Origin: a virus
IMG/VR virus record: IMGVR_UViG_3300048851_000105
Span: 61,779 to 125,778 of that record
DNA length: 64,000 nucleotides
Direction: 5' to 3' (one strand)
The notes under the pieces are model-generated. The model had not been told where the DNA came from, ran no database searches, and worked only from the letters and a program-made list of their open reading frames with translations. Below, in pieces: positions 1 through 64,000 of this stretch. Position numbers and translations under genes: made by a program. Within the stretch, counting starts at the first letter, position 1, and each line of letters starts with the position of its first letter.

Positions 1-2
1 GA

Positions 3-275
3 GTGAGCAAGCAGATCGAGTCCATCCGCATCTGGACGGACGCGGACTGGCATGTGCACATTCGCCTGCGGTCCGATATGCGGAACACTCCGCAGAAGTT
101 GCAGCGCTTTGCGCGCAGCCTCATCGTCGATCATGTCGCCCGAGCCGAGCAGCAACTCGGAGAGCGTCTGGTTGTCGCAGCCAGGCGCGTCACCCAGAGC
201 ATCTATGTCCCCATCACCCCGGCGATCGTCCACGAGGACGGCACTGTGGAGTTCATCGAAGGAGCCCGCCCATGA
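3..275 (+). CDS. hypothetical phage protein
   Basis: ORF whose stop overlaps the next start (ATGA); true start may lie upstream of the window. Confidence 0.6.
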   Translation: MSKQIESIRIWTDADWHVHIRLRSDMRNTPQKLQRFARSLIVDHVARAEQQLGERLVVAARRVTQSIYVPITPAIVHEDGTVEFIEGARP

Positions 276-526
276 CCACCTCACAGCCCGTAGCAGCCCG
301 TCTGACGCCCAAACACGGCTGGAACATCGACCAGCACCAGGACGGCACGTTCACGTGCTCACGAGGCGATGTGTCGCTTCGCGTGACGGTCATTCACGAC
401 TCCGTGCACTTCCAGGACGCTCGCCCCGGCACGGTGAACGCAGACCAGTACACCTACCTCGCCGAGCAGATCGGGGAGATGCAGAACCAGCAGATGATCA
501 CCGCCGCCATGCAGGAGAAGATTTGA
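272..526 (+). CDS. hypothetical phage protein
   Basis: GAAGGAG RBS; overlap coupling. Confidence 0.7.
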   Translation: MTTSQPVAARLTPKHGWNIDQHQDGTFTCSRGDVSLRVTVIHDSVHFQDARPGTVNADQYTYLAEQIGEMQNQQMITAAMQEKI

Positions 527-675
527 TGGTCGAATCAACTGAGCGTCGTCGCGAGCGTGCACGACTGAAGGCGCGGCTCTTTCCTCACATCTACGGCACA
601 GACCCCGTCCGCCGAGAGGCCGCCACCAAGGCCATTCAGAACTTCGACGCTGAGACGCGGGAGAAGGGTCTGTGA
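526..675 (+). CDS. hypothetical phage protein
   Basis: TGATG coupling; MVESTERR... at the end of track ORF 52..675. Confidence 0.6.
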   Translation: MVESTERRRERARLKARLFPHIYGTDPVRREAATKAIQNFDAETREKGL

Positions 676-887
676 ATCCGGAGACGATCCCCGAGATGCA
701 GGTGCACGGCTGGCTCATCGATCACGCAGGCGCCGACACGTTCCGAGCCACCAAAGGCGACGTGACCGTCAGCATCGAGTACGAGGACCCGACCACGTTC
801 GTGCACACCCCGGACGTCATGCCTGCGGATGAGCGAGCGACTGTGGAGGACGCCATCGTCAACACCTGGCCAATCGAGTCATGGTGA
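672..887 (+). CDS. hypothetical phage protein, weakly similar to 272..526
   Basis: GTGA coupling; HGWxIDxxxxxTFxxxxGDV shared with 272..526. Confidence 0.7.
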   Translation: MNPETIPEMQVHGWLIDHAGADTFRATKGDVTVSIEYEDPTTFVHTPDVMPADERATVEDAIVNTWPIESW

Positions 888-1246
888 GAGGCTTCGACGT
901 CCCCTTCGGCTGGGAGGACGAGCACCTGCGGATGCCCCGTCCTGTTCCACATCGGCGTGTGCGCTTCATGGAGTACGTCGAGTCGGTCACTGAGGACGGC
1001 CGCCGCAACGTGGCCATGCGCGCGCTCGTGGTGCCCAACGTCGCGGTCCTTCAGTGGGAGGTCGTCAGCGGCGAGATCGACTACGTGCGCGTGTACGCCC
1101 CGTACCAGCGTCAAGGCATCGCGACTCGGCTGTGGTGCGCGGCGAATCTTCTTCAGCCGGTGCTGCACTCGGCCTGGAGGAGCACGGACGGGGACGCCTG
1201 GGCTCGCGCAGTCGGCGGCGACCTGCCGAAGAACGAGTGGCACTGA
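881..1246 (+). CDS. GNAT-family acetyltransferase-like protein
   Basis: IDYVRVYAPYQRQGIATRL matches acetyl-CoA binding motif A (V.P.YQRQGIA). Confidence 0.65.
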   Translation: MVRGFDVPFGWEDEHLRMPRPVPHRRVRFMEYVESVTEDGRRNVAMRALVVPNVAVLQWEVVSGEIDYVRVYAPYQRQGIATRLWCAANLLQPVLHSAWRSTDGDAWARAVGGDLPKNEWH

Positions 1247-1266
1247 ACCATTTCTTGAAATGAGTG

Positions 1267-1295
1267 TAGACACCGTGACTACTGTCACGTATACT
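1267..1295 (+). promoter_or_regulatory. sigma70-type promoter for hicAB with GTGAC-N4-GTCAC palindrome in the spacer
   Basis: TAGACA-N17-TATACT; GTG start 6 nt downstream (leaderless). Confidence 0.65.
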
Positions 1296-1301
1296 GAATT
1301 C

Positions 1302-1508
1302 GTGAGACAGTTCAGCGCCCAAGACATCGTTCGGGCCTTGCGCAAGCGAGGCGCCGAGTTGGTCCGTCAGAAGGGCAGCCACGCGACCTACCGCGTCGGC
1401 AACTGCCAGGCCACGGTCGCCATGCACAAGGGTGACGTGCCTCGTGGAACTGTCCGAGCGATCGAGCGGGCCTTCGAGCCCGAGTTGGGTGAAGGGTGGT
1501 TGAAGTGA
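1302..1508 (+). CDS. hicA: HicA-family mRNA interferase toxin
   Basis: IVRALRKRG...RQKGSHATY...VAMHKGDVPRGTVRAI: HicA GSH and VPxH/GT..I pattern. Confidence 0.8.
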   Translation: MRQFSAQDIVRALRKRGAELVRQKGSHATYRVGNCQATVAMHKGDVPRGTVRAIERAFEPELGEGWLK

Positions 1509-1531
1509 GAATTACTCAGGCAGACCTGGAC

Positions 1532-1825
1532 ATGAGTCGGTACTTCGACGCGAAGGTCACGAGAGAGGGCGAGCGCTATCTCGCCGCCGTCGACGAGTGC
1601 AACGCGTTCACGTACGCCGACTCGGTCACGGAACTCCGCGCCAACGTGATGGAGGCCGTCGAGGCCGCCACGGGCGTTGCTCCTCTCCACGTGAGCCTCC
1701 AGTACCAGTGGACGGACGACTCCGGCGAGGTCTACGGCATCACGGAAGAGAACGAGCAGGTCGCTCGCACGGTTCTCTACCACCAGGGCGCCGACTACGC
1801 CTCTCTCCGGCCGGTGACCTCGTGA
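1532..1825 (+). CDS. hicB: HicB-like antitoxin
   Basis: REGERYLAAVDECNAFTYADSVTELRANVMEAVE resembles the HicB N-terminal domain; directly follows hicA. Confidence 0.7.
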   Translation: MSRYFDAKVTREGERYLAAVDECNAFTYADSVTELRANVMEAVEAATGVAPLHVSLQYQWTDDSGEVYGITEENEQVARTVLYHQGADYASLRPVTS

Positions 1826-2271
1826 CCGCCGAGGAGGTCGAGCAGAAGGCTCTCGACGCCACGGCCGACAAGATTCTGCGGGACCTCGAAGGCTTCCTCC
1901 AGAGCGCCTACTCGATCTACGACGTCGCCAAGGCGATCCCGCATCCCTACGACGCGATCGGCGACATGGGCCAGCGGTTCCTGCACGACTTCCGCGGCTT
2001 CGCCTTCACTCTGGAGACGTACGTCGAGAGCACCCGACCCAAGCCTGAGCCCGAAGTGCCTGAGATCGAGTGGGAGTACGGCTTCTACGACACCGACGAC
2101 CACCAGAGTCCGGCACGCGTGTACTGGTCGACATTCGGCGGCCCCGTCGGGTTCGACACACCGGAGTCCGCAGCGGGCACCGCCAGCAAGAGCGTGACAG
2201 GCCAGGCCGTCATCGTTCGCCGCCCCAAGGGCAGCGACGGGGGCTGGCACATCTATCAGAAGGAGGCCTGA
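1822..2271 (+). CDS. hypothetical phage protein
   Basis: GTGA coupling; GC3-rich codons. Confidence 0.65.
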   Translation: MTAEEVEQKALDATADKILRDLEGFLQSAYSIYDVAKAIPHPYDAIGDMGQRFLHDFRGFAFTLETYVESTRPKPEPEVPEIEWEYGFYDTDDHQSPARVYWSTFGGPVGFDTPESAAGTASKSVTGQAVIVRRPKGSDGGWHIYQKEA

Positions 2272-2272
2272 C

Positions 2273-2470
2273 ATGACAGGAGCACGACGGCAGAAGGCGC
2301 CCATGCGCCGCGCGCACCAGCGATCGTTCGAGAAGACCGAGCAGGCTCAGGCCCGAGCGGATGCCCTTCCGCGAGTGCGCGCGTCTCTCGAACGGCGCCG
2401 CCACCTGACAGCCACACAGATCGTCGACGCGCTCGTGACCTACGACGTGCAGCGGTGGTGGGAGCGATGA
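2273..2470 (+). CDS. hypothetical phage protein
   Basis: AGGAGG RBS. Confidence 0.6.
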   Translation: MTGARRQKAPMRRAHQRSFEKTEQAQARADALPRVRASLERRRHLTATQIVDALVTYDVQRWWER

Positions 2471-2622
2471 AGGAGCGCCCCTGGGTCGAGGTTGCGATCA
2501 GCAAGGGGCTTCTGAGCCCCGGCGCCCGCGGCATGACCACCGCCGACATCCTCTGGCAGTACGCCGAGATCAACATCATCTCCCTCAACGAAGCGATCGA
2601 CCAACTGGAGGCTCGACTGTGA
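2467..2622 (+). CDS. small hypothetical protein
   Basis: ATGA/GTGA coupling on both sides; MKERPWVEV... Confidence 0.55.
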   Translation: MKERPWVEVAISKGLLSPGARGMTTADILWQYAEINIISLNEAIDQLEARL

Positions 2623-2912
2623 AGCGCACGCTCGCAATCCTGGCAGGGGCCCTGCTCCTGCTCACGGGATGTTCGTCCATCTCGGAAGGCGAGATCGTCG
2701 AGAAGAACCACCGGGACGCGTACACCTACCCGGTGCAATACTGCGCCATGTTCAACACCAAGACCGGTGGGTGCTCGATGCACATGACGCGCTTCGACAC
2801 CATGCCGGAGTCATGGTGGTTCAGCATCGAGAAGGGCGGCGACGAGGGCTGGGTCTACGTCGGCCCGGCGACCTTCGAGAAGTACAACGTCGGCGACTGG
2901 TACAACGAGTGA
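2619..2912 (+). CDS. putative lipoprotein
   Basis: signal peptide MKRTLAILAGALLLLTGC with lipobox. Confidence 0.7.
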   Translation: MKRTLAILAGALLLLTGCSSISEGEIVEKNHRDAYTYPVQYCAMFNTKTGGCSMHMTRFDTMPESWWFSIEKGGDEGWVYVGPATFEKYNVGDWYNE

Positions 2913-2994
2913 GGACGCGATAGGCTCCTGAGATCGGTACATTCACTCGCCTGTCATGACCGGTCATCCTCTGGATTAGATACCCAGAGCAGCG

Positions 2995-3032
2995 CGCCCC
3001 CTCGATTCGGCTCCCGCCACACTGAGGGGGCG
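2995..3032 (+). terminator. possible stem-loop/terminator
   Basis: CGCCCCCTC...GAGGGGGCG intergenic inverted repeat with a large loop. Confidence 0.35.
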
Positions 3033-3057
3033 TTCTGTATGGGGGACAGCGGACACG

Positions 3058-3471
3058 GTGGAGCATCGCGTACCATCGTGGTGCATGGAGACCGTGAAGA
3101 CAGCCCTGGCCCGCATGCGCGAGGAAGTGCTCTCGTTGGCCGCCAATGGTGCCTCACCGGCCGACGTCGCCGATTACTACGAGCAGGTGATCCTCACCCG
3201 GCTGGAGCGCGTAGAGCATCGCCTCGTGACGGAAATCTACGGACTGGACGGCTGGCAGCCCTACCACCACGTCCCGCTCTCGTCTCGGGAGGTGGGCCTC
3301 CTGCCGAGTCTCCAGATCGCTGCGACCCAGCGACAGAGACCTGAGAATCCCTCCATTGGGGACTACGGGTTCTCGTGGCTGGAGATTCGACTCGTGACCG
3401 GCTGGGAGCGCGAGACGCCTCTCCCCCGCGCAGAGCGCGAATTATCCTCAGGTGTTGCATTGTCACGGTGA
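3058..3471 (+). CDS. hypothetical protein
   Basis: ORF fills the gap between operons; start uncertain. Confidence 0.5.
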   Translation: MEHRVPSWCMETVKTALARMREEVLSLAANGASPADVADYYEQVILTRLERVEHRLVTEIYGLDGWQPYHHVPLSSREVGLLPSLQIAATQRQRPENPSIGDYGFSWLEIRLVTGWERETPLPRAERELSSGVALSR

Positions 3472-3522
3472 CCTGTGTAACGTGGGGTATGTCAGAGATA
3501 CCGCTTCTGGAAGGAGCACCCC
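3455..3522 (+). promoter_or_regulatory. class 1 promoter plus duplicated 5' leader
   Basis: TTGCAT-N17-TAACGT with GTGAC-N4-GTAAC; leader nearly identical to 8587-8654. Confidence 0.75.
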
Positions 3523-4140
3523 ATGGCTTTCAAGCACACGGCAGTCACCCCCGATGGCAAGCAGCACCACCGGACGTCGCAGAACCGTCAGTACCCCTTC
3601 GCCGTCGCAGTCGGACCGGTTCCGGTGGACGAGATGATCGATCGCATCGAGCACACCATCGCCTACGAGCAGTCGAACGTGGACCGCTACGACGCCGTCG
3701 TCGCCCACTTGCAGTCCGGAGCGGGCCTGGTCGAGCGCATCGATCCCGGCCGAGTTCGCTACTTCGCTCTGAAGGAGGACTTCTCCATCTGGGTCAAGCG
3801 CGACGTGCCGGAGGGCGTGGAGTCCTGGAACAGCAGCAAGTACCGCGCTACCCAGGAGCAGCAGAACGCAGCCATCGAGCAGCAGATCGTGGCCTACCAG
3901 GGCTACGCCGACTCGTCTCGCGAGAGCGTCGCCCGCAACGAGGCCCGCATCGCCGAACTGCGCGAGTCCGGCCAGGAGTTCGTCGGGGAGTGGCACATCG
4001 CCGGGTGGCAGAGCCGGGCGGACCTGTCCTTCAAGTTCGCCAACACCGTCCGCGGTTATCTCACCTCCAAGGGCTGTGAGGTCAAGGTCATCGAGGCCAC
4101 GTTCGTCGAGACCGGCCGCAAGCAGAAGGTCGAGGCCTGA
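3523..4140 (+). CDS. hypothetical phage protein (coiled-coil)
   Basis: GAAGGAG RBS; own promoter. Confidence 0.8.
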   Translation: MAFKHTAVTPDGKQHHRTSQNRQYPFAVAVGPVPVDEMIDRIEHTIAYEQSNVDRYDAVVAHLQSGAGLVERIDPGRVRYFALKEDFSIWVKRDVPEGVESWNSSKYRATQEQQNAAIEQQIVAYQGYADSSRESVARNEARIAELRESGQEFVGEWHIAGWQSRADLSFKFANTVRGYLTSKGCEVKVIEATFVETGRKQKVEA

Positions 4141-4143
4141 CCC

Positions 4144-4353
4144 GTGCAGCAGACGCACCGCACTCTCGTTCTCGTCGCGGTCGGCGACAAGGTCGCCCTC
4201 TGGGACGAGGACATGAATCGACTCTTCCACGGCACGCTCGTGGCCCACTCGCATGACAGCGAGTCGGCTATCGAGGGCCGCCGTGGTTCGTTCACCATTC
4301 GCCAGCGCAGCGGGCATCTGCTTCGCGGCCACGGCACGATCCGGAAGGCCTGA
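4144..4353 (+). CDS. hypothetical protein
   Basis: in operon. Confidence 0.55.
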   Translation: MQQTHRTLVLVAVGDKVALWDEDMNRLFHGTLVAHSHDSESAIEGRRGSFTIRQRSGHLLRGHGTIRKA

Positions 4354-4355
4354 TC

Positions 4356-4643
4356 GTGTCCGACCAGACCCCCAAGACCTACGTCGCTCGCCCTACCGAG
4401 GTCGAGGCGATGGAGTACCGCAACAACCTCGACGTTCAGCCAATCCTCGCGTGGGTCAACGCCGGTCTCGAAGAGCCCCTCGCTGAGTACCGGAGTTACT
4501 TCAACGCTCCGATCTACATCGAGGAGGAAAACGGCGAGATCGCGACGGCCGTTCAAGGAGACGTCATCGTCAAGTACAGCAGTCGAGACTTTCAGGTGAT
4601 GCTGAGTAAAGAGTTCTCGGCTCGGTTCGAGGAGAGGCGATGA
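4356..4643 (+). CDS. conserved small phage protein
   Basis: YVARPTEVEAM...GDVIVK...EF.ARFE pattern common in small phage proteins. Confidence 0.7.
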   Translation: MSDQTPKTYVARPTEVEAMEYRNNLDVQPILAWVNAGLEEPLAEYRSYFNAPIYIEEENGEIATAVQGDVIVKYSSRDFQVMLSKEFSARFEERR

Positions 4644-5053
4644 CGAAGCGCTGCGAACTGCGCAAGGTCTGGGTTGGCCCCGACGTCGCCGATCGCGACA
4701 TGCGGTGGGCCTTCGAGTGGAACTGCGACGGCCAGTGCGATGCCGACGAGAGATGCCCCAGCGTGTGGCGTGAGCCCACGGTCTCCTACGGTGCCGTCGC
4801 GCGCGGTGAAGCCCTCGCTGCGGGCCACCCCGACTGGATGCACGTCACGCAGTGGCCGCTTCCTCCGGAGCCAGAGGTTGCTCAGGACCCGCTTCCGTGG
4901 GTCTCGTGGGGCGTGCGCTACCCGGCCGATCTCGGTCCCACACGCTACGAGCCTCGCTCGCAGGAAGACCTCAGAGCCCGGAGCGCAGATCAGGTGCTCC
5001 GGGATCACGAACGCGCGGAGAAACTCCGCCAGAGAGCGTCTCAGGGCTCCTGA
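4640..5053 (+). CDS. hypothetical protein
   Basis: ATGA coupling; RBS. Confidence 0.55.
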   Translation: MTKRCELRKVWVGPDVADRDMRWAFEWNCDGQCDADERCPSVWREPTVSYGAVARGEALAAGHPDWMHVTQWPLPPEPEVAQDPLPWVSWGVRYPADLGPTRYEPRSQEDLRARSADQVLRDHERAEKLRQRASQGS

Positions 5054-5071
5054 GACCACACAGAAGGAATC

Positions 5072-5449
5072 ATGACCCACACCAACCAGAAGGCTCGATC
5101 CGTCTCGACGATCGTCCTCTCCTCCTTGCTCGCCCTCGCGGTCATCGCCGGTGCCGTGCTTGCTCTCGTCATGGTCAACACGATCATCGACCGGGATCGA
5201 GTCGTGGCCTCTCAGAAGACCACCATCTCCAGCCTGGAGGACGAGGTCGCCATGCTCGACTCCTCGGTCCTCTCGCTCACCAGCGACCTGGCGGACTGCC
5301 GCGGTGCCGCACTTGCGTGGCAGAGCGCGGGCAAGTCGATCGCCGAGCACACTCGCTCATGGCTCGACACCTTCCCGTATGGTGATGACCTCGACCTGTC
5401 CGAAGCCACCGAGTTCGCCGACGAGGCGCACTCCTTCAACTGCATCTAA
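5072..5449 (+). CDS. membrane protein with coiled coil
   Basis: N-terminal hydrophobic segment; GAAGGA RBS. Confidence 0.7.
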   Translation: MTHTNQKARSVSTIVLSSLLALAVIAGAVLALVMVNTIIDRDRVVASQKTTISSLEDEVAMLDSSVLSLTSDLADCRGAALAWQSAGKSIAEHTRSWLDTFPYGDDLDLSEATEFADEAHSFNCI

Positions 5450-5459
5450 GGAATCCTCA

Positions 5460-5780
5460 ATGAAGATTTTCGACCTCCCCCGCGCGGCGGGCAAGACGAC
5501 CACCCTGGCGAAGATGATGCAGGAGAACGCTGACCTGATCTACGTGTGTCCGACCATGGGGCAGGCTCAGAGGGTCGCCTTCGTCATCTCAAAGCGTCTC
5601 GACCCCAACATCTCGTCGCGCCGTTTCATGTCGGCCCAGGCCTATCTCGATCAGTACGGTATGGGCGCAGGATTCTCAGGGGATCGGCCCCCTATCGTCG
5701 TCGACGAACTCGATCGAGTTCTCGAAACGCTCTTCCAGACCAAGGTCGTCGCCGGAGCCCTCACATCGGAGCCGCTGTGA
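5460..5780 (+). CDS. small P-loop NTPase-like protein
   Basis: LPRAAGKTT (Walker A-like) and IVVDE (Walker B-like). Confidence 0.6.
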   Translation: MKIFDLPRAAGKTTTLAKMMQENADLIYVCPTMGQAQRVAFVISKRLDPNISSRRFMSAQAYLDQYGMGAGFSGDRPPIVVDELDRVLETLFQTKVVAGALTSEPL

Positions 5781-6043
5781 GGAAGATTCCGACCATCCAC
5801 CGGGACGGCACGTTCGTCTACAAGGGCGTGAAGTACCGTGTCGGCCGCGGCAGCGATCGTCCCGAGCGAGACGGTAGCCGGTTCGTCGAGCGTGTGGACG
5901 ACCTGAAGGTCGTGGCGGAGGGCTTCGGCTACCTCGAAGAGGTCCGGGGCTGGCTCCTGCGGGCCGTCCGCGAGGACTGGGACGATCTCGATGAACTCAG
6001 TTCGGTCGAGGACATGTACAAGGTCAAGCATTATGGCCGCTGA
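5777..6043 (+). CDS. hypothetical protein
   Basis: GTGA coupling. Confidence 0.6.
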   Translation: MRKIPTIHRDGTFVYKGVKYRVGRGSDRPERDGSRFVERVDDLKVVAEGFGYLEEVRGWLLRAVREDWDDLDELSSVEDMYKVKHYGR

Positions 6044-6266
6044 GACGCCCCGGTGGCGGCAGGACATCGTCCCGCCTGGAATGCCGGACGACGAGACCGC
6101 GGAGATGTTCGCTGCGGCCGAGCGCGTCTACCCTCCGACTGAGGGGTACGTCGAGCGCGTCATGAACGCGCAGAGGCGAATCTTCTGTGAGGGCTGGGTG
6201 CACGCCTGGAGGCGCCAGCACCAGTACCTGGACCACTCGCCGGGGGATTCGAGAAACACAGAGTAA
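6033..6266 (+). CDS. hypothetical protein
   Basis: overlapping ORF in operon. Confidence 0.55.
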   Translation: MAAETPRWRQDIVPPGMPDDETAEMFAAAERVYPPTEGYVERVMNAQRRIFCEGWVHAWRRQHQYLDHSPGDSRNTE

Positions 6267-6280
6267 TTCTCACATCGATC

Positions 6281-6309
6281 TTGCGTAGGTAGGGTGACAG
6301 GAGTAACGT
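6281..6309 (+). promoter_or_regulatory. class 1 promoter
   Basis: TTGCGT-N17-TAACGT with GTGAC-AGGA-GTAAC. Confidence 0.7.
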
Positions 6310-6316
6310 TACCTAC

Positions 6317-6424
6317 GTGGGAAAGACGATGAAGCGCTTCTGGGGCCGGGTGGCCATCGAGGCGGGCGACTACGTCGACAAGGCCAACAACGTGTTGGGC
6401 TGGATCACCTACAACATGGCCTAG
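6317..6424 (+). CDS. 35-aa leaderless small protein
   Basis: GTG 7 nt after the -10; its stop overlaps the GGAGG RBS of the next gene. Confidence 0.45.
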   Translation: MGKTMKRFWGRVAIEAGDYVDKANNVLGWITYNMA

Positions 6425-6432
6425 GAGGCCTC

Positions 6433-6828
6433 GTGCAACTCTTCAGCAGCGGCAAGCATCACTCGCTCACCCGCGATCCGTTCCCCTACCGCACCGTCAC
6501 CGGCACGCGAGGTGGCAGGCGGCTCCCTGGCTACACCCTGATCTTCGAGCCCCGGCCTCAGTTCGATGAGGTCCCCCTCACCAACGGGATCAACCTGTTC
6601 GTGGCAGAGTTCCGTGACAGCGTCAAGACGGCCCCCACGCCGCGTGATGAAGTCAGGGGCTGGATCGAGTACCTGGAGGCCGTCATGGCGCATCCGAAGA
6701 CGAAGCCTCACGACTCCCGTGAGCACGCTCTGCGAGTCATCAAGCGCTACGCGAGCCTGATCGAAGAGAAGGACCAGACCGAGCAGACCATCGCCGCGAT
6801 CCACCGAGCGGCGGGCACGAGCCTGTGA
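6433..6828 (+). CDS. hypothetical protein
   Basis: AGGAGG RBS. Confidence 0.7.
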   Translation: MQLFSSGKHHSLTRDPFPYRTVTGTRGGRRLPGYTLIFEPRPQFDEVPLTNGINLFVAEFRDSVKTAPTPRDEVRGWIEYLEAVMAHPKTKPHDSREHALRVIKRYASLIEEKDQTEQTIAAIHRAAGTSL

Positions 6829-6963
6829 CCCGCCTGCTCGGGGCTCTGCTCCTCATTGCGGCCCTCTACGTCCTCGTTGGCGCCCCGGATCGGCCACGGT
6901 CTCGTCCTAGTGCATGACCCTCGTACTGGGGTAGCCTGAGCACACACCCAGCCGAGGAGAGCC

Positions 6964-8547
6964 ATGTCCCTGTACGACACCGCACTGGAAGAGCACCGCC
7001 GCATCATCGAAGAGGGCATCGCCGACCTGGAGGCCCAGGTCGCAGCGGAGCGGCGCAGGGCCGGAGAGGCCGAGAGCGCCCTGGAGACGGAGTTCCAGGC
7101 GCATAGTGCCACACGGAATCTTCTTGACGAGCGCACGACGGCTCTGGGAGACGAGCAGCGCGCGCACAGCGCCACCAAGAATCTTCTCGCTGAGAGGAAC
7201 ACCAGGGTCATCTCGCTGGAGACGCAGATCGACCTCTTGAAGCGAGAGATCGTCGCGCTGAAGGAGCAACTCGGTGGCATCACCCAGCCCGGCCTGTTCG
7301 ACCCGATCTCGTACAAGACGATCGAGGAACTGCGGAAGGGCATGGGAATCCCGGACGACGTCAAGATGGTCGAGTGGCGCTTCGGAGACGACGTCATGCT
7401 CGAAGAGGCCTGCATGCAGTTGGCCGCCGACGAGGTGCTCGTGCTCCCCGAGCGCAAGGGCAAGCCGTACTACGTCGACACCTCCCTCGGCTTCCGCGCT
7501 GCGGGCGTCACGCACCTCCAGAACGGCCCGGGCGAGGCGAACAAGATCAAGATCGAGAACACGTACAAGGGACGCAACGCGCGGACGTGGTTCGCGATGG
7601 TGCGCGCCAACCGGGGCATCGTCGCCATGGGACCGGACGCGGTCATCTCGATGTCGGACTCGCCCTTCCGCATGGGCCAGCAGGCTCCGCAGGGGCAGAT
7701 GGGGTACTGGACCACGCCGAGCGCGGGGCGACCCAGCGAACTGAAGACGCTGTCGAGTGCCACCATGCGCGTGATCGAGACCGACTCCCCGCTGACTACC
7801 TACTTCGCGAACCTCACGGTCATCGGCCGGGACCTCGGCGGAGTGGCGTACTCCGGGCTCGTGCAGAAGAGCGGCGTGGCCAAGCGCATCCGTCCCATCG
7901 GCTTCCACCGTGGCTTCCTCAACCGCCCGAACGGTGAGACCGGCGCCGTGACCTTCAACGGCCGCTACCTCGTCGAGAACATCGACATCACCGGCCGCGA
8001 CCTCGTGACGGGCAAGCGGGTCGGCACCAGCCCGATCATGATCAACTCCTCCCCGGGCGGCAAGATCAAGGACTGCTACGTGCACGACACGGTCGCGGGC
8101 CCCGGCATCACCACCTGGAACTCCAGCGGGAAGCACACCTGGGAGAACGTCCGCACCGAGTCGGCCAGTGGGATCAACCTCGAAGCCAACCGGGAGGGGT
8201 TCGAGTTCGAGTGGATCGGAGGCACCGACTTCGTCGACTACCACAAGGGCGAGAATGGCCGGAACGATCGTCCGGAGTTCCCCGACGCGAAGCCGGGCGG
8301 CAACACCTCGCTCCACATCGGGGTGCGCAGTCCGTACGGCTCGCAGAAGATCACCCTGAGGGGCGTCGAGATCGACCAGGGCCCGTGGCCGGGATTCCTC
8401 TCCGTCCAGATTTACTGGGCGAAGGACGAGAAGACGGGCCTGCCGAGCGAGCCTCGTCTCCAGAAGGTCTCGGACATCCAGGCGTTCGACAAGAACGGGA
8501 AGCCGATCCCCGTGCGCACGACCGAGGGCGCCGCGGGCGGGGTGTGA
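6964..8547 (+). CDS. coiled-coil plus putative parallel beta-helix (pectin-lyase-like) protein
   Basis: GAGGAG RBS; heptad N-terminus; FANLTVIG, LVENIDITG, IKDCYVHD and TWENVRT beta-helix-like rungs. Confidence 0.55.
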   Translation: MSLYDTALEEHRRIIEEGIADLEAQVAAERRRAGEAESALETEFQAHSATRNLLDERTTALGDEQRAHSATKNLLAERNTRVISLETQIDLLKREIVALKEQLGGITQPGLFDPISYKTIEELRKGMGIPDDVKMVEWRFGDDVMLEEACMQLAADEVLVLPERKGKPYYVDTSLGFRAAGVTHLQNGPGEANKIKIENTYKGRNARTWFAMVRANRGIVAMGPDAVISMSDSPFRMGQQAPQGQMGYWTTPSAGRPSELKTLSSATMRVIETDSPLTTYFANLTVIGRDLGGVAYSGLVQKSGVAKRIRPIGFHRGFLNRPNGETGAVTFNGRYLVENIDITGRDLVTGKRVGTSPIMINSSPGGKIKDCYVHDTVAGPGITTWNSSGKHTWENVRTESASGINLEANREGFEFEWIGGTDFVDYHKGENGRNDRPEFPDAKPGGNTSLHIGVRSPYGSQKITLRGVEIDQGPWPGFLSVQIYWAKDEKTGLPSEPRLQKVSDIQAFDKNGKPIPVRTTEGAAGGV

Positions 8548-8586
8548 GACGCGCTCCTTCCAGAAGCGAGAATTTCTCTGTAGCAG

Positions 8587-8654
8587 TTGCGCCGACACGG
8601 TGACCCGTGTAACGTAGACCTTGTCAGAGAGACCGCTTCTGGAAGGAGCACCCC
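8587..8654 (+). promoter_or_regulatory. class 1 promoter plus duplicated 5' leader
   Basis: TTGCGC-N17-TAACGT; GTCAGAGAgACCGCTTCTGGAAGGAGCACCCC as at 3491-3522. Confidence 0.75.
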
Positions 8655-9206
8655 GTGAGCAAGTACATCACCGTTGCCGACACTGCCAAGGAACTGCGCA
8701 AGGCCCTGAAGGCCGCGTTCCCGGACCAGAAGTTCTCCGTTCGCTCCCACTCCTACGCTGGTGGAGCCAGCATCGACGTCCGTTACGTCGACGGCCCCGA
8801 CGAGGGTGCGGTCAAGGCCGTGGCCGACCAGTTCTCCGGAGCCGCCTTCGACGGCATGATCGACCTGAAGTCGTACCACTCCAGCCACCACAACGGCGAG
8901 GAGGTCCACTGGGGCGCCGACTTCGTCTTCGTCACCCGTGAGTTCTCCCAGGCGGTCGAGGAGAAGGCCAAGAAGATCGTCGAGGACGCCATCTACGCCG
9001 AGCACGGCACGGTCAACCCGGGTCGCTTCTACGACGTCCCGCAGGAGTTCTTCTCCCGGGCCAGCATCGCCAACGGCGGCAAGAACGAGTTCGGCTCGTA
9101 CAACTTCTCCTGGCGTGAGACCTCGACCCACAGCCTGGTCCACATCATGTCCTCGTGGATCGCCAACGAGGCGTGGTTCGACACTCACCAGGCGGTGGCC
9201 GCGTGA
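8655..9206 (+). CDS. LPD29-like (large polyvalent protein-associated domain) protein
   Basis: TAKELRKALKAAFPDQKFSVRSHSYAGGASIDVRYVDGP...FDGMID. Confidence 0.7.
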   Translation: MSKYITVADTAKELRKALKAAFPDQKFSVRSHSYAGGASIDVRYVDGPDEGAVKAVADQFSGAAFDGMIDLKSYHSSHHNGEEVHWGADFVFVTREFSQAVEEKAKKIVEDAIYAEHGTVNPGRFYDVPQEFFSRASIANGGKNEFGSYNFSWRETSTHSLVHIMSSWIANEAWFDTHQAVAA

Positions 9207-9379
9207 GCGCCCCTGTCGTCCACTACCAGAGCCTCTACCTCAACGCCATGCTGAAGGCGCGGGGTACGGACCAGGACGCACACGAGGCCGGTCTGGCGGC
9301 CGTGAAGGTCCAGACGGAACTCACCCCCGAACTCCTGGACGACCTCCGCGAGTTCTTCCCCGAAGGAGTCGACGCATGA
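9203..9379 (+). CDS. hypothetical protein
   Basis: GTGA coupling. Confidence 0.55.
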   Translation: MSAPVVHYQSLYLNAMLKARGTDQDAHEAGLAAVKVQTELTPELLDDLREFFPEGVDA

Positions 9380-9651
9380 CCGCCAGTAGGGAGGAGACCC
9401 GGGTCTGCCCGCGGTCGCACCCCAGTGCTCCACACAACATGTACCGCGACGAGACACACGACTTCATCTGGTACTGCCCCATGGAGCGTGCCGCAGAGCG
9501 CGCAGAGGCATACCGCTTGGAGCGGGAAGCGATCGAGCGCGCGGAGCGCATCGAGACCCTCGCCGCTGCGATTCGAGAAATCGACGGAGCCCACGACATG
9601 GGCGCTGGCGCACTCGCCGAGGCTCTCGTCGATCGGGGGTGGAAGCAGTGA
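9376..9651 (+). CDS. hypothetical protein
   Basis: GAAGGAG RBS; ATGA coupling. Confidence 0.6.
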   Translation: MTASREETRVCPRSHPSAPHNMYRDETHDFIWYCPMERAAERAEAYRLEREAIERAERIETLAAAIREIDGAHDMGAGALAEALVDRGWKQ

Positions 9652-10103
9652 CCGAGTCCAGCGTCGACCACTACATCATCGTCAAGGTGAGCGACATCCC
9701 GGCAGCGGAGCGTCCAGTGCCGTCGAGATCGAACCTTGGCCGGGTCAGCGGAGCGCTCCGAGATTTCACAGAGGAGTACCCGGACATCCCACTCTCCTTC
9801 GTGCCGTTCAACGCCGAGCGCAGTCGTTCTGTCTTCGGCACGCCGAGCCAGTGGACTCTCGTGAGAGACCTCTTCGAGTTCGAGATGGCCGCCGCCAAGA
9901 GGGTGTCGAGGCCGCGGCGACAGCGTGCTCCAAAGCAGCAGGCGCTGATCGAGCGATCGAGGTACCGGGGTCGAGCCATTCGTGCCGCGTTCGTCGTTCT
10001 CGGCTACTTCGAGAAGTACGGGGAGGACGTCATCGAAGGAATCCTCGTTCGAGAAGAGCGCCGACTGGCCAAGGCGGCCGAGAAGGGCGAATCACAGGCA
10101 TGA
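9648..10103 (+). CDS. hypothetical protein
   Basis: GTGA coupling. Confidence 0.6.
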   Translation: MTESSVDHYIIVKVSDIPAAERPVPSRSNLGRVSGALRDFTEEYPDIPLSFVPFNAERSRSVFGTPSQWTLVRDLFEFEMAAAKRVSRPRRQRAPKQQALIERSRYRGRAIRAAFVVLGYFEKYGEDVIEGILVREERRLAKAAEKGESQA

Positions 10104-10426
10104 CTGACATCGAGCAGGACATGAAGGACGACGCGCTCAACGAGTTCATCATGGACGACGTCCGAGATCGTCTCGTGGCGAGCGGGATGAATCAGTGGAC
10201 CGCGAACGAGTGCCTGAGCAGTGTCGTGCCACCCGTCCAAGACGCCATCCGCGAGGCCATGCAGGATGCACTGGCCTCGGCCGTTCGCCGGACGGTGATC
10301 GACATCTTCACGCTCGTCGAGGGTCTGGAGTCCTACCAGCACGCTTCCTACTACGCGCAGCAGATCGCAGGCAAGTACGCGATCAATCGCGAGAGTGGCG
10401 AAGACACCGTGACTAGTGTAACGTAG
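10100..10426 (+). CDS. hypothetical protein
   Basis: start preceded by the CGAATCACAGGC motif. Confidence 0.65.
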   Translation: MTDIEQDMKDDALNEFIMDDVRDRLVASGMNQWTANECLSSVVPPVQDAIREAMQDALASAVRRTVIDIFTLVEGLESYQHASYYAQQIAGKYAINRESGEDTVTSVT

Positions 10427-10431
10427 AGAAC

Positions 10432-10617
10432 GTGAAGACGAACCTCTGTGCCAAGCACCGCAGCGATCGAGACAAGTGGCTCGACGCTCCCCCCATTCGC
10501 CACGAAATCGTCATCGACGCCCGCACCGGCCCGACCGGCAACGCGCGGCGTCTGATGCAGCAGCAGATCGCTCTCATCGAGTCCTTCTGCGCCAACCAGA
10601 GAGGATGTGCCGTGTGA
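10432..10617 (+). CDS. hypothetical protein
   Basis: leaderless GTG after the class 1 -10 TAACGT at 10419. Confidence 0.6.
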   Translation: MKTNLCAKHRSDRDKWLDAPPIRHEIVIDARTGPTGNARRLMQQQIALIESFCANQRGCAV

Positions 10618-10778
10618 AGACGTCAGAAGCAGTCGCTCGGCTCACGGCCTATCTCGACGAGATGGACCGCATCAACGCGAAGAGCACCCTCACCTACGGC
10701 GACGTGGTGCACGGCATCAACGATCTCGAACTCCGGCGCAGCGACATCCGCGCAGTGCTCTCCGAGGCGGCGAAGTGA
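10614..10778 (+). CDS. hypothetical protein
   Basis: GTGA coupling. Confidence 0.55.
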   Translation: MKTSEAVARLTAYLDEMDRINAKSTLTYGDVVHGINDLELRRSDIRAVLSEAAK

Positions 10779-10954
10779 CGCGCCGACTCGTGGCCAAGGG
10801 CCGCAAGCGTCCCCCGTACGCCACGCAGACGTGGCAGTACGTCCTGGAGGACCCTCTGTGGCGCCCTCAGGCCCCGAACGAACCCGCCCCGGTAGACGGG
10901 GACCTGCGGCGAAAGATCGCCCTGGAGAGCCGCGATCCGGAGGACCTGCGATGA
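10775..10954 (+). CDS. hypothetical protein
   Basis: GTGA coupling. Confidence 0.5.
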   Translation: MTRRLVAKGRKRPPYATQTWQYVLEDPLWRPQAPNEPAPVDGDLRRKIALESRDPEDLR

Positions 10955-11094
10955 CAGACCCCACTCTCGAACCGACGCAGCGCTACTTGCTGAAGACCAC
11001 CCCCGCCGGTGACCTCATGCTCGTCGTGCCGGACACTTCTCGAAATCGAGAACTCATCACCGACGTGGCCGCCCACGTGGAGGCTGCGAAGTGA
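10951..11094 (+). CDS. hypothetical protein
   Basis: GGAGG RBS; ATGA coupling. Confidence 0.55.
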   Translation: MTDPTLEPTQRYLLKTTPAGDLMLVVPDTSRNRELITDVAAHVEAAK

Positions 11095-11435
11095 TCAAGC
11101 AGCGCTTCTACGTGGACGCCACCGCGCGTAACCCGCACGAGAAGAACGCCGTCTACGTGCGAGGCATCAACGCCCCCATCTGGGTCGGCTACAACGAGAC
11201 CGTGGCCAAGGAGGGCGCCCAGCGCCTCAACGACGCGGAGGCCATCGGCGCTCTCGTGGGCTGGCCCTGGGAGGACAAGACCGGGCTCGGACTGCCGCTC
11301 CGCCGGAAGGGCTGGACCGTGGACGATCTCATCTCGGCCGCCAAGGGCGGGGAACTCGACCGCGAGGCAATCCGGCGCGCGGGCACCCTCATCCAGGCCA
11401 TCGCGGTGGTCGCGAACGGAAAGGCGAAGCGATGA
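11091..11435 (+). CDS. hypothetical protein
   Basis: GGAGG RBS; GTGA coupling. Confidence 0.65.
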   Translation: MIKQRFYVDATARNPHEKNAVYVRGINAPIWVGYNETVAKEGAQRLNDAEAIGALVGWPWEDKTGLGLPLRRKGWTVDDLISAAKGGELDREAIRRAGTLIQAIAVVANGKAKR

Positions 11436-12070
11436 TCGTTCTCCTCGACCTCGACGACACCATGACCGACTGGACCGGTCGGCTCGACAAGGGCCTCGAC
11501 GTGACGCCCAGCCTGGCTCACGTACCCCGCGGCGCCGACCGCACGGCGTTCGACCTCATGCACGGGCTCGACAAGGACCAGCAGAAGACCATGAGGGGTC
11601 TGCTCGACGAGGCGGAGTTCTACCGGCACCTGGAGCCGCTCCCGGGCGCTGTGGAGTCCTTCCGGCACCTGATCGAGGCAGGACACGACGTCTTCATCGT
11701 CTCGACGCCCTGGCGGGGCAACCACGCCTCCCCGGCCGAGAAGACGATGTGGGTGGACGAGCACATGGGAGACGAGGGGGTGAAGCGGCTGATCCTCACC
11801 CACGACAAGACGCTCGTGCACGGCGACGTGCTCGTCGACGACAAGCCCGTCATCACCGGCGTCATGCGGCCGCACTGGACGCGCATCATGTTCAACCAGC
11901 CCCACAACGCCGCGGTCGACTACCCGCTTCGTCTGAACGGCTGGGACCGGCTCACCCTGGCACTGCACTGGGCTGCCCACTGCCGCACGCCGTGGCACGA
12001 CCAGAAGAACCAGCCCGCACTGAGGTCCTGTGAGGGCTGCCGGGGCTATGAGAGGGAGATGAACTCATGA
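11432..12070 (+). CDS. 5'(3')-deoxyribonucleotidase (NT5C, HAD family)
   Basis: LLDLDDT motif I; FYRHLEPLPGA; EKTMWV; LILTHDKTLVHGDVLVDDKP; FNQPHN. Confidence 0.85.
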   Translation: MIVLLDLDDTMTDWTGRLDKGLDVTPSLAHVPRGADRTAFDLMHGLDKDQQKTMRGLLDEAEFYRHLEPLPGAVESFRHLIEAGHDVFIVSTPWRGNHASPAEKTMWVDEHMGDEGVKRLILTHDKTLVHGDVLVDDKPVITGVMRPHWTRIMFNQPHNAAVDYPLRLNGWDRLTLALHWAAHCRTPWHDQKNQPALRSCEGCRGYEREMNS

Positions 12071-12510
12071 ACGACAACGCGCTCATTCCGACTGCGCAGG
12101 CCATCGCCACGATCGCGCACCGCGGCCAGACCGACAAGGCGGGGGCTCCCTATATCGAGCACCCGAAGCGCGTCGCCGCCCTCCTGGAGCAGCAGAACAG
12201 CAACGACATCATCGTCGCGGCCGGGTGGCTGCACGACGTCGTGGAGGACTCCGACATCACGCTGGACGATCTTCTGGACGCAGGCATCCCCTCTGCCTGC
12301 GTCCAGACTGTCAATCTCCTCACTCGTCGGCCGGATGTGCCGTACGACGAGTATTACCGGGCGATCTCCCAGAACGGCTTCGCTCTCCGGGTCAAGGTCG
12401 CCGACATCCGAGACAACACCGATATCCGGCGCCTCGCTCAACTCGACCCCCAGATGCAGACCCGTCTCATCGCCAAGTACGCCACTGCGCTCGACGCGCT
12501 CGGCGTCTGA
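12067..12510 (+). CDS. HD-domain hydrolase (MESH1/SpoT-like)
   Basis: AHRGQTDKAGAPYIEHP, WLHDVVED, VKVADIRDN. Confidence 0.85.
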   Translation: MNDNALIPTAQAIATIAHRGQTDKAGAPYIEHPKRVAALLEQQNSNDIIVAAGWLHDVVEDSDITLDDLLDAGIPSACVQTVNLLTRRPDVPYDEYYRAISQNGFALRVKVADIRDNTDIRRLAQLDPQMQTRLIAKYATALDALGV

Positions 12511-12531
12511 TCACGAAAGAAGATTCCTCAC

Positions 12532-12792
12532 ATGGCACTCTCCGACCAGGACAAGGCCCGACTCGACCGTATGGGCTACCCCGAGATCGTCTTCATCGGC
12601 GCCGTCTCCGGCCAGTGGCCGAAGCAGACGTTCATCAACGAAGGCCAGGCCATGTTCTGGCTCTCCTCGCCCGAGGAGGAGAATCGGAGCAAGTACATGA
12701 TCCGCGTCAACCTCCACACCGGCGAGGTCGTGCAGGTGCGGCTGAAGGCGCGCATCGTCGAGCAGGAACTGGTGCCGGTCGAAGATGAGTGA
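12532..12792 (+). CDS. hypothetical protein
   Basis: ORF in operon. Confidence 0.65.
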   Translation: MALSDQDKARLDRMGYPEIVFIGAVSGQWPKQTFINEGQAMFWLSSPEEENRSKYMIRVNLHTGEVVQVRLKARIVEQELVPVEDE

Positions 12793-13000
12793 TCCCGACT
12801 ACGTGGTGATCCGGGTGGCTACCGCCTTGCGAGGAACGGTTCCGCCTGACCTGGACGGCAAGTGGTTCGACCTCAGCACCATGCGACAGGCGCCGGACTC
12901 GATCGGCGCAGGCACGCACACCGCAGTGCCCGCGGGAAGATTCGAGGTCCGGGAGGATGGCGCGGTGGCAGAGGTCTGGGAGTTGCGTCGAGATGAGTGA
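12785..13000 (+). CDS. hypothetical protein
   Basis: overlapping ORF in operon. Confidence 0.55.
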   Translation: MSDPDYVVIRVATALRGTVPPDLDGKWFDLSTMRQAPDSIGAGTHTAVPAGRFEVREDGAVAEVWELRRDE

Positions 13001-13415
13001 TCTTGGGCCCCTCTTCCACTGGAGTCCGCGCGAGCGCCTGAAGTCGATTCAGCGACTCGGCCTCATGCCCGGGCGCCTCAACGTCAGCCCGCACTACCAC
13101 TGGGACGAGGACGGCAACGAGACCAAGCAGCCCTACCGACAGGACAGCGTCTCGTTCTCGCTCGACCCGGCCACTGCCTGGGCCTACTCGCACGGCGCGT
13201 GGCGCAGCGAGGGCACGTTCGACCTGTGGATGGTCATCCTCAGTTCCGAGGACGAGGTCCACGTCAACCCGATGTGGGGCGGCCGGATCACTGAGGTGCG
13301 CGTCCACAACCGAATCATGAAACGGCGACTCATCTGGATCGGTGAGCGCACAGTGGCACCGAAGGCCGTTACCGGCGTAACACAGGCAACTGACAAGGAG
13401 GACCCCCATGGGTGA
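12993..13415 (+). CDS. ADP-ribosyltransferase-fold (Tpt1/KptA-like) protein
   Basis: LFHWSP..LKSIQRLGLMP, VSFSLDPATA and a terminal EVRV strand. Confidence 0.55.
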   Translation: MSDLGPLFHWSPRERLKSIQRLGLMPGRLNVSPHYHWDEDGNETKQPYRQDSVSFSLDPATAWAYSHGAWRSEGTFDLWMVILSSEDEVHVNPMWGGRITEVRVHNRIMKRRLIWIGERTVAPKAVTGVTQATDKEDPHG

Positions 13416-13917
13416 CAAGTTCCCGAAGTCCTATGTGCTCGATCGCATCGAAGCACGTAAGGGCTCGCTGACCATCAAGATCGACGCCGACGAGCGCCGC
13501 CTCGCGGACTGGAAGCAGCGCCAAGAAGCCGCCCTCGACAGCGCTTTCGAGCAGAACAAGGCTCACGTCGAACAGGCCGCCTCGCGTCTGAGGAAGGCCG
13601 AGAAGGCCTACGCCAAGGCAGACGGATACGACGCCAAGCGACAGGTGCTCACCGACCACTTCAAGTCGTGGTCGCCGACGTACACCGTGGGCATCGATGA
13701 CCGCCTTAGTCGCTACGACGACGAGAACTCCCCGGGCAAGGTGGCGAAGCGACTGAAGGAGTACCGCACTGAGTACAGCGATATCGAACACGCGCGACTG
13801 CACCTCCAGGAGATGCCGGTCGACGAGTTCACCATGGCCACGCTGCGCAGCCTCGGACTGCTCTCCGTCCTGAAGTTCGACCTCGCCTCGGCCCGGGAGC
13901 AGGAGAAGGGCCGATGA
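13408..13917 (+). CDS. hypothetical coiled-coil protein
   Basis: AAGGAGG RBS. Confidence 0.75.
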   Translation: MGDKFPKSYVLDRIEARKGSLTIKIDADERRLADWKQRQEAALDSAFEQNKAHVEQAASRLRKAEKAYAKADGYDAKRQVLTDHFKSWSPTYTVGIDDRLSRYDDENSPGKVAKRLKEYRTEYSDIEHARLHLQEMPVDEFTMATLRSLGLLSVLKFDLASAREQEKGR

Positions 13918-14366
13918 CGACTCCCGTCCCGGTCAACACCCCCGAGGCGGCACGCTACTACGGCGTCCCGGAGGGCTCTTCCTACCTCACGGAGGAAGGG
14001 CTTCAGGGTGCTGGGCTGCGACTCATCACGGCAGAGTCCTCCGTCCCGACCGAGGTCCTGGAGAGGTTCCTCCAGACGTCGAAGACGCGCAGCAACTCGC
14101 TGCGCTACGACATCAGTACCAACCTGAAGCGCGCGATCGACGCTGCGGATGCTCTCTCACGGGAGCAGCAGGCCATCCTGGAGTTCGAGGCCGTGCTCGC
14201 TGAGCGCAGGTTCGCGGCGAAGCAAGCCCGTGACGAGCATCCGAAGGAGATGTCCCTCGACGCGCTGCGTTCTCGTCTTCTCGATCTCTCTGAGAGGATC
14301 GGGCTCCGTTCAGACCAGGAGGCGCTCTCAGAGGCTCTCAGTCGACTGGGGAGCCTGGACGAATGA
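13914..14366 (+). CDS. hypothetical protein
   Basis: ATGA coupling. Confidence 0.65.
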   Translation: MTTPVPVNTPEAARYYGVPEGSSYLTEEGLQGAGLRLITAESSVPTEVLERFLQTSKTRSNSLRYDISTNLKRAIDAADALSREQQAILEFEAVLAERRFAAKQARDEHPKEMSLDALRSRLLDLSERIGLRSDQEALSEALSRLGSLDE

Positions 14367-14515
14367 TCGAGATACCGCTCTGGGCGGCGTTCGTGCTCGT
14401 GGGCATCGGAGCCATTGCGCTCTTCCTTCTCGTCGTCGCGATCGTCATCATCGTGATCGCAGCGCGGAAGGGCGCCAAGCGCCGCCGTGAGCGCCTGGAG
14501 GCGGAGAAGTCATGA
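14363..14515 (+). CDS. small membrane protein
   Basis: MIEIPLWAAFVLVGIGAIALFLLVVAIVIIVIAARK; coupled on both sides. Confidence 0.6.
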   Translation: MIEIPLWAAFVLVGIGAIALFLLVVAIVIIVIAARKGAKRRRERLEAEKS

Positions 14516-15093
14516 ACAAGCACGCAGCCATCCGGCGGCTGAACCTCGCGCAGAAGGAGCGCGGCGTCCAGCGCAAGAAGGAGAGCCTGGCCGAGGCGAC
14601 TCTGACCAAGCAGAAGATCGAGGACACGCTCGCGAGCCTGGAAGCCGATCTCGGGCACTTCAAGACCATGATGCTCCTGGAGGGCACCGACCCTCTCTAC
14701 GACGCTCTGCCGAGCGCTGAGGGCCCTCTCCGGACGTTCTACGCCACCTTCGGCGCAGGATACCGTCAGGGGAATTACACGGAGGACGGCCAGGTCGCCA
14801 ACAAGCACTCGATCTACCCCGACTACGTCACAGGCCTCGGGTGGCTTCAGGTCGAAGCACCCTCGCACGCCCACGCGAGTGCTCTCATGTGGGTCGTCTT
14901 CGGCAAGGAGTTCTCGTCGGTCTACGACCACGACCCCAACGAGAAGGCGATCGACTGGTCGAAGAACTACGCGCAGTGGCCGCTGGGGCCCTACCCCCTG
15001 CGATCGTTCGGGCTCTTGTCCTGGTCCGGCTCCCTGGAGTTCTACGTCCTCGACTCGTGGGGCAACACCCTCAGGACGGTGAAGGTCGCATGA
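14512..15093 (+). CDS. hypothetical protein
   Basis: ATGA coupling. Confidence 0.7.
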   Translation: MNKHAAIRRLNLAQKERGVQRKKESLAEATLTKQKIEDTLASLEADLGHFKTMMLLEGTDPLYDALPSAEGPLRTFYATFGAGYRQGNYTEDGQVANKHSIYPDYVTGLGWLQVEAPSHAHASALMWVVFGKEFSSVYDHDPNEKAIDWSKNYAQWPLGPYPLRSFGLLSWSGSLEFYVLDSWGNTLRTVKVA

Positions 15094-15662
15094 CCGGCTA
15101 CGTCGTTGTGAACGCGTCGGGCTCCTATCGGCCGACCTGGAACCCGTTCGGGAAATTCGAGCCCTCGAAGTGGGGAACGGTCGACGAGCAGATCGCCGAG
15201 GCCACCGCAGCGAATCTTCGAGCGCACTCCTCGATCGATCACACGTCCCAGGACCTCTGGACGATGGCTTCCGACTGCGGCCACACCGACCCCTGTGATG
15301 ACGACACTCGCTTCAGGGGCGTCGAGGAACTCATCGACTCGACCTGGGAGCGTGACAACGTCAACGGTCTCTCGTGGAAGGACGGCGATGCGTTCTACGA
15401 CGCCAGGCGGGCCTCTCGTCGAACCATCTGGAGCGCCGTCTTCATGGACGAACTCGACAGCGCCTACCACGACATCCACGACGGCGGCGTCTGCCTGAAG
15501 AAGTATCAGGGCACGTGCTGCATGGGCTGCACCGAGGGAGATGAGGACTTCGGCTTCGAGGTGGGAGCGTGTCAGCGACAGGAACGCGCTCGTGAGTCCT
15601 TCGACGAGTTCTGGGACGCCTTCAGCGTCGACGCAATCGAGTACCTGAGGAGCAGACGATGA
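15090..15662 (+). CDS. hypothetical Cys/His-containing protein
   Basis: ATGA coupling. Confidence 0.65.
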   Translation: MTGYVVVNASGSYRPTWNPFGKFEPSKWGTVDEQIAEATAANLRAHSSIDHTSQDLWTMASDCGHTDPCDDDTRFRGVEELIDSTWERDNVNGLSWKDGDAFYDARRASRRTIWSAVFMDELDSAYHDIHDGGVCLKKYQGTCCMGCTEGDEDFGFEVGACQRQERARESFDEFWDAFSVDAIEYLRSRR

Positions 15663-15892
15663 TCCACGGAGGCATCGTCCCGACGCGGGGTACGAGGTCG
15701 GAGAGCATCGTCATTCCGAGAGGATTCCTCCTGTCTGCGGAACAGAAGGAACTCTCTGAGATTCAGGACGCTCTCTCCATGCTGGGCGGATTTCACAACG
15801 TCACTCTGTGGGAGAACAAGGACTACCCGACGCAGGGCCAGATCATCGAAGTCGAGTACGGCGTTCCCTGCATCACCACACTTGTGCGGTGA
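15659..15892 (+). CDS. hypothetical protein
   Basis: GAGGAG RBS. Confidence 0.6.
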   Translation: MIHGGIVPTRGTRSESIVIPRGFLLSAEQKELSEIQDALSMLGGFHNVTLWENKDYPTQGQIIEVEYGVPCITTLVR

Positions 15893-15910
15893 CCGTTACT
15901 CAGGTAACGT
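15882..15910 (+). promoter_or_regulatory. class 1 promoter
   Basis: TTGTGC-N17-TAACGT with GTTAC-TCAG-GTAAC. Confidence 0.65.
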
Positions 15911-15946
15911 AGTAGACACAGACTAATCCTGGAGAGGATTCAAGAA

Positions 15947-16399
15947 ATGACTGAGACCAAGGTCCAGCGCAGCGAGTACGTCCCATTCGTCGACCACACG
16001 CTCAACGACGAGATCATCCAGCAGGCGTGCAAGAAGGTCGGCTACTCGGGCGACCAGCCCCCCGCGGCCATGCGAGAGTTCGCATGGGCTCTCATCGAAG
16101 CGATGCGGGAAACCACGGACTACCAGCGCGTCGTCACGTACACCAGCGGAAGCGGCTGGAAGGACCCCGACTACGAGCACAGTGCTCTGCACTCCTTCCC
16201 CATCGGCGCCGAGGTTCGATACTCAGACACCGCGTTTGAGTTGTGGCCCAAACTCCCCCCGAGGACCTACATCGTCACGGGATACCCCACTCCGTCTCTG
16301 CATGACGTCTCCTTGGAGGGAGAGCCTCGACCGGTCGGAGAGAACTGGCTCACCTGGGCCTCCGACGAGGAGCGCGCGAAGTGGGTGCCGGAAGCATGA
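15947..16399 (+). CDS. hypothetical protein
   Basis: GGAGAGG RBS. Confidence 0.7.
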   Translation: MTETKVQRSEYVPFVDHTLNDEIIQQACKKVGYSGDQPPAAMREFAWALIEAMRETTDYQRVVTYTSGSGWKDPDYEHSALHSFPIGAEVRYSDTAFELWPKLPPRTYIVTGYPTPSLHDVSLEGEPRPVGENWLTWASDEERAKWVPEA

Positions 16400-16773
16400 G
16401 CGCCTTCATCGACTGTGTCGTCTGCCGCAAGCGCATCGTCTACACCGACAACTACGGTGACGATCGCGGCATGAGCGATGCCGACCTCCGGAAGTGGTTC
16501 CGCGCTCGGGGCTGCACGGTGGCTCCCACTCGGTGCCCCGACCACGCGCGGGACAAGGGCGTAGCGGCCGCACGGCGCTCTCTCGCGGCCTGCGCGGCCG
16601 AGCACGACCCCACGCCCTGGATGACCTACCAAGGGATCGCTCTCGGCGGCGGAGGCGTCTTCAACGCAGGCGGCTCCTCCAGCGGCAAGCAGACTCTCTC
16701 GCCGCGGAAGGAATTCTGCCAAGAACCCTCGCACTACTGGTACCTCCCTGAGCGGAAGAAGGTCGAAGCATGA
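16396..16773 (+). CDS. hypothetical zinc-binding protein
   Basis: CxxC...CPDH; ATGA coupling. Confidence 0.55.
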   Translation: MSAFIDCVVCRKRIVYTDNYGDDRGMSDADLRKWFRARGCTVAPTRCPDHARDKGVAAARRSLAACAAEHDPTPWMTYQGIALGGGGVFNAGGSSSGKQTLSPRKEFCQEPSHYWYLPERKKVEA

Positions 16774-16905
16774 GCCCCAATCCCTACGCCGCCGCGCTGG
16801 AGGAACTCCTCGGCAAGGTCGACGGCACAGGGTCCAACGACCAGGGCCAGCGCCGTGGCATTCGCCGGGCCATCACAGAGGTAGAGCGAGTCTGGGAGGA
16901 GCAGC

Positions 16906-17310
16906 ATGCCGATCAAGCCGCTGACTAAGCCTCAGTTCGAGTTCCTCGTCCATCTCTGTCGCCCGGAAGGTAGGCACACCGGTGGCGACTGGGGAGAAGA
17001 ATCCTATTGGCTCTGTGATGGCTACGAGCGGCGATGGCTCCTGAAGTTTGAGGAACTCGGATTCATGGAGCGCGGGCTGAGGCGATACAGACACAATCCC
17101 GAGTCGTACGAGGTGTTCCGCGTCACTGAGAAGGGGCTCCAGTACCTCTACTCGAACGGCATCGAGAGCCGCAAGCAGTACCGAGCGCGGCGCCGTGCTC
17201 AGGGCAAGGCCGAGCGGGAGGAGAGCGCCGCACGACGTCAGGTCGCCGTCGAGAAGAACCTCGGGGAACTCGACGACTTCCTTGCGCAGATCGAGGCGGG
17301 GGAGCGATGA
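16906..17310 (+). CDS. hypothetical protein (possible winged helix)
   Basis: LEELGFMER...FRVTEKG pattern. Confidence 0.6.
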   Translation: MPIKPLTKPQFEFLVHLCRPEGRHTGGDWGEESYWLCDGYERRWLLKFEELGFMERGLRRYRHNPESYEVFRVTEKGLQYLYSNGIESRKQYRARRRAQGKAEREESAARRQVAVEKNLGELDDFLAQIEAGER

Positions 17311-17582
17311 GTCGCGAGTGGGTCGACGACATGAAGCCGCGGCCTCGTCGCGGGCCAGACACTCGCGATCGTCGCTGGGTGATGCGCTGTGACGTCGGCG
17401 TGTTCGATGGAAAGCGGTGCCAGACAGAGAGCGAGCCGCCCTCTCGGAAGCAGCCTGACCTGCTCGCGTTCGTGCTGGAGGGCTGGTTCATCGCCAAGGT
17501 GCACGGGGACATCTGTCCGGCCTGTCTCGAAGACGGTGTCAAGCCGAAGCGAGAGCCACATCGCCTGATGCAGTTCGCATGA
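17307..17582 (+). CDS. hypothetical zinc-finger protein
   Basis: RCD..C...GW...DICPAC. Confidence 0.6.
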   Translation: MSREWVDDMKPRPRRGPDTRDRRWVMRCDVGVFDGKRCQTESEPPSRKQPDLLAFVLEGWFIAKVHGDICPACLEDGVKPKREPHRLMQFA

Positions 17583-17583
17583 T

Positions 17584-17616
17584 GAAGGCCCCGGTGCCGA
17601 AGCACCGGGGCCTTTC
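17584..17616. terminator. bidirectional intrinsic terminator
   Basis: GAAGGCCCCGGTGC-CGAA-GCACCGGGGCCTTTC between convergent genes. Confidence 0.85.
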
Positions 17617-17640
17617 GTCCGCCCAAGCCGGTAGGCGTGG

Positions 17641-18672
17641 TTAGAACGTACCGGCGTTCAGTCGCTTCTGCAACTGCGTGACCGTCTTGGGTCCCCAGAC
17701 GCCGTCCTGCTCCACCTTCAGGTAGCGCTGGAGGGCCTTCCGGGTCTTGTCGCCGATGATGCCGTCCTGTGCGACGCCGACCTTCTTCTGGATGGCCTTG
17801 ATCGTCTGCGGGCCGACCTTGCCGTCGACGTCGATGAGCATGACCGTCTGCATGCGTCGTGTGGTCGCCTCGCCCCACACGCCATCGACGACGAGGCCTT
17901 GCACTGCGGGCTTCGGCTTCGAGGCGGTGGGCTTCTTGACGGCCTGGAGCGCTGCCCAGGTCTTCGGGCCGACGATGCCGTCGTCGTCCAACTTCCGACT
18001 GCGCTGGAATGCCTTCACCTGAGCACGGGTGTCCGGTCCGTAGATGCCGTCGCTGTCCGTCTTGAACCCGGCCGCCGTGAGCAGGGACTGGATCGTGCGG
18101 ATGGCGTAGCCGTTGAACGTCCCGCTAGGGGTCGAGGTCGCCTCGCCGCCGGACTGGATCGGAGTCGCGACTCCGCCCTTCCCGGCCAGTTCCCGAGCGC
18201 GTGTGACGATCCAGTCGAGGTCCATGCCGCCGGGGCACGCCGTGGCGTACGAGGCGCCGTAGCGGCTGTAGACCTCGCGGTGACCGATGACGTGCTTCCG
18301 GTCGATCGGGATGCCGTATCGCTTCGACCAGTCGACGACGATGCGCGCGAGCATTTCGTGCGTCTTCGGGCTCAGCGGCCAAGAGCCACCGGCCGAGGAG
18401 TTGCACGCCTCGATCGTGAGCGAGCGCGAGTCCCACTTCGGGCTGGAGAGCGACCAGGCCCGCATCTTCTCGTCGACGACGGAGGCGAACTGAGCGTCCT
18501 TCACGACGCCGTGCGCGGAGACCTTGCGGCCGCCGGGCATCATCATCGCGACGACACCGGAGAACGACGTCGACGCGGCGTGGTGCAGGATGATGTGGTC
18601 GAGGGGCTTGAACGTCCGGGCGCTCTGCTCGGACGTCTTGTTCACCTGAGTGGCGAGACCTGAGCGCGTCAT
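17641..18672 (-). CDS. endolysin: N-acetylmuramoyl-L-alanine amidase with peptidoglycan-binding domains
   Basis: IILHHAA, SAHG, RAW, IEA, GHRE...TACPG (Amidase_2); repeated DGIYGPDT/DGIVGPKT/DGVWG PG-binding motifs. Confidence 0.9.
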   Translation of the reverse strand: MTRSGLATQVNKTSEQSARTFKPLDHIILHHAASTSFSGVVAMMMPGGRKVSAHGVVKDAQFASVVDEKMRAWSLSSPKWDSRSLTIEACNSSAGGSWPLSPKTHEMLARIVVDWSKRYGIPIDRKHVIGHREVYSRYGASYATACPGGMDLDWIVTRARELAGKGGVATPIQSGGEATSTPSGTFNGYAIRTIQSLLTAAGFKTDSDGIYGPDTRAQVKAFQRSRKLDDDGIVGPKTWAALQAVKKPTASKPKPAVQGLVVDGVWGEATTRRMQTVMLIDVDGKVGPQTIKAIQKKVGVAQDGIIGDKTRKALQRYLKVEQDGVWGPKTVTQLQKRLNAGTF

Positions 18673-18857
18673 TCGTCTTCCTCCGTCTCGGTCGGCTGGC
18701 CGTCCGCGGCGTCGTCCTCGTGGCTGCCGTCGTACGGGTCGTTGGGGTCGAGGGCTCGCTTCTGGAGTTCCACGACTTCGAGTTCGCGCGCCAGTTCCTC
18801 CGCGCTCACCGAATCTTCTTCCTCGATGCCGGAGACCGGCTCTTCCTCAGTAGTCAT
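18669..18857 (-). CDS. small acidic protein coupled to the endolysin
   Basis: ATGA overlap with the lysin start; TACTCT -10 just upstream. Confidence 0.55.
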   Translation of the reverse strand: MTTEEEPVSGIEEEDSVSAEELARELEVVELQKRALDPNDPYDGSHEDDAADGQPTETEEDE

Positions 18858-18912
18858 GCGCACAGAGTAACGGTTCCCGCCGACATACGGGTGACTGTGC
18901 GACGATGATCCT

Positions 18913-19254
18913 GTGCACCCGAGCCTGGATCGTGACGCAGCGATGTGCCTCACTCGTATCGGCAATCGTGTGTGCACGGCTGGTGCAGGTCATCCGAGTC
19001 GACATCGACTGACTCCCCTCGCCGCTCCCGGCGTGAAGACCTACCGCGACTTGGCTGACCGAGGGTTCCGCCGCGGCACGATCGTGCGGAAGATGGCGGC
19101 CACGGGCAACCAGGGGAACAAGATTCGGGGCGTGGCTCTCCGCCTGGAGTTGATATACGACGACGGAGTGGTCATTGCACGCTCGATGACGGTCGGTCAG
19201 GTGCGTACGCTCAACGCCGATCAGTTGCTCGCGGACTACGTCCTCGACATCTAA
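18913..19254 (+). CDS. hypothetical protein
   Basis: ORF divergent from the lysin. Confidence 0.55.
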   Translation: MHPSLDRDAAMCLTRIGNRVCTAGAGHPSRHRLTPLAAPGVKTYRDLADRGFRRGTIVRKMAATGNQGNKIRGVALRLELIYDDGVVIARSMTVGQVRTLNADQLLADYVLDI

Positions 19255-19277
19255 GCATGGGAAAATGGGGGGTTTTC

Positions 19278-19300
19278 CGGTATGCTCCGGGAGCATACCG
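19278..19300 (+). terminator. stem-loop
   Basis: CGGTATGCTC-CGG-GAGCATACCG perfect 10-bp stem. Confidence 0.55.
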
Positions 19301-19348
19301 CTTGACCCGATGATGCGCGCGGCACAGTTACGGTGGTAACCTCCCCTC

Positions 19349-19786
19349 ATGAAAACTCAGGCCTTCACCGACACGCTCACCGTCCTCTCGTGCTCGAACT
19401 GCTCGCTGCCGTTCGGCATCTCGAAGCATTTCGAGACTCAGCGTCGTCGAGATCACGAATCCTTCTACTGCCCGCGCGGCCACAGTCAGTATTTCCCTGG
19501 AAAGTCAGACGTCGAACTGGCCGAGGAGCGAGCCGCCGCGGCCGAGCGTCAAACGAAGTTCGCCCGCGCGCGGGCAACGGCGGCGCAGGACCAGGCCGAG
19601 GCGCACCGACGCACCTCGATCGCGCTGAAGGGCCACCTCACACGTGCTCGGAACAAGATCGCCAACGGCGTCTGCCCGGTCGCTGGCTGCAAGCGCCACT
19701 TCGACAACGTGCAGAACCACATCGCTCGGATGCACCCGGACTGGCACCTCACCGACCCGGAGACCGGCATGGCGGTCAAGCCGTAG
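19349..19786 (+). CDS. zinc-finger coiled-coil protein
   Basis: CSNC...YCPRGH; C-terminal CPVAGC...H...H; leaderless after GTTAC-N4-GTAACCT. Confidence 0.7.
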   Translation: MKTQAFTDTLTVLSCSNCSLPFGISKHFETQRRRDHESFYCPRGHSQYFPGKSDVELAEERAAAAERQTKFARARATAAQDQAEAHRRTSIALKGHLTRARNKIANGVCPVAGCKRHFDNVQNHIARMHPDWHLTDPETGMAVKP

Positions 19787-19798
19787 CGAATCACAGGC

Positions 19799-20035
19799 AT
19801 GCAGAAGGAATTTCTCGGAGAGATCATCGGCGGACCGCTCGACGGCCAGACGATGACTCTCCTCTTGGAGGAGAGCGCCACCCACTTCTTCGTGTTCGAG
19901 CACGAAAGTCCGAACGTGGATAATCGTATGCCGAGGGTGGGGAAGAGGCGCTTCGATATCGAGGTCTCGTTCGACACCCACACTCTCCCCTACCGCTTCA
20001 TCCCCACCGACGACGTCCAGGAGGTCCTCCCGTGA
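19799..20035 (+). CDS. hypothetical protein
   Basis: GGPLDG motif; class 2 motif at the start. Confidence 0.65.
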   Translation: MQKEFLGEIIGGPLDGQTMTLLLEESATHFFVFEHESPNVDNRMPRVGKRRFDIEVSFDTHTLPYRFIPTDDVQEVLP

Positions 20036-20262
20036 GCACTGACACCATCGAGCGCGAGAAGGTGCTCCCCAAGACGGCCGAGCCCGGCGACCATGAGAAG
20101 TTCTCGCACTACGTCCGGCGCGAGGACATCCTGCGCAGCCAGGTCGACGGCGTGCCCGCGGTCGCGCTCTGCGGCAAGGAGTGGAACCCCACCTCCGACC
20201 CCGAGAAGTACCCGGTCTGCCCGGAGTGCAAGGCGGCCTGGGAGGCTCTTCGCGACGAGTAG
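20032..20262 (+). CDS. DUF3039 domain protein
   Basis: EPGDHEKFSHYV...VALCGKEW.P..DPEKYPVCPECK. Confidence 0.85.
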   Translation: MSTDTIEREKVLPKTAEPGDHEKFSHYVRREDILRSQVDGVPAVALCGKEWNPTSDPEKYPVCPECKAAWEALRDE

Positions 20263-20298
20263 TTGCACTAGGCACCGTAACTGTAGTAACCTAAGGAC

Positions 20299-20589
20299 AT
20301 GACTACCATCCTCGAAGACGACATGACGCAGACCGACCAGGAGGGATATCCTCCGGCGACTGCCACGATCACCCTGCGTAAGGGTGAGTTCGTCATCCGC
20401 GACGACATCTCGGCGCCGGTGAACCTCCTCGATCTCAGCGTCGCTCACCTCATGAAGCAGGGGCTCGACCACGCGTTCGCCTTCGCGATCCTCAGCGAGC
20501 GGCTCCGGCTCTACGCCAACGGGTCCGCCAGCCTCGGCTACGGCATCACGGCGACGATCGAGGGCCACCTCGGAGGTCACAGTGGCTGA
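20299..20589 (+). CDS. hypothetical protein
   Basis: follows a TTGCAC-N18-TAACCT promoter. Confidence 0.65.
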   Translation: MTTILEDDMTQTDQEGYPPATATITLRKGEFVIRDDISAPVNLLDLSVAHLMKQGLDHAFAFAILSERLRLYANGSASLGYGITATIEGHLGGHSG

Positions 20590-20872
20590 GGACGGGCGGG
20601 CCGTGCTCTTCATCCAGCACGAGGACCTCCGCGGCGGCTTCGCGATGGACGTCTTCGACGAGAAGGACGACGACGGCCGCGATCCTCACCTGCGTGCCGA
20701 GCAGATGTGGGACATCGTGAAGAACGACTGGCCGGGCGCGATCCACGCCATCGGCATGAACGATCGCGCACGTCTCCTGATGCGGAATCGCCGCATGCGG
20801 GACATGGGCATGACCGGACCCGAGTGGCAGGACGAGAACATCGGCACCCCGGAAGGAGCCCCCCTTGCCTGA
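20582..20872 (+). CDS. hypothetical protein
   Basis: GGAGG RBS. Confidence 0.65.
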   Translation: MAEDGRAVLFIQHEDLRGGFAMDVFDEKDDDGRDPHLRAEQMWDIVKNDWPGAIHAIGMNDRARLLMRNRRMRDMGMTGPEWQDENIGTPEGAPLA

Positions 20873-21248
20873 GGACACTCGCATCGACGCTGTGATCGGC
20901 TCGGGGCAGTCTGTCGTTCCGAAGCCGAGAGTCATCCCGGAGGAACTGCTCGAATCCTCGGAAGGAGAGCGTGACCTCTACACGTGGCACGAGCCCATTC
21001 CAGAGGACGACACCAGTGACCTGCTTATCGGTCTGACCGACGCGATGTTCGACCGGCGACAGACCCAGTCGCACATGACGGGCGTCTCGACTGGCCGCCG
21101 AGCACTCGCGGAAGAGATTCTCGAACTCATCCGCACGGAGTCGTCGAAGGAGTTGATCGTCTCGGGCGGCCGTCTCACTCTGAAGTTCGACGCCGAGAAG
21201 GTGCTCGGCACCGTCGTTCAATCCCTCCAGGACCGCAACAAGCGGTAG
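20865..21248 (+). CDS. hypothetical protein
   Basis: GAAGGAG RBS; TTG start. Confidence 0.6.
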   Translation: MPEDTRIDAVIGSGQSVVPKPRVIPEELLESSEGERDLYTWHEPIPEDDTSDLLIGLTDAMFDRRQTQSHMTGVSTGRRALAEEILELIRTESSKELIVSGGRLTLKFDAEKVLGTVVQSLQDRNKR

Positions 21249-21303
21249 GTCTCGGAACGCACAGCGTGGTAGAAACGAGTCACCACACTCCGAAGGGACC
21301 ACC

Positions 21304-21516
21304 ATGGACCTCTACATCGACCACGTCTTCGAGACGAAGGACAGCCGAGACGAGGGGCGCCAGATTCGCATCGTCTCTCGGGAGGGCGAAGACGACCAGG
21401 CGCGTCCGCGCTACCAGTACGTCACCGTCAAGAACCCGTCGAACCCCGACCGCGTGGGCAAGACGGGGCTCATCTCTCAGCACACGCTCGACTCCTCGTG
21501 GACGCGAATCGACTGA
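21304..21516 (+). CDS. hypothetical protein
   Basis: GAAGGG RBS. Confidence 0.65.
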   Translation: MDLYIDHVFETKDSRDEGRQIRIVSREGEDDQARPRYQYVTVKNPSNPDRVGKTGLISQHTLDSSWTRID

Positions 21517-21517
21517 C

Positions 21518-21676
21518 ATGGATGTGCGCTCCCACGCTCGTCAGTGGTTCGAGCGACTCTGCTTCTACTGCCACGTGCTCTGCAACAGCCCTGAGGGCCT
21601 GCGGGAGCACGTGGCACTGTCGCACCCGGACTCGGCTCGTGAGGGCCGCTACCAGGCGCAGGAGGCTGCGCAGTGA
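21518..21676 (+). CDS. small C2H2 zinc-finger protein
   Basis: CFYC...LREHVALSH. Confidence 0.5.
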   Translation: MDVRSHARQWFERLCFYCHVLCNSPEGLREHVALSHPDSAREGRYQAQEAAQ

Positions 21677-21942
21677 CGCGTAAGCATCCGACCCCGGCTC
21701 AGCAGTTCGAGAGTGCCTTCGAGAGGCAGAATCGCCGCAACCGAATCGAGAATCGCATCCGCATTGCTCGGTATCTGGTCGTTATCGCGATCCTGATGGT
21801 GTCCTCCACGGCTCTCGGTTGGGGATGGGGCTACAACTCTCGTGTCGCCGAGGAGTGCACGTCCCGCGATGGTGTGTGGAACTCCACCACTCAGACGTGT
21901 ATCGGACCAGATGGAGAAATCTCCATGGTGGGTGCTCCGTAG
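21673..21942 (+). CDS. membrane protein
   Basis: TM segment YLVVIAILMVSSTALGWGWGY. Confidence 0.65.
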   Translation: MTRKHPTPAQQFESAFERQNRRNRIENRIRIARYLVVIAILMVSSTALGWGWGYNSRVAEECTSRDGVWNSTTQTCIGPDGEISMVGAP

Positions 21943-21965
21943 CGATTCAGCGGCGTATCACAGGC

Positions 21966-22361
21966 ATGACTGATTCACAGAACAAGAGCGCCGGAGAAAT
22001 CCTCGCAGAACTCGGCACGGACGCAGCCAAGTGGTCCGCAGGCCTGAACGCCCAACTCCTCGAACAGCACGGCCTCGTGCTCGGCGACGAGGTGCAGCAG
22101 ACGATCCTGGAGTGGTTCGCCAACGCCATCGAGTCCGGTCGATCGGCCGGAGTGTCATCGCACATCGTGATCCCGGCTCCTGAGAAGGCTCTCGGCGCCT
22201 ACGACATGGGCGACGCCGTCGAGATCAAGGTGCTCGGCGCCTGGACGCCCGGACGGGTATCCTCCGTCGATCGCATCTCCAACCGCGTGCACGTCGACAC
22301 CGACCTCGGCCCGAAGACGATCGCGAGCACGCGCGGCATCCGGATTCGAGTGGCGCAGTAG
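21966..22361 (+). CDS. hypothetical protein with C-terminal SH3/Tudor-like region
   Basis: class 2 motif at the start; GDAVEIKV..W.PGRV. Confidence 0.65.
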   Translation: MTDSQNKSAGEILAELGTDAAKWSAGLNAQLLEQHGLVLGDEVQQTILEWFANAIESGRSAGVSSHIVIPAPEKALGAYDMGDAVEIKVLGAWTPGRVSSVDRISNRVHVDTDLGPKTIASTRGIRIRVAQ

Positions 22362-22684
22362 TGGGCGTCTTCGGAGAGAAGGCCTCGGCCGAGGAGCAGA
22401 CCGCGATCAAGATTCGTCCGGTGTTGGCCGAGTCGCTGAAGGGCTACCTCAGGGGCCGGGCGATCACCGAGGAGATCGCCGCAGAGTGGGCCTCACTGGA
22501 GGTGGGTCGACACGTCGCGCACCACGAGAACCACGTTCGAGAACTCACCTCGGCCGACACGAGCGAAGAGAGCGACGACTACCAGCGTGAACTCTCACGC
22601 CGGTCGATGACTCGCTGGATCGTCACCGGCTCGGTGATCATCGCGTTCTTCGCGTCCGTGAGCGTGCAGTTCTTCACGCCATGA
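22361..22684 (+). CDS. membrane protein
   Basis: C-terminal TM segment. Confidence 0.6.
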   Translation: MGVFGEKASAEEQTAIKIRPVLAESLKGYLRGRAITEEIAAEWASLEVGRHVAHHENHVRELTSADTSEESDDYQRELSRRSMTRWIVTGSVIIAFFASVSVQFFTP

Positions 22685-22923
22685 GCAAGCGGTACTACGA
22701 CGCCGACAAGGTCGACATCTACTTCCGCTCGGTGCTCTCCGGGCTCTCCGACTCGGTCAATGCTCGCCTGGCCGTCGTCCAGAGCACCGAAGACCCCGAG
22801 GTCAAGCGGCTGAAGGAACTGGGCATCATCGTCCGGCGCTTCTCCACGGACATGCGCCGAGCCGAGGTGACGGTCCTCGACGAGGACGACGTCGCGATCG
22901 AGCCGGAAGGCGAGAAGTCATGA
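22681..22923 (+). CDS. hypothetical protein
   Basis: ATGA coupling. Confidence 0.6.
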   Translation: MSKRYYDADKVDIYFRSVLSGLSDSVNARLAVVQSTEDPEVKRLKELGIIVRRFSTDMRRAEVTVLDEDDVAIEPEGEKS

Positions 22924-23327
22924 ACAAGCAGACGCGCGCGCTGGTCAACGAGATCAGGCAGGCGCTGGAGGCCCGCGGGGTGCGCGTCCATGTGCACCCC
23001 GCGGTCACGACGTCGTCCTGCTACATCACCCTCGACAACGGCGTGCTGAAGAAGATTCGGGTGGGCGACCACAAGGGCCGCGGCTACCAGTACACCTACG
23101 AGATCGGCCCTCACGTCAAGCCCCCGTTCGTGGTCGAGAACGAGTACCAGGGGCACTCCTACACTCGATATCGCTACACCGAGGGGCAAGTCTCCGCGCT
23201 CGTGCACCAGGTCCTCAGCATGCGCTCGAACCTCCGCGGGAAGTACGGCCGAGAGGCCTACCAGCGGTACGTCGAGAACGGCGGACACCAGGCCCAGAGA
23301 GCGCGCAGGAGCGTATCACAGGCATGA
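22920..23327 (+). CDS. hypothetical protein
   Basis: TSSCYI.LD..KIRVGDH pattern; ATGA coupling. Confidence 0.7.
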   Translation: MNKQTRALVNEIRQALEARGVRVHVHPAVTTSSCYITLDNGVLKKIRVGDHKGRGYQYTYEIGPHVKPPFVVENEYQGHSYTRYRYTEGQVSALVHQVLSMRSNLRGKYGREAYQRYVENGGHQAQRARRSVSQA

Positions 23328-23926
23328 CGACAGCACTCGTACTCCGCACGACCGACTCTCGCGCCACCGACTGGTGGAAGGCGACCCGGGAGGCCCTCGA
23401 ACAAGATCGACTGAAGCGCGTGGCGCTCATCGACGAACTCACCGAGACGTACGGTCCCGGTAGCCGCGGTGGTCGACGAATCCTCTACGTCTTCACCGAC
23501 TGGATGGGTACGGACACTCCCACCGGCATGGAGGCCGTGGGCACCGAGTGGATCGAGTTCCCCGCCGGGTGGCGCTTCGACCCGAAGAAGCGCCATCTCG
23601 TTCCGGCCCTCCGCACCGAAGAGGGCAAGGCCCTCGCACGGCGCCTCGCGGAGGCCGCAGGACACCCGTGGCGGCAGTCCTCGCCCACGGTGGGAATCCC
23701 GCACGATCTTCGCATCGAGCGCGCTGACAAGGGCGGAGAGCACGTCTACAACGCAGGCATCTCCTACGACGTGGAGAACGAGATTCTCTACCAGTTGTGG
23801 GGCTCGGCCAAGGTCTACCCGGCCCTCGCTGACGCGCTGGCCAACTCTGGCATCGAGTGGACCGAGGTCCCGCAGTCGGAGTGGGTCGCCATCGACGAGC
23901 GCCTGTCCCAGTCCGATCAGGGCTGA
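23324..23926 (+). CDS. hypothetical protein
   Basis: class 2 motif at the start. Confidence 0.7.
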   Translation: MTTALVLRTTDSRATDWWKATREALEQDRLKRVALIDELTETYGPGSRGGRRILYVFTDWMGTDTPTGMEAVGTEWIEFPAGWRFDPKKRHLVPALRTEEGKALARRLAEAAGHPWRQSSPTVGIPHDLRIERADKGGEHVYNAGISYDVENEILYQLWGSAKVYPALADALANSGIEWTEVPQSEWVAIDERLSQSDQG

Positions 23927-23970
23927 AGTACCATTTCAAGAAACGAGGGGGACCATTGCCAGCAGTGAAC

Positions 23971-24279
23971 ATGAGCGCTCGATGGAGAGACGAAGGCTAC
24001 TGCGTTCAGTCGATCGCTACCGACCCAGAGATGGCGGACGGGATGCTCTCGAAGACCTCCCCCAGCCACACCCGCGCACGACGCGCGTGCGAGGAGTCCT
24101 GCCGCGCTCGCATCGACTGCCTTCTCGACGCGATTCGGGACGAGAAGGCCGAAGGTCTCCGCGGAGGATTCTTCTTCGAGAATGGCGGCGTCAGCAGCAA
24201 GGACGGCCGGAAGATCGCCGACGAGTTCGGCATCAAGGTGCGCATCGGGCGAGGCAAGCGACAGATGAGCGCAGCGTGA
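23971..24279 (+). CDS. WhiB-family transcription factor
   Basis: W...GYC...ARRACEESCRARIDC...GLRGG (4 Cys plus G[V/I]WGG-like turn); start could be TTG 23956. Confidence 0.7.
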   Translation: MSARWRDEGYCVQSIATDPEMADGMLSKTSPSHTRARRACEESCRARIDCLLDAIRDEKAEGLRGGFFFENGGVSSKDGRKIADEFGIKVRIGRGKRQMSAA

Positions 24280-24280
24280 C

Positions 24281-25147
24281 GTGGCCCGTCGCGGGAAGTA
24301 CACGACATGCTCGGAAGGACACATGACGCTCACAGTGAGTTGGAGCCAACTCCGACTGTTCGAGGAGTGCCGCCAGAAGGTCACCCTCCTGCGTGCCGGG
24401 AAGCGGAAGAGCGGCGCCGACGCGCGCGTCTTCTTCCCCGGCACGGTCGTCGACCGAGTGGTGCGTGACTGGCTCCTGACGAAGCCTGGCGACAGCGACC
24501 TTGGGCAGATGCCGGACATGGTTGACGAGATCATGGAGCGCGAGGAACGCCTGCTCACCGAGGACGAGGATCGCATCGTCCGGTGGAAGGACGCATCCGA
24601 CAAGGCGAAGGTCCGTGCGGACTGCGTCGAGGCTGTCACGAAGATCGAGCCCGCGCTCGTGCGCTACGTGCTCCCCTACGAGTATCAGGTCGATTACCGC
24701 TTCCGCACCGCTCTCGATGTCCCCTACCACGATGAGATGGTGCGCATCCTGCTCATCGGCGCGATGGACATCACCGTCCACAACCCGGTCGCCGATTGGT
24801 GGATGAACCTCGACGTCAAGATGACGCGCGACAACCAATACTGGAAGAAGACTCAGGGCCAGTTGACCTTCTACGATCTCCAGACCGAACTGGAGCACGG
24901 CAAGCCGACGAAGGCCACGGCTCTGCTCCAGCCTCTGTGCACGCAGCAAGTGAAGCCCATCCCCATGACGGCGCAGGGGCGGCAGGAGATGTTGGCCCAC
25001 ATCTCGACGTTCGTGACGGCGATCCTCGACAACGACATGCCCGTCACGAAGAAGCCGTCCCAGTGCATCTACTGCGACTTCAAGCACGCCTGCCCGAAGT
25101 TCGCGCCCGTGCTCGACGACCGTGGGAAGAAGACGATCGCGTACTGA
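24281..25147 (+). CDS. PD-(D/E)XK RecB/Cas4-like exonuclease
   Basis: SWSQL..F.EC, IGAMDI, LDVK, QLTFY and a C-terminal CxxCDF..AC Fe-S cluster pattern. Confidence 0.85.
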   Translation: MARRGKYTTCSEGHMTLTVSWSQLRLFEECRQKVTLLRAGKRKSGADARVFFPGTVVDRVVRDWLLTKPGDSDLGQMPDMVDEIMEREERLLTEDEDRIVRWKDASDKAKVRADCVEAVTKIEPALVRYVLPYEYQVDYRFRTALDVPYHDEMVRILLIGAMDITVHNPVADWWMNLDVKMTRDNQYWKKTQGQLTFYDLQTELEHGKPTKATALLQPLCTQQVKPIPMTAQGRQEMLAHISTFVTAILDNDMPVTKKPSQCIYCDFKHACPKFAPVLDDRGKKTIAY

Positions 25148-25257
25148 TAGCGTTGTCCTCCATACGACCGACAAAGTGGCCCTATCGCTGCGGCAGGTTA
25201 CGGGAGTATCATCGCACTCAGTGACCCCCTGAATGGGGCCTAGACGGGGTTGGGGAT

Positions 25258-25512
25258 ATGGCCGATATGCGTGTGCAGGAACTGTTCACGGAGTCTTCCG
25301 TCGAGATGCGCAGAGTCATCCCTGGTGACATGAGCGTCGACCTGCGCGACCGGCATATCGAGCACGTGGTGGCCGACCTCGCATCCAAGATCGTCCGCAC
25401 CCCCGGAACGAATCCACGGGGGATGACTGTCACGATCACCAGCGACCCGCCCACGATCGAGCGCCCTCAGCCGGACCTACTCGTGGTGGCCTCGGCGCCG
25501 ATGTACGTCTAG
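25258..25512 (+). CDS. hypothetical protein
   Basis: ORF convergent with the next gene. Confidence 0.5.
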   Translation: MADMRVQELFTESSVEMRRVIPGDMSVDLRDRHIEHVVADLASKIVRTPGTNPRGMTVTITSDPPTIERPQPDLLVVASAPMYV

Positions 25513-25742
25513 TAGATCAGGCCGAACTGCGCCCTGAGCAAGTGCTCAATGCGCGCACCATGCTCTTGGAGATCGGTCGCCGTCGTGAGCGACAGCGGAA
25601 ACCCCACATCCTCCTTGGGCATCAGCGTTTCCTCGACGATCGCACGGTCTCTCTCAGAGAGCGTGATCCGCTGGAGTCTGCCGCGATCGTCCTCGTACGC
25701 GATCGGGATGCCTGCGACGTAGAAGATGCTCTCGGTGGTCAT
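25509..25742 (-). CDS. hypothetical protein
   Basis: MTTESIFYVAG...; TAGGCT -10 upstream. Confidence 0.55.
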   Translation of the reverse strand: MTTESIFYVAGIPIAYEDDRGRLQRITLSERDRAIVEETLMPKEDVGFPLSLTTATDLQEHGARIEHLLRAQFGLIY

Positions 25743-25752
25743 GGCCCGGAGC

Positions 25753-26118
25753 CTACAGGTCGATGCCGATGGCCTCGATCGATGCGCGGGCACGACGCAC
25801 ACGCTCGCGCGGGTTCTGCTCCTTCACGTCGGTGAGGGCGGTGTAGGCCTCTCGGATGCCTGAGCGGATGCGGTCGACGCTGACCACGTCACCCTCGGGC
25901 GGCATCTGCTCGCGGTTGGGGTAGAGGTGGTCGAGGATGTCCACCCGGTCGCCGAAGTAGCGGTAGAGCGCGCCGATCGTGACCCCGGCCCTGTCGGCCA
26001 CGTCCTGGGTCGTGAAGCGGTCGCGGCCCTTCTCAGCGATGACCTCGCGAGCGGCCGTCTCGATGCGGTCGAGGCGCTCGCGAGAACGCTCGATCTTGGG
26101 GGTGGTGCGAAGAGCCAT
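25753..26118 (-). CDS. TetR-family HTH regulator (short)
   Basis: AAREVIAEKG..FTTQDVADRAGVTIGALYRYF. Confidence 0.85.
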   Translation of the reverse strand: MALRTTPKIERSRERLDRIETAAREVIAEKGRDRFTTQDVADRAGVTIGALYRYFGDRVDILDHLYPNREQMPPEGDVVSVDRIRSGIREAYTALTDVKEQNPRERVRRARASIEAIGIDL

Positions 26119-26196
26119 GAGAATTCCTTACGGTCTGACTGGGGGATGCGCCGCGGCTACGGCGCCATAGTGAGAATATATCACACGTGACTGGTG

Positions 26197-27423
26197 TTAC
26201 CCAATCCAATCCATGCGCATCTGCGACAGCACGGCCCTGAAGCCGGAGTCCTCGATGAACAGGGGGCTCTTCTGCGTCTTCGTGTCGTCGCCTACCCGGA
26301 CGATCGTGTAGTCGCTCGGGACCTGATTCAGCACGTCCGTCAGGAAGTGGTGATTGACGGCGAACTCGCGCGGCTTCGTGCCTGTCCACTGGACGTCGAC
26401 GATCTCCTGAGCCTCGTTGCCGTTCGAGTCCCGGCCGCGCAGCGACAGGCCCCACTTCCCGTCGACCATGATGCGGACGCCGAGGTAGAGCGTCGAGTAG
26501 TCCGGGTCGGAGTTGACGCGCACACGCTTGACTGCCGCCTTCAACTCGTCTGTGCGCACCGTGAACGACTTCTCGTTCATCATGCCGACCCCGATCATGA
26601 TGCTCTCGATGTCGGGGAAGGGCAGCAGGATGCGCTGCGCGATGATGCGCGCGTCCTCGATGTGGAAGTGGATGCGGCGCTCGTTCGCGCCGAACCGGAT
26701 CATCGTCTCGGGCTGGAGTCCACTGAGCAGGTCGAGGACGCGCGCGATGATCTTCACGGGGATGTCCACCGCGATGGTCGGATCGAGCCCGGGGATGACC
26801 TGACGGTGCAGCCGTGCTCCGTCCGTGGCGGTGACTTCTGCGTGGGCGACGTGCGCCTGGAGGAAGGCAGAGCGCGCGGTGCTGGTGTTGGTCGCCACTA
26901 CGACGGCCTTCAGTGCGCTCCGGAGGCTCTCTGCGGGCACTTCCGTAGTCTCTACGTCCTCCTGTACCGGAGTGACCGTCAGGCGGTCGGAGATGGGCGT
27001 GGCGAAGGTCCACTGGGCTCGGCCGGACAGGAGGCGGGCCTCGCTCCCCACGACGGAGAACTTCGTCACGCTGGCCGGAGCGAGTTTCAGCGCCTCCAGA
27101 ATCTTCTTCGCAGGCACGACGACGGCGCCGGGCATGAAGACCCGCAACTGGCCGGTGGAGACCACCTGCATCCACTGGTCGCCGTCCGAGGCCGAGATAC
27201 GCACGTGCGGGACGGTGTCGCCGCTACTGATCGCCTCGATGAGCATCATGCTCGTGCCGGGCACGACCTCCTTGGAGGGGACCAGAGCCGCGATTCGAGA
27301 AACCATCGAGAGGAACTCGCTGGTGATCATCCCGATGCTGAGGCGTGAGTCCACCGGCACGATGGACGGGATCATCTCGGGATCGGCGTCCTCGCGCTCG
27401 ACGAGAGCCTGGAGATCGCTCAC
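26197..27423 (-). CDS. dnaN: DNA polymerase III beta sliding clamp
   Basis: SASDG, G.VVVPAK, ATDGARL, FPDIES, AVKRV, FAVNHHFL.DVL, KSPLFI...VLSQMR. Confidence 0.85.
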   Translation of the reverse strand: MSDLQALVEREDADPEMIPSIVPVDSRLSIGMITSEFLSMVSRIAALVPSKEVVPGTSMMLIEAISSGDTVPHVRISASDGDQWMQVVSTGQLRVFMPGAVVVPAKKILEALKLAPASVTKFSVVGSEARLLSGRAQWTFATPISDRLTVTPVQEDVETTEVPAESLRSALKAVVVATNTSTARSAFLQAHVAHAEVTATDGARLHRQVIPGLDPTIAVDIPVKIIARVLDLLSGLQPETMIRFGANERRIHFHIEDARIIAQRILLPFPDIESIMIGVGMMNEKSFTVRTDELKAAVKRVRVNSDPDYSTLYLGVRIMVDGKWGLSLRGRDSNGNEAQEIVDVQWTGTKPREFAVNHHFLTDVLNQVPSDYTIVRVGDDTKTQKSPLFIEDSGFRAVLSQMRMDWIG

Positions 27424-27677
27424 GCTCCGGCGGCTTCCAGTTCCGTCATGATGCGCTCGACCGCGGCTGCGAGTTCCGCTTCGAGTTCGGACTGGACCCT
27501 CTTCACGTCCGTGCCCGTCGAGATGCCGAACTCGGCCTTCAGGGCTTCCTTGGTCTGCGCGAGCACGGCCTGGGCCTGCTCCTTCTCGACCTCGGCGCGG
27601 GCGATGCGGGAGTTCTGTGCTGAGATGCGCTTCTCGGCGTCGTTCAGCGTTGCGAGGTGTTCGTCGATGGGTGCCAT
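27420..27677 (-). CDS. small coiled-coil protein
   Basis: class 2 motif at the start; coupled to the clamp gene. Confidence 0.65.
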   Translation of the reverse strand: MAPIDEHLATLNDAEKRISAQNSRIARAEVEKEQAQAVLAQTKEALKAEFGISTGTDVKRVQSELEAELAAAVERIMTELEAAGA

Positions 27678-27750
27678 GCCTGTGATACGCCAGAAGCCCC
27701 CCGCTGCGCCTGTAAGACGACAACGGGGGGCTCCCAGTGTGGAAGGAGGA

Positions 27751-29040
27751 TCAGGCCTCCTGGTTCTCCTCACGACGACGAGCGAGCATGAACACGAGGG
27801 CTCCGAAGCCGACGATGAACGCGGCCCCGAGGGCGATCGGCAGCGGCTCCACGGTCGCGCCGGTCACGGCGAGGTCATCGCTCGGGCCGGAGGTGTTGTC
27901 GCTCGGGACGACCACGACGGGCGTGGGAGTCGGGGTCGGCGTGGGGGTCGGCTCCTCGGTCACCGGGGGCTCCTCGGTCACCGGGGGCTCCTCGGTCGGA
28001 GGCGTGTCGATCGGGCACTCCTCGTTGGTGAAGTCGTAGCCCTTGCTCAGCGGGATCGATCCGTCGAAGACGTAGCCCGGGTTGGCCGTGAAGTCGACCT
28101 GGACGCGACCGACACCGTCGACGCGCTGGTCGTCGATGTTCGCCGTCCACTTCTCCGACTCCTCCGGGGTGACCGCGTCATCCGCGATGCCGCAGGAGTC
28201 CTTGAACTGGACGCCGGGCTCCGTGGTGATCAGCGTGACGCAGGGCTCCGTCGTGCCCGACTTCGTGAAGTCGTACTCGGTGCCATCGTGAGCGTCGACC
28301 GTGACCGTCCACTCGTGCGCCTCGTAGTTCGTGTACGAGAACTCGTTCTCGTACGACGTGCCGAACGTGGTGTCCTCGACCGTCTCGCCGTCGATGGTGA
28401 CGACGATGGTGTTCGTCTTCGCGGGGACCTCGGGAGTGATGACGATCGTCTCGGTGACCGCGGGGACTTCGGGGGTGACGAGACGCTCCTCCGTGACAGC
28501 CGGGATGGCGGGAACCGCGGGAGTGACGATGCGCTCCTCGGTCACGGCCGGAACGGCGGGCTTGCCTGGAATGGCCGGGACGTCCACGACGACACGGGTG
28601 TTGCCGGTGGCCTTCCATCCCTTCGAGTTCGGGTTGCCCTCGGCGTTCCAGTTCGGGTTCGAGTTCCAACGGGTCTTGCCCGTCTTGTGCTGCACGAACT
28701 CGTACTCCGTGTGCGTGACGGCCGGGACCTCGGCAACGGCCGGGACTTCGGGGGTGACGACGACCGTCTCGACGACAGCCGGGACGCCAGGGACCTCGGG
28801 AGTGATGACGATCGTCTCGTAGACCGCGGGAACCGCGGGAGTGACGATGCGCTCCTCGGTCACGGCCGGAACGGCCGCCTGCTCGGCTGCGTAGTTGGTC
28901 AGCACGACGCTGAGGTCCGTACACGTGGCCGAGACCTCGTTCGTGTGTGCCGAGGCGGGCCCGGCTCCCACCACCGCGAGTGCGGCGGAGGCGATGAGCG
29001 TTGCGGCACTGAGACCCAACGCCCTCTTCAGTCGATTCAT
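27751..29040 (-). CDS. sortase-anchored (LAxTG) cell-surface protein with V/T/P repeats
   Basis: Sec signal ending ASA|H; PT linker; LAVTG + TM helix + RRR tail. Confidence 0.85.
   Translation of the reverse strand: MNRLKRALGLSAATLIASAALAVVGAGPASAHTNEVSATCTDLSVVLTNYAAEQAAVPAVTEERIVTPAVPAVYETIVITPEVPGVPAVVETVVVTPEVPAVAEVPAVTHTEYEFVQHKTGKTRWNSNPNWNAEGNPNSKGWKATGNTRVVVDVPAIPGKPAVPAVTEERIVTPAVPAIPAVTEERLVTPEVPAVTETIVITPEVPAKTNTIVVTIDGETVEDTTFGTSYENEFSYTNYEAHEWTVTVDAHDGTEYDFTKSGTTEPCVTLITTEPGVQFKDSCGIADDAVTPEESEKWTANIDDQRVDGVGRVQVDFTANPGYVFDGSIPLSKGYDFTNEECPIDTPPTEEPPVTEEPPVTEEPTPTPTPTPTPVVVVPSDNTSGPSDDLAVTGATVEPLPIALGAAFIVGFGALVFMLARRREENQEA
28508..28875. repeat. intragenic 50-nt direct repeat (28508-28557 and 28826-28875)
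   Basis: GCGGGAACCGCGGGAGTGACGATGCGCTCCTCGGTCACGGCCGGAACGGC present twice. Confidence 0.85.
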
Positions 29041-29110
29041 GATTTCCCTTCGTTCGTCAGGTGATGTACCTGGCCTGTGATACGCCAGACAAAGTGACTG
29101 GCGTTTGGAT

Positions 29111-29136
29111 GGCGACCCCCCAGTTGGAGGGTCGCC
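29111..29136 (-). terminator. stem-loop after 29143..29514
   Basis: GGCGACCC...GGGTCGCC. Confidence 0.5.
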
Positions 29137-29142
29137 GGTGGA

Positions 29143-29514
29143 TCAGTCTTCGGGGGAGTCCTCGGCGAGGACGTCGACCGACAGCGCGAGGGTTGTGCCC
29201 AGGAACGGCTTCTTCTGGCGCTCCGAGAGAGCGTCGAAGTTGAAGACGGGCTTCGTCTCCCAGAACTGCGGGTACTTGTCCTGCGGGTACTTCTCGGCCG
29301 CCGACTTCGTGTCCTTGGAGTTCCGCTCCGACACCGAGATGATGACGTCGCCGACCTTGCGCTTGCCCTTCGAGTTGTAGACGCGTTTGATCTTGGCGTT
29401 CAATTCGTCGAACCGATCCTTGTACTTCTTGAAGACGCGATCGATCTTCGCGTACTCCATGGCCTCGTCCTCGGTGAGAACTTCTCCGGTCTGCTGGTTG
29501 ACGGCGTCCGACAT
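29143..29514 (-). CDS. hypothetical protein
   Basis: AGGAGG RBS; Lys-rich. Confidence 0.75.
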   Translation of the reverse strand: MSDAVNQQTGEVLTEDEAMEYAKIDRVFKKYKDRFDELNAKIKRVYNSKGKRKVGDVIISVSERNSKDTKSAAEKYPQDKYPQFWETKPVFNFDALSERQKKPFLGTTLALSVDVLAEDSPED

Positions 29515-29599
29515 GTGACCTCCTGGGATCGTGGGCTTCTTGACCTGTCTCGAACATACCACAGGCACCGTTACCAGTGCAACGTGTTACTATGGACAC

Positions 29600-29932
29600 A
29601 TGACTGAATCCGCATTGCGAGCAATCTTCAGATCGCTCTCCCAAGATGAACTCGTCCTCCTCGTCGTCGCCCTCGTTGCGATCGTCTTGGCCATCGCGGC
29701 GGCCGCGACCCTCGTGCATGCGCGCCTCACCCGCGGTCGCTATCACCGGAAGGTCGACTACTCCCCGGGGTACATCCAGGGGCCCCTCGAAGAGCCCAAG
29801 CCGGTGACCCTGGAAGTGCGCGTGATCCGCCCCTCGGAGCCAAACTCCCCATCTACCCAGCGCAAGAAGCCCGGACTGACGGCGCGAGTTGCAAAGCCCT
29901 CGAACGATGACTTAGAGTCACCGGCACGGTAG
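29600..29932 (+). CDS. membrane protein
   Basis: TM segment; TACTAT -10 six nt upstream (leaderless). Confidence 0.6.
   Translation: MTESALRAIFRSLSQDELVLLVVALVAIVLAIAAAATLVHARLTRGRYHRKVDYSPGYIQGPLEEPKPVTLEVRVIRPSEPNSPSTQRKKPGLTARVAKPSNDDLESPAR
29889..29918 (+). promoter_or_regulatory. putative sigma70 promoter for the non-coding region
   Basis: TTGCAA-N18-TAGAGT. Confidence 0.5.
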
Positions 29933-30275
29933 TAACCGTGGGGCCTGCGACTTCGGTCGCCCCAGCCTCTCCGTAGCCGATGACGAGCCACAGTGCTCCT
30001 CGAAAAGGCCCGCGATCGCTCCAAGTGCACACGTGCAACGGACTCGCGGAGGATGCGCTGGGTCTCCTGCCACAGAGTGGATTTTTTCTCACATTCTGGG
30101 GGTAGGGGGCCTATGCCCAGCATCCTCCGCTCCTACTCCGTTGCAGGAATATCTCCAATCTCAGCATTCAGATCACATAGATCAATCTCATCGCGTGACG
30201 TGCGCGTTCTCTGCGCCTGCGTTCCCTTCACGCATGAATCGTGCGAGGATGCTCTCGTCGACGGATTCCGTCGTG
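29925..30275 (+). ncRNA. candidate structured non-coding RNA (or origin)
   Basis: hairpins CACGGT/ACCGTG and GCGAC-TTCG-GTCGC; 112-nt rod 30034-30145 with G-U pairs; CGACGGA/TCCGTCG. Confidence 0.5.
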
Positions 30276-30335
30276 CTACAGGCCACAACAGAAGACGCAT
30301 CGAATCCAGCAACCACTCGATCGGAAGGACCCATC

Positions 30336-30713
30336 ATGGTCACCAACATCACGCGCCGTCTCGGCGCCGTAGTCCTCTACCGGCTCTCGGAGCAGGACGT
30401 GCAGCAGATCATCCAGCGCCGCCGCTCGGCCGGACTCATCACCTACGCCGGGAACGATCCCCACGAGGGAGACGTCTTCCCCGCAATGATCGTCCGCGAC
30501 TGGGCGGACCCTGCCATCATCAGCGCGACCCCATCCACGATGAACATCACTGAGTACGTGGACGGGCAGCCGGTCAACCTCCAGGTATTCCTCGACGGCA
30601 ACGACGTCTTCTGGTCCACCAGCCGGAAGCGCGGCCTCGGCAAGGGGCACTGGGAGTTCCTGAGTGTCGTGGTGCAGGATGACGAGCAGTCACGCCGGGA
30701 GGTTACGGAGTAG
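30336..30713 (+). CDS. conserved hypothetical phage protein
   Basis: GAAGGA RBS; PAMIVR...VNLQVFLDGND.FW.TS. Confidence 0.75.
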   Translation: MVTNITRRLGAVVLYRLSEQDVQQIIQRRRSAGLITYAGNDPHEGDVFPAMIVRDWADPAIISATPSTMNITEYVDGQPVNLQVFLDGNDVFWSTSRKRGLGKGHWEFLSVVVQDDEQSRREVTE

Positions 30714-30783
30714 GCTCTTCGGAGTCACGGCTGATCGTTCAATTTGGGGCGGCCCGACATATCCGCTAGCGGCAGGCGCCTGC

Positions 30784-30865
30784 GTCGGCTAGGGAATTGC
30801 TGGAAGGGTCCAGGACGTCACCCATTGGGGTGGAGATGTGGTTCGAGTCCACGACGCCGACAACA
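30784..30865 (+). tRNA. degenerate tRNA-like element
   Basis: T arm TGTGG-TTCGAGT-CCACG; GTCGGC/GCCGAC acceptor-like stem; two further hairpins; non-canonical D and anticodon loops; ends AACA. Confidence 0.4.
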
Positions 30866-30898
30866 GGCACTGACGTGCCGCTCATGCGTAACACAGGC

Positions 30899-31075
30899 AT
30901 GAGCAGAATCAGCATCACCGCCGAGCACGCGGGCCGCACGATCGAAGTCATCGTCGAGGAGGACCTCCAGGAGGAGGTCCTGTCCAACGACACCGGTGTC
31001 GAGCACATCCGGACCTTCCCGTCCCCCGCAGGATTGATCGACGCCGCCGTCGACGGACTGAAGGCAGCGATCTGA
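30899..31075 (+). CDS. hypothetical protein
   Basis: class 2 motif at the start. Confidence 0.6.
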   Translation: MSRISITAEHAGRTIEVIVEEDLQEEVLSNDTGVEHIRTFPSPAGLIDAAVDGLKAAI

Positions 31076-31590
31076 TGACGAACTACTCCGAGAACCCCGG
31101 ACACGTCCGGATCGACTTCTGGAAGCCTGAGAGCGGCAACTGGTACATGACCGAGATGCTCGACATGTCGGACGAGTACGACGCCACTCACGTCTACGCG
31201 GCCGTTCGGAACGCGCTCGCGAAGACGCGCCATGGCCGCCTCGCTGACAAGCGCTGGATCATCACCGTCGCGGAGCCGTACCACGTCAACGCCCACCCGG
31301 TGATGCTCTCCCCCGGCCGCGCTTCGTACGAGGACTGGCCGACCCCCTCGGAGGGCTCACGAATCTTCATGGGCGAGGTCCCCGCGGACGGCCTCTGGAA
31401 CCTGCCCGACTGGGCGGCGATGTACCACATTCGCGTCTTCGATCCGGACGGCTGGCGCAACGAGGGCATCGACCCTCACACGCCCATCAGCCAGGACGAC
31501 TTCTTCCGCCTGGTCTCCGTCTCGACCGTGGGCGGCGAGGGTTCGGAGCAGTTCACTGTCGAGATGCGCGCCTGGGCGGCGCGGAAGTGA
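31075..31590 (+). CDS. hypothetical protein
   Basis: TGATG coupling. Confidence 0.7.
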   Translation: MTNYSENPGHVRIDFWKPESGNWYMTEMLDMSDEYDATHVYAAVRNALAKTRHGRLADKRWIITVAEPYHVNAHPVMLSPGRASYEDWPTPSEGSRIFMGEVPADGLWNLPDWAAMYHIRVFDPDGWRNEGIDPHTPISQDDFFRLVSVSTVGGEGSEQFTVEMRAWAARK

Positions 31591-32234
31591 TTGACCTCGA
31601 CGAACTCGCGCTGCGGGCAGCACGGCGACGCCGGGAACTGGACGCCAAGCAGGGCGAGGCGCGTGCTCTCGTTTCTCGAATTCGATCGCTGCGTGAGGAG
31701 GTCGAGATACTCTCGACCGACGTCACCGAGTTGGAGCAGGTTACCCACCTGCTCAACACGATCGCCGAGGACAAGCAGTTGCGCGCGCAGCAGGATATCG
31801 AGGAACTGGTCAGTCGCGGGCTCCAGACGATCTTCGACGACAGCCTGTCCTTCCACATCGTCCAGAGCGCTCGCGGCAAGACCTCCATCGTTGAGTTCAT
31901 CGTCCGCACGACTCTCGCTGACTCGGTGGTCGAGACCCCGGTCATGGACGCCCGCGGCGGAGGTCTCGCGGCCGTCATCGGCTTCCTGCTCCGCGTGGTC
32001 GTCATGCTTCTGCGCGGAGGGACTCGACAGGAGAATCTTCTTCTGCTCGACGAGACGTTCGCGATGGTGTCCGCGGAGTACCTCCCCGTGCTCGGAGAAT
32101 TCCTCCGCTCGATCGTCGAGGAGACCGGCATCCAGATCGTCATGGTGACGCACCAGACCGAGTTCATCGACTCAGCGGATAAGGTGTACCGATTCAGCCA
32201 GGAAGACGGCAAGACGAGGGTGGTGAGCACATGA
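31587..32234 (+). CDS. Rad50/SbcC-like ABC ATPase, C-terminal half
   Basis: coiled coil; RGGG signature; LLLLDE Walker B; VMVTH H-loop; ADKVY; no Walker A. Confidence 0.75.
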   Translation: MIDLDELALRAARRRRELDAKQGEARALVSRIRSLREEVEILSTDVTELEQVTHLLNTIAEDKQLRAQQDIEELVSRGLQTIFDDSLSFHIVQSARGKTSIVEFIVRTTLADSVVETPVMDARGGGLAAVIGFLLRVVVMLLRGGTRQENLLLLDETFAMVSAEYLPVLGEFLRSIVEETGIQIVMVTHQTEFIDSADKVYRFSQEDGKTRVVST

Positions 32235-32470
32235 GCGGGGCCAAGGCTCGTTTCTACGGTCTTCCCGAGGTCGTCGTCGATGCCGCGCTTGCTGAGGGCG
32301 CTCACCCGGACTGCCTCGTGGCGAAGCCGCAGAACACCACCCAGGCCTGCCTGGAGTGCCGCAACATCGTCGTCGCAGCGATCCACATCCACTACCACCG
32401 GTACGGAGGCGTCCCGGAGCAGATGATGCGTCTGGCCGACGACGTCAAGCGGGAGCAGGCCGGTGACTGA
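32231..32470 (+). CDS. hypothetical protein
   Basis: ATGA coupling; H.DC...CLEC. Confidence 0.6.
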   Translation: MSGAKARFYGLPEVVVDAALAEGAHPDCLVAKPQNTTQACLECRNIVVAAIHIHYHRYGGVPEQMMRLADDVKREQAGD

Positions 32471-32738
32471 GCCTGTCGAGGACGTCTACGGTCGTGTCCC
32501 GAAGCCGGGGGACATCGTGCTCTTCGTGTCTGGCGACTACCGTCTCCGAGAGGGCAGGGTGGTCGAGCCTCCCAAGGTGACGTCTTCGAGGCCTCGGGTG
32601 GCTGAGGAGGGGACGTATATCCTGCCCCTTCAGCGTTCAAGGAATCCTCGCGCTCGCCCGTTCTCGCGACTGGCGAGTTCAGAGAGGTTCGTCATCACCC
32701 AGACAGCGGACGGCAAGCAGGTGGGCAGGCCGTGGTGA
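32463..32738 (+). CDS. hypothetical protein (KOW/SH3-like)
   Basis: DVYGR.PKPGDIVLF...EGRVV. Confidence 0.6.
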   Translation: MTEPVEDVYGRVPKPGDIVLFVSGDYRLREGRVVEPPKVTSSRPRVAEEGTYILPLQRSRNPRARPFSRLASSERFVITQTADGKQVGRPW

Positions 32739-33820
32739 ACTTGGCCCTGAAGTACCGTCCGCAGTCCTTCGACGACATCATCGGCCAGCGCCTCGCCGCA
32801 GTCGTGCTTTCTCGGATGGTCGAGAAGAGCAAGGTGCCCGAGGGCATCCTGATTGCGGGCCCCTCGGGCACGGGCAAGACCACGGCCGCTCGCGTGCTGG
32901 CCTCGAAACTGGATGCCGACTCGATCGAGGTAGACGGCGCGTCCAAGGGAGGTGTGGCTGAGGTCAGGGCGCTCGTGGAGAGCCTGCGCTACGGCCACGC
33001 GGGCGAGCATCGGGTCGTCATCATCGACGAGGCCCAGTCCATCACCCGGGACGGATTCAACACCTTCCTGAAGACGCTGGAGGAGCCTCCCAGTGGCACG
33101 ATCTTCGTCTTCTGCACCACCGAGCCCGAGAAGATTCCTGAGACCGTCAAGGGGCGCCTGATCGAGTTCGAGTTCCGGAGGGTGACGCCGCAGGACATCT
33201 ACGATCGGCTCATCTGGATCGCGGAGCAGGAGGATATCGCCCTGCCGACCGACATCCTCAGCGACATCGCTCAGCGCGCGGACGGGTCTGTGCGCGCAGC
33301 CATCATGCTCATGGATCAGGTCGCGCGTGCAGAGGTAGTCGACCGCGCCGAGTACGAGGACCTCCTGGGCATCCACGACTCCGGTCCGAGGCTTCTGGCT
33401 GCGATCGTGCTCGGCAACCGCTCGCGCGCGTTCGAGATTCTCGACGCGGAACTCCAGGTCGTGGGCTCACCGGCCGTGGTCGTGTCGCAATTGATCCGGG
33501 TCATCCGAGACATCACCGTGCTCCACGGAGGCGGCGTGCTCGAACTCACCGGCCGTGCTCTGGAGATACGCCAGAGCCTGGCGGCACGCACTGATCCGGA
33601 GCGGGTGTACCGCTCCGCGCGCACGCTCTGGGAGTTGAAGACTCGCATGCGCTTCAACGACGATCCGCGAGGAAATCTCGAACTGGCGCTCATGCTGATG
33701 CTCGACACCTACACGGCCGGGCAGGATCGTGCCAAAGTAGTGCCCAAGCCTGTCGAGGAGCCACAGCCGCCCAAGCGCAAGTTGACCATCGACGAACTGC
33801 GACAGAGGAGTGCCTCGTGA
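32732..33820 (+). CDS. dnaX: DNA polymerase III gamma/tau clamp loader subunit
   Basis: LALKYRPQSFDDIIGQ, GPSGTGKTT, VIIDEAQ, FLKTLEEPP, TTEPEKIPETV, GSVRAA. Confidence 0.9.
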   Translation: MVNLALKYRPQSFDDIIGQRLAAVVLSRMVEKSKVPEGILIAGPSGTGKTTAARVLASKLDADSIEVDGASKGGVAEVRALVESLRYGHAGEHRVVIIDEAQSITRDGFNTFLKTLEEPPSGTIFVFCTTEPEKIPETVKGRLIEFEFRRVTPQDIYDRLIWIAEQEDIALPTDILSDIAQRADGSVRAAIMLMDQVARAEVVDRAEYEDLLGIHDSGPRLLAAIVLGNRSRAFEILDAELQVVGSPAVVVSQLIRVIRDITVLHGGGVLELTGRALEIRQSLAARTDPERVYRSARTLWELKTRMRFNDDPRGNLELALMLMLDTYTAGQDRAKVVPKPVEEPQPPKRKLTIDELRQRSAS

Positions 33821-34242
33821 GCACCGTATTCACCGCCGGGACGTTCGACCTGCTCCATCCAGGTCACGTCTGGCTCTTCGAGCAGTGCAGGCGCATCGCC
33901 GGTCCGGACGGCGAGGTCAAGGTGTCGGTCAATACGAGCGAGTTCGTCGCGCAGTTCAAGGCACCGCCCGTGCAGACTTTCGATGAGCGCTACCAGATGG
34001 TGAAGGCCATCAAGTACGTCGACGAGGTCCTCCGCAACGACAGCGAGGACCTGACGGACCTCCTCTACGCGGTGCGGCCGGACTTCCTGGTGATCGGCTC
34101 CGATTGGGCCCAGAAGGACTACCACGCCCAGATCAGCGCTCCTCCGAGGTGGCTGGCCACCCACGGCATCACTCTGCTCTACATCGACCGCTGGAGCCCG
34201 CACTCCAGCACCGAACTGAAGGAACGAATTCGTGAATCCTGA
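33817..34242 (+). CDS. cytidylyltransferase (TagD/glycerol-3-phosphate cytidylyltransferase-like)
   Basis: TAGTFDLLHPGH (HxGH), ERYQMV...YVDEV, GSDW, SSTELK. Confidence 0.85.
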   Translation: MSTVFTAGTFDLLHPGHVWLFEQCRRIAGPDGEVKVSVNTSEFVAQFKAPPVQTFDERYQMVKAIKYVDEVLRNDSEDLTDLLYAVRPDFLVIGSDWAQKDYHAQISAPPRWLATHGITLLYIDRWSPHSSTELKERIRES

Positions 34243-34951
34243 CTCTCCCGACCTCTGGTTGCTCACTTGCGCCCCGGCAAGTCGAGCCCATGAGGTCCGT
34301 GCCCTGTTCGCTTCCCTCGACGTCCCTGCCGCTCGGCGTGTGGTGGTGACGACGATGCCTGATCCGATTCCCTTCCTCGACGATGCGACTGTGCTCCTCT
34401 GCCCCGACCCGACCATCAACATCTCGAAGTGGTGGACGCTTGGTCTCGACTGGATCGCCGACTACTACACGCAGGGGGAGCAGTGGGATGTCCTCATCGC
34501 CGAGAGCGATGCGCGAATGACCACGGCTGACGTCGAGACGGTGCGAGGCGCTATGCGCCACCACGGCACTGTCATGGCGGGAGCGGATCGGTACGGACTC
34601 TTGGAGCCTGGTCAGCATCATCGACGGACGGACAACCGTTCGTGGTTGCCTCCAACGATCGATCGCGCTCCTTCCGGAGCCGACTCGCGCATCCCGGGAG
34701 TCATGTGCGTGATCGCAGGCGAGACCGGCATCCGGCACGACCCCGAGTTCCGCTGGTGGCTCGCCGACGACGACTTCGAGTGGCAGCATCGCGCCAATGG
34801 CGGCACGCTCCTCGTGGGAGGCACCACGGTCTGGCACGAGGGCACACAGGGCCCGCTCACCGGCGAGCGCCTCCAGGCGTGGCAGGAGGACGAGCCGAAG
34901 TTCCGCGCGAAGTGGGGCGGCGTGCCCGCGGACGGAGGAATCCTCTCGTGA
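34232..34951 (+). CDS. putative GT-A glycosyltransferase
   Basis: NISKWW..G, LIAESD, D..FRWW.ADDD, VWH pattern. Confidence 0.6.
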   Translation: MNPDSPDLWLLTCAPASRAHEVRALFASLDVPAARRVVVTTMPDPIPFLDDATVLLCPDPTINISKWWTLGLDWIADYYTQGEQWDVLIAESDARMTTADVETVRGAMRHHGTVMAGADRYGLLEPGQHHRRTDNRSWLPPTIDRAPSGADSRIPGVMCVIAGETGIRHDPEFRWWLADDDFEWQHRANGGTLLVGGTTVWHEGTQGPLTGERLQAWQEDEPKFRAKWGGVPADGGILS

Positions 34952-35673
34952 GAAGGACCCTCGTCTTCACGGCCTGGAATCGGCCGAACTACTGGGCGCA
35001 GACCTGCGCTTCGTGGAGCGACGTCGACATGACCGGATGGGACGTTCGCCTTCGTCTGGAGCCCTCCGAGTTCGAGCGAGAGCAGATCGGGTCATTTCTC
35101 GAAATGATTCGCCTGACCACACCGAGTGACGTCGGCATCTCGGTCAACCCCATGCCGCTCGGGGTGCTCGTGAACCCGTGGAAGGCCTTCGAGAGCGCGA
35201 TCGAACTAGGCAGCGACTTCATCGTGCGCGCCGAGGACGACCTGCTCGCGAGCACGGACATCCTCCGGTACTTCGAGTGGGCCTCCGAGCGCTGGCAGGA
35301 CGACAAGAGCGTCGCCACGGTCAACGCGTACTCGAAGACCCAGGGTGAGGACCCCTTCCACGTCTCGGTGCGGCAGGGTGCCTTCAATCCCCTCGTCTGG
35401 GGCACCTGGAAGGACCGCTGGCTCGACTACATCGGACCGACGTGGGACAAGGACTACTCGACCTTCAACGACTACCCGGGCAATCAGGCGGGCTGGGACT
35501 GGAACCTCAACACGAGGGTCCTCCCCGCGCTCGGAAAGAGCACGGTGAACATCGATCAGTCGCGGGTGCAGAACATCGGGGTGTGGGGCGTGCATGCGAC
35601 CCCGGAGAACTTCGAGCAGGCCCCTGGCTGGGAGCACGACTACGGAGCAGGGAGGTTCTGGACGGATGACTGA
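34948..35673 (+). CDS. putative GT-A glycosyltransferase
   Basis: AWNRPNY, AEDD, WGTWKDRW, GWDW, SRVQNIG..GVH. Confidence 0.75.
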   Translation: MRRTLVFTAWNRPNYWAQTCASWSDVDMTGWDVRLRLEPSEFEREQIGSFLEMIRLTTPSDVGISVNPMPLGVLVNPWKAFESAIELGSDFIVRAEDDLLASTDILRYFEWASERWQDDKSVATVNAYSKTQGEDPFHVSVRQGAFNPLVWGTWKDRWLDYIGPTWDKDYSTFNDYPGNQAGWDWNLNTRVLPALGKSTVNIDQSRVQNIGVWGVHATPENFEQAPGWEHDYGAGRFWTDD

Positions 35674-35682
35674 TGTGCAGTC

Positions 35683-35694
35683 TGCCAATGGTAG
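35683..35694 (+). promoter_or_regulatory. class 3 (late) motif TGCCAATGGTAG
   Basis: one of five exact copies (35683, 39351, 51081, 51621, 58378). Confidence 0.7.
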
Positions 35695-35698
35695 GGGA

Positions 35699-36160
35699 GT
35701 GACGATCGTGATGCCTTCCGGTGGGGAGGACGATGGCTTCGACTACGAGGACAGCGTCTTCCAGATTCCTGAGCGCGTGCGCGCCGATCCTCGCTACGTT
35801 CTCATCCACGAGCGGATGGTGCAGAACCTCCGCCAGGAAGCAGCCGGGCTGGAGATGAACACGCTCCAGATGATCCTCGTCGAGCGCATCGCCAACGGCT
35901 ACGTCCTCATGCGCTGGCACGAGGACCACCCGGGCAACTGGGCTGGCGTGAACACCGAGAAGGACTTCGTGCTCAACTGGCGCTCGCTCGTCAGCGAGTT
36001 CAACAAGATTCTGGCCGCAGGCGAGGACAAGCGCCGCACAGCACTTCGGGACGCCTACGAGCGGATCATGATCGAGGGCCTGAAGATGATCGACGATGTG
36101 GAGTCTCGCGCGAAGGTCAAGAAGTTCTACATGGACGAGTTCGCCGACATCGGCGACTGA
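35699..36160 (+). CDS. hypothetical protein, possible terminase small subunit
   Basis: helical; first gene of the morphogenesis block; alternative start 35666. Confidence 0.55.
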   Translation: MTIVMPSGGEDDGFDYEDSVFQIPERVRADPRYVLIHERMVQNLRQEAAGLEMNTLQMILVERIANGYVLMRWHEDHPGNWAGVNTEKDFVLNWRSLVSEFNKILAAGEDKRRTALRDAYERIMIEGLKMIDDVESRAKVKKFYMDEFADIGD

Positions 36161-36174
36161 ACAGGAGGAAGATC

Positions 36175-36768
36175 ATGGCACCACGGCAGGTATTCGATTC
36201 CAACATCATCAAGATCGACAAGGACGGCAACCGCGTCCTGTCGGACTACCTCGAAGACGGCGAGGAACTGGCCGACTCCGGTCGCGTCACTCACCCCGTC
36301 GTGAAGCAGTCCACGGACAGCCTCTCCCAGATGGACGAGACCGGCGAGAGCCCGGCCGAGGCCGCGGGCTCCGAGAGCCTCCAGAAGCCCATCGACCTCT
36401 CGCACAGCGACGTCGGCGGCGCCGGGACGATCGACCCGTCCATCCTCGAAGACGCAGGCGCCGCGGGCGTGCGCACGGACGACGACGGCATCAACCGTGT
36501 CGCCGATGAGTCCGCCGCCACGAACGAGGGCCAGGGCACCGGCGAGGAGGACTCCGAAGAGGCCGCCTCTGGCGACAATTCGAGCGTCGAAGGCTCCGCG
36601 GAGGGCGACTCGAACGACGAGGGACAGTCCGAGGACGACACGCCTCAGGCCCCCGCGAAGTCCGACAACAAGCAGGCGTGGTACGACTACGCCGTCTCCA
36701 AGGGCTTCGAGGGTGAGCAGGACAGCATCACCAAGGAAGCCCTCATCGAGCAGTACGGCGACAAGTAG
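36175..36768 (+). CDS. acidic protein with C-terminal small helical domain
   Basis: AGGAGG RBS; PAKSDNKQAWYDYA...TKEALIEQY. Confidence 0.75.
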   Translation: MAPRQVFDSNIIKIDKDGNRVLSDYLEDGEELADSGRVTHPVVKQSTDSLSQMDETGESPAEAAGSESLQKPIDLSHSDVGGAGTIDPSILEDAGAAGVRTDDDGINRVADESAATNEGQGTGEEDSEEAASGDNSSVEGSAEGDSNDEGQSEDDTPQAPAKSDNKQAWYDYAVSKGFEGEQDSITKEALIEQYGDK

Positions 36769-36775
36769 TCGTCAA

Positions 36776-36813
36776 GGGGGCGGTGGAGCCATTCCACGGT
36801 AGCCGCCGCCCCC
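36776..36813 (+). terminator. stem-loop
   Basis: GGGGGCGGTGG...CCGCCGCCCCC. Confidence 0.5.
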
Positions 36814-36841
36814 ACCCACCATCTCACTCAGGGAGCACGTC

Positions 36842-37615
36842 ATGACTCAGGTCCTCAGTCTCACCCAGGACGACAACTCGCTCATCCTCATGCTGTCGGC
36901 CTCGGCCGGGTGCTCTCTCGACTCCAGCCCGAAGTCGAACTGGGTGGAGAAGGGCGGCGGCCTGCCCAACTACATCTGCCAGATCGCCAAGGGCGTGATG
37001 AAGAGCGGCAAGAGCAAGTCGCAGGCCATCGCCATCGCTGTGTCGCGCGTCAAGGCATGGGCGGCAGGTGGCGATGACGTCGAGGCAGGCACGCAGGCCA
37101 AGGCCGCGAAAGCGCTCGCGCAGTGGAACACCCTGAAGGGCCGGAACAAGGCCAAGAAGATCAGCCTCTCCCGACGCGAGGACGGCGCCGAGTACCTCAT
37201 GTTCTCGAACACGACCTCGTTCAACACCGAGATCGTTCGCGCCGCCTGGGAGGACCTCCAGCGCGAGAAGCGCAAGGCCGAGCAGGTGAAGCGCCGAGCG
37301 GCCGGACAGGACCCCTACGAGTCGGAGATCGGCATGTACTCGTGGGTCAAGGAACTCTGGACCGACTACCTCATCGCCACGGCGGAGGGCTCGTCCGGCG
37401 TGGAGTACGTGAAGGTGCCGTACACGGTCGACGACAGCAACAACGTCACCTTCGGAGACCCCACGATCGTGCACCAGGTCTGGGAAGAGGTCGAGGCTGA
37501 GGAACTCTCCGACAACGAACTCGAACTCCTCATGCGTCACCTCGAACTCTCGGCGCCGCGGCGCACGACCGCTAGCGAGCGGATCATGGAGTTGTCAAAT
37601 AGACTTCGTGGATGA
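36842..37615 (+). CDS. putative head-associated protein
   Basis: NWVEK.GGLP.YI..IA...SQAIAIAV domain; multiple hxLS motifs; precedes terminase. Confidence 0.65.
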   Translation: MTQVLSLTQDDNSLILMLSASAGCSLDSSPKSNWVEKGGGLPNYICQIAKGVMKSGKSKSQAIAIAVSRVKAWAAGGDDVEAGTQAKAAKALAQWNTLKGRNKAKKISLSRREDGAEYLMFSNTTSFNTEIVRAAWEDLQREKRKAEQVKRRAAGQDPYESEIGMYSWVKELWTDYLIATAEGSSGVEYVKVPYTVDDSNNVTFGDPTIVHQVWEEVEAEELSDNELELLMRHLELSAPRRTTASERIMELSNRLRG

Positions 37616-39510
37616 GTAATGCTCGTATGTCGGAGCGCCTGGCGCTCTTCGACGATCACGCTCCGGTCGAGACCTCACTGGAAGCCCTCTTCTGGGAGGA
37701 GCCGGTGCCCCTCGACGTCTTCGTCCAGGACAAGAAGTACCTCGGCAACCCACCGCTCAGTCCTGAGCAGTATCGACTCGTGCAGCACGCCGAGCGTATC
37801 TATCTGCCGCAGACGTTCCAGGACATGGCCGACACCTTCGGCGGGTACTGGAACGAGACTCGCCTCACCCGGATGGTCAACACGATCGTCGCGCAGTGGG
37901 GCAAGGGCGGTGGCAAGGACCACACCGTCCGTGTGGCGAACCTCCGGGTCACCTACCTCCTGCTCTGCCTGAAGAGCCCGCAGCGCTACTTCAGCATGCC
38001 GGACCAGGACTCGATCCACCTCCTCAACATCGCGTCGTCGTCCGGCCAGGCGAACCGAGCATTCTTCAAGCCCATGACCCAGGCCGTGAAGCGCGGCTGG
38101 TTCGCGGACTTCGCCGACCCCAAGCGCGACACCATCGAGTACGACAAGAACATCGAGGCGATCTCCGGCCACAGCGACGCTGAGGGTCAGGAGGGCATGA
38201 ATCTCATCTTCGGCGTGGCCGACGAGATCGACGCGTTCAAGGCCAAGGACGAGATGATCGGCCAGGGCAAGCGCGCTCGCGAGGCTTCCACCTCAGCCGA
38301 GTCGATTCTCGAAATGCTGAAGACCTCGGCGAGCACCCGTTTCCCGTGGTCGTACAAGCGCGTGGCCATCTCCTACCCCCGCTACCTCGGCTCCACGATC
38401 CAGCGCCTCACCACGGCCGGACAGGCCGACATCGACCTCATGGGCGAGAAGAGCAAGGAGTTCGTCTCCGGGCCTCTCGCCACGTGGGAGGTCAACCCGC
38501 GCGTGCCCGGCCGCGAGGCGTTCGAGGCGGACTACCGCCAGGACCCCTCCGCAGCCGCCGCGAAGTACGAGTGCAAGCCGAGCCGATCGACGGACGCCTA
38601 TTTCCGCAACCCGAACCTCTTCAAGCAGTCCGTAGTCCAGGAGACGCAGCCGCTGAAGATCACCTACAAGGTCTCGACGGTGAAGTCCTCCGAGACCGGC
38701 CAGCCCGTGCGAGTGTGGGAGCCGGAGTTCCACTTCGACGACGACTTCCTCCCGGCGGACGGTGCGCTCTACGCCATCCACGCGGACCTCGCGCTGCGGG
38801 GTGACCGGGCAGGCGTGGCCATGAGCCATGTCAAGACCCTCCAGGACCGTACCGAGACGATCATCGACGAGGACGACAACATCGCCGGTGAGACCACGAT
38901 CACGGTCCCGCTGGTGAAGAACGACTTCACGGTGGCCTTCACTGCGGACTCCGCCGCGCGCGATGCCGCGGAGCAGCCGATGCCGAGGGAAATTCAGATC
39001 AGGTGGGTGCGCATCCTCATCTTCCACCTGATCCGTCGAGGCTTCACGATCGTGCGAGTGACCTACGACCAGTTCCAGTCGGCCGACTCGATGCAGACGT
39101 TGGAGCGACACGGCATCAAGACCGATCGACTGTCCACCGACGTCAACGACAGCGTGTGGAAGACCCTGATGGACGTCGTCTCCGACAACCGCCTGGAGAT
39201 GCCCTACGACCCCATGCTCCAGATCGAACTGGAGGCCCTCACCCGCCTGTCTAACGGCAAGGTCGACCACCCACCGGGTGGATCGAAGGACATGGCGGAT
39301 GCGTTCGCCTGCTCGATCCAGGGCGCCGTGCTCGTGGGGGGCGAAGAGAATGCCAATGGTAGTGACGTACTGGTTGACGAGAGTTCGTTCCGCATGGGCT
39401 CGGCAGGCGACCCCTTCGATCAGGGCGAGTACGGATACACTGGAGCACTCCCGGGCGGCGGTTTCGGAGTACCGATGGGCATGAAGGGTTTCGGACATGG
39501 CGGCTGGTAG
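37612..39510 (+). CDS. terL: terminase large subunit
   Basis: GKGGGKD Walker A; VADEID Walker B; HADLALRGD and YDQFQS...DHPPGGSKDMADA nuclease motifs. Confidence 0.92.
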   Translation: MSNARMSERLALFDDHAPVETSLEALFWEEPVPLDVFVQDKKYLGNPPLSPEQYRLVQHAERIYLPQTFQDMADTFGGYWNETRLTRMVNTIVAQWGKGGGKDHTVRVANLRVTYLLLCLKSPQRYFSMPDQDSIHLLNIASSSGQANRAFFKPMTQAVKRGWFADFADPKRDTIEYDKNIEAISGHSDAEGQEGMNLIFGVADEIDAFKAKDEMIGQGKRAREASTSAESILEMLKTSASTRFPWSYKRVAISYPRYLGSTIQRLTTAGQADIDLMGEKSKEFVSGPLATWEVNPRVPGREAFEADYRQDPSAAAAKYECKPSRSTDAYFRNPNLFKQSVVQETQPLKITYKVSTVKSSETGQPVRVWEPEFHFDDDFLPADGALYAIHADLALRGDRAGVAMSHVKTLQDRTETIIDEDDNIAGETTITVPLVKNDFTVAFTADSAARDAAEQPMPREIQIRWVRILIFHLIRRGFTIVRVTYDQFQSADSMQTLERHGIKTDRLSTDVNDSVWKTLMDVVSDNRLEMPYDPMLQIELEALTRLSNGKVDHPPGGSKDMADAFACSIQGAVLVGGEENANGSDVLVDESSFRMGSAGDPFDQGEYGYTGALPGGGFGVPMGMKGFGHGGW

Positions 39511-41332
39511 CGAGGTGGCGCGGAAGGGCTCTTCTGGGGCCGCTCGGAGCGCCAAGAAGAACCGCAAGGCCGATGTCGTCGAGGCACTCAACGTCGAGCA
39601 GGGCGTCGACGCCGTCACGTCGTACATCTCGACGTTCGGCTCGGTCAGTCTCACGGGGCTCTCGAAGAACCAGAACGAACTCTTCCAGGAGGTCATGCGC
39701 CGACAGGGTGAGGACGCCGGTCCCACCGTTCGTCAGTTGGTCGCCATGCGCCGGATGGACGGCCAGGCTCGCGCGCTCTACCGCCTCCTGACGCTCCCCA
39801 TCCGCGCCGCGCTGAAGACAGCCACGATCATCGGAGACGATGACAGCGAGGAGGAGCGCCAGTTCATCGACGACGTCTTCCACCTGGCTCCTGAGTCCGG
39901 TGGCATGACCGTCACCTTCAACCGCTTCATGGGGCAGTTGCTCCAGGGTCTCTTCGACGGCTTCGCCGCGTTCGAGAAGGTCTTCTGGATTCCTGAGGAG
40001 GGGCCTCTCGCAGGCAAGGTGACGCTGAAGAAGTTGGCGCACCGACCCTCGGAGACCGTCACCTTCGTCATCGACAAGACGGGCGGCTTCTCAGGCATCC
40101 GCCAGCGGACGTTCTACTACGGCAAGCCGGTCGACGTCTTCATCCCCAAGAACCGGTGCTTCTACTGGGCCGCTCAGGAGGAGGAAGAGAAGTTCTACGG
40201 TGTCTCCTTCTTCGAGAGCGCGTTCTATCACTACGACAAGAAGGCCCGGCTCTACTACGCGTCGCACCTGGCCTCGTTCCGCGCGGCGGTCGGCACGCGC
40301 ATCGGCACGGTGCCCGCTGGCGCTTCGTCGAAGGCCAAGAGTGAGTTCGCCGCGTCGATGGCGAACCTCTCCATGGCGCAGTGGCTGATGATGCCCGAGG
40401 GCTTCAAGGTCGAGGTGCTTCAGGAGGGCGGCAACTACGACTTCCTCGCGCAGATCAACCACCACAACTCGGCGATGTCGAAGTCGATCCTCGCGAACTT
40501 CTTCGATAAGGACCAGGGCGCGGGGCAGTCCGAGGCCTCGCTCGTGAACTTCGGGCAGCCGGGCGACGAGATGTTCAACCTCATGCTCCGCGCGATCCAG
40601 AACGACATCGCGGACCAGATCAACCACTACATCATCCCGCAGTTGATCGACCTCAACTTCGGCACCGCGCGCTACCCCAAGTTCACGTGGGGCGCGCTCA
40701 CCGACGAGCAGAACGCCGCCATCGCGAAGACGTTCGACAAGTTGGCCAGCCAGCAGACGATCACGCCGGAGTTCATCCGGGCGATGGAAGAGCACCAGGC
40801 CAAGGAGTTCGGGCTCGACATCGACTACGACGAGGTCGATCTCCGCGAGGAGGAGGAAGCCGAGGCAGAGGCGGCTCTGGGAGCCATGCCGGGTCAGGAG
40901 GGTGCCGTTCCCGGCGCCGAGCCTGGCGGACTCCCTGGCAGCCCTCCAGCCGCCCCTGGTGCTCTGCCTGAGCCTCCGGCTCCCGGTGGGGCGCCCACGC
41001 CTCCCGTGCCCGCAGGCGACCCCGCAGAGCCTCCCACAGATGATGCTGGCCCGAGCGCCGCCCCGGCGTCCGCCGAGGGTGTCGAGAGCCCTGAGGCCTG
41101 GTCGTCCCTCGCGGACTTCGAGGAGGCTCTGGGTATCGAGGAGTCGGAGGACGAGGAGAACGACGACTTCGAGGAGCAGTTGACCCTCAGCGTCATCGAA
41201 GATTTCGAGAATCGACTCGAACTGAGCGCTGCGCTCGACGACTACGAACTGTCCCTGTCTCGCGACGAGGACAACCTGCTCACGATGGCGCAGAGCCTGC
41301 TCGATGCCGCTGGAGGATACGCCAATGCGTAA
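39497..41332 (+). CDS. portal protein (Mu gp29/DUF935-like)
   Basis: follows terL; GFAAFEKV, YG.S.FE, INHHN.AMSK.IL, IPQLID.NF..ARYPKF; Pro/acidic C-terminal tail. Confidence 0.88.
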   Translation: MAAGSEVARKGSSGAARSAKKNRKADVVEALNVEQGVDAVTSYISTFGSVSLTGLSKNQNELFQEVMRRQGEDAGPTVRQLVAMRRMDGQARALYRLLTLPIRAALKTATIIGDDDSEEERQFIDDVFHLAPESGGMTVTFNRFMGQLLQGLFDGFAAFEKVFWIPEEGPLAGKVTLKKLAHRPSETVTFVIDKTGGFSGIRQRTFYYGKPVDVFIPKNRCFYWAAQEEEEKFYGVSFFESAFYHYDKKARLYYASHLASFRAAVGTRIGTVPAGASSKAKSEFAASMANLSMAQWLMMPEGFKVEVLQEGGNYDFLAQINHHNSAMSKSILANFFDKDQGAGQSEASLVNFGQPGDEMFNLMLRAIQNDIADQINHYIIPQLIDLNFGTARYPKFTWGALTDEQNAAIAKTFDKLASQQTITPEFIRAMEEHQAKEFGLDIDYDEVDLREEEEAEAEAALGAMPGQEGAVPGAEPGGLPGSPPAAPGALPEPPAPGGAPTPPVPAGDPAEPPTDDAGPSAAPASAEGVESPEAWSSLADFEEALGIEESEDEENDDFEEQLTLSVIEDFENRLELSAALDDYELSLSRDEDNLLTMAQSLLDAAGGYANA

Positions 41333-43334
41333 GGTCGCCACCCCGGGAGGGTCTCGCTACTACGGCCTGCCGATCGGGGCCCCGATCACGGCGGACGCCA
41401 TCGCCAAGGCACGCGCGCGCAACGGCGGCAAGCGTCCCCCGGCGGGCTCCACGGCTCCGGCCGGTGCTGTGCGCGGAGCCCCAGTCAAGCGTGTTGCGCA
41501 GCAGAGGGAAGCAGCCGCAGCGGCTCAGGCCGCTCGCAAGGTCTCTCCGACCATCACCTTCACGCCGCCGTCCGAGAAGGCATCGGGCACGAAGGTGAAG
41601 GCGGGATCGGCCGTGTTCGGCGTACCCAAGAACTCGCGCACGTTCAAGAAGGACGGCTCGCTCGTCTCCTACAACGTCGACTCCGCGGGCAACCTGCGGG
41701 TGCTCACGCCGAACGGCGAGGCCAATCTCACGCCCGAGGCCGAGGCGCGTGTCAAGGCGCTCATGGTCGCCGAGCGCGAGAGCCTGACCGAGACCACCCC
41801 GGACGCAGCGCCGAAGCCCGAAGAGCCTGCCACGGACGCCGCTCCTGCCAAGCCGCGTTCGCGGTTCGCGCGCACCAATGAGGACGGCACGCCCAAGGAG
41901 ACGCCAGCGTCGCCGAAGGTCGATTCTGCGAAGCAGGATGCGGAGCGTGAGGAGCGGCGCCGCAAGTCGGCCGCGCAGGAGGCCGAGTCCAGGCGCACCG
42001 GCGTCTTCAACGAGTACGACCCCAGCAAGCGAGCCGCTGAGGGAGGATCGGACGTCGAGACGACTCCGCTCACCGAACTCGGATACGACCGCGACGAGGA
42101 GGTCACCATCTACCGCGGCGTCCCCGCGGACGCTGAGGGCGGCATCAACGAGGGCGACTGGGTCACCCCGGATGAGCAACTGGCCAAGGACTACGCAGGC
42201 ACCGGCCGAGTCGAGAGCAAGGTCGTGAAGGCGCAGGACCTGCGTACCGACCCCGAGGACGACTCGATGTCGGAGATGGTCTACGTTCCCGAATCTTCTT
42301 CCGCGGGTGCTGGGGAGTCCGACGACGCCGAGGCGTTGGACATGAGCACGTCGGGCCTCTTCCAGGGCCGCATCGAGGACTCGCTGGGTGAGTCTGTCGC
42401 ACCGGCCGAAGACGACCTGGCGGACATGCGACGCAGCCCGCTGACGAGCCAGCACATGACCCCCGAGGGCGAGTTCACACCTGAGCGCAAGGCTCTGCAC
42501 GACCAGATCATCGCGCGCTTCTTCGATGGCGTCGAGGCGGTCGACAACCCTGTCCAGTTCATGAACGGCGGTGGGCCCGCCTCGGGCAAGGGGACCATGA
42601 CGCGTGGCGACAACGCCAAGATCACGGGCTACCCCGCCACGCACATCGTCGACGACTTCGGCAACTTCAAGCCGGTCGAGAACCCGGGTGGCGTGATCGT
42701 CGACCCGGATCAGTTGAAGTTGTCCCTGCCCGAGGGCAAGAAGGCAGTCACCGACTTCGCCAACGGCGTCGAGCGCGACGAGGCCCACACCGAGTGGGCG
42801 GCGAACCTCCACGGCGAGTCGAGTTACCTCGCGCAGCGCCTCGTGGCGGCCGCGCACGAGCGTGGGGTGAACCTCATCCTCGACGGCGTCAACGACGGCT
42901 CGGCCGAGTCTGTCAAGCGCAAGGTCGAGAAGGCCCGCAGCCGCGGCTACAAGGTCGAGGCGAACTACATCTACCTCGACCCCGAGGAGGCACTCGCACG
43001 CGCTCGATCGCGAGCGGAGCGTGCCGGACGCCGCGTGCCGGAGAAGATCGTCATCGGTGCCTACTCGAAGTTGCCGGGCATCTTCGACGCGATCAAGGAG
43101 GGCCTCTTCGACAAGGTGCGCCTCTTCGACAACAACGTCGAGGGGTCGAACGCCTACCTCGTGGGAGAGGGGTCGCTCGACGGCTCCTTCGACTTCAAGC
43201 AGCCCGACTACGCAGAGGTCTACCAGCGCTACCTCGACAGCCAGAAGGTCGCGGAGGGCCTCCTGGGGCTCACGCAGAAGTCGGACGCTGACCGCGCGCT
43301 GAAGAAGAACCTGAAGGACCTGGCCGGTAAGTAA
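41325..43334 (+). CDS. putative virion-packaged effector: shared N-terminal domain + ART-like domain + zeta-toxin-like P-loop kinase
   Basis: GGAGG RBS; VTIYRGV..INEGDWVT..LAKDY...E; MNGGGPASGKGT, VDPDQLK, HGESS, NLILDG, RARSRA..GR.VP, FDKVRLFDN. Confidence 0.75.
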   Translation: MRKVATPGGSRYYGLPIGAPITADAIAKARARNGGKRPPAGSTAPAGAVRGAPVKRVAQQREAAAAAQAARKVSPTITFTPPSEKASGTKVKAGSAVFGVPKNSRTFKKDGSLVSYNVDSAGNLRVLTPNGEANLTPEAEARVKALMVAERESLTETTPDAAPKPEEPATDAAPAKPRSRFARTNEDGTPKETPASPKVDSAKQDAEREERRRKSAAQEAESRRTGVFNEYDPSKRAAEGGSDVETTPLTELGYDRDEEVTIYRGVPADAEGGINEGDWVTPDEQLAKDYAGTGRVESKVVKAQDLRTDPEDDSMSEMVYVPESSSAGAGESDDAEALDMSTSGLFQGRIEDSLGESVAPAEDDLADMRRSPLTSQHMTPEGEFTPERKALHDQIIARFFDGVEAVDNPVQFMNGGGPASGKGTMTRGDNAKITGYPATHIVDDFGNFKPVENPGGVIVDPDQLKLSLPEGKKAVTDFANGVERDEAHTEWAANLHGESSYLAQRLVAAAHERGVNLILDGVNDGSAESVKRKVEKARSRGYKVEANYIYLDPEEALARARSRAERAGRRVPEKIVIGAYSKLPGIFDAIKEGLFDKVRLFDNNVEGSNAYLVGEGSLDGSFDFKQPDYAEVYQRYLDSQKVAEGLLGLTQKSDADRALKKNLKDLAGK

Positions 43335-43343
43335 CCGGCACAC

Positions 43344-43359
43344 GTTACTGTGGTAACGT
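43344..43359 (+). promoter_or_regulatory. class 1 palindrome/-10 upstream of a small gene
   Basis: GTTAC-TGTG-GTAACGT. Confidence 0.6.
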
Positions 43360-43379
43360 AGGAGTGAAAGGAGGCGCCG

Positions 43380-43568
43380 ATGAAGATGAGCATGACGCAG
43401 TTGGGTCACTTGCAGGCCTTCTACGCATCCGGAGCCACGTTCGACGAGTTCATCACGGAGCACAAGATTCCCGAGGACATGCGCGCTGAGGCGCAGGTGT
43501 TCTGGGACGACGTCGCTGCGGACAGCAAGGCGAACAAGGGCACGACGATGCTGGTACCGTCCGACTAG
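43380..43568 (+). CDS. small protein, candidate immunity/antitoxin
   Basis: AAAGGAGG RBS; directly after the zeta-like gene. Confidence 0.65.
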   Translation: MKMSMTQLGHLQAFYASGATFDEFITEHKIPEDMRAEAQVFWDDVAADSKANKGTTMLVPSD

Positions 43569-43598
43569 ACGACCGACAGCAGCCGGGTGCTCTAGGAT

Positions 43599-43847
43599 GT
43601 GCCCATGGCGACTCTCGACGACTCCACGGACTCGATCCTCGACGATCAGACCCCGGAGGAGGCACCCCTTCCTCCCGTGACGGCCGAGCGCCTTCGTTCT
43701 CTGCGAGCCCTGATCGAGTACCGCTCAGAGGCGGGCGAGACGGACGCCGTGCAGGTCCTCACCGAGAAGTTCCGGTCTGAGTACGACCGCTTCGCTGAGG
43801 GGAAGACCGAAGAGGAGATCGACCAGGCGCTGAACAAGGCGCCGTAG
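43599..43847 (+). CDS. hypothetical protein
   Basis: TAGTG coupling to MuF. Confidence 0.65.
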   Translation: MPMATLDDSTDSILDDQTPEEAPLPPVTAERLRSLRALIEYRSEAGETDAVQVLTEKFRSEYDRFAEGKTEEEIDQALNKAP

Positions 43848-44674
43848 TGGCGTCGATCGCCGCTCAGTTGGAGTCGGCCCGCGTCAGCGCTCGCGCCGCG
43901 GCCTCCTTCGAGGCCATCAACCGCAGCCGGATCGAGCAACTCTTCGCCGACTGGGACGCAGGCCTAATCTCGAATCGACAGATCAGGCACCGTCTGGAGA
44001 ACGTCGTCCGCGGCGGCTACCGTGCCTCGGGCGCCACCGCGCGCGAGCACACACGCCGAGCCTCCGAACTGCCGGACTGGGTCCCGGCCAACCAGACCTT
44101 CCTCACGCCGTACCTCAACAGCCTGCTCGCGGATGTGCGTCGCAATCTCCGTGAGTACGCCGCTGTGCGCACGCGGAGGTCCTCCAGCGCTGACGACGTC
44201 GAGAAGGCCCGTAGGCGTGCGCTCCTGCGCATCAAGCACAGCGCCGGGGTGGCGACCACCCGCGGCTACACAGACGGCCTCATCCAGGCTCACGTCGAGT
44301 TGGAGGACCTCGGCTTCAAGGTCGTGAAGGTCTGGATGGCCAACTTCGAGAACAACACCCCCTGCCGATACTGCCGAGCGCTCCACGGCACCCAGCGCGG
44401 GCTCCAGGAGACGTTCCAGGTGCAGGTGAAGGAGGGCACGCGCCTTGCGATCTACCGAGACCTCCAGGGCCCTCCCCGGCATCCTCAGTGCCAGTGCTAC
44501 CTCGCGATCCTCATCATCACCTTGGAGAACGCGTTCGAGCCCATCAACGTCGACGCTCCTGCGGACCCTGAGGATGAGACCTCCGCAGCGGCGGTCCGGA
44601 ATCTTCCTCTGGCAGTGTTCCGGGCCATCATCGCGGCTCTACGGGCCATCGCGCGCTTCACCAGAGGAGAATGA
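43847..44674 (+). CDS. MuF-like minor head protein
   Basis: KVW...PCRYCRALHG...PPRHPQCQC. Confidence 0.8.
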   Translation: MASIAAQLESARVSARAAASFEAINRSRIEQLFADWDAGLISNRQIRHRLENVVRGGYRASGATAREHTRRASELPDWVPANQTFLTPYLNSLLADVRRNLREYAAVRTRRSSSADDVEKARRRALLRIKHSAGVATTRGYTDGLIQAHVELEDLGFKVVKVWMANFENNTPCRYCRALHGTQRGLQETFQVQVKEGTRLAIYRDLQGPPRHPQCQCYLAILIITLENAFEPINVDAPADPEDETSAAAVRNLPLAVFRAIIAALRAIARFTRGE

Positions 44675-44677
44675 AAA

Positions 44678-44899
44678 GTGGCTGACCGAACCAGATTCTT
44701 CTTCGACGATGTGAAGGACGCTGCGGACGCTCTCGTGCTGGTGCTCGAACATGCCCGGAATCACAAGGATGTGCAGTTCCGCTTCGGCCCTACGACGGCT
44801 CCGGCCATTCTGCAAAGTGGTCTCTGGCTAGAGGGTCAGATCGCCGACTTGGCTGATAGCATCGGGAAGAAGATTCTGGCAGTGCGTCACGACGAGTAA
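44678..44899 (+). CDS. hypothetical protein
   Basis: GAGGAG RBS. Confidence 0.6.
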   Translation: MADRTRFFFDDVKDAADALVLVLEHARNHKDVQFRFGPTTAPAILQSGLWLEGQIADLADSIGKKILAVRHDE

Positions 44900-44908
44900 G
44901 GATTCGCC

Positions 44909-47900
44909 TTGGTCCGCAAGATCGGCCCCAACACCCGCTACGTGAAGACCGCTGAGGGTGCCGCCTTCTACGGACAGCCGATCGGCTCGCCGATCACCCC
45001 CGACATCATCAAGAAGAAGAATCGGGAAGCCGCCAGCATCGGCATCACGCCTCCGAAGGGCGCAGTCGAGGACGCAGCAGGCAAGCCGGTCAAGAGCGCA
45101 GAGGTCGCGCGACCGGCCGTCAAAGTCAGCGCTCCGCAGGCCACCGGCCCCAGCGCGTTCAAGATCGGTAACTCCGAATTCGGTGTGGCTGAGGGCTCCC
45201 GAATCTTCCAGCCCAAGAGCAACCCTGGCATCCGCTACATCATGGAGCCGGACGGCACGATCCGTGCGTTCAACCGTGACGGCGAAGCCGAGGTTCCTGA
45301 GACCCTGGCCGGGTCTCTCCGCGATCGTTTCGAGAATTTCGATGAGGGGGATGCTCGATACGAGGAACTCCAGTTCGACGGCACCGCGCCGACGAGCGAG
45401 GAGGACGTCGAGGAAGGGGCCGAGGCCGGATCACCAGGCGGAGAGGCTCGCGCTGAGTCGGCCTCCTCTGCCACGGGCAAGTGGAAGAAGCAGACCGTCT
45501 CCTACTTGCCTCCGGCTCCCGCAGGCACCAGCACGAAGCCCGAGCGCGCACAGGGTGACGGGTTCCTCTGGTCCACGGACGAGCGGTGGGGGCTCGTGAA
45601 GAGCACCACCGGCAAGGGCTACGACCTCTTCCACGCGCCCACAGGTCTCGGCATTCGTCGCAACCTCCCACGAGCGGATGCCGCCGAGTACGCAGCCGGG
45701 TTCGCCACCCTGCCTCCCCTCAGCATCGACAAGGTGGGGGAGGATTTCTCCACCGACTCGCTCGGAGACCACAAGCGCGACATCCAGAAGGTCGCAGGTG
45801 TGACGCGAGCCGTAGCAGCGGGCTCGGAGATTCCCACCTTCGAGGACGAGACCGGATCAGACGCCCCCACGGATGCCCCGGCGCCCTCTCCGGAGACCGC
45901 GAACGTCCCCGCTCCTTCGTCTGAGGATTCCTCCTGGAGTGAGCAGGGCCAGGGAGATGTCGTCTCGGAGTCGTTCGTGCGCCAGGCGCCGACCGGCTCG
46001 CAGGTCATGCACTTCCCCACGACCGGCAAGAAGGTCCTCCCCACGATGTGGACCAAGAACGACGACGGCACGTGGTCCTCGAACAAGTCGAGCAAGATGG
46101 TCACCGACGACCAGATGGTGTCCGCGCTCGGGGACAACGTCCTCATCGCTCGTGTCGGCCCCGAGGCTCCTGAGGACAGCGCGCTCTACCCGGGCGCTCC
46201 CGACTTCTCGACGGAGGACCTCCAGGCCGCCTACGACTCCCTCCTCGCGCACCCCGGCTTCCAGATCGCCTACGGCCTGCCGCAGGACTCTCCTCTCCGC
46301 GGGAAGGACGTCATCGGCGCCCTCACCACCGCGGCACGAGCCGAGCGCGCGGGGCTCTCGCCGAAGCAGGCCGTGCTCGCCCACCTCCGGGCCCACCTCG
46401 GCATCGAAGAGCCTCCGGCAGATGCGCCCACCGACGAGCCGCAGATCACGGTCGGCGCTGCGGAGCCCAAGCGTACCGGCGTGCAGGGCTTCAACGGCGG
46501 CCAGTTCACGCGCGCCGACATCCAGGAGGCAGTCGACATCCTGGAGGCGTTCCAGGGCAAGGCCTTCAAGAGCGAGTTGAACAAGAAGGGCAACGCGCTC
46601 GGCACTCTCGACCCGGCCTCGATGGTCGGCATCGAGAAGGACAAGACGATCGCGAAGCAGAAGTTCGTCGACTACCTGCGAGGAATCCTCGACGCCAACC
46701 CGCCCGCCGATGCGTCCACTTCCGAGCAGCCCCCTGCGCCGGAGAACCAGGACCGCACGCCGGAGGAGATCGTCGGCACGAGTCCTGAGTCCGTATCAGA
46801 GATCGAGTCCCTCCCGGCCGGAACTCTGGCCGCCTACTTCGCTCGCGTGTACGCCAAGAATGAGGACGGCACGTGGAGTCAGCCAGGCGACACGGAGTCC
46901 ACCCCGCTCAACTCGGAGGACTTCGCCTACACGCTCCGCGGCTTCATCGTTACGGCGCTCCCGGAGCAGGGCACGGACGAGACGCCCGATGCTGATCCTG
47001 CTCCGGAGCCTGAGGCGGAGACCTCCGAGTTCGGTGAGCGTCTGGAGGACCCCGCCGACTTCGCGAGCACGTCCAACATCGGAGACTCTCTCACCATCAC
47101 GCGTCCGGACGGCTCCCGCGAGACGCTGGTGCGTATCCCGGACGAGGGCGGCCAGCGCGCATGGCGCACCGGACTGGGATTCATCCAGTACGACAAGGAC
47201 CTCTTCTTCCTCCCCGGCGAGAACGAATACTTCGGCCGCCGTGCCGAGGCACCCGCCGACAGCGGCGGCAGGGTCGAGGAGCCCCCCGCTCCAAGTCCCG
47301 AGCCCGCGGGTCCTGCTTTCGCTCCCGGACAGAACGCGACCGGAGCCGACGTCGAGAGCATGGTCGACGGCACTCGGCTGATCTACACCCGCAAGGACGG
47401 CCGCACGACGGCGTACACAGTGCGACTCGGAGGTCGAGTTCTTGTGACCGACCGAGGCACGGAAGTCGCCTTCGACCGCGTCGCTCGCATGAAGTTCCTC
47501 GTCTACAGCGTGCCCGGTGCTGAGCAGCCTCCCACGTCGTCCAATGCGCCTGTTCCCGCTCCCCAGGATGCTCCTCGTATCGGAGACACCGGAGTCGGAG
47601 ATCGGGTTCCGAGCCGGTACGCCCTCGAAGAGGCCCCGGTGGGTTCTCAGGTGGTCGACCTTGCAGGTGCTTCGTACACCAAGACCAGCCCTTACGAGTG
47701 GCGAAACAACGTCACTGGAGAGGCATTCGATGGCTCCAGTGTGACCTCGTCGTTCCGTCGAGAACTGACGTGGGCTCACATTCCGGAGAAGGCTCCGGAC
47801 ACGCCGTGGGTGGCGCCCGAGCCCAGCCCCACGTGGACTCAGTTCGGTGGTTGGAAGAAGGGAGACTTCCTCACTCTTCGCGACATGGATCGTGATCTCG

Positions 47901-50815
47901 AAAGCCTCCCGGTCCTCAGTTACGTCTCTCTGCAAGACCCTGAGGATCGCGAGCAGAATCTTCTTTTCTCGAAGGACCCGGATGGCCGCTGGTCCGGTCA
48001 GAGCGTTTTCACTGGGGAGAAGATTTCTCCAGTGGACTCGACGACGCTGCGGGACATTGTGCTCGCGCGCCACGCCAAGGTCGAGATCACCCGTGTCGGA
48101 CTTGCTCACGAGCAGCCAGGAGCGGGCTCCAAGGTCCTCTTCACCGACGTCGAATCGGCCCGTATCGGCGATGTGTTCCTCTATCGAGACCCCCGCATGC
48201 GCGGTCGTGAGGTCCTCTTCCAGGCTGTGGATGATGAGGCTGGCGGCATCGACTGGATCAGCAACGTCCCCGACATCCCCTTCGAGCGGTCCGCTACCCT
48301 GCTCAACTACGCCCGCTACGGTCACCTCTACACGGCCAACGCGGAGGACTTCGATCGTCCGTTCCTCATCATGACCGCGGACGAGTTCGAGAGTCAGGCT
48401 GTAGGCACTCTGGTTCGAGCGGGCAGTGGCTACTTCATCCGCGAGGAGGGTCCTGACGGACCACAGTGGGTGGCGATTCCCTCGCGGCGCTCTGGAGACT
48501 ATCGACAGCCGGTGACGTCGAACCATCTGGCTCTTCTCGCGGCGAACTCCACTTTCACCAATCGCAGCGCACGGACGGGGTACGTGCTCCGAGACGGAGC
48601 CGCTGAGACGATCGAGCCTGTGGTCGGCGCCGAGATGTCTCCTTTCGATCTTCAGTTCGTGCCGAGGGGCACGCGCGTCGAAACAGCCACAGGCGTGTTC
48701 GTGTCGGACGGAAACGACCGCTGGACGCGCGAGGATTCGACCGAATCTCTCCTTGGCGAGACCTGGGACTCTCTCGGCATCCAGTACCCAGTCGTGCGCG
48801 TGCTTCGTGTCGGCCGCGAGGAGGCCTCCCCCGCATCTCCCAACACAACTGTCCCGTACGAGGACATGATCCGTTACCCGGTAGGGTCACGCTTCCGGGT
48901 CGGCGGAATCCGCAGCGGTGAGTGGACTGTCATTGACGATCGCTCGATGACTGACGGCCGACAGAACTACGCCTTCGGAATCTTCGACCGCGACGACGAT
49001 GCGACGTTCGAGTACATCGGTCGCACCGACATGAGTGCCGTCCCCGAGATCGGCTCCGCGGTGCCCTTCCCGGATCAGATGCGCTCGCTTCCTGTCGGAG
49101 CATTCCTCACGAGCGCATCCAACGTCGTCAGCGTCCAGAAGGTCGGTCCTGACTCCTACGCCGTCGTGCGCGATCGAGGCCGTACGTCCAGTGATGGGGA
49201 CCGCTATGAAAACGCTGAGGACCTCCTGTCCAACATGCGCACGACGCTCACCTACGACCGTGACGCACATTCTGGCGAACCCGTCACGGCAGACTCCTCC
49301 CAGATCGGGTCGGCGCATGTTGGTGCGATCGTCGTGAATGGCAACGACCTGCGCGACGCGCGGACGCTCACTGAGAGCGGCTGGGAGACCCGAGATGGGA
49401 ACCCCGTCTCGACGGAGGAACTGCGCACTCTCTTAGGTGAGGGCACGCACTACTTCCAGGCGAAGCGTACGCCCGCCAGCAAGTACGTGACGGCCGGGGA
49501 GATCGCCATTGCGAAGCCGGGCACTGCGGCTTACCTGCGCCTCCCCAAGGGAGCGGATGGGCACAAGACGAAGCGCCTGGTCTTCAACGGCACCTCCTGG
49601 CTCACGACGGACGGCAAGGACAGCCGGTACGCAGAGCCTCGCGAGTTCACGACAGACGAGATGCTGGCAGCAGCGGCTCGCGGTGACGTGAAGATCACGT
49701 CCGAGGCACGCCCTCGTCTCGATCACGAGGAGTACGTCCAGGCCGTCCAGAGCGCTGAGACCCCTGCGGATGCTCTCGCACTGGCTCGCGCGCAGCATCC
49801 TCGTGTTCGCTACCGCGACTGGGACTTCCGCAAGACGGAGCGGCCGTCCGATCGAGTCGACAAGATGCAGGCGTACCGAGAATTCCTCATCGAAACCGCG
49901 AGGCAGTTCGACAACTACCCCGAACTCCAGTCCGTCAGGTCGATCGGAGGTGAAAACTCTACGGCGATGGCATTTGCGTGGGTGAATCACCGTGTCGGAG
50001 CCACGACGATCGACACGTCCTCCATGACGATGAACATGAAGTGGGGAAAGTGGAGCACCGGGGTAGGGTATCGAACGTCCCAGGCAACCAACCACTTCCA
50101 CGGCGTACCCCGCCGAGGCATCACGCCCGCGATGCAGACGGTCACGCACGAGTTCGGGCACCTCCTCGACACGAACACGGGCATGACGATGGGCGCTGTC
50201 GCCAAGCGTGCCGAGCAGGAGTTCCTCTCTCGCTACCCGGCTGGTCCTGAGCGAGATGCCGTGCAGGCGCAGACGAGCAAGTATGCGCAGACGAACTCGG
50301 CCGAGTTGGTTGCGGAGTCCATCGAGAACTGGACGAATGGCGAAGAGGTCGAGCCAATCACTGAGCACATCGTCGCAGCGCTTCAGGAGCACTACCGGGT
50401 GGTGACCGGCAACACCCGATTCGAGTTCAAGAAGAACCCCGGCCGTCCGGATGCTCCGATCAACTTCGACCCGAACAAGCACGTCGTGCTCCTGCCGGGC
50501 GCGCACAGCATGGGATCGTTGACCGCTCGCGAGGGACTTCCAGCCACAGTTCAGGAACTGCGAGACGTGCCGGAAGGAACCACGGTGCGGATCGCTCAGA
50601 ATGACGAAATCTGGACCAAGGAGAAGGACAACACCTGGCGTAAGCCGAACGGTTTCGTTGACACCCTGAATGAGCCGAACACCTTCATCCAGAAGGAGCG
50701 CTTCGAGGCCGGAATCTTCTTTGTCAGCATCACCGAGCCGGAGAAGCAGCCCTGGACGGAGAACTACTCCACCGACCCCCGCAGCGTGAACTACTCGGCC
50801 GATCGCGGCGAGTGA
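44909..50815 (+). CDS. 1968-aa putative virion-packaged polyvalent protein with repeats and HExxH metallopeptidase
   Basis: N-terminus paralogous to 41325 gene; ~14 LPxG...WxK...W repeats; THEFGHLLD...SKYAQTN..ELVAE. Confidence 0.75.
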   Translation: MVRKIGPNTRYVKTAEGAAFYGQPIGSPITPDIIKKKNREAASIGITPPKGAVEDAAGKPVKSAEVARPAVKVSAPQATGPSAFKIGNSEFGVAEGSRIFQPKSNPGIRYIMEPDGTIRAFNRDGEAEVPETLAGSLRDRFENFDEGDARYEELQFDGTAPTSEEDVEEGAEAGSPGGEARAESASSATGKWKKQTVSYLPPAPAGTSTKPERAQGDGFLWSTDERWGLVKSTTGKGYDLFHAPTGLGIRRNLPRADAAEYAAGFATLPPLSIDKVGEDFSTDSLGDHKRDIQKVAGVTRAVAAGSEIPTFEDETGSDAPTDAPAPSPETANVPAPSSEDSSWSEQGQGDVVSESFVRQAPTGSQVMHFPTTGKKVLPTMWTKNDDGTWSSNKSSKMVTDDQMVSALGDNVLIARVGPEAPEDSALYPGAPDFSTEDLQAAYDSLLAHPGFQIAYGLPQDSPLRGKDVIGALTTAARAERAGLSPKQAVLAHLRAHLGIEEPPADAPTDEPQITVGAAEPKRTGVQGFNGGQFTRADIQEAVDILEAFQGKAFKSELNKKGNALGTLDPASMVGIEKDKTIAKQKFVDYLRGILDANPPADASTSEQPPAPENQDRTPEEIVGTSPESVSEIESLPAGTLAAYFARVYAKNEDGTWSQPGDTESTPLNSEDFAYTLRGFIVTALPEQGTDETPDADPAPEPEAETSEFGERLEDPADFASTSNIGDSLTITRPDGSRETLVRIPDEGGQRAWRTGLGFIQYDKDLFFLPGENEYFGRRAEAPADSGGRVEEPPAPSPEPAGPAFAPGQNATGADVESMVDGTRLIYTRKDGRTTAYTVRLGGRVLVTDRGTEVAFDRVARMKFLVYSVPGAEQPPTSSNAPVPAPQDAPRIGDTGVGDRVPSRYALEEAPVGSQVVDLAGASYTKTSPYEWRNNVTGEAFDGSSVTSSFRRELTWAHIPEKAPDTPWVAPEPSPTWTQFGGWKKGDFLTLRDMDRDLESLPVLSYVSLQDPEDREQNLLFSKDPDGRWSGQSVFTGEKISPVDSTTLRDIVLARHAKVEITRVGLAHEQPGAGSKVLFTDVESARIGDVFLYRDPRMRGREVLFQAVDDEAGGIDWISNVPDIPFERSATLLNYARYGHLYTANAEDFDRPFLIMTADEFESQAVGTLVRAGSGYFIREEGPDGPQWVAIPSRRSGDYRQPVTSNHLALLAANSTFTNRSARTGYVLRDGAAETIEPVVGAEMSPFDLQFVPRGTRVETATGVFVSDGNDRWTREDSTESLLGETWDSLGIQYPVVRVLRVGREEASPASPNTTVPYEDMIRYPVGSRFRVGGIRSGEWTVIDDRSMTDGRQNYAFGIFDRDDDATFEYIGRTDMSAVPEIGSAVPFPDQMRSLPVGAFLTSASNVVSVQKVGPDSYAVVRDRGRTSSDGDRYENAEDLLSNMRTTLTYDRDAHSGEPVTADSSQIGSAHVGAIVVNGNDLRDARTLTESGWETRDGNPVSTEELRTLLGEGTHYFQAKRTPASKYVTAGEIAIAKPGTAAYLRLPKGADGHKTKRLVFNGTSWLTTDGKDSRYAEPREFTTDEMLAAAARGDVKITSEARPRLDHEEYVQAVQSAETPADALALARAQHPRVRYRDWDFRKTERPSDRVDKMQAYREFLIETARQFDNYPELQSVRSIGGENSTAMAFAWVNHRVGATTIDTSSMTMNMKWGKWSTGVGYRTSQATNHFHGVPRRGITPAMQTVTHEFGHLLDTNTGMTMGAVAKRAEQEFLSRYPAGPERDAVQAQTSKYAQTNSAELVAESIENWTNGEEVEPITEHIVAALQEHYRVVTGNTRFEFKKNPGRPDAPINFDPNKHVVLLPGAHSMGSLTAREGLPATVQELRDVPEGTTVRIAQNDEIWTKEKDNTWRKPNGFVDTLNEPNTFIQKERFEAGIFFVSITEPEKQPWTENYSTDPRSVNYSADRGE

Positions 50816-50831
50816 GAGAAGGAGACAGGCC

Positions 50832-51062
50832 ATGATGCCGTACGGAGCATCCATCACTGAGCAGGAACTCGACGCAGCGCTCGACGAGGCAGCCACGGGT
50901 ATGACCCGCACCGACCTCGGCGTCAACGAACCGATTCGAGAAATCCTGACTCGGGTGGCGACGAACCGCGCAGTGTCTGACGAGGATGCTGCGGAAGCGC
51001 ATCGCCTCCGTCAGGAGATGGAGGACGAGGAGAACCTCGCGGAGGCTTCCTCAGGCCAGTAG
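50832..51062 (+). CDS. small acidic protein, candidate immunity
   Basis: GAAGGAG RBS; directly after the peptidase gene. Confidence 0.6.
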   Translation: MMPYGASITEQELDAALDEAATGMTRTDLGVNEPIREILTRVATNRAVSDEDAAEAHRLRQEMEDEENLAEASSGQ

Positions 51063-51096
51063 TGACGTCTCGCGAGAATCTGCCAATGGTAGAGCC

Positions 51097-52221
51097 ATGG
51101 GAGACCTCGCGATCATTCCTCAGCCTCAGGGGGCCGGAGGATACCTCGAACTGGCACGTGGCTCTGGTGAGGCGCGCAAGAAGCAGGGACGTGTCTTCGA
51201 GAAGCACATCCTCAACTACGGCACGCTGAAGCACCCCAAGGCGCCCGGCGGCGAGGTCGAGATCGACGACAAGTTCGTCGACACGATGATCCTCAACTTC
51301 TCGAACGGTGTCTGCGACATCGTGCAGGTCCCGGTTGCCGGGTCGAAGAACGAGCACACCGAGGACCCGATGCGCAACATCGGCGAGGTCATCGACATCG
51401 TGAAGCGCGACAACAAGGTCTACGTGCACATCGACGCGCGTAACGATGCCGCGGCCGACGCGCTCGGCAAGACCCTCATCGGCGCCAGCGCCATGATGGA
51501 CCTCAACTACACGGACACCCGCACGGGGCTTCCCGCGGGCCCGACTCTGCTTCACACGGCGGTGACCAACCGTCCGTACGTGACTGGCCTGGAGGACTAC
51601 CAGGAGGTCATCGCAGCATCTGCCAATGGTAGTGAGGACGAAGTTCTCATGCTCACCGCATCAGACCAGGAGAAGAACATGCCCACCAAGGACGAACTCA
51701 TCGCCGCACTGAAGACCGAGCACGGCGTTGACGTGGCCGCTCTTCTTGCGGAGCACGACTCCGCTGTCGCTCTCTCGAACGGCCTCCGTGAGGCCCTCGG
51801 TGAGACCGGCGTCCTCACGCTCTCGAACGGTGACACCGCCACGACCGACGACTTCATCGCCGCCGTCGCCGAGACCGTCAAGTCGAACATCTCCCTCAGC
51901 GCTCGCGTCGAGACGCTGGAGGAGAAGGACCGCAAGACGGCCGCCACCAGCCGCGTCGAGTCCCTCATCCGTCAGGGCAAGATCGCCCCGGCCGAGAAGG
52001 ACGCGCGTGTCCGTCTGCTCCTCTCCGCCCCGGACCTCTTCGAGGAGATGGTCCCCGCGACGCCGATCGTCGCCCTCTCGAACGAGTCGGAGGGAGAGAG
52101 CGGCGAACTCGGCATCCTCCCGCTGTCGAACGACCAGGACAACACGCTCACGACGGAGATCGACCGCATCGTCGCCGACGCCGCAGCCGCGGGCATGCCG
52201 GTTCAGACCAGCGCCGCCTGA
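51097..52221 (+). CDS. capsid maturation protease / scaffold fusion
   Basis: position before decoration and MCP; M..NF...H...GEV, GASA, LLHTAVTNRPYV.GL (Mu gpI-like); helical C-terminal scaffold. Confidence 0.8.
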   Translation: MGDLAIIPQPQGAGGYLELARGSGEARKKQGRVFEKHILNYGTLKHPKAPGGEVEIDDKFVDTMILNFSNGVCDIVQVPVAGSKNEHTEDPMRNIGEVIDIVKRDNKVYVHIDARNDAAADALGKTLIGASAMMDLNYTDTRTGLPAGPTLLHTAVTNRPYVTGLEDYQEVIAASANGSEDEVLMLTASDQEKNMPTKDELIAALKTEHGVDVAALLAEHDSAVALSNGLREALGETGVLTLSNGDTATTDDFIAAVAETVKSNISLSARVETLEEKDRKTAATSRVESLIRQGKIAPAEKDARVRLLLSAPDLFEEMVPATPIVALSNESEGESGELGILPLSNDQDNTLTTEIDRIVADAAAAGMPVQTSAA

Positions 52222-52265
52222 CCCACCGACCAACCGACAGCATCCGGTAGAAGGAGATACACCTC

Positions 52266-52673
52266 ATGAACCAGTTCGACTACCCCGGCAACGCGACTCC
52301 GGCACCCACCCTCACCTCGGGCGGCACCACGGTCGACGACGAACTGCTCGCGTCGTACAGCCCGCCGCCCCTCCAGAAGGGCATCACGCTGAAGCGCGGC
52401 CAGGGCATCCTGCTCCTCGGCACGCTCCTCGCGTACGAGGCGTCGAGCAAGCGCTACGTCAAGACGACGGACGCGGCCCAGGCGGTCGGCTTCCTGCGTC
52501 GGACGACCAACACGGGAGCCGCGGGCGACACGTCGTTCCCCGAGTTCGTCGGGAACATCGTCAAGAAGGGGCAACTGAAGTTGCCCAAGGTCCAGGCGGC
52601 CAACTCGGGCGTCTCTCTCACCGGTCTCCTCGGCGGTCGCGTCGACGAGCCCGGCGGGATGTTCATCTTCTAG
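52266..52673 (+). CDS. head decoration protein (lambda gpD-like)
   Basis: GITLKRGQGILLLGTLL...AVGFL; lies between scaffold and MCP. Confidence 0.75.
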   Translation: MNQFDYPGNATPAPTLTSGGTTVDDELLASYSPPPLQKGITLKRGQGILLLGTLLAYEASSKRYVKTTDAAQAVGFLRRTTNTGAAGDTSFPEFVGNIVKKGQLKLPKVQAANSGVSLTGLLGGRVDEPGGMFIF

Positions 52674-52860
52674 GCAGTACCCACCGCCGAGATGCTGAGG
52701 GTGTGGATCAGATCAAGAATCTGATCCCATCCCTGAGTCGCTCGGCAGAGAAACTCAGTACCAAGACCAGGCAAGTGCCGGTAACCAATCCGGGCCGCAG
52801 GTCGGGCTCGTACGCGGGTCGCTATAACCCACATTCGGGCGCAACGAAAGGGAGAACTCA

Positions 52861-53922
52861 GTGCCTGACATCTCGATCCTTCAGCCGCAGGTGCTCCTCG
52901 GCGTCCTGCGGCGTTTCACGACCCCGGAGAGCCTCACGCTCCTCTCGCGGGTCCCGACGCAGAACCACCCCTTCCCCACGGCGGAGTGGCAGGTCGTTCG
53001 CGGCTCGCGAGCCATCGCCAAGCCGAACGTCCCGAACTCCGAGGCGAACATCGTGCCTCGGCTCGGTCGTTCGAGCGTCCAGGCGGCGTTCATGTACCTT
53101 CGCGAGAAGAAGGTCTTCGAGCCCACCACGCTCCACTGGCTCCGCCAGGCCGCGGCGAACAACCTCCAGGACCTCGGCGTCAACCAGCAGGCGGAGCAGG
53201 CGGTCACTCGTGAACTCGCCGACCTCAACCAGCGCGCCGACAACCTCGCCGAGTACGCGCTCTGGCAGTCCCTCACGGGCCGCCTGGTCATCGACTCGGA
53301 GACGGTCCAGGCCGACGTGGACTACAAGTTCCTCGCCAGCCACAAGGCCGCCCCGGCCGTGTCGTGGGCCAACGCCACCCCCGCGGGTATCGTCGCCGAC
53401 GTCACCGCCTTCAAGCGCCTCGTCGAGCGCGACGGCCGTGTCCGCGCGGTCGACGCATACGCCACGGAGAAGACCCTCGCCTACATCTTCCAGTCGTTCG
53501 CGACCGGCGGCACGGGCAACCCGGGTGTTCTCATGTCCGACCGGATGAAGGACTCGTACTTCGCGTCCGGCACCATCCCCGGCTTCATGGGCCTCAACTG
53601 GATGCCGCAGACCGCGGTGTTCGACGCGGTGGGTGCGTCCTACACGGCGAACCCGACCGACCCCTACCAGGAGACGCCGTTCCTCGCGGACGACACGCTC
53701 ATCATCGGCAACTTCACCGACAACCGGCCGATCGAACTCATGGTCGGCCCGACCGCGGACGACAGCGCCCCGGTCGGCTACACGGGCAAGTTCACCAAGA
53801 CGTGGAAGGAGGAGGACCCGAGCGCACGCCAGATCCTCCTGGAGTGGCACTTCCTCCCCGTCATCACGCGCCCGGAGCAGTTCGTCTACGTCGGGAACGT
53901 GACCCAGCCCGCCGCAGGCTGA
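52861..53922 (+). CDS. major capsid protein (lambda gpE-like)
   Basis: 353 aa; EY..WQ.L.G, VDYK, W...DP...LLEWHFLPVI; followed by a terminator. Confidence 0.88.
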   Translation: MPDISILQPQVLLGVLRRFTTPESLTLLSRVPTQNHPFPTAEWQVVRGSRAIAKPNVPNSEANIVPRLGRSSVQAAFMYLREKKVFEPTTLHWLRQAAANNLQDLGVNQQAEQAVTRELADLNQRADNLAEYALWQSLTGRLVIDSETVQADVDYKFLASHKAAPAVSWANATPAGIVADVTAFKRLVERDGRVRAVDAYATEKTLAYIFQSFATGGTGNPGVLMSDRMKDSYFASGTIPGFMGLNWMPQTAVFDAVGASYTANPTDPYQETPFLADDTLIIGNFTDNRPIELMVGPTADDSAPVGYTGKFTKTWKEEDPSARQILLEWHFLPVITRPEQFVYVGNVTQPAAG

Positions 53923-53936
53923 CCCTCGCAGGTGCT

Positions 53937-53966
53937 CAGAGGCCCCCTCTTCGGAGGGGGCCTCTG
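53937..53966 (+). terminator. intrinsic terminator after MCP
   Basis: CAGAGGCCCCCTC-TTCG-GAGGGGGCCTCTG. Confidence 0.8.
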
Positions 53967-54059
53967 CGTGTCCGTGACCGAAGTGACGCGACACAGCGAA
54001 TCTTCTTCGGTAGCCTGTACCACACAGGGGATCGAACGGAGCAGAGAGCAGACTTTCCA

Positions 54060-54959
54060 ATGGCCAATTCAACTGACGACCTCGACGCACTTCTCGGGTT
54101 CACCGAATCCGACAGCGCGGCCGCAGCCGCGCCCACTCCCGCAGCGCCCGCAGCCACTCCCGCAGCGCCCGCAGCCACTCCCGCAGCGCCCGACGACGTC
54201 CCTGTGGTCCAGCCCCAGGAGGAGGACCAGACCATCGTCGAGACGACCCCCGCGGCCGATCCGATCGTCACCGAGGCCCCGGTCCAGCAGGAGGCGCCCG
54301 CGAAGCCGAAGCGCACGCGGCGCTCCAAGGCCGAGATCGAAGCCGAGCGCGCCGCTGCACAGCCCGCGGCCGCCGTTCCCGACGTGACGTCCCTCAGCGA
54401 CGAGGAGGCCCAGCGTGCCTACCTCGACGCCCTCCAGCAGCGCCTGCGCACTCAGACGCCCGACGTGGCGCCGCGGCCCGAGACGGAACTCACTCCGCTC
54501 CAGCGCCAGATCAGGGAGGCGGAGGACGCCGTCGCGCGCAAGACCGCGGACGACCTCGTGACCGCCGAGCCCGCCTTCGAGACGGCGCAGAGCGACAACG
54601 TCATCCTCATCCACATCGTCAACGACGGACTCGTCATCAACAGCCGTCCGGTCTACCGCGGCCAGGAGTTCGCGTTCGAGGTCGGCGGGGTCGCCTACGA
54701 GCAGACCAAGGACAAGTTCGGCGTCTCCTTCCTCTCGATCGCCGACGACATCGACGAGCAGTACGCGCGCTGGGGCGAGCAGAAGATCGCTCCCGGCCCG
54801 TGGCGTGGCAAGCGCGCAGGTACGCTCACGCTCCGGGACGCTCCGGCGGAACTCACCGTCGAAGAGAAGCAGGCGTGGCTCGTCGACATGACCGCGCACC
54901 TGCGCGCAGAGCAGCAGCGCTCGAACGCCGCACCCGTCGCGGTTCGCTTCGGCGCCTAG
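54060..54959 (+). CDS. hypothetical virion-associated protein, A/P/T-rich N-terminus
   Basis: in the structural operon; KRTRRSKAEIEA motif. Confidence 0.7.
   Translation: MANSTDDLDALLGFTESDSAAAAAPTPAAPAATPAAPAATPAAPDDVPVVQPQEEDQTIVETTPAADPIVTEAPVQQEAPAKPKRTRRSKAEIEAERAAAQPAAAVPDVTSLSDEEAQRAYLDALQQRLRTQTPDVAPRPETELTPLQRQIREAEDAVARKTADDLVTAEPAFETAQSDNVILIHIVNDGLVINSRPVYRGQEFAFEVGGVAYEQTKDKFGVSFLSIADDIDEQYARWGEQKIAPGPWRGKRAGTLTLRDAPAELTVEEKQAWLVDMTAHLRAEQQRSNAAPVAVRFGA
54133..54192 (+). repeat. 21-nt tandem coding repeat (~3 copies, TPAAPAA)
   Basis: CCACTCCCGCAGCGCCCGCAG units. Confidence 0.8.
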
Positions 54960-54973
54960 GAGAGGAGTGCGGG

Positions 54974-55495
54974 ATGGCGTACAAGGAGTATTCCAAGCAG
55001 GACCTGGCTGACTTCAGTGGTCGGCCGGTGGCCTCGTACACGTCATACGCGGAGAAGTCCGCCATCCCGCAAGCCCTCCTGCTCTTCAAGATCGGCACCT
55101 GCCTCGCGAGCCCGGGCGATCTCTCGCCTGTGCACCAGGAGTTGCTCGACATGGCCATCGTCTCGATGGCGGACGGCATCTACCTGTCGCAGCCCTTCAT
55201 GCAGGTGAAGGCGAGCCCGTTCAGTTCCGAGACGATCGGTTCCTACTCGTACTCGAAGGTGGCGGCGGCCGTCGCAGCCAAGGTCGAGACGGGCATCGAG
55301 TGGTTCGACATCGCGACTTCGACGCTGTCGGTGTGCGACGAGATCGGAGAGCCCACGATCTCGTTCGGAGGCATCGACATGATGAACGCCTCGGATGGGC
55401 ACCTCATCAGCGTGACCAGCACCACCAGCCACTACCTCTCACCTTCCGAGGTGGGCCAGAGCCGTGCATGGGGCTACGACCCCGTGTTCTGGTGA
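54974..55495 (+). CDS. head-to-tail adaptor
   Basis: SETIGSYSYSK motif; synteny. Confidence 0.75.
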   Translation: MAYKEYSKQDLADFSGRPVASYTSYAEKSAIPQALLLFKIGTCLASPGDLSPVHQELLDMAIVSMADGIYLSQPFMQVKASPFSSETIGSYSYSKVAAAVAAKVETGIEWFDIATSTLSVCDEIGEPTISFGGIDMMNASDGHLISVTSTTSHYLSPSEVGQSRAWGYDPVFW

Positions 55496-55498
55496 GCC

Positions 55499-56002
55499 AT
55501 GAGGCACCTGTTCAGTTCCGTCGTGAAGGCGGAGCAGATGGTTCTCTCGCAGGCGAACGGCATCCGCAGCACGTCCTGGGCGCCCGCGGGCTCCACAGAG
55601 GACGAGAAGGCCATGCTGGCGTGGATTCCCTGCCGGATCGACCTCCAGTTCGTCCGGCCCGGTAAAGACGCTCCTGTGGCCATCCAGGCCGGGCAGGCGC
55701 CCGAGCGCTTCGGCATCCTCTTCTGCGGCGACGAGTATTACGGGGTGCTCCGCCCCGGCATGCGGCTGGTCACGATCGACAACGCCATCGGCCAGCAGCC
55801 GGTGCGAGGAATCTTCGACCTGCGAGCGATTCCTGATCTCGCGCAGGACTTCTCCCGCGGGCACCACATCGAGACTCAGGTCTTCGAGATGCTCCAGCCC
55901 AACGTCAGCACGCAGATGCCGGAGTCGGACGGCTCGTACGAACTCGACAATCTCCTGGCCGCGTCCGACACACCGGCTGACCCGTTCGCGGTGGGTGACT
56001 GA
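55499..56002 (+). CDS. head-to-tail stopper
   Basis: IPCRID...HHIE.QV; synteny. Confidence 0.65.
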   Translation: MRHLFSSVVKAEQMVLSQANGIRSTSWAPAGSTEDEKAMLAWIPCRIDLQFVRPGKDAPVAIQAGQAPERFGILFCGDEYYGVLRPGMRLVTIDNAIGQQPVRGIFDLRAIPDLAQDFSRGHHIETQVFEMLQPNVSTQMPESDGSYELDNLLAASDTPADPFAVGD

Positions 56003-56376
56003 TGCCCGGGGTCTACCTGTACTCCGACTGGAGTGAGATCGATCGAGAACTCGATCGGCTCTCGAAGATGCCCGACCCCGAGACGGTGGCGTTGCTCGAT
56101 GCGGGCCTCGCGGAACTCTTCGGCTTCAGCCAGTCGGTCGTCGACGTCGTCACGGGCTCCCTGAAGGGCTCCGGGCGGAAGTCCTCTCAGGTCGATCGAG
56201 CGGGACACACCTGGCAGGGCGAGATCACCTATGGCGGGAATTCCACAGGTGTGAATAACCCTGTTGACTACGCCTGGTACGAGCAGCGCCGCAACGGCAG
56301 CCACGACTTCATGAAGCCCGTGGTCATGCTCTCTGACGAGGTGCTCGGCACGGCCGTGCAGAAGGGTGTCTCATGA
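56002..56376 (+). CDS. neck/tail-completion protein (HK97 gp10-like)
   Basis: VVTGSLK.SG...DYAWYE...HDFM. Confidence 0.65.
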   Translation: MPGVYLYSDWSEIDRELDRLSKMPDPETVALLDAGLAELFGFSQSVVDVVTGSLKGSGRKSSQVDRAGHTWQGEITYGGNSTGVNNPVDYAWYEQRRNGSHDFMKPVVMLSDEVLGTAVQKGVS

Positions 56377-56918
56377 CCGACGTGTCCGTGGCAGCGCAGC
56401 AGATTCTCGTGCAGGACCCAGAGGTCCTCTCCTCGGGCCTCATCGGATTCGACGAGACGTGGACCCAGGGCTGGGTCTTCCCCGAGGTGCCCGGCGCACT
56501 CATCGAGAACAGCGAGCAGTGCGCGATCGTCATCATGGAGACCGATCCCTGGACGGACGCCAACGCGCACAACCGCGCCGAGTTCGCCACCCTCACGGTC
56601 GACATCTGGGCCGACCCTTCGCGCAACGCAGACAAGAGCGTGCGCCTGGAGGACGCCAAGGACAAGATCAAGGCCGTGGCCAAGATCGTCGACCGCAACT
56701 TCCACCTCGTGCATCCCGCCGTGGCTGCGTCCGACCCGCTCTACATGGGCGCCAAGGGCATGCCGCGCATCTGGGGCACCGAGGCCGAGGTGACTCAGCG
56801 CACAGGCATCACGATCGTCTCCGCCGTGCGCAACTCCGGGCCGCAGTGGAACCCGATGTCGAACAACCCCAGCGGCTGGAGAGGTCGCTACACGTACCAC
56901 CTGCAATACTCCTCCTGA
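56373..56918 (+). CDS. tail terminator
   Basis: synteny; LTVDIWAD. Confidence 0.6.
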   Translation: MTDVSVAAQQILVQDPEVLSSGLIGFDETWTQGWVFPEVPGALIENSEQCAIVIMETDPWTDANAHNRAEFATLTVDIWADPSRNADKSVRLEDAKDKIKAVAKIVDRNFHLVHPAVAASDPLYMGAKGMPRIWGTEAEVTQRTGITIVSAVRNSGPQWNPMSNNPSGWRGRYTYHLQYSS

Positions 56919-56940
56919 TCATTTCAAGAAAAGAGTCGCC

Positions 56941-58155
56941 ATGACGACCGTGTACCTGAAGGTGCCGCTCTCTCCATACTCCGGCTACGGAGCGGACGGG
57001 ATCGGCATCGCCAAAGCGCTCATCGAGTCCGGCGCCGACGTCTTCGTCGAGCCCACCGTGGTCCAGTACCCCCTCCCGGAGGTGGTGAACAACCACATCA
57101 ACCGACCCGTGCGGGGGCCGTTCGATGTCGCGATCGTGCACGTCGACCCCATGAACCTGAAGGCCACGGACGAACTCCGCGCAGAGGCCACCACCCTGAT
57201 CGGGTGGACCATGTGGGAGTACACCAGCCTGAGTAACATGGCGGGCTCGTGGGAGGACAAGAAGAATCCTCCGCAACTCGACGAGTACATGCGAGAGAAC
57301 CTCCGCAACTTCGACATCCTCGTGGCGTACGATCCCATCTCGAAGGGGGCGCTGGAGCCTTACTTCGACGGCCCCATCATCACTGTCCAGGGCGGATTCG
57401 ACCCCACGATGTGGCCGCGGCTCGCCAACCGAGACTGGAACAGCCCCGAGTTCCGGTTCTGCATGATCGGAGTCCTCAGCGAGCGCAAGGACCCGTTCGT
57501 CGCGATCCAGGCCTTCGGTCAGGCCAAGGAGGCCGACCCTGAGTTCAATCGCTGGGCACGGCTCTCCCTGAAGACGGTCGCGGTCGGACTGCACTCCAAG
57601 ATGGAGGACATGTTCGGCGAGGTCGAGGGCACGGACGGCCGCCGCTACGAGCAGGCCGAGGACGGCACGCTCTACCAGAGCCTCCGAATCTTCTACGATA
57701 ACTGGGACACCGAGACGGTCCGGCAGTTCTACGCCGCCAACCACGTGCTCCTGGCACCCAGCCGCGGCGAGGGAAAGAACATGCCCGCCCTGGAGTTCAT
57801 GTCCACGGGCGGCACCGTCATCGCGACGAACTGGGGTGGCCACCTCATGTGGCTCTCGAACGAGTACGCCTATCCGCTCGATTACGAACTCGCGCCGTGC
57901 GAGCCGGGCTCGGACTCCATGAATGCGCGCGCCAGCGTCGAGCACCTTCGAGACCTCATGCTGCACACGTTCCACCACCGCGTAGAGGCGCGTGAGAAGG
58001 GCGAGATCGCCTCGTCGACGATCCCGGTCATGTCCGCGTGGTCGAGGGTGATGGATCGACTCTTCAACCGCTGCGCTGAGGAACTCGGTGGCTCGAAGGG
58101 CACTGCGCTCGACAGCGCCGTCGCAGGACTCAACTTCCACCAGAGCAAGCGATGA
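56941..58155 (+). CDS. GT-B (family 4-like) glycosyltransferase
   Basis: YSGYG, TMWE, RKDP...AF, LLAPSRGEGKNMPALEFMSTGGTVIATNWGG. Confidence 0.88.
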   Translation: MTTVYLKVPLSPYSGYGADGIGIAKALIESGADVFVEPTVVQYPLPEVVNNHINRPVRGPFDVAIVHVDPMNLKATDELRAEATTLIGWTMWEYTSLSNMAGSWEDKKNPPQLDEYMRENLRNFDILVAYDPISKGALEPYFDGPIITVQGGFDPTMWPRLANRDWNSPEFRFCMIGVLSERKDPFVAIQAFGQAKEADPEFNRWARLSLKTVAVGLHSKMEDMFGEVEGTDGRRYEQAEDGTLYQSLRIFYDNWDTETVRQFYAANHVLLAPSRGEGKNMPALEFMSTGGTVIATNWGGHLMWLSNEYAYPLDYELAPCEPGSDSMNARASVEHLRDLMLHTFHHRVEAREKGEIASSTIPVMSAWSRVMDRLFNRCAEELGGSKGTALDSAVAGLNFHQSKR

Positions 58156-58367
58156 GACCGGCCGCGGAGTATCGCTGTCCTCGTGACAGGAGAACCATGT
58201 TCGGGGTGGCCGTGGTGGTCCACCCTGACAGTGAGGGCGTGCTGGAGTTCGCTTGCCAGGAGTGCCGTCGCGTGCTGGGCAAGCGAGGTCTCGTGGTCGG
58301 CCGAGTGCTGCACCGTTACCAACTGGACGGGACGTTCATCGCCACGGAGCACGTTGCCCAACGCTGA
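58152..58367 (+). CDS. small zinc-ribbon protein
   Basis: YRCP...LEFACQEC...VLHRY. Confidence 0.6.
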   Translation: MRPAAEYRCPRDRRTMFGVAVVVHPDSEGVLEFACQECRRVLGKRGLVVGRVLHRYQLDGTFIATEHVAQR

Positions 58368-58446
58368 GGTCGGAATCTGCCAATGGTAGAGCCAGAAGGT
58401 CGAGCGCTCGGCCTGCACTTCTTCACTGGACGGAGCGGACTCCAAA

Positions 58447-59025
58447 ATGGCGAATCCCACCGCTGAAGGCTTCAGCCTCAGCCACGCAGCGATCCTCGAC
58501 GGCACGACCGGACTCGACGCTCTCGACGGCGACATCTACGGCATCCGGTCGGGCTCGCTCGAACTCGACAGCGACTCGTACGACAACACCGGCGACGACA
58601 GCATCCTGTCGCGCTGGTACTGGGCCAACGCGGTGAACGTCTCCGTGACGTCGGGGTACATCCCCTTCCGCACGATCGCGCTCATCACGGGCTCGAAGGT
58701 CACGTCGTCCGGCGCCGCGCTGACGGAGACGTTCAGCATCCCCCTGTGGGAGCAGCGTCAGATGAACACGCAGCCCCGGCCGATGCTCATCCGCGTCCCC
58801 TCGAAGGACAAGGACGGCGTCGCCCGCCGACTCGACTTCATCCTCTACAAGGTCCAGTTCCAGCCGATGTCGTTCGACGGCCCGGCCTACAAGGAGGGCC
58901 TGCTCATCAACTACAACGGCGCCGCTCTCTTCTCCGACAAGGACGAGAAGGGTGTGCAGGTCGTCGACTCGCAGACCGGCCTCCCGACGACCGCCGTGGG
59001 GCGCCTCCTCAGCGCACCGGCCTGA
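58447..59025 (+). CDS. major tail protein
   Basis: synteny; DIYG...NTGDD..L..W; LYKVQF. Confidence 0.8.
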   Translation: MANPTAEGFSLSHAAILDGTTGLDALDGDIYGIRSGSLELDSDSYDNTGDDSILSRWYWANAVNVSVTSGYIPFRTIALITGSKVTSSGAALTETFSIPLWEQRQMNTQPRPMLIRVPSKDKDGVARRLDFILYKVQFQPMSFDGPAYKEGLLINYNGAALFSDKDEKGVQVVDSQTGLPTTAVGRLLSAPA

Positions 59026-59063
59026 TCCACCGCAACACCCTCATAACGAGAAAAGGAGTCGCA

Positions 59064-59684
59064 ATGACGACCAACGAGCCGGACACCGGCACGGACACGA
59101 CCGACGTCGTGGAAGACCAGGCAGCCGTCGAAGAGGAGACCAACTCCGACATCGACGCGCTCCTGGCGGACCCCAGCGTCATCACTCTCTCGGACGGACA
59201 GCGCTACCGTGTCGAGCGACTGAAGACCCGAGGGATGCTCCGCCTCCTGAAGGTGCTCACCGGTGGTGCGCAGGACGTCCTCATGCAGACGAAGTTCTCG
59301 GCCGACATGGACCCCCAGGAGTTCGCCGGAATCTTCATCGGCTCCCTCCTCTTCTCCCTCCCCGAGCAGGAGAACGAGACGGTCGACTTCATCAAGGGCA
59401 TGGTGCTCCCGTACCACTTCATCGACCGCCCCGTCACGGTGGCCGAGAAGGAGTCGAACCGCGACGCCATCCTCGCCCTCGAAGACCTCCTGGATGACCC
59501 GGAGCCCGAGGACACGATCGCCATCCTCACCGCCGTCTTCACGATCGAGGCTCCGAACATCCTGAGCCTGGGAAAACGAGTCATGGCTCTTCTGGAGGTC
59601 CAGAGGAAGAGCCAGACCGCGAAGGGACTCCTGAAGTCCCCGAGCGAGCGCTCGCGCTCCTCGAAGCCCAGCGACGAGAACTAG
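59064..59684 (+). CDS. tail assembly chaperone (short form)
   Basis: AAGGAG RBS; lies between the major tail and tape measure genes. Confidence 0.8.
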   Translation: MTTNEPDTGTDTTDVVEDQAAVEEETNSDIDALLADPSVITLSDGQRYRVERLKTRGMLRLLKVLTGGAQDVLMQTKFSADMDPQEFAGIFIGSLLFSLPEQENETVDFIKGMVLPYHFIDRPVTVAEKESNRDAILALEDLLDDPEPEDTIAILTAVFTIEAPNILSLGKRVMALLEVQRKSQTAKGLLKSPSERSRSSKPSDEN

Positions 59685-60073
59685 ACCCCCGAGGACTGGT
59701 TGGGGGCTTCGCCACAGCGTTCGATCTCGTATCCAGCGAGTACGGATGGACAGATGAACAGATCGGAGAACTCCCTCTAGTCAGATTCCGCCAGATCACG
59801 TCAGCGATCCAGATTCGTCAGGCAGCCAAGGTCCGCGAGCAGCGGTCCCTCACCTCCTGGCAGACCCGGGTCTTGGCCTCCTACATCGCAGGCGGCTACA
59901 TGATCGAGAAGGGCAAGGAGAACTCGGCATTCAAGGAGGCTCAAAAGTTGGGCTACGACTCGATTGACCAGGCCTTGCTGGGAGTCAGTGCCGGGGGGAA
60001 CAAGGAGAACACCGCAGGCTCGTTCGAGAGGCTCATGGCCTGGGCAGGCGCCGGAATGACGAAGAGGCAGTAG
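59570..60073 (+). CDS. tail assembly chaperone -1 frameshift extension
   Basis: slippery G GGA AAA at 59570-59576; -1 frame open to the stop at 60073 and contains YGWTDEQIGELP. Confidence 0.8.
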   Translation, partial: GKTSHGSSGGPEEEPDREGTPEVPERALALLEAQRRELDPRGLVGGFATAFDLVSSEYGWTDEQIGELPLVRFRQITSAIQIRQAAKVREQRSLTSWQTRVLASYIAGGYMIEKGKENSAFKEAQKLGYDSIDQALLGVSAGGNKENTAGSFERLMAWAGAGMTKRQ

Positions 60074-60088
60074 GAGGGGGGAGACGAA

Positions 60089-63000
60089 ATGGCCGACAGA
60101 GAGACCAGCGTTCGGTATCGCGCTCTCGGTGATTTCGCCTCCCTCGCTCGCTCCACCCGCACTGCCAAGCGCAACATCGACGACCTCCGCAAGTCGGAGG
60201 AGCGTCTCAACGCCACCACGGCGGCCGGTGAGCGCAGTTCTGCCTCTGCCGTGGGTCAGCACACGGCGGCCCGGGAAAAACTCGCCACAGCGGCCGACAA
60301 GGGCGCAGGGGCCGTCCAGCGCAGCACGGTGCGTTTCCTGGAGAATGCTCGCGCCGCCCGATCTTCCGCGGACGCCACGCAGTCCAACGCCACGGCGCAG
60401 GAGCAGTTGGCGAACTCCACGCAGAAGACCGAGTTCGCCACTCGTCGGCAGCGCATCGAGGCTGAGCGCCTCGCCGCGGGCATGGGCAAGTCCGAGACGG
60501 CCACGCGTCGTCAGCGCCGTGAGCAGGAGCGCTTCCAGGCCACGGTCAAGCAGAGCGTCGACGGCGTCTCGAAGTTCCAGCAGGGTCTCAACCGGCTCCA
60601 GAACTGGCGCCCACGGCTCACCCCGCCCTTCATCCAACTGATTCCCCTCCTCGCAGGAGCGCTCGGGCTCATCAACCCGCTCGTTGCGGGTGTCGGCGCG
60701 CTCTCGGCCGCAGGCTTCGGGCTGGCCACCAGCCTCGGCTCTGTCGCAGGCGTGCTCGCCACAGGGTTCATCCCCGGCATCGCCACCGCCATCGGTCTCG
60801 TGGCGGCGCTCCGTAGCGCCTTCGGCGGCATCGGTGGCGCCTTCAAGGCCTTCGGTCAGGCTCGTAACGCCGCGGGCGGTGGGGGAGGCGGAGGTGCGTC
60901 CTCGCGCCCCATCGAGATCACCCAGACCGAGAAACTGGCTCGTGCGCAGGAAGACCTCGCTCGCGCCACCCAGGACGTCACCTTCGCGCAGGAGGACCTC
61001 AACGAGGCCCGCGGCGGGTACGTCCAGCGCCTGAAGGAACTCCAGCGCGCTGTCGACCGCGCAGCGATGAGCGAGGCTCGGGCTGCGGCGAACTCGCAAC
61101 TGGCTCGTGAGAACTACGCCAACGTCCTCGCCGACCCGGGCTCCACCAAGGGCCAGAAGATGGACGCCGCCGCGGGCGTCAAGGAGGCCGGGGCCGAGTA
61201 CACCGACACGGTCCAGGAGAACAAGAAGAACCAGGCCGACCTCCTGGAGATGCAGCGCCGCGGCATGGCGCAGGATCGCCAGGTCATTCAGGCCCAGCGC
61301 GGGCTCACGGACGCCATCAACCGGCAGAGGGATGCTCAGATCGCGCTCGCCAACGCGCAGCGCGGCACGAACGAGGCCGTGGGCGGCGGGGCCGCGGCGA
61401 TGGACGAGTACCAGCGTCTGCTCGACAAGTTGTCCCCGAGCGCGCGGAAGTTCGTCGAGTACATCGTCGGCATGACCGAAGAGTGGGAGGCGCTTCAGCG
61501 CGCCACTCAGGAGTCCTTCTTCAGCGAGGTCGTTGACGATCTCGATCTCCTCCGGAAGTACCTGCCTCCCGTGCAGTCCATGCTCACCTCGATCGCGGGC
61601 GCTGCGGGTCGAGTCTTCAGCCGTCTGCTCAACCGGACGACGTCGCCGCAGTGGCTCGCAGACATCGTCACCTTCGGCAACCAGGCCGCGCCGGTCATCG
61701 AGACGATCGGTGACGGACTCCTCGATCTCCTGGACGCCTTCCGCGACCTCACGATCGCGTCGATGCCGTTCCTCCAGGACCTCGCGGAGATGTTCCGCGA
61801 CACGTCGAAGGAATTCTCGATTTTCGTGGCGAACGGACGCAAGTCCGGCTCGATCGCGGCATGGCTGGAGAAGGGCCGTCAGCGGCTGGAGCAGTGGTCG
61901 CGGATCGTCGGCAACATCGCCAAGACCCTCGTGAACTACGGCGGGGCCAGCGAGGACTTCGCCAACTGGGTCACGGACGGCCTGGAGCAGATGACCGAGG
62001 GGTGGCTCGCCAGCAGCGAGGCCGCCAAGCAGGCCGGGTCCCCCTTCCAGGACTACCTCGAAGACATCCGCCCCCTGCTCTCCGAGGTGAGTGGGCTCAT
62101 CGGAGACTTCTTCGGCTGGTTCTCCGAAGAGGCGATGGACCCCGACAACATCAACCAGATGCTGGACATCTTCCAGACGCTGCGTGAGGACGTCGGACCT
62201 GCCCTGAAGTCGATCTTCGACTCCCTCTCCGAGGCTGAGATCGGCCCTGGACTCGTCGAGGTCATCGGCAAACTGATCGATTTCGTTGCGGCCGTTCTGG
62301 AGGGAGGCGGCGCCGACGCGCTCGCAGGCTTCTTCGACCTCGTCGGGAACATGCTCGAAGCACTCACCGACTTCGCCAAGACCCCGGCAGGTAACGCCAC
62401 CCTCACCGCGCTCGGAGCCACGCTGGCTGCGCTCGCAGCCATGTCCTTCATCGGACAGTTCACTGGCCTCACGAATCTTCTTGGTCTCATCCTGAAGTTC
62501 GGCAAGGGCGGCGGCATCGGCACCCTTGGGGCCATCGCAAAGTTGCTCGGCGTGACTGGCGGTGGCACGACCGTAGTGCCTGGAGGCGGCTCAGGCGGCG
62601 GGGGAGGCCGTCACGGCTCTGGCACGACCATCATCGGCGGCTCGCCGGACGGCGGGGGACGTCACGGTGCGCCGAAGGCAGGAGGCTGGAAGGGTGCGGG
62701 TCGTGGCGGGCTCGCCCTGCTCGGTCTGGACTTCCTCCTCGACCTCGGCAAGGGCGCATCGAAGCCTGGAGGCGCAGCAGCCGCCAAGGGGGCCGCAGGA
62801 GCCGCTGGAGGAGCCGCCAAGGGTGCTGGGTCCTGGCTGGGTCGTCTCGGCGGCGCAGCGGCCCGTGGAGGCGCCGGAGGGCCCATCGGCATCGTCGCTG
62901 GTCTGCTCGGTGCAGTCACCGGCGGAGCCATCGCAGACACGGCCCCTGGCGGCAAGACCGGCTCGGCACAGCGAGTCGGCGGCAACGCGCTCGCGGGAGC

Positions 63001-64000
63001 AGCCTCCGGCGCTGGCATCGGTGCGGCCGTGGGTTCCGTCGTGCCTGGAATCGGCACCGGCATCGGAGCCGCTGTCGGCGGCGTGGTCGGAGCGGGTGTC
63101 GGCCTCTTCACGTCCAGTGAGGAGGATCGCGACACCTTCTTCGACGACACGAACAAGATGGTCACCGACTTCTTCACGAAGACCATCCCGGACGCCGCGG
63201 CCAATGTCTGGGAGGGCCTCGTCGGCTTCGGAGAGTGGCTCGGGGAGCAGTGGGATAACGCCGTCCTCTGGTTCCAGGACCTGCCGTACAACGTCGGCGT
63301 CGCCATCGGCACCATCTGGGCCGAGGTCCAGAACTTCGGAGACTGGCTCGCCGAGCAGTGGAACAACGCCGTCGAGTGGTTCGAGTCGCTCCCGGAGAAT
63401 GTGGCTGAGACAGCCGGTGAAATCTGGTCTCAAATTCAGGCGATCGGCGAATGGCTGGGCGGCACCGTCTGGCCCGCTTTCCAGAAGTGGGTTCAGGGTC
63501 TCCCAAAGAGAATCGCTGATGCGGCCGGAAATCTCTGGAAGAACATCCAGGGCATCGGAAAGTGGCTGCGTGAGACCGTCTGGCCCGGGTTCACTTCCTG
63601 GATCGGCGGCCTGCCGAAGCAGATCGGCAACGCCGCGGGCAACATCTGGAAGAGCATCCAGGGCATCGGCGGCTGGCTCGGTACGCAGTGGAACACCCTC
63701 TACAACTGGGTGATGGGCATCCCCGGCCGGATCGGCAAGTCGGTCGGAGACTTCTTCGGCTGGATGTTCGGCAACACGGTGTCCGGGGCGAGCGCAGGCT
63801 ACAACAACACGCGCAAGAAGCCGGGCTACCGTGGCGGTCAGGTCACCCAGCGTGGCGTCATGCAGGCCTTCGCGGGCGGCGGTGCTGTGCGCGGCGCTCG
63901 CTCGAACGTCGACAACATCCCGGCCATGCTCACGGCGGGCGAGGTCGTCGTCCGCAAGCAGGTCGTCGACAAGGTCGGCATGCGGAATCTTCTCGACTTC
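60089..64000 (+). CDS. tape measure protein (runs off the window end)
   Basis: ATG 60089; Ala/Gly-rich; periodic Trp repeats; DNIPAMLTAGEVVV motif near the window end. Confidence 0.88.
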   Translation, partial: MADRETSVRYRALGDFASLARSTRTAKRNIDDLRKSEERLNATTAAGERSSASAVGQHTAAREKLATAADKGAGAVQRSTVRFLENARAARSSADATQSNATAQEQLANSTQKTEFATRRQRIEAERLAAGMGKSETATRRQRREQERFQATVKQSVDGVSKFQQGLNRLQNWRPRLTPPFIQLIPLLAGALGLINPLVAGVGALSAAGFGLATSLGSVAGVLATGFIPGIATAIGLVAALRSAFGGIGGAFKAFGQARNAAGGGGGGGASSRPIEITQTEKLARAQEDLARATQDVTFAQEDLNEARGGYVQRLKELQRAVDRAAMSEARAAANSQLARENYANVLADPGSTKGQKMDAAAGVKEAGAEYTDTVQENKKNQADLLEMQRRGMAQDRQVIQAQRGLTDAINRQRDAQIALANAQRGTNEAVGGGAAAMDEYQRLLDKLSPSARKFVEYIVGMTEEWEALQRATQESFFSEVVDDLDLLRKYLPPVQSMLTSIAGAAGRVFSRLLNRTTSPQWLADIVTFGNQAAPVIETIGDGLLDLLDAFRDLTIASMPFLQDLAEMFRDTSKEFSIFVANGRKSGSIAAWLEKGRQRLEQWSRIVGNIAKTLVNYGGASEDFANWVTDGLEQMTEGWLASSEAAKQAGSPFQDYLEDIRPLLSEVSGLIGDFFGWFSEEAMDPDNINQMLDIFQTLREDVGPALKSIFDSLSEAEIGPGLVEVIGKLIDFVAAVLEGGGADALAGFFDLVGNMLEALTDFAKTPAGNATLTALGATLAALAAMSFIGQFTGLTNLLGLILKFGKGGGIGTLGAIAKLLGVTGGGTTVVPGGGSGGGGGRHGSGTTIIGGSPDGGGRHGAPKAGGWKGAGRGGLALLGLDFLLDLGKGASKPGGAAAAKGAAGAAGGAAKGAGSWLGRLGGAAARGGAGGPIGIVAGLLGAVTGGAIADTAPGGKTGSAQRVGGNALAGAASGAGIGAAVGSVVPGIGTGIGAAVGGVVGAGVGLFTSSEEDRDTFFDDTNKMVTDFFTKTIPDAAANVWEGLVGFGEWLGEQWDNAVLWFQDLPYNVGVAIGTIWAEVQNFGDWLAEQWNNAVEWFESLPENVAETAGEIWSQIQAIGEWLGGTVWPAFQKWVQGLPKRIADAAGNLWKNIQGIGKWLRETVWPGFTSWIGGLPKQIGNAAGNIWKSIQGIGGWLGTQWNTLYNWVMGIPGRIGKSVGDFFGWMFGNTVSGASAGYNNTRKKPGYRGGQVTQRGVMQAFAGGGAVRGARSNVDNIPAMLTAGEVVVRKQVVDKVGMRNLLDF

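Follow-up and report, generated by a model that had tools for sequence, protein, structure and literature searches.

Between the portal and the protease and capsid genes of a 126-kb actinobacterial phage, among the virion (late) genes, lie two genes, here called A and B, whose proteins begin alike and then carry different cargos. What is the common beginning for? We studied this question in a window of 64,000 nucleotides (bases 61779-125778 of a virus record that is 125,778 bp long and has direct terminal repeats). On the + strand, the genes follow in the order terminase, portal, A, a 62-aa ORF, an 82-aa ORF, a MuF-like gene, a 73-aa ORF, B, a 76-aa ORF, protease/scaffold, decoration and major capsid. 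The features are as follows.

37612-39510, + strand: terminase (listed in gene order)
39497..41332, + strand: Mu-type portal (Pfam Portal_Mu, E=1.2e-35; phrog_113)
41325..43334, + strand: gene A, 669 aa, with header, spacer, beta domain, predicted ADP-ribosyltransferase (ART)-fold domain and zeta-type kinase (Pfam, BLASTP)
41328..41387, + strand: header motif of A, residues 2-21 (BLASTP against B, pattern scan)
41586..41759, + strand: beta-rich second block of A, residues ~88-145 (alignments; homology to the modelled block of B)
42057..42299, + strand: predicted small ART-fold domain of A, residues ~245-325, a fold-level call only (phrog_2579, E=9.2e-8; model)
42549..43136, + strand: zeta-toxin-type kinase domain of A, with P-loop (Pfam PF06414; phrog_16619 'minor head protein', E=4.4e-28)
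43380..43568, + strand: 62-aa ORF after A (no family; one weak relative, in the same place in locus L030)
43599..43847, + strand: 82-aa homologue of the post-portal protein S (alignment; match to the C-terminus of the L015 portal)
43847..44674, + strand: MuF-like minor head protein, 275 aa (PHROG head morphogenesis, homologues in relatives)
44678..44899, + strand: 73-aa ORF (conserved beside MuF in relatives)
44909..50815, + strand: gene B, 1968-aa 'giant' head-module protein (ORF, BLASTP)
44936..44995, + strand: header motif of B, residues 10-29 (BLASTP against A, pattern scan; model pLDDT ~84)
45152..45334, + strand: beta-rich second block of B, residues ~82-142 (AlphaFold model, pLDDT ~90)
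46046..46708, + strand: core module common to the giants of relatives, B residues ~380-600 (BLASTP of B 360-730)
49661..50434, + strand: HExxH module of B (one HExxH; relatives P0198 and P0191)
50832..51062, + strand: 76-aa ORF after B (no relative found among the small neighbour genes compared)
51097..52221, + strand: Mu-like prohead protease/scaffold (Pfam Mu-like_Pro, E=2.2e-8; phrog_328)
52266-52673, + strand: decoration protein (listed in gene order)
52861..53922, + strand: major capsid protein (Pfam Phage_cap_E, E=1.1e-21; phrog_29)

The shared N-terminal unit

BLASTP with compositional adjustment aligned residues 2-141 of A with residues 10-134 of B (51/144 identical, 35%; 53.1 bits, E=8e-11). 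Beyond this region, the comparison of A with B yielded no segment better than E=0.5. The common N-terminus, noticed in a preliminary description of the sequence, is thus real and significant, and both blocks quoted there are present. It is not, however, the ~140-aa domain assumed in that description. The unit consists of a ~22-residue header motif followed by a short helix; a disordered spacer, which varies in length, connects it to a separate, ~60-residue beta-rich domain.

The header has the consensus [V/I]-R-x-V-R-T-P-E-G-A-x-x-Y-G-x-P-I-G-S-x-I or, in a looser form, R-x-V-R-T-P-E-G-x-x-x-Y-G-x-P-I-G-x-x-I. It is the best-conserved part of the unit (57% mean column identity in 27 instances, the invariant columns being partly circular since these instances were chosen by pattern), and it is basic in character, like the helix that follows. 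Scanned by pattern in all six frames, the complete 125.8-kb genome has the first motif in A and B only. No family covered the header in Pfam, NCBIfam or PHROGs in the proteins scanned. The beta block of B is modelled by AlphaFold as six strands and one helix, and a structure search with the model matched the header and beta block of B to no known fold. Additionally, the beta block is limited to giant-type and A-type proteins. Over its first 31 residues, A shares 74% identity with the giant protein of Microbacterium phage Magritte, as against 35% overall with B.

Cargos and neighbouring genes

Gene A starts with the ATG at 41325, with GGAGGA 8 nt upstream, and the junction sequence places this start in an 8-nt overlap with the portal stop. 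In relatives, the small protein S takes this slot and shares both the 8-nt overlap and the ribosome-binding site. The zeta-type kinase first read from the sequence of A was confirmed by Pfam (Zeta_toxin, PF06414; 66.1 bits against a cut-off of 22.3, E=3.8e-18). The ART-like part described alongside it is a call at the level of the predicted fold only, and no Pfam family matched it even at E<=10. In the AlphaFold model of this region (core pLDDT 72-82, mean 61), at least 32 of the 50 VIA rows listed were ART, PARP, Tpt1 or ART-toxin chains by title, with a best Z of 5.5; Foldseek gave no match at E<=0.001, and Atlas leads pointed to ART at 0.76-0.79, which is below the level that counts. There is moderate support from the model, therefore, for an ADP-ribosyltransferase fold at residues ~245-325, and A would combine it with the unrelated kinase domain in one polypeptide.

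Protein B is laid out as header, spacer, beta domain, conserved core, degenerate beta-rich stretch and HExxH module. Its core recurs in the giants of relatives at shifting positions and had no match from Atlas. The only recognisable enzyme-like part is the HExxH module, a possible zincin-type peptidase judging by its motif. The peptidase proposed earlier does carry HExxH, once (residue 1747, bases 50147-50161), but the module reached the Pfam peptidase families M90 and M43 at E~0.1 only, and no PDB sequence matched it. The 'repeat array' reported in B was not recovered: self-BLAST gave no off-diagonal match at E<=10, and we saw only a loosely recurring D-G-x-W pattern.

A and B flank, between portal and protease, a MuF without a fused toxin, just as the preliminary description had it. 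The 275-aa protein is cargo-free, and portal, A, MuF-like and B are four separate ORFs, with neither A nor B covalently fused to MuF or portal. We call it MuF-like because of its weak profile matches and gene position: it scored 17.4 bits against Pfam Phage_Mu_F (PF04233), below the cut-off of 29.6, and matched PHROG head-morphogenesis families at 8e-6 to 4e-5. Its homologues in relatives are 40-51% identical. The 82-aa ORF is a homologue of S without the header motif that S bears elsewhere; in the single relative with an A-like gene, the header of S is degenerate.

It had also been proposed that A and B are each followed by a small cognate gene that serves as immunity factor or antitoxin. We consider this improbable. 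The sole A-like gene found, in locus L030, does precede a small ORF that weakly resembles the 62-aa one (17% identical over 63 aa, with E=8.6e-5 in a small database of one locus). Against the proposal, none of the 62-, 73- and 76-aa ORFs matched a family in Pfam, PHROGs or NCBIfam, the 73-aa gene tracks MuF whatever cargo the giant carries, and the 76-aa ORF had no relative among the small neighbour genes compared.

The header in other phages

A search of 1.84 billion proteins with a header profile returned 881 cluster representatives at E<=0.001, 147 of them at <=1e-10. Among 214 proteins, the header occurs as a single copy in 116, of which 101 have it among their first 60 residues; in the remaining 98 proteins it is present 2-7 times, with a median spacing of 312 aa. 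It stands at the N-terminus of single enzymes, separates the modules of multi-enzyme polyproteins, and is carried by portal C-termini as well as by fusions of MuF or the head protease, and the notion of a purely N-terminal tag had to be given up. The residues just ahead of the internal copies (148 distinct ones) are weakly conserved as well, with E at -5 in 27%, K at -3 in 33% and V at -1 in 52%.

What follows the header varies, as a delivery system with exchangeable cargos had been expected to show. Pfam families were present in 23 of the 52 header proteins scanned: type IB topoisomerase in 8, zeta toxin in 4, 2H phosphoesterase in 3, GNAT, MuF and LysM in 2 each, and S78 prohead protease, ADP-ribosyltransferase exoenzyme, PG_binding_1, PI3/PI4-kinase-like, DUF3626 and glutamine deamidase in 1 each. 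NUDIX, peptidoglycan-binding and further domains also stand behind the header in homologues. The shared N-terminus is thus a portable unit joined to differing cargos in the head-gene block.

In relatives, the conserved order is terminase, portal, small header protein S, MuF, giant header protein, protease and capsid. S is fused to the portal C-terminus in loci L015 and L018, and in L021 the header is fused to MuF. The header also leads large proteins between the portal and capsid genes of Gordonia phages DalanDe, Forza and GMA2, of Brevibacterium phage Cantare, of a record named Microcystis phage Mwe-JY05 and of a Rhodococcus phage-plasmid. The head modules of these phages are unlike the present one. 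For example, portal, protease and capsid belong to Portal_Mu, Mu-like_Pro and Phage_cap_E here and to Phage_portal, S78 and Phage_capsid in Cantare.

We also surveyed the zeta cargo on its own. Among 40 phage ORFs with a related zeta domain, from 40 of the 80 loci fetched, the domain is fused to MuF in 10 and to portal in 7 (17/40 together), and the portal domains belong to three Pfam families. The header was present in only 1 of the 80 loci.

One header protein is known from virions. Orf10 of Gordonia phage GMA2, an ART/2H protein bearing the header, is one of only three proteins detected by mass spectrometry in purified GMA2 particles (29.4% coverage; Table S5, PMC4524720). These are low-depth data from a different phage. 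The first listed peptide, mapped by eye on the translation, lies inside the header (residues 142-155), which argues against a T4-type removal of the header there. None of the 18 published peptides precedes the header, a deficit that is not significant (P about 0.06-0.07).

The role of the header and its closest parallels

The spread of the header, the fusion of zeta cargo to MuF or portal elsewhere and the detection in GMA2 virions make an 'address tag' plausible, if unproven: the header is probably the mark of proteins that become part of the capsid and reach the cell together with the DNA. In full, the explanation we favour (probability roughly 0.55 for the whole) is that this lytic-type actinobacterial phage, kin of Magritte, carries A and B as internal virion cargo, and that the header marks proteins that join the procapsid at the portal vertex or close to it. 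Since like enzymes are fused to MuF or portal in other phages, the header would here stand in place of that covalent head anchor. As for docking, receptor, ejection and enzyme targets, we infer a course of events as follows. A and B would be made together with the head proteins, A being translationally coupled to the portal gene. The header would dock both onto an internal head component during procapsid assembly and would be retained in the mature protein. Upon infection, the enzymes would enter the cell with the DNA, namely the predicted ART-fold domain and zeta-type kinase from A, and the HExxH module and unknown modules from B.

A simple cargo-to-receptor tag does not predict many internal header copies, or a header on portal, MuF and protease. 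These features suit the reading, in our opinion rather unlikely, that the header and a few preceding residues mark cut sites of head polyproteins, the cutter being the prohead protease or an embedded HExxH peptidase, with loading by other means and N-terminal copies as leftovers of the same module design. The multicopy proteins, among them polyproteins containing S78 protease, MuF or portal, the weak conservation before internal copies and the lack of GMA2 peptides ahead of the header agree with it, and passages of the polyvalent-protein paper propose that a metallopeptidase cuts such proteins into units (PMC5512222). However, many proteins, including A, have the header at residue 1-3, so nothing lies ahead of it to be removed. 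The GMA2 protein retains the header in the virion, and its missing N-terminal peptides fall short of significance. Moreover, ~20 conserved residues far exceed what a cut site needs, and the same header accompanies at least two unrelated protease families.

Because portal, protease and capsid families differ among header phages, one conserved receptor site is not obvious. A further point against is that MuF, the most widely shared head part, could not be found in the contigs of loci L011, L013, L014 and L017, which are fragments (16-74% complete). A partner common to all these phages would be available if the header acted in the infected cell instead of in assembly, for instance by keeping modules attached to the incoming DNA or to a host factor conserved in actinobacteria. 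Its basic character and the hosts of cultured carriers (Actinomycetota, i.e., Microbacterium, Gordonia and Brevibacterium, besides the Rhodococcus phage-plasmid) would fit. Yet the header is also found on assembly parts (portal-fused S, MuF and protease fusions), and neither a DNA-binding or other family nor a known fold matches it; we regard a post-entry function as improbable. Least probable of all is plain paralogy, by which A took an N-terminal structural domain from a giant-protein gene through recombination and the domain has no addressing role. The closer similarity of A to the Magritte giant than to B does point to acquisition from a giant-type gene, as may the restriction of the beta block to giant-type and A-type proteins, but the header alone, without that block, is found on hundreds of unrelated proteins and on the small S proteins.

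Loading as internal cargo is the reading we favour for A and B. A broader version, which we offer tentatively and with less confidence, makes the header a general portable cargo-loading peptide of tailed phages, read by a conserved internal site of the portal vertex or shell. Encapsulin shells read short cargo peptides, and the header might be likened to these by analogy. If so, recombination at the header would let phages exchange their injected enzymes at will, and one such exchange would have put gene A in the place of the small, portal-coupled S.

Among known systems, the closest in content are the polyvalent proteins. Passages of PMC5512222 (Iyer, Burroughs, Anand, de Souza, Aravind 2017) list ART, zeta-type kinase, 2H phosphoesterase, metallopeptidase and RelA/SpoT-like domains among virion genes and predict that the phage-type proteins are packaged and injected. 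The zeta-type kinase and the predicted ART-fold domain of A and the possible peptidase module of B are of these kinds and also lie among virion genes; kin of the kinase of A are fused to MuF or portal, whereas A and B are stand-alone genes with a header. The passages of that paper on linkers and conserved motifs contain no conserved header peptide. ADP-ribosyltransferase toxins and huge, probably processed proteins are also described among the head genes of actinobacterial phages in passages of PMC7302621, which make no mention of a shared header peptide; the MuF-VIP2 toxins of Microbacterium phages given there are direct MuF fusions, unlike A and B. Enzyme cargos among head genes are known, and it is the header peptide itself that, among the proteins scanned, appears to belong to no family in Pfam, NCBIfam or PHROGs.

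In arrangement, the nearest parallels are the internal proteins of T4 and DarB of P1, in which a short N-terminal peptide is carried by proteins that are packaged in the head and then reach the host cell, as we propose for A and B. According to passages of PMC9024508, the N-terminal 30 residues of DarB, a 250-kDa protein, are able to bring a reporter into capsids. The T4 and P1 targeting signals were shown by experiment, whereas a targeting role of the present header is proposed, and the likeness is one of arrangement. Unlike the signals described there, the header spans many unrelated phages, is also found internally in multiple copies, and is retained in the one virion protein with data.

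Head genes and the shared N-terminal unit

The virus record (125,778 bp) bears direct terminal repeats and is estimated to be complete; the window forms its right half. G+C content is about 64%. ORF calling, Pfam and PHROGs placed the head-gene block entirely on the plus strand.

Head-gene block, in window positions
37612-39510, plus strand, terminase
39497-41332, plus strand, Mu-type portal
41325-43334, plus strand, gene A, start ATG 41325
43380-43568, plus strand, 62-aa ORF
43599-43847, plus strand, homologue (82 aa) of S, the small post-portal protein of relatives
43847-44674, plus strand, MuF-like protein
44678-44899, plus strand, 73-aa ORF
44909-50815, plus strand, gene B, start TTG 44909
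50832-51062, plus strand, 76-aa ORF
51097-52221, plus strand, Mu-like protease/scaffold
52266-52673, plus strand, decoration protein
52861-53922, plus strand, major capsid protein

The region had no megablast match among cultured phages. The closest named phage, Microbacterium phage Magritte, shares this gene order except that it lacks gene A. Upstream of the terminase, a stand-alone gene (36842-37615, plus strand) encodes a 257-aa protein that matched no family in Pfam, PHROGs or NCBIfam. By eye, its domain recurs fused to header-bearing modules at the N-termini of two proteins of other phages (P0003 and P0009), in the interior of a third (P0016), and at the N-terminus of a 1669-aa protein in the record L026 described below. 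It may be another head-internal protein.

The preliminary description had proposed that the products of genes A and B share an N-terminal address tag of about 140 residues. BLASTP bears out the shared N-terminus, aligning A 2-141 with B 10-134 at 35% identity (53.1 bits, E=8e-11); no further similarity between A and B was detected outside this match. The region is not one domain, however. An alignment with eight giant proteins (B-type head-module proteins) of relatives resolves it into three parts: a strongly conserved header, about 22 residues long, which leads into a short helix; a spacer of highly variable length (alignment A6); and a conserved beta-rich block. The header starts at residue 2 in A, where GGAGGA lies 8 nt 5' of ATG 41325, and at residue 10 in B, counted from TTG 44909. 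The AlphaFold model of the B unit agrees with this division, with pLDDT of about 84 for the header, below 50 for the spacer and about 90 for the beta block, which is predicted to have six strands and a helix.

Neither header nor beta block gave a recognisable known fold with Foldseek or VIA: for the N-terminal unit, Foldseek returned no match at E<=0.001 and the best hit of the wide structural search with VIA reached a Z of only 4.1. In the VIA search header and beta block matched different chains and therefore probably represent separate units. The N-terminal units and pieces of B had no meaningful Pfam match at E<=10, and no family in Pfam, NCBIfam or PHROGs covers the header. Resemblances of the header to a helix-hairpin-helix or to an encapsulin cargo peptide were unsupported by Pfam and fold searches and are kept as leads.

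Cargo domains and the origin of gene A

The two proteins had been described as carrying an ART-like domain plus a zeta-like kinase (A) and a repeat array plus an HExxH peptidase (B). The zeta-type kinase is clear (Pfam score 66.1 bits, cut-off 22.3). The small domain at A residues ~245-325 is unrecognised by Pfam, and nearly all matches of its model in the wide structural search were ADP-ribosyltransferase-fold chains (at least 32 of 50 rows, judged by title), although weak, with a best Z of 5.5. Atlas leads were also ADP-ribosyltransferase-like but fell under the level that counts. With moderate confidence, we therefore regard it as a predicted ART-fold domain. A PDB sequence search gave nothing lower than E=0.4 for A and zero matches for the C-terminal part of B.

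In the case of B, the HExxH motif is present once (residue 1747), within a module common to only two collected relatives, and Pfam hints of a peptidase stayed sub-threshold. The repeat array was not statistically detectable, as self-BLAST gave no off-diagonal match at E<=10. A core of about 220 residues (~380-600; 46046-46708) is common to many giant proteins, and its position varies widely (e.g. 541-757, 868-1088, 1366-1603); Atlas found no usable match for B 370-620. Two relatives of A (P0020 and P0034) carry, past the zeta kinase, an extra C-terminal domain that is absent from A and appears RelA/SpoT-type nucleotidyltransferase-like by eye.

As a single-protein query against viral contigs, the A kinase gave zero matches, whereas an A-family alignment retrieved relatives at 80 loci. 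Scanning 40 ORFs (40 of the 80 loci) showed the kinase together with MuF in 10, a portal domain in 7, a Tudor-like N-domain in 4, and other enzymes or an intein in 4; the remaining 15 had no further Pfam-recognised domain. The header occurred at only 1 of the 80 loci. Since zeta cargo is elsewhere fused to MuF or portal, the header unit of A stands where other phages have a covalent anchor to the head.

Gene A begins at the very point at which relatives have the start of S, with an identical 8-nt overlap with the portal stop and an identical ribosome-binding site. The A header shares 74% identity with the header of the Magritte giant protein and is closer to it than to that of B, and the S homologue of the window has lost its header. 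As in the window, the sole relative with an A-like gene, locus L030, has that gene and a small ORF between portal and S, followed by MuF, the 73-aa ORF and the giant protein. The S of L030 (10579-10893) retains a degenerate header that scores 25 bits, while the two other headers of the locus reach 46-49 bits; S headers elsewhere score about 50-60 bits. From these two genomes we infer that gene A arose by recombination that brought a giant-type head-piece, together with new cargo, into the position of S.

The small genes had been taken for cognate immunity genes, which we could not uphold: the 73-aa ORF is kept with MuF whatever the cargo, and no relative of the 76-aa ORF was found among the small neighbouring genes compared. 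The 62-aa ORF has a single, weakly similar counterpart, next to the A-like gene in L030.

Spread of the header

The header is found on both the giant protein and S in 18 related IMG/VR loci, where S (108-144 aa) lies directly 3' of the portal gene; in two loci the portal protein carries S at its C-terminus, and in another MuF carries the header. A header profile of 42 columns, used in a word-indexed search, retrieved 83 proteins of very diverse Pfam content, which agrees with the proposal that the N-terminal unit is joined to varying cargo. An exhaustive profile search gave 881 cluster representatives at E<=0.001. Of 214 collected proteins, 116 carry a single header, within 60 residues of the N-terminus in 101 of them. 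The other 98 carry 2-7 copies at a median spacing of 312 residues, which suggests one header ahead of each module.

Cultured carriers include Gordonia phages DalanDe and GMA2 and Brevibacterium phage Cantare (gp11), with the header on large proteins between portal and capsid genes; in Magritte the header-bearing proteins are gp14 and gp17. The header protein lies likewise in Gordonia phage Forza (gp80) and its relatives, annotated as an ADP-ribosyltransferase, and in a record named Microcystis phage Mwe-JY05 (L026, PP395638). The latter has 74% G+C, an actinophage-like head module and a header of 33.4 bits; we doubt the cyanobacterial host given in the record. Portal, protease and capsid families differ among header-bearing phages.

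A prophage scan (one genome per species, one header pattern) gave two candidate loci, neither a true instance. The plasmid scan gave one match, NZ_CP027560 (L027), probably a phage-plasmid: Rhodococcus rhodochrous 'plasmid unnamed3', an 85-kb circular element with a full phage head module and a header-bearing 576-aa protein immediately after the minor capsid (MuF) gene.

Inteins or intein-sized insertions were also seen in head-module genes of other phages (P0001, P0009, P0052, L075, L020:6265-8823, L030:2594-5335). Pfam detects intein or LAGLIDADG domains in zeta proteins and one MuF polyprotein, and large insertions are present in an 852-aa portal and in a 914-aa terminase.

Possible roles of the header

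Only three proteins were found in purified GMA2 virions, one of them orf10 at 29.4% coverage (Dyson et al. 2015, PMC4524720). Orf10, which shows putative ART-like and 2H-like features by eye, has its header at residues 132-152. The first virion peptide listed for it in Table S5 of that paper corresponds to residues 142-155, as mapped by eye on the translation, and overlaps the header. This indicates that header-bearing Orf10 is in the GMA2 virion with its header retained. None of its 18 virion peptides in that table lies ahead of the header (residues 1-141); this is no evidence of a cut there, as that stretch holds 6 of the 44 detectable tryptic peptides (P about 0.06-0.07).

We favour, at a probability of roughly 55%, the reading that the header is a non-covalent equivalent of portal or MuF fusion. 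It would carry its polypeptide into the procapsid and remain on it, and the cargo enzymes would exit the capsid together with the DNA. Among head parts MuF is shared most widely, and its role as universal receptor is weakened by four header-bearing relatives in whose contigs, which are incomplete, MuF was not found.

The main rival, which we think improbable, is that the header and the residues before it mark protease junctions of head polyproteins. The internal positions of header copies and a weak E/K/V preference ahead of them speak for such a marker, but many headers begin at residue 1-3, one header is used with different protease families, and the GMA2 peptide suggests that the header is retained. 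A role of the header after entry is less likely still, and plain paralogy the least likely of all.

To our knowledge, capsid entry of enzymes without a covalent head anchor is understood in a few model phages only (T4, P1). If the anchor-like reading holds, the header, as one conserved peptide ahead of hundreds of different enzyme modules, would offer a handle to predict phage proteins injected with DNA and would account for cargo exchange among phages. It is also a candidate tag to load chosen proteins into actinobacterial phage capsids. As cultured carriers are available (Magritte, Forza, Cantare, GMA2), the idea is directly testable.

The literature searched, including passages of PMC5512222, contained no description of such a header. 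In the way it would work, the system resembles polyvalent proteins of the phage type and effectors fused to MuF or portal (PMC5512222, PMC7302621), and also the sequences that target T4 proteins and P1 DarB to the capsid (PMC9024508). Unlike all of these, the header is conserved, portable and common to many phages.
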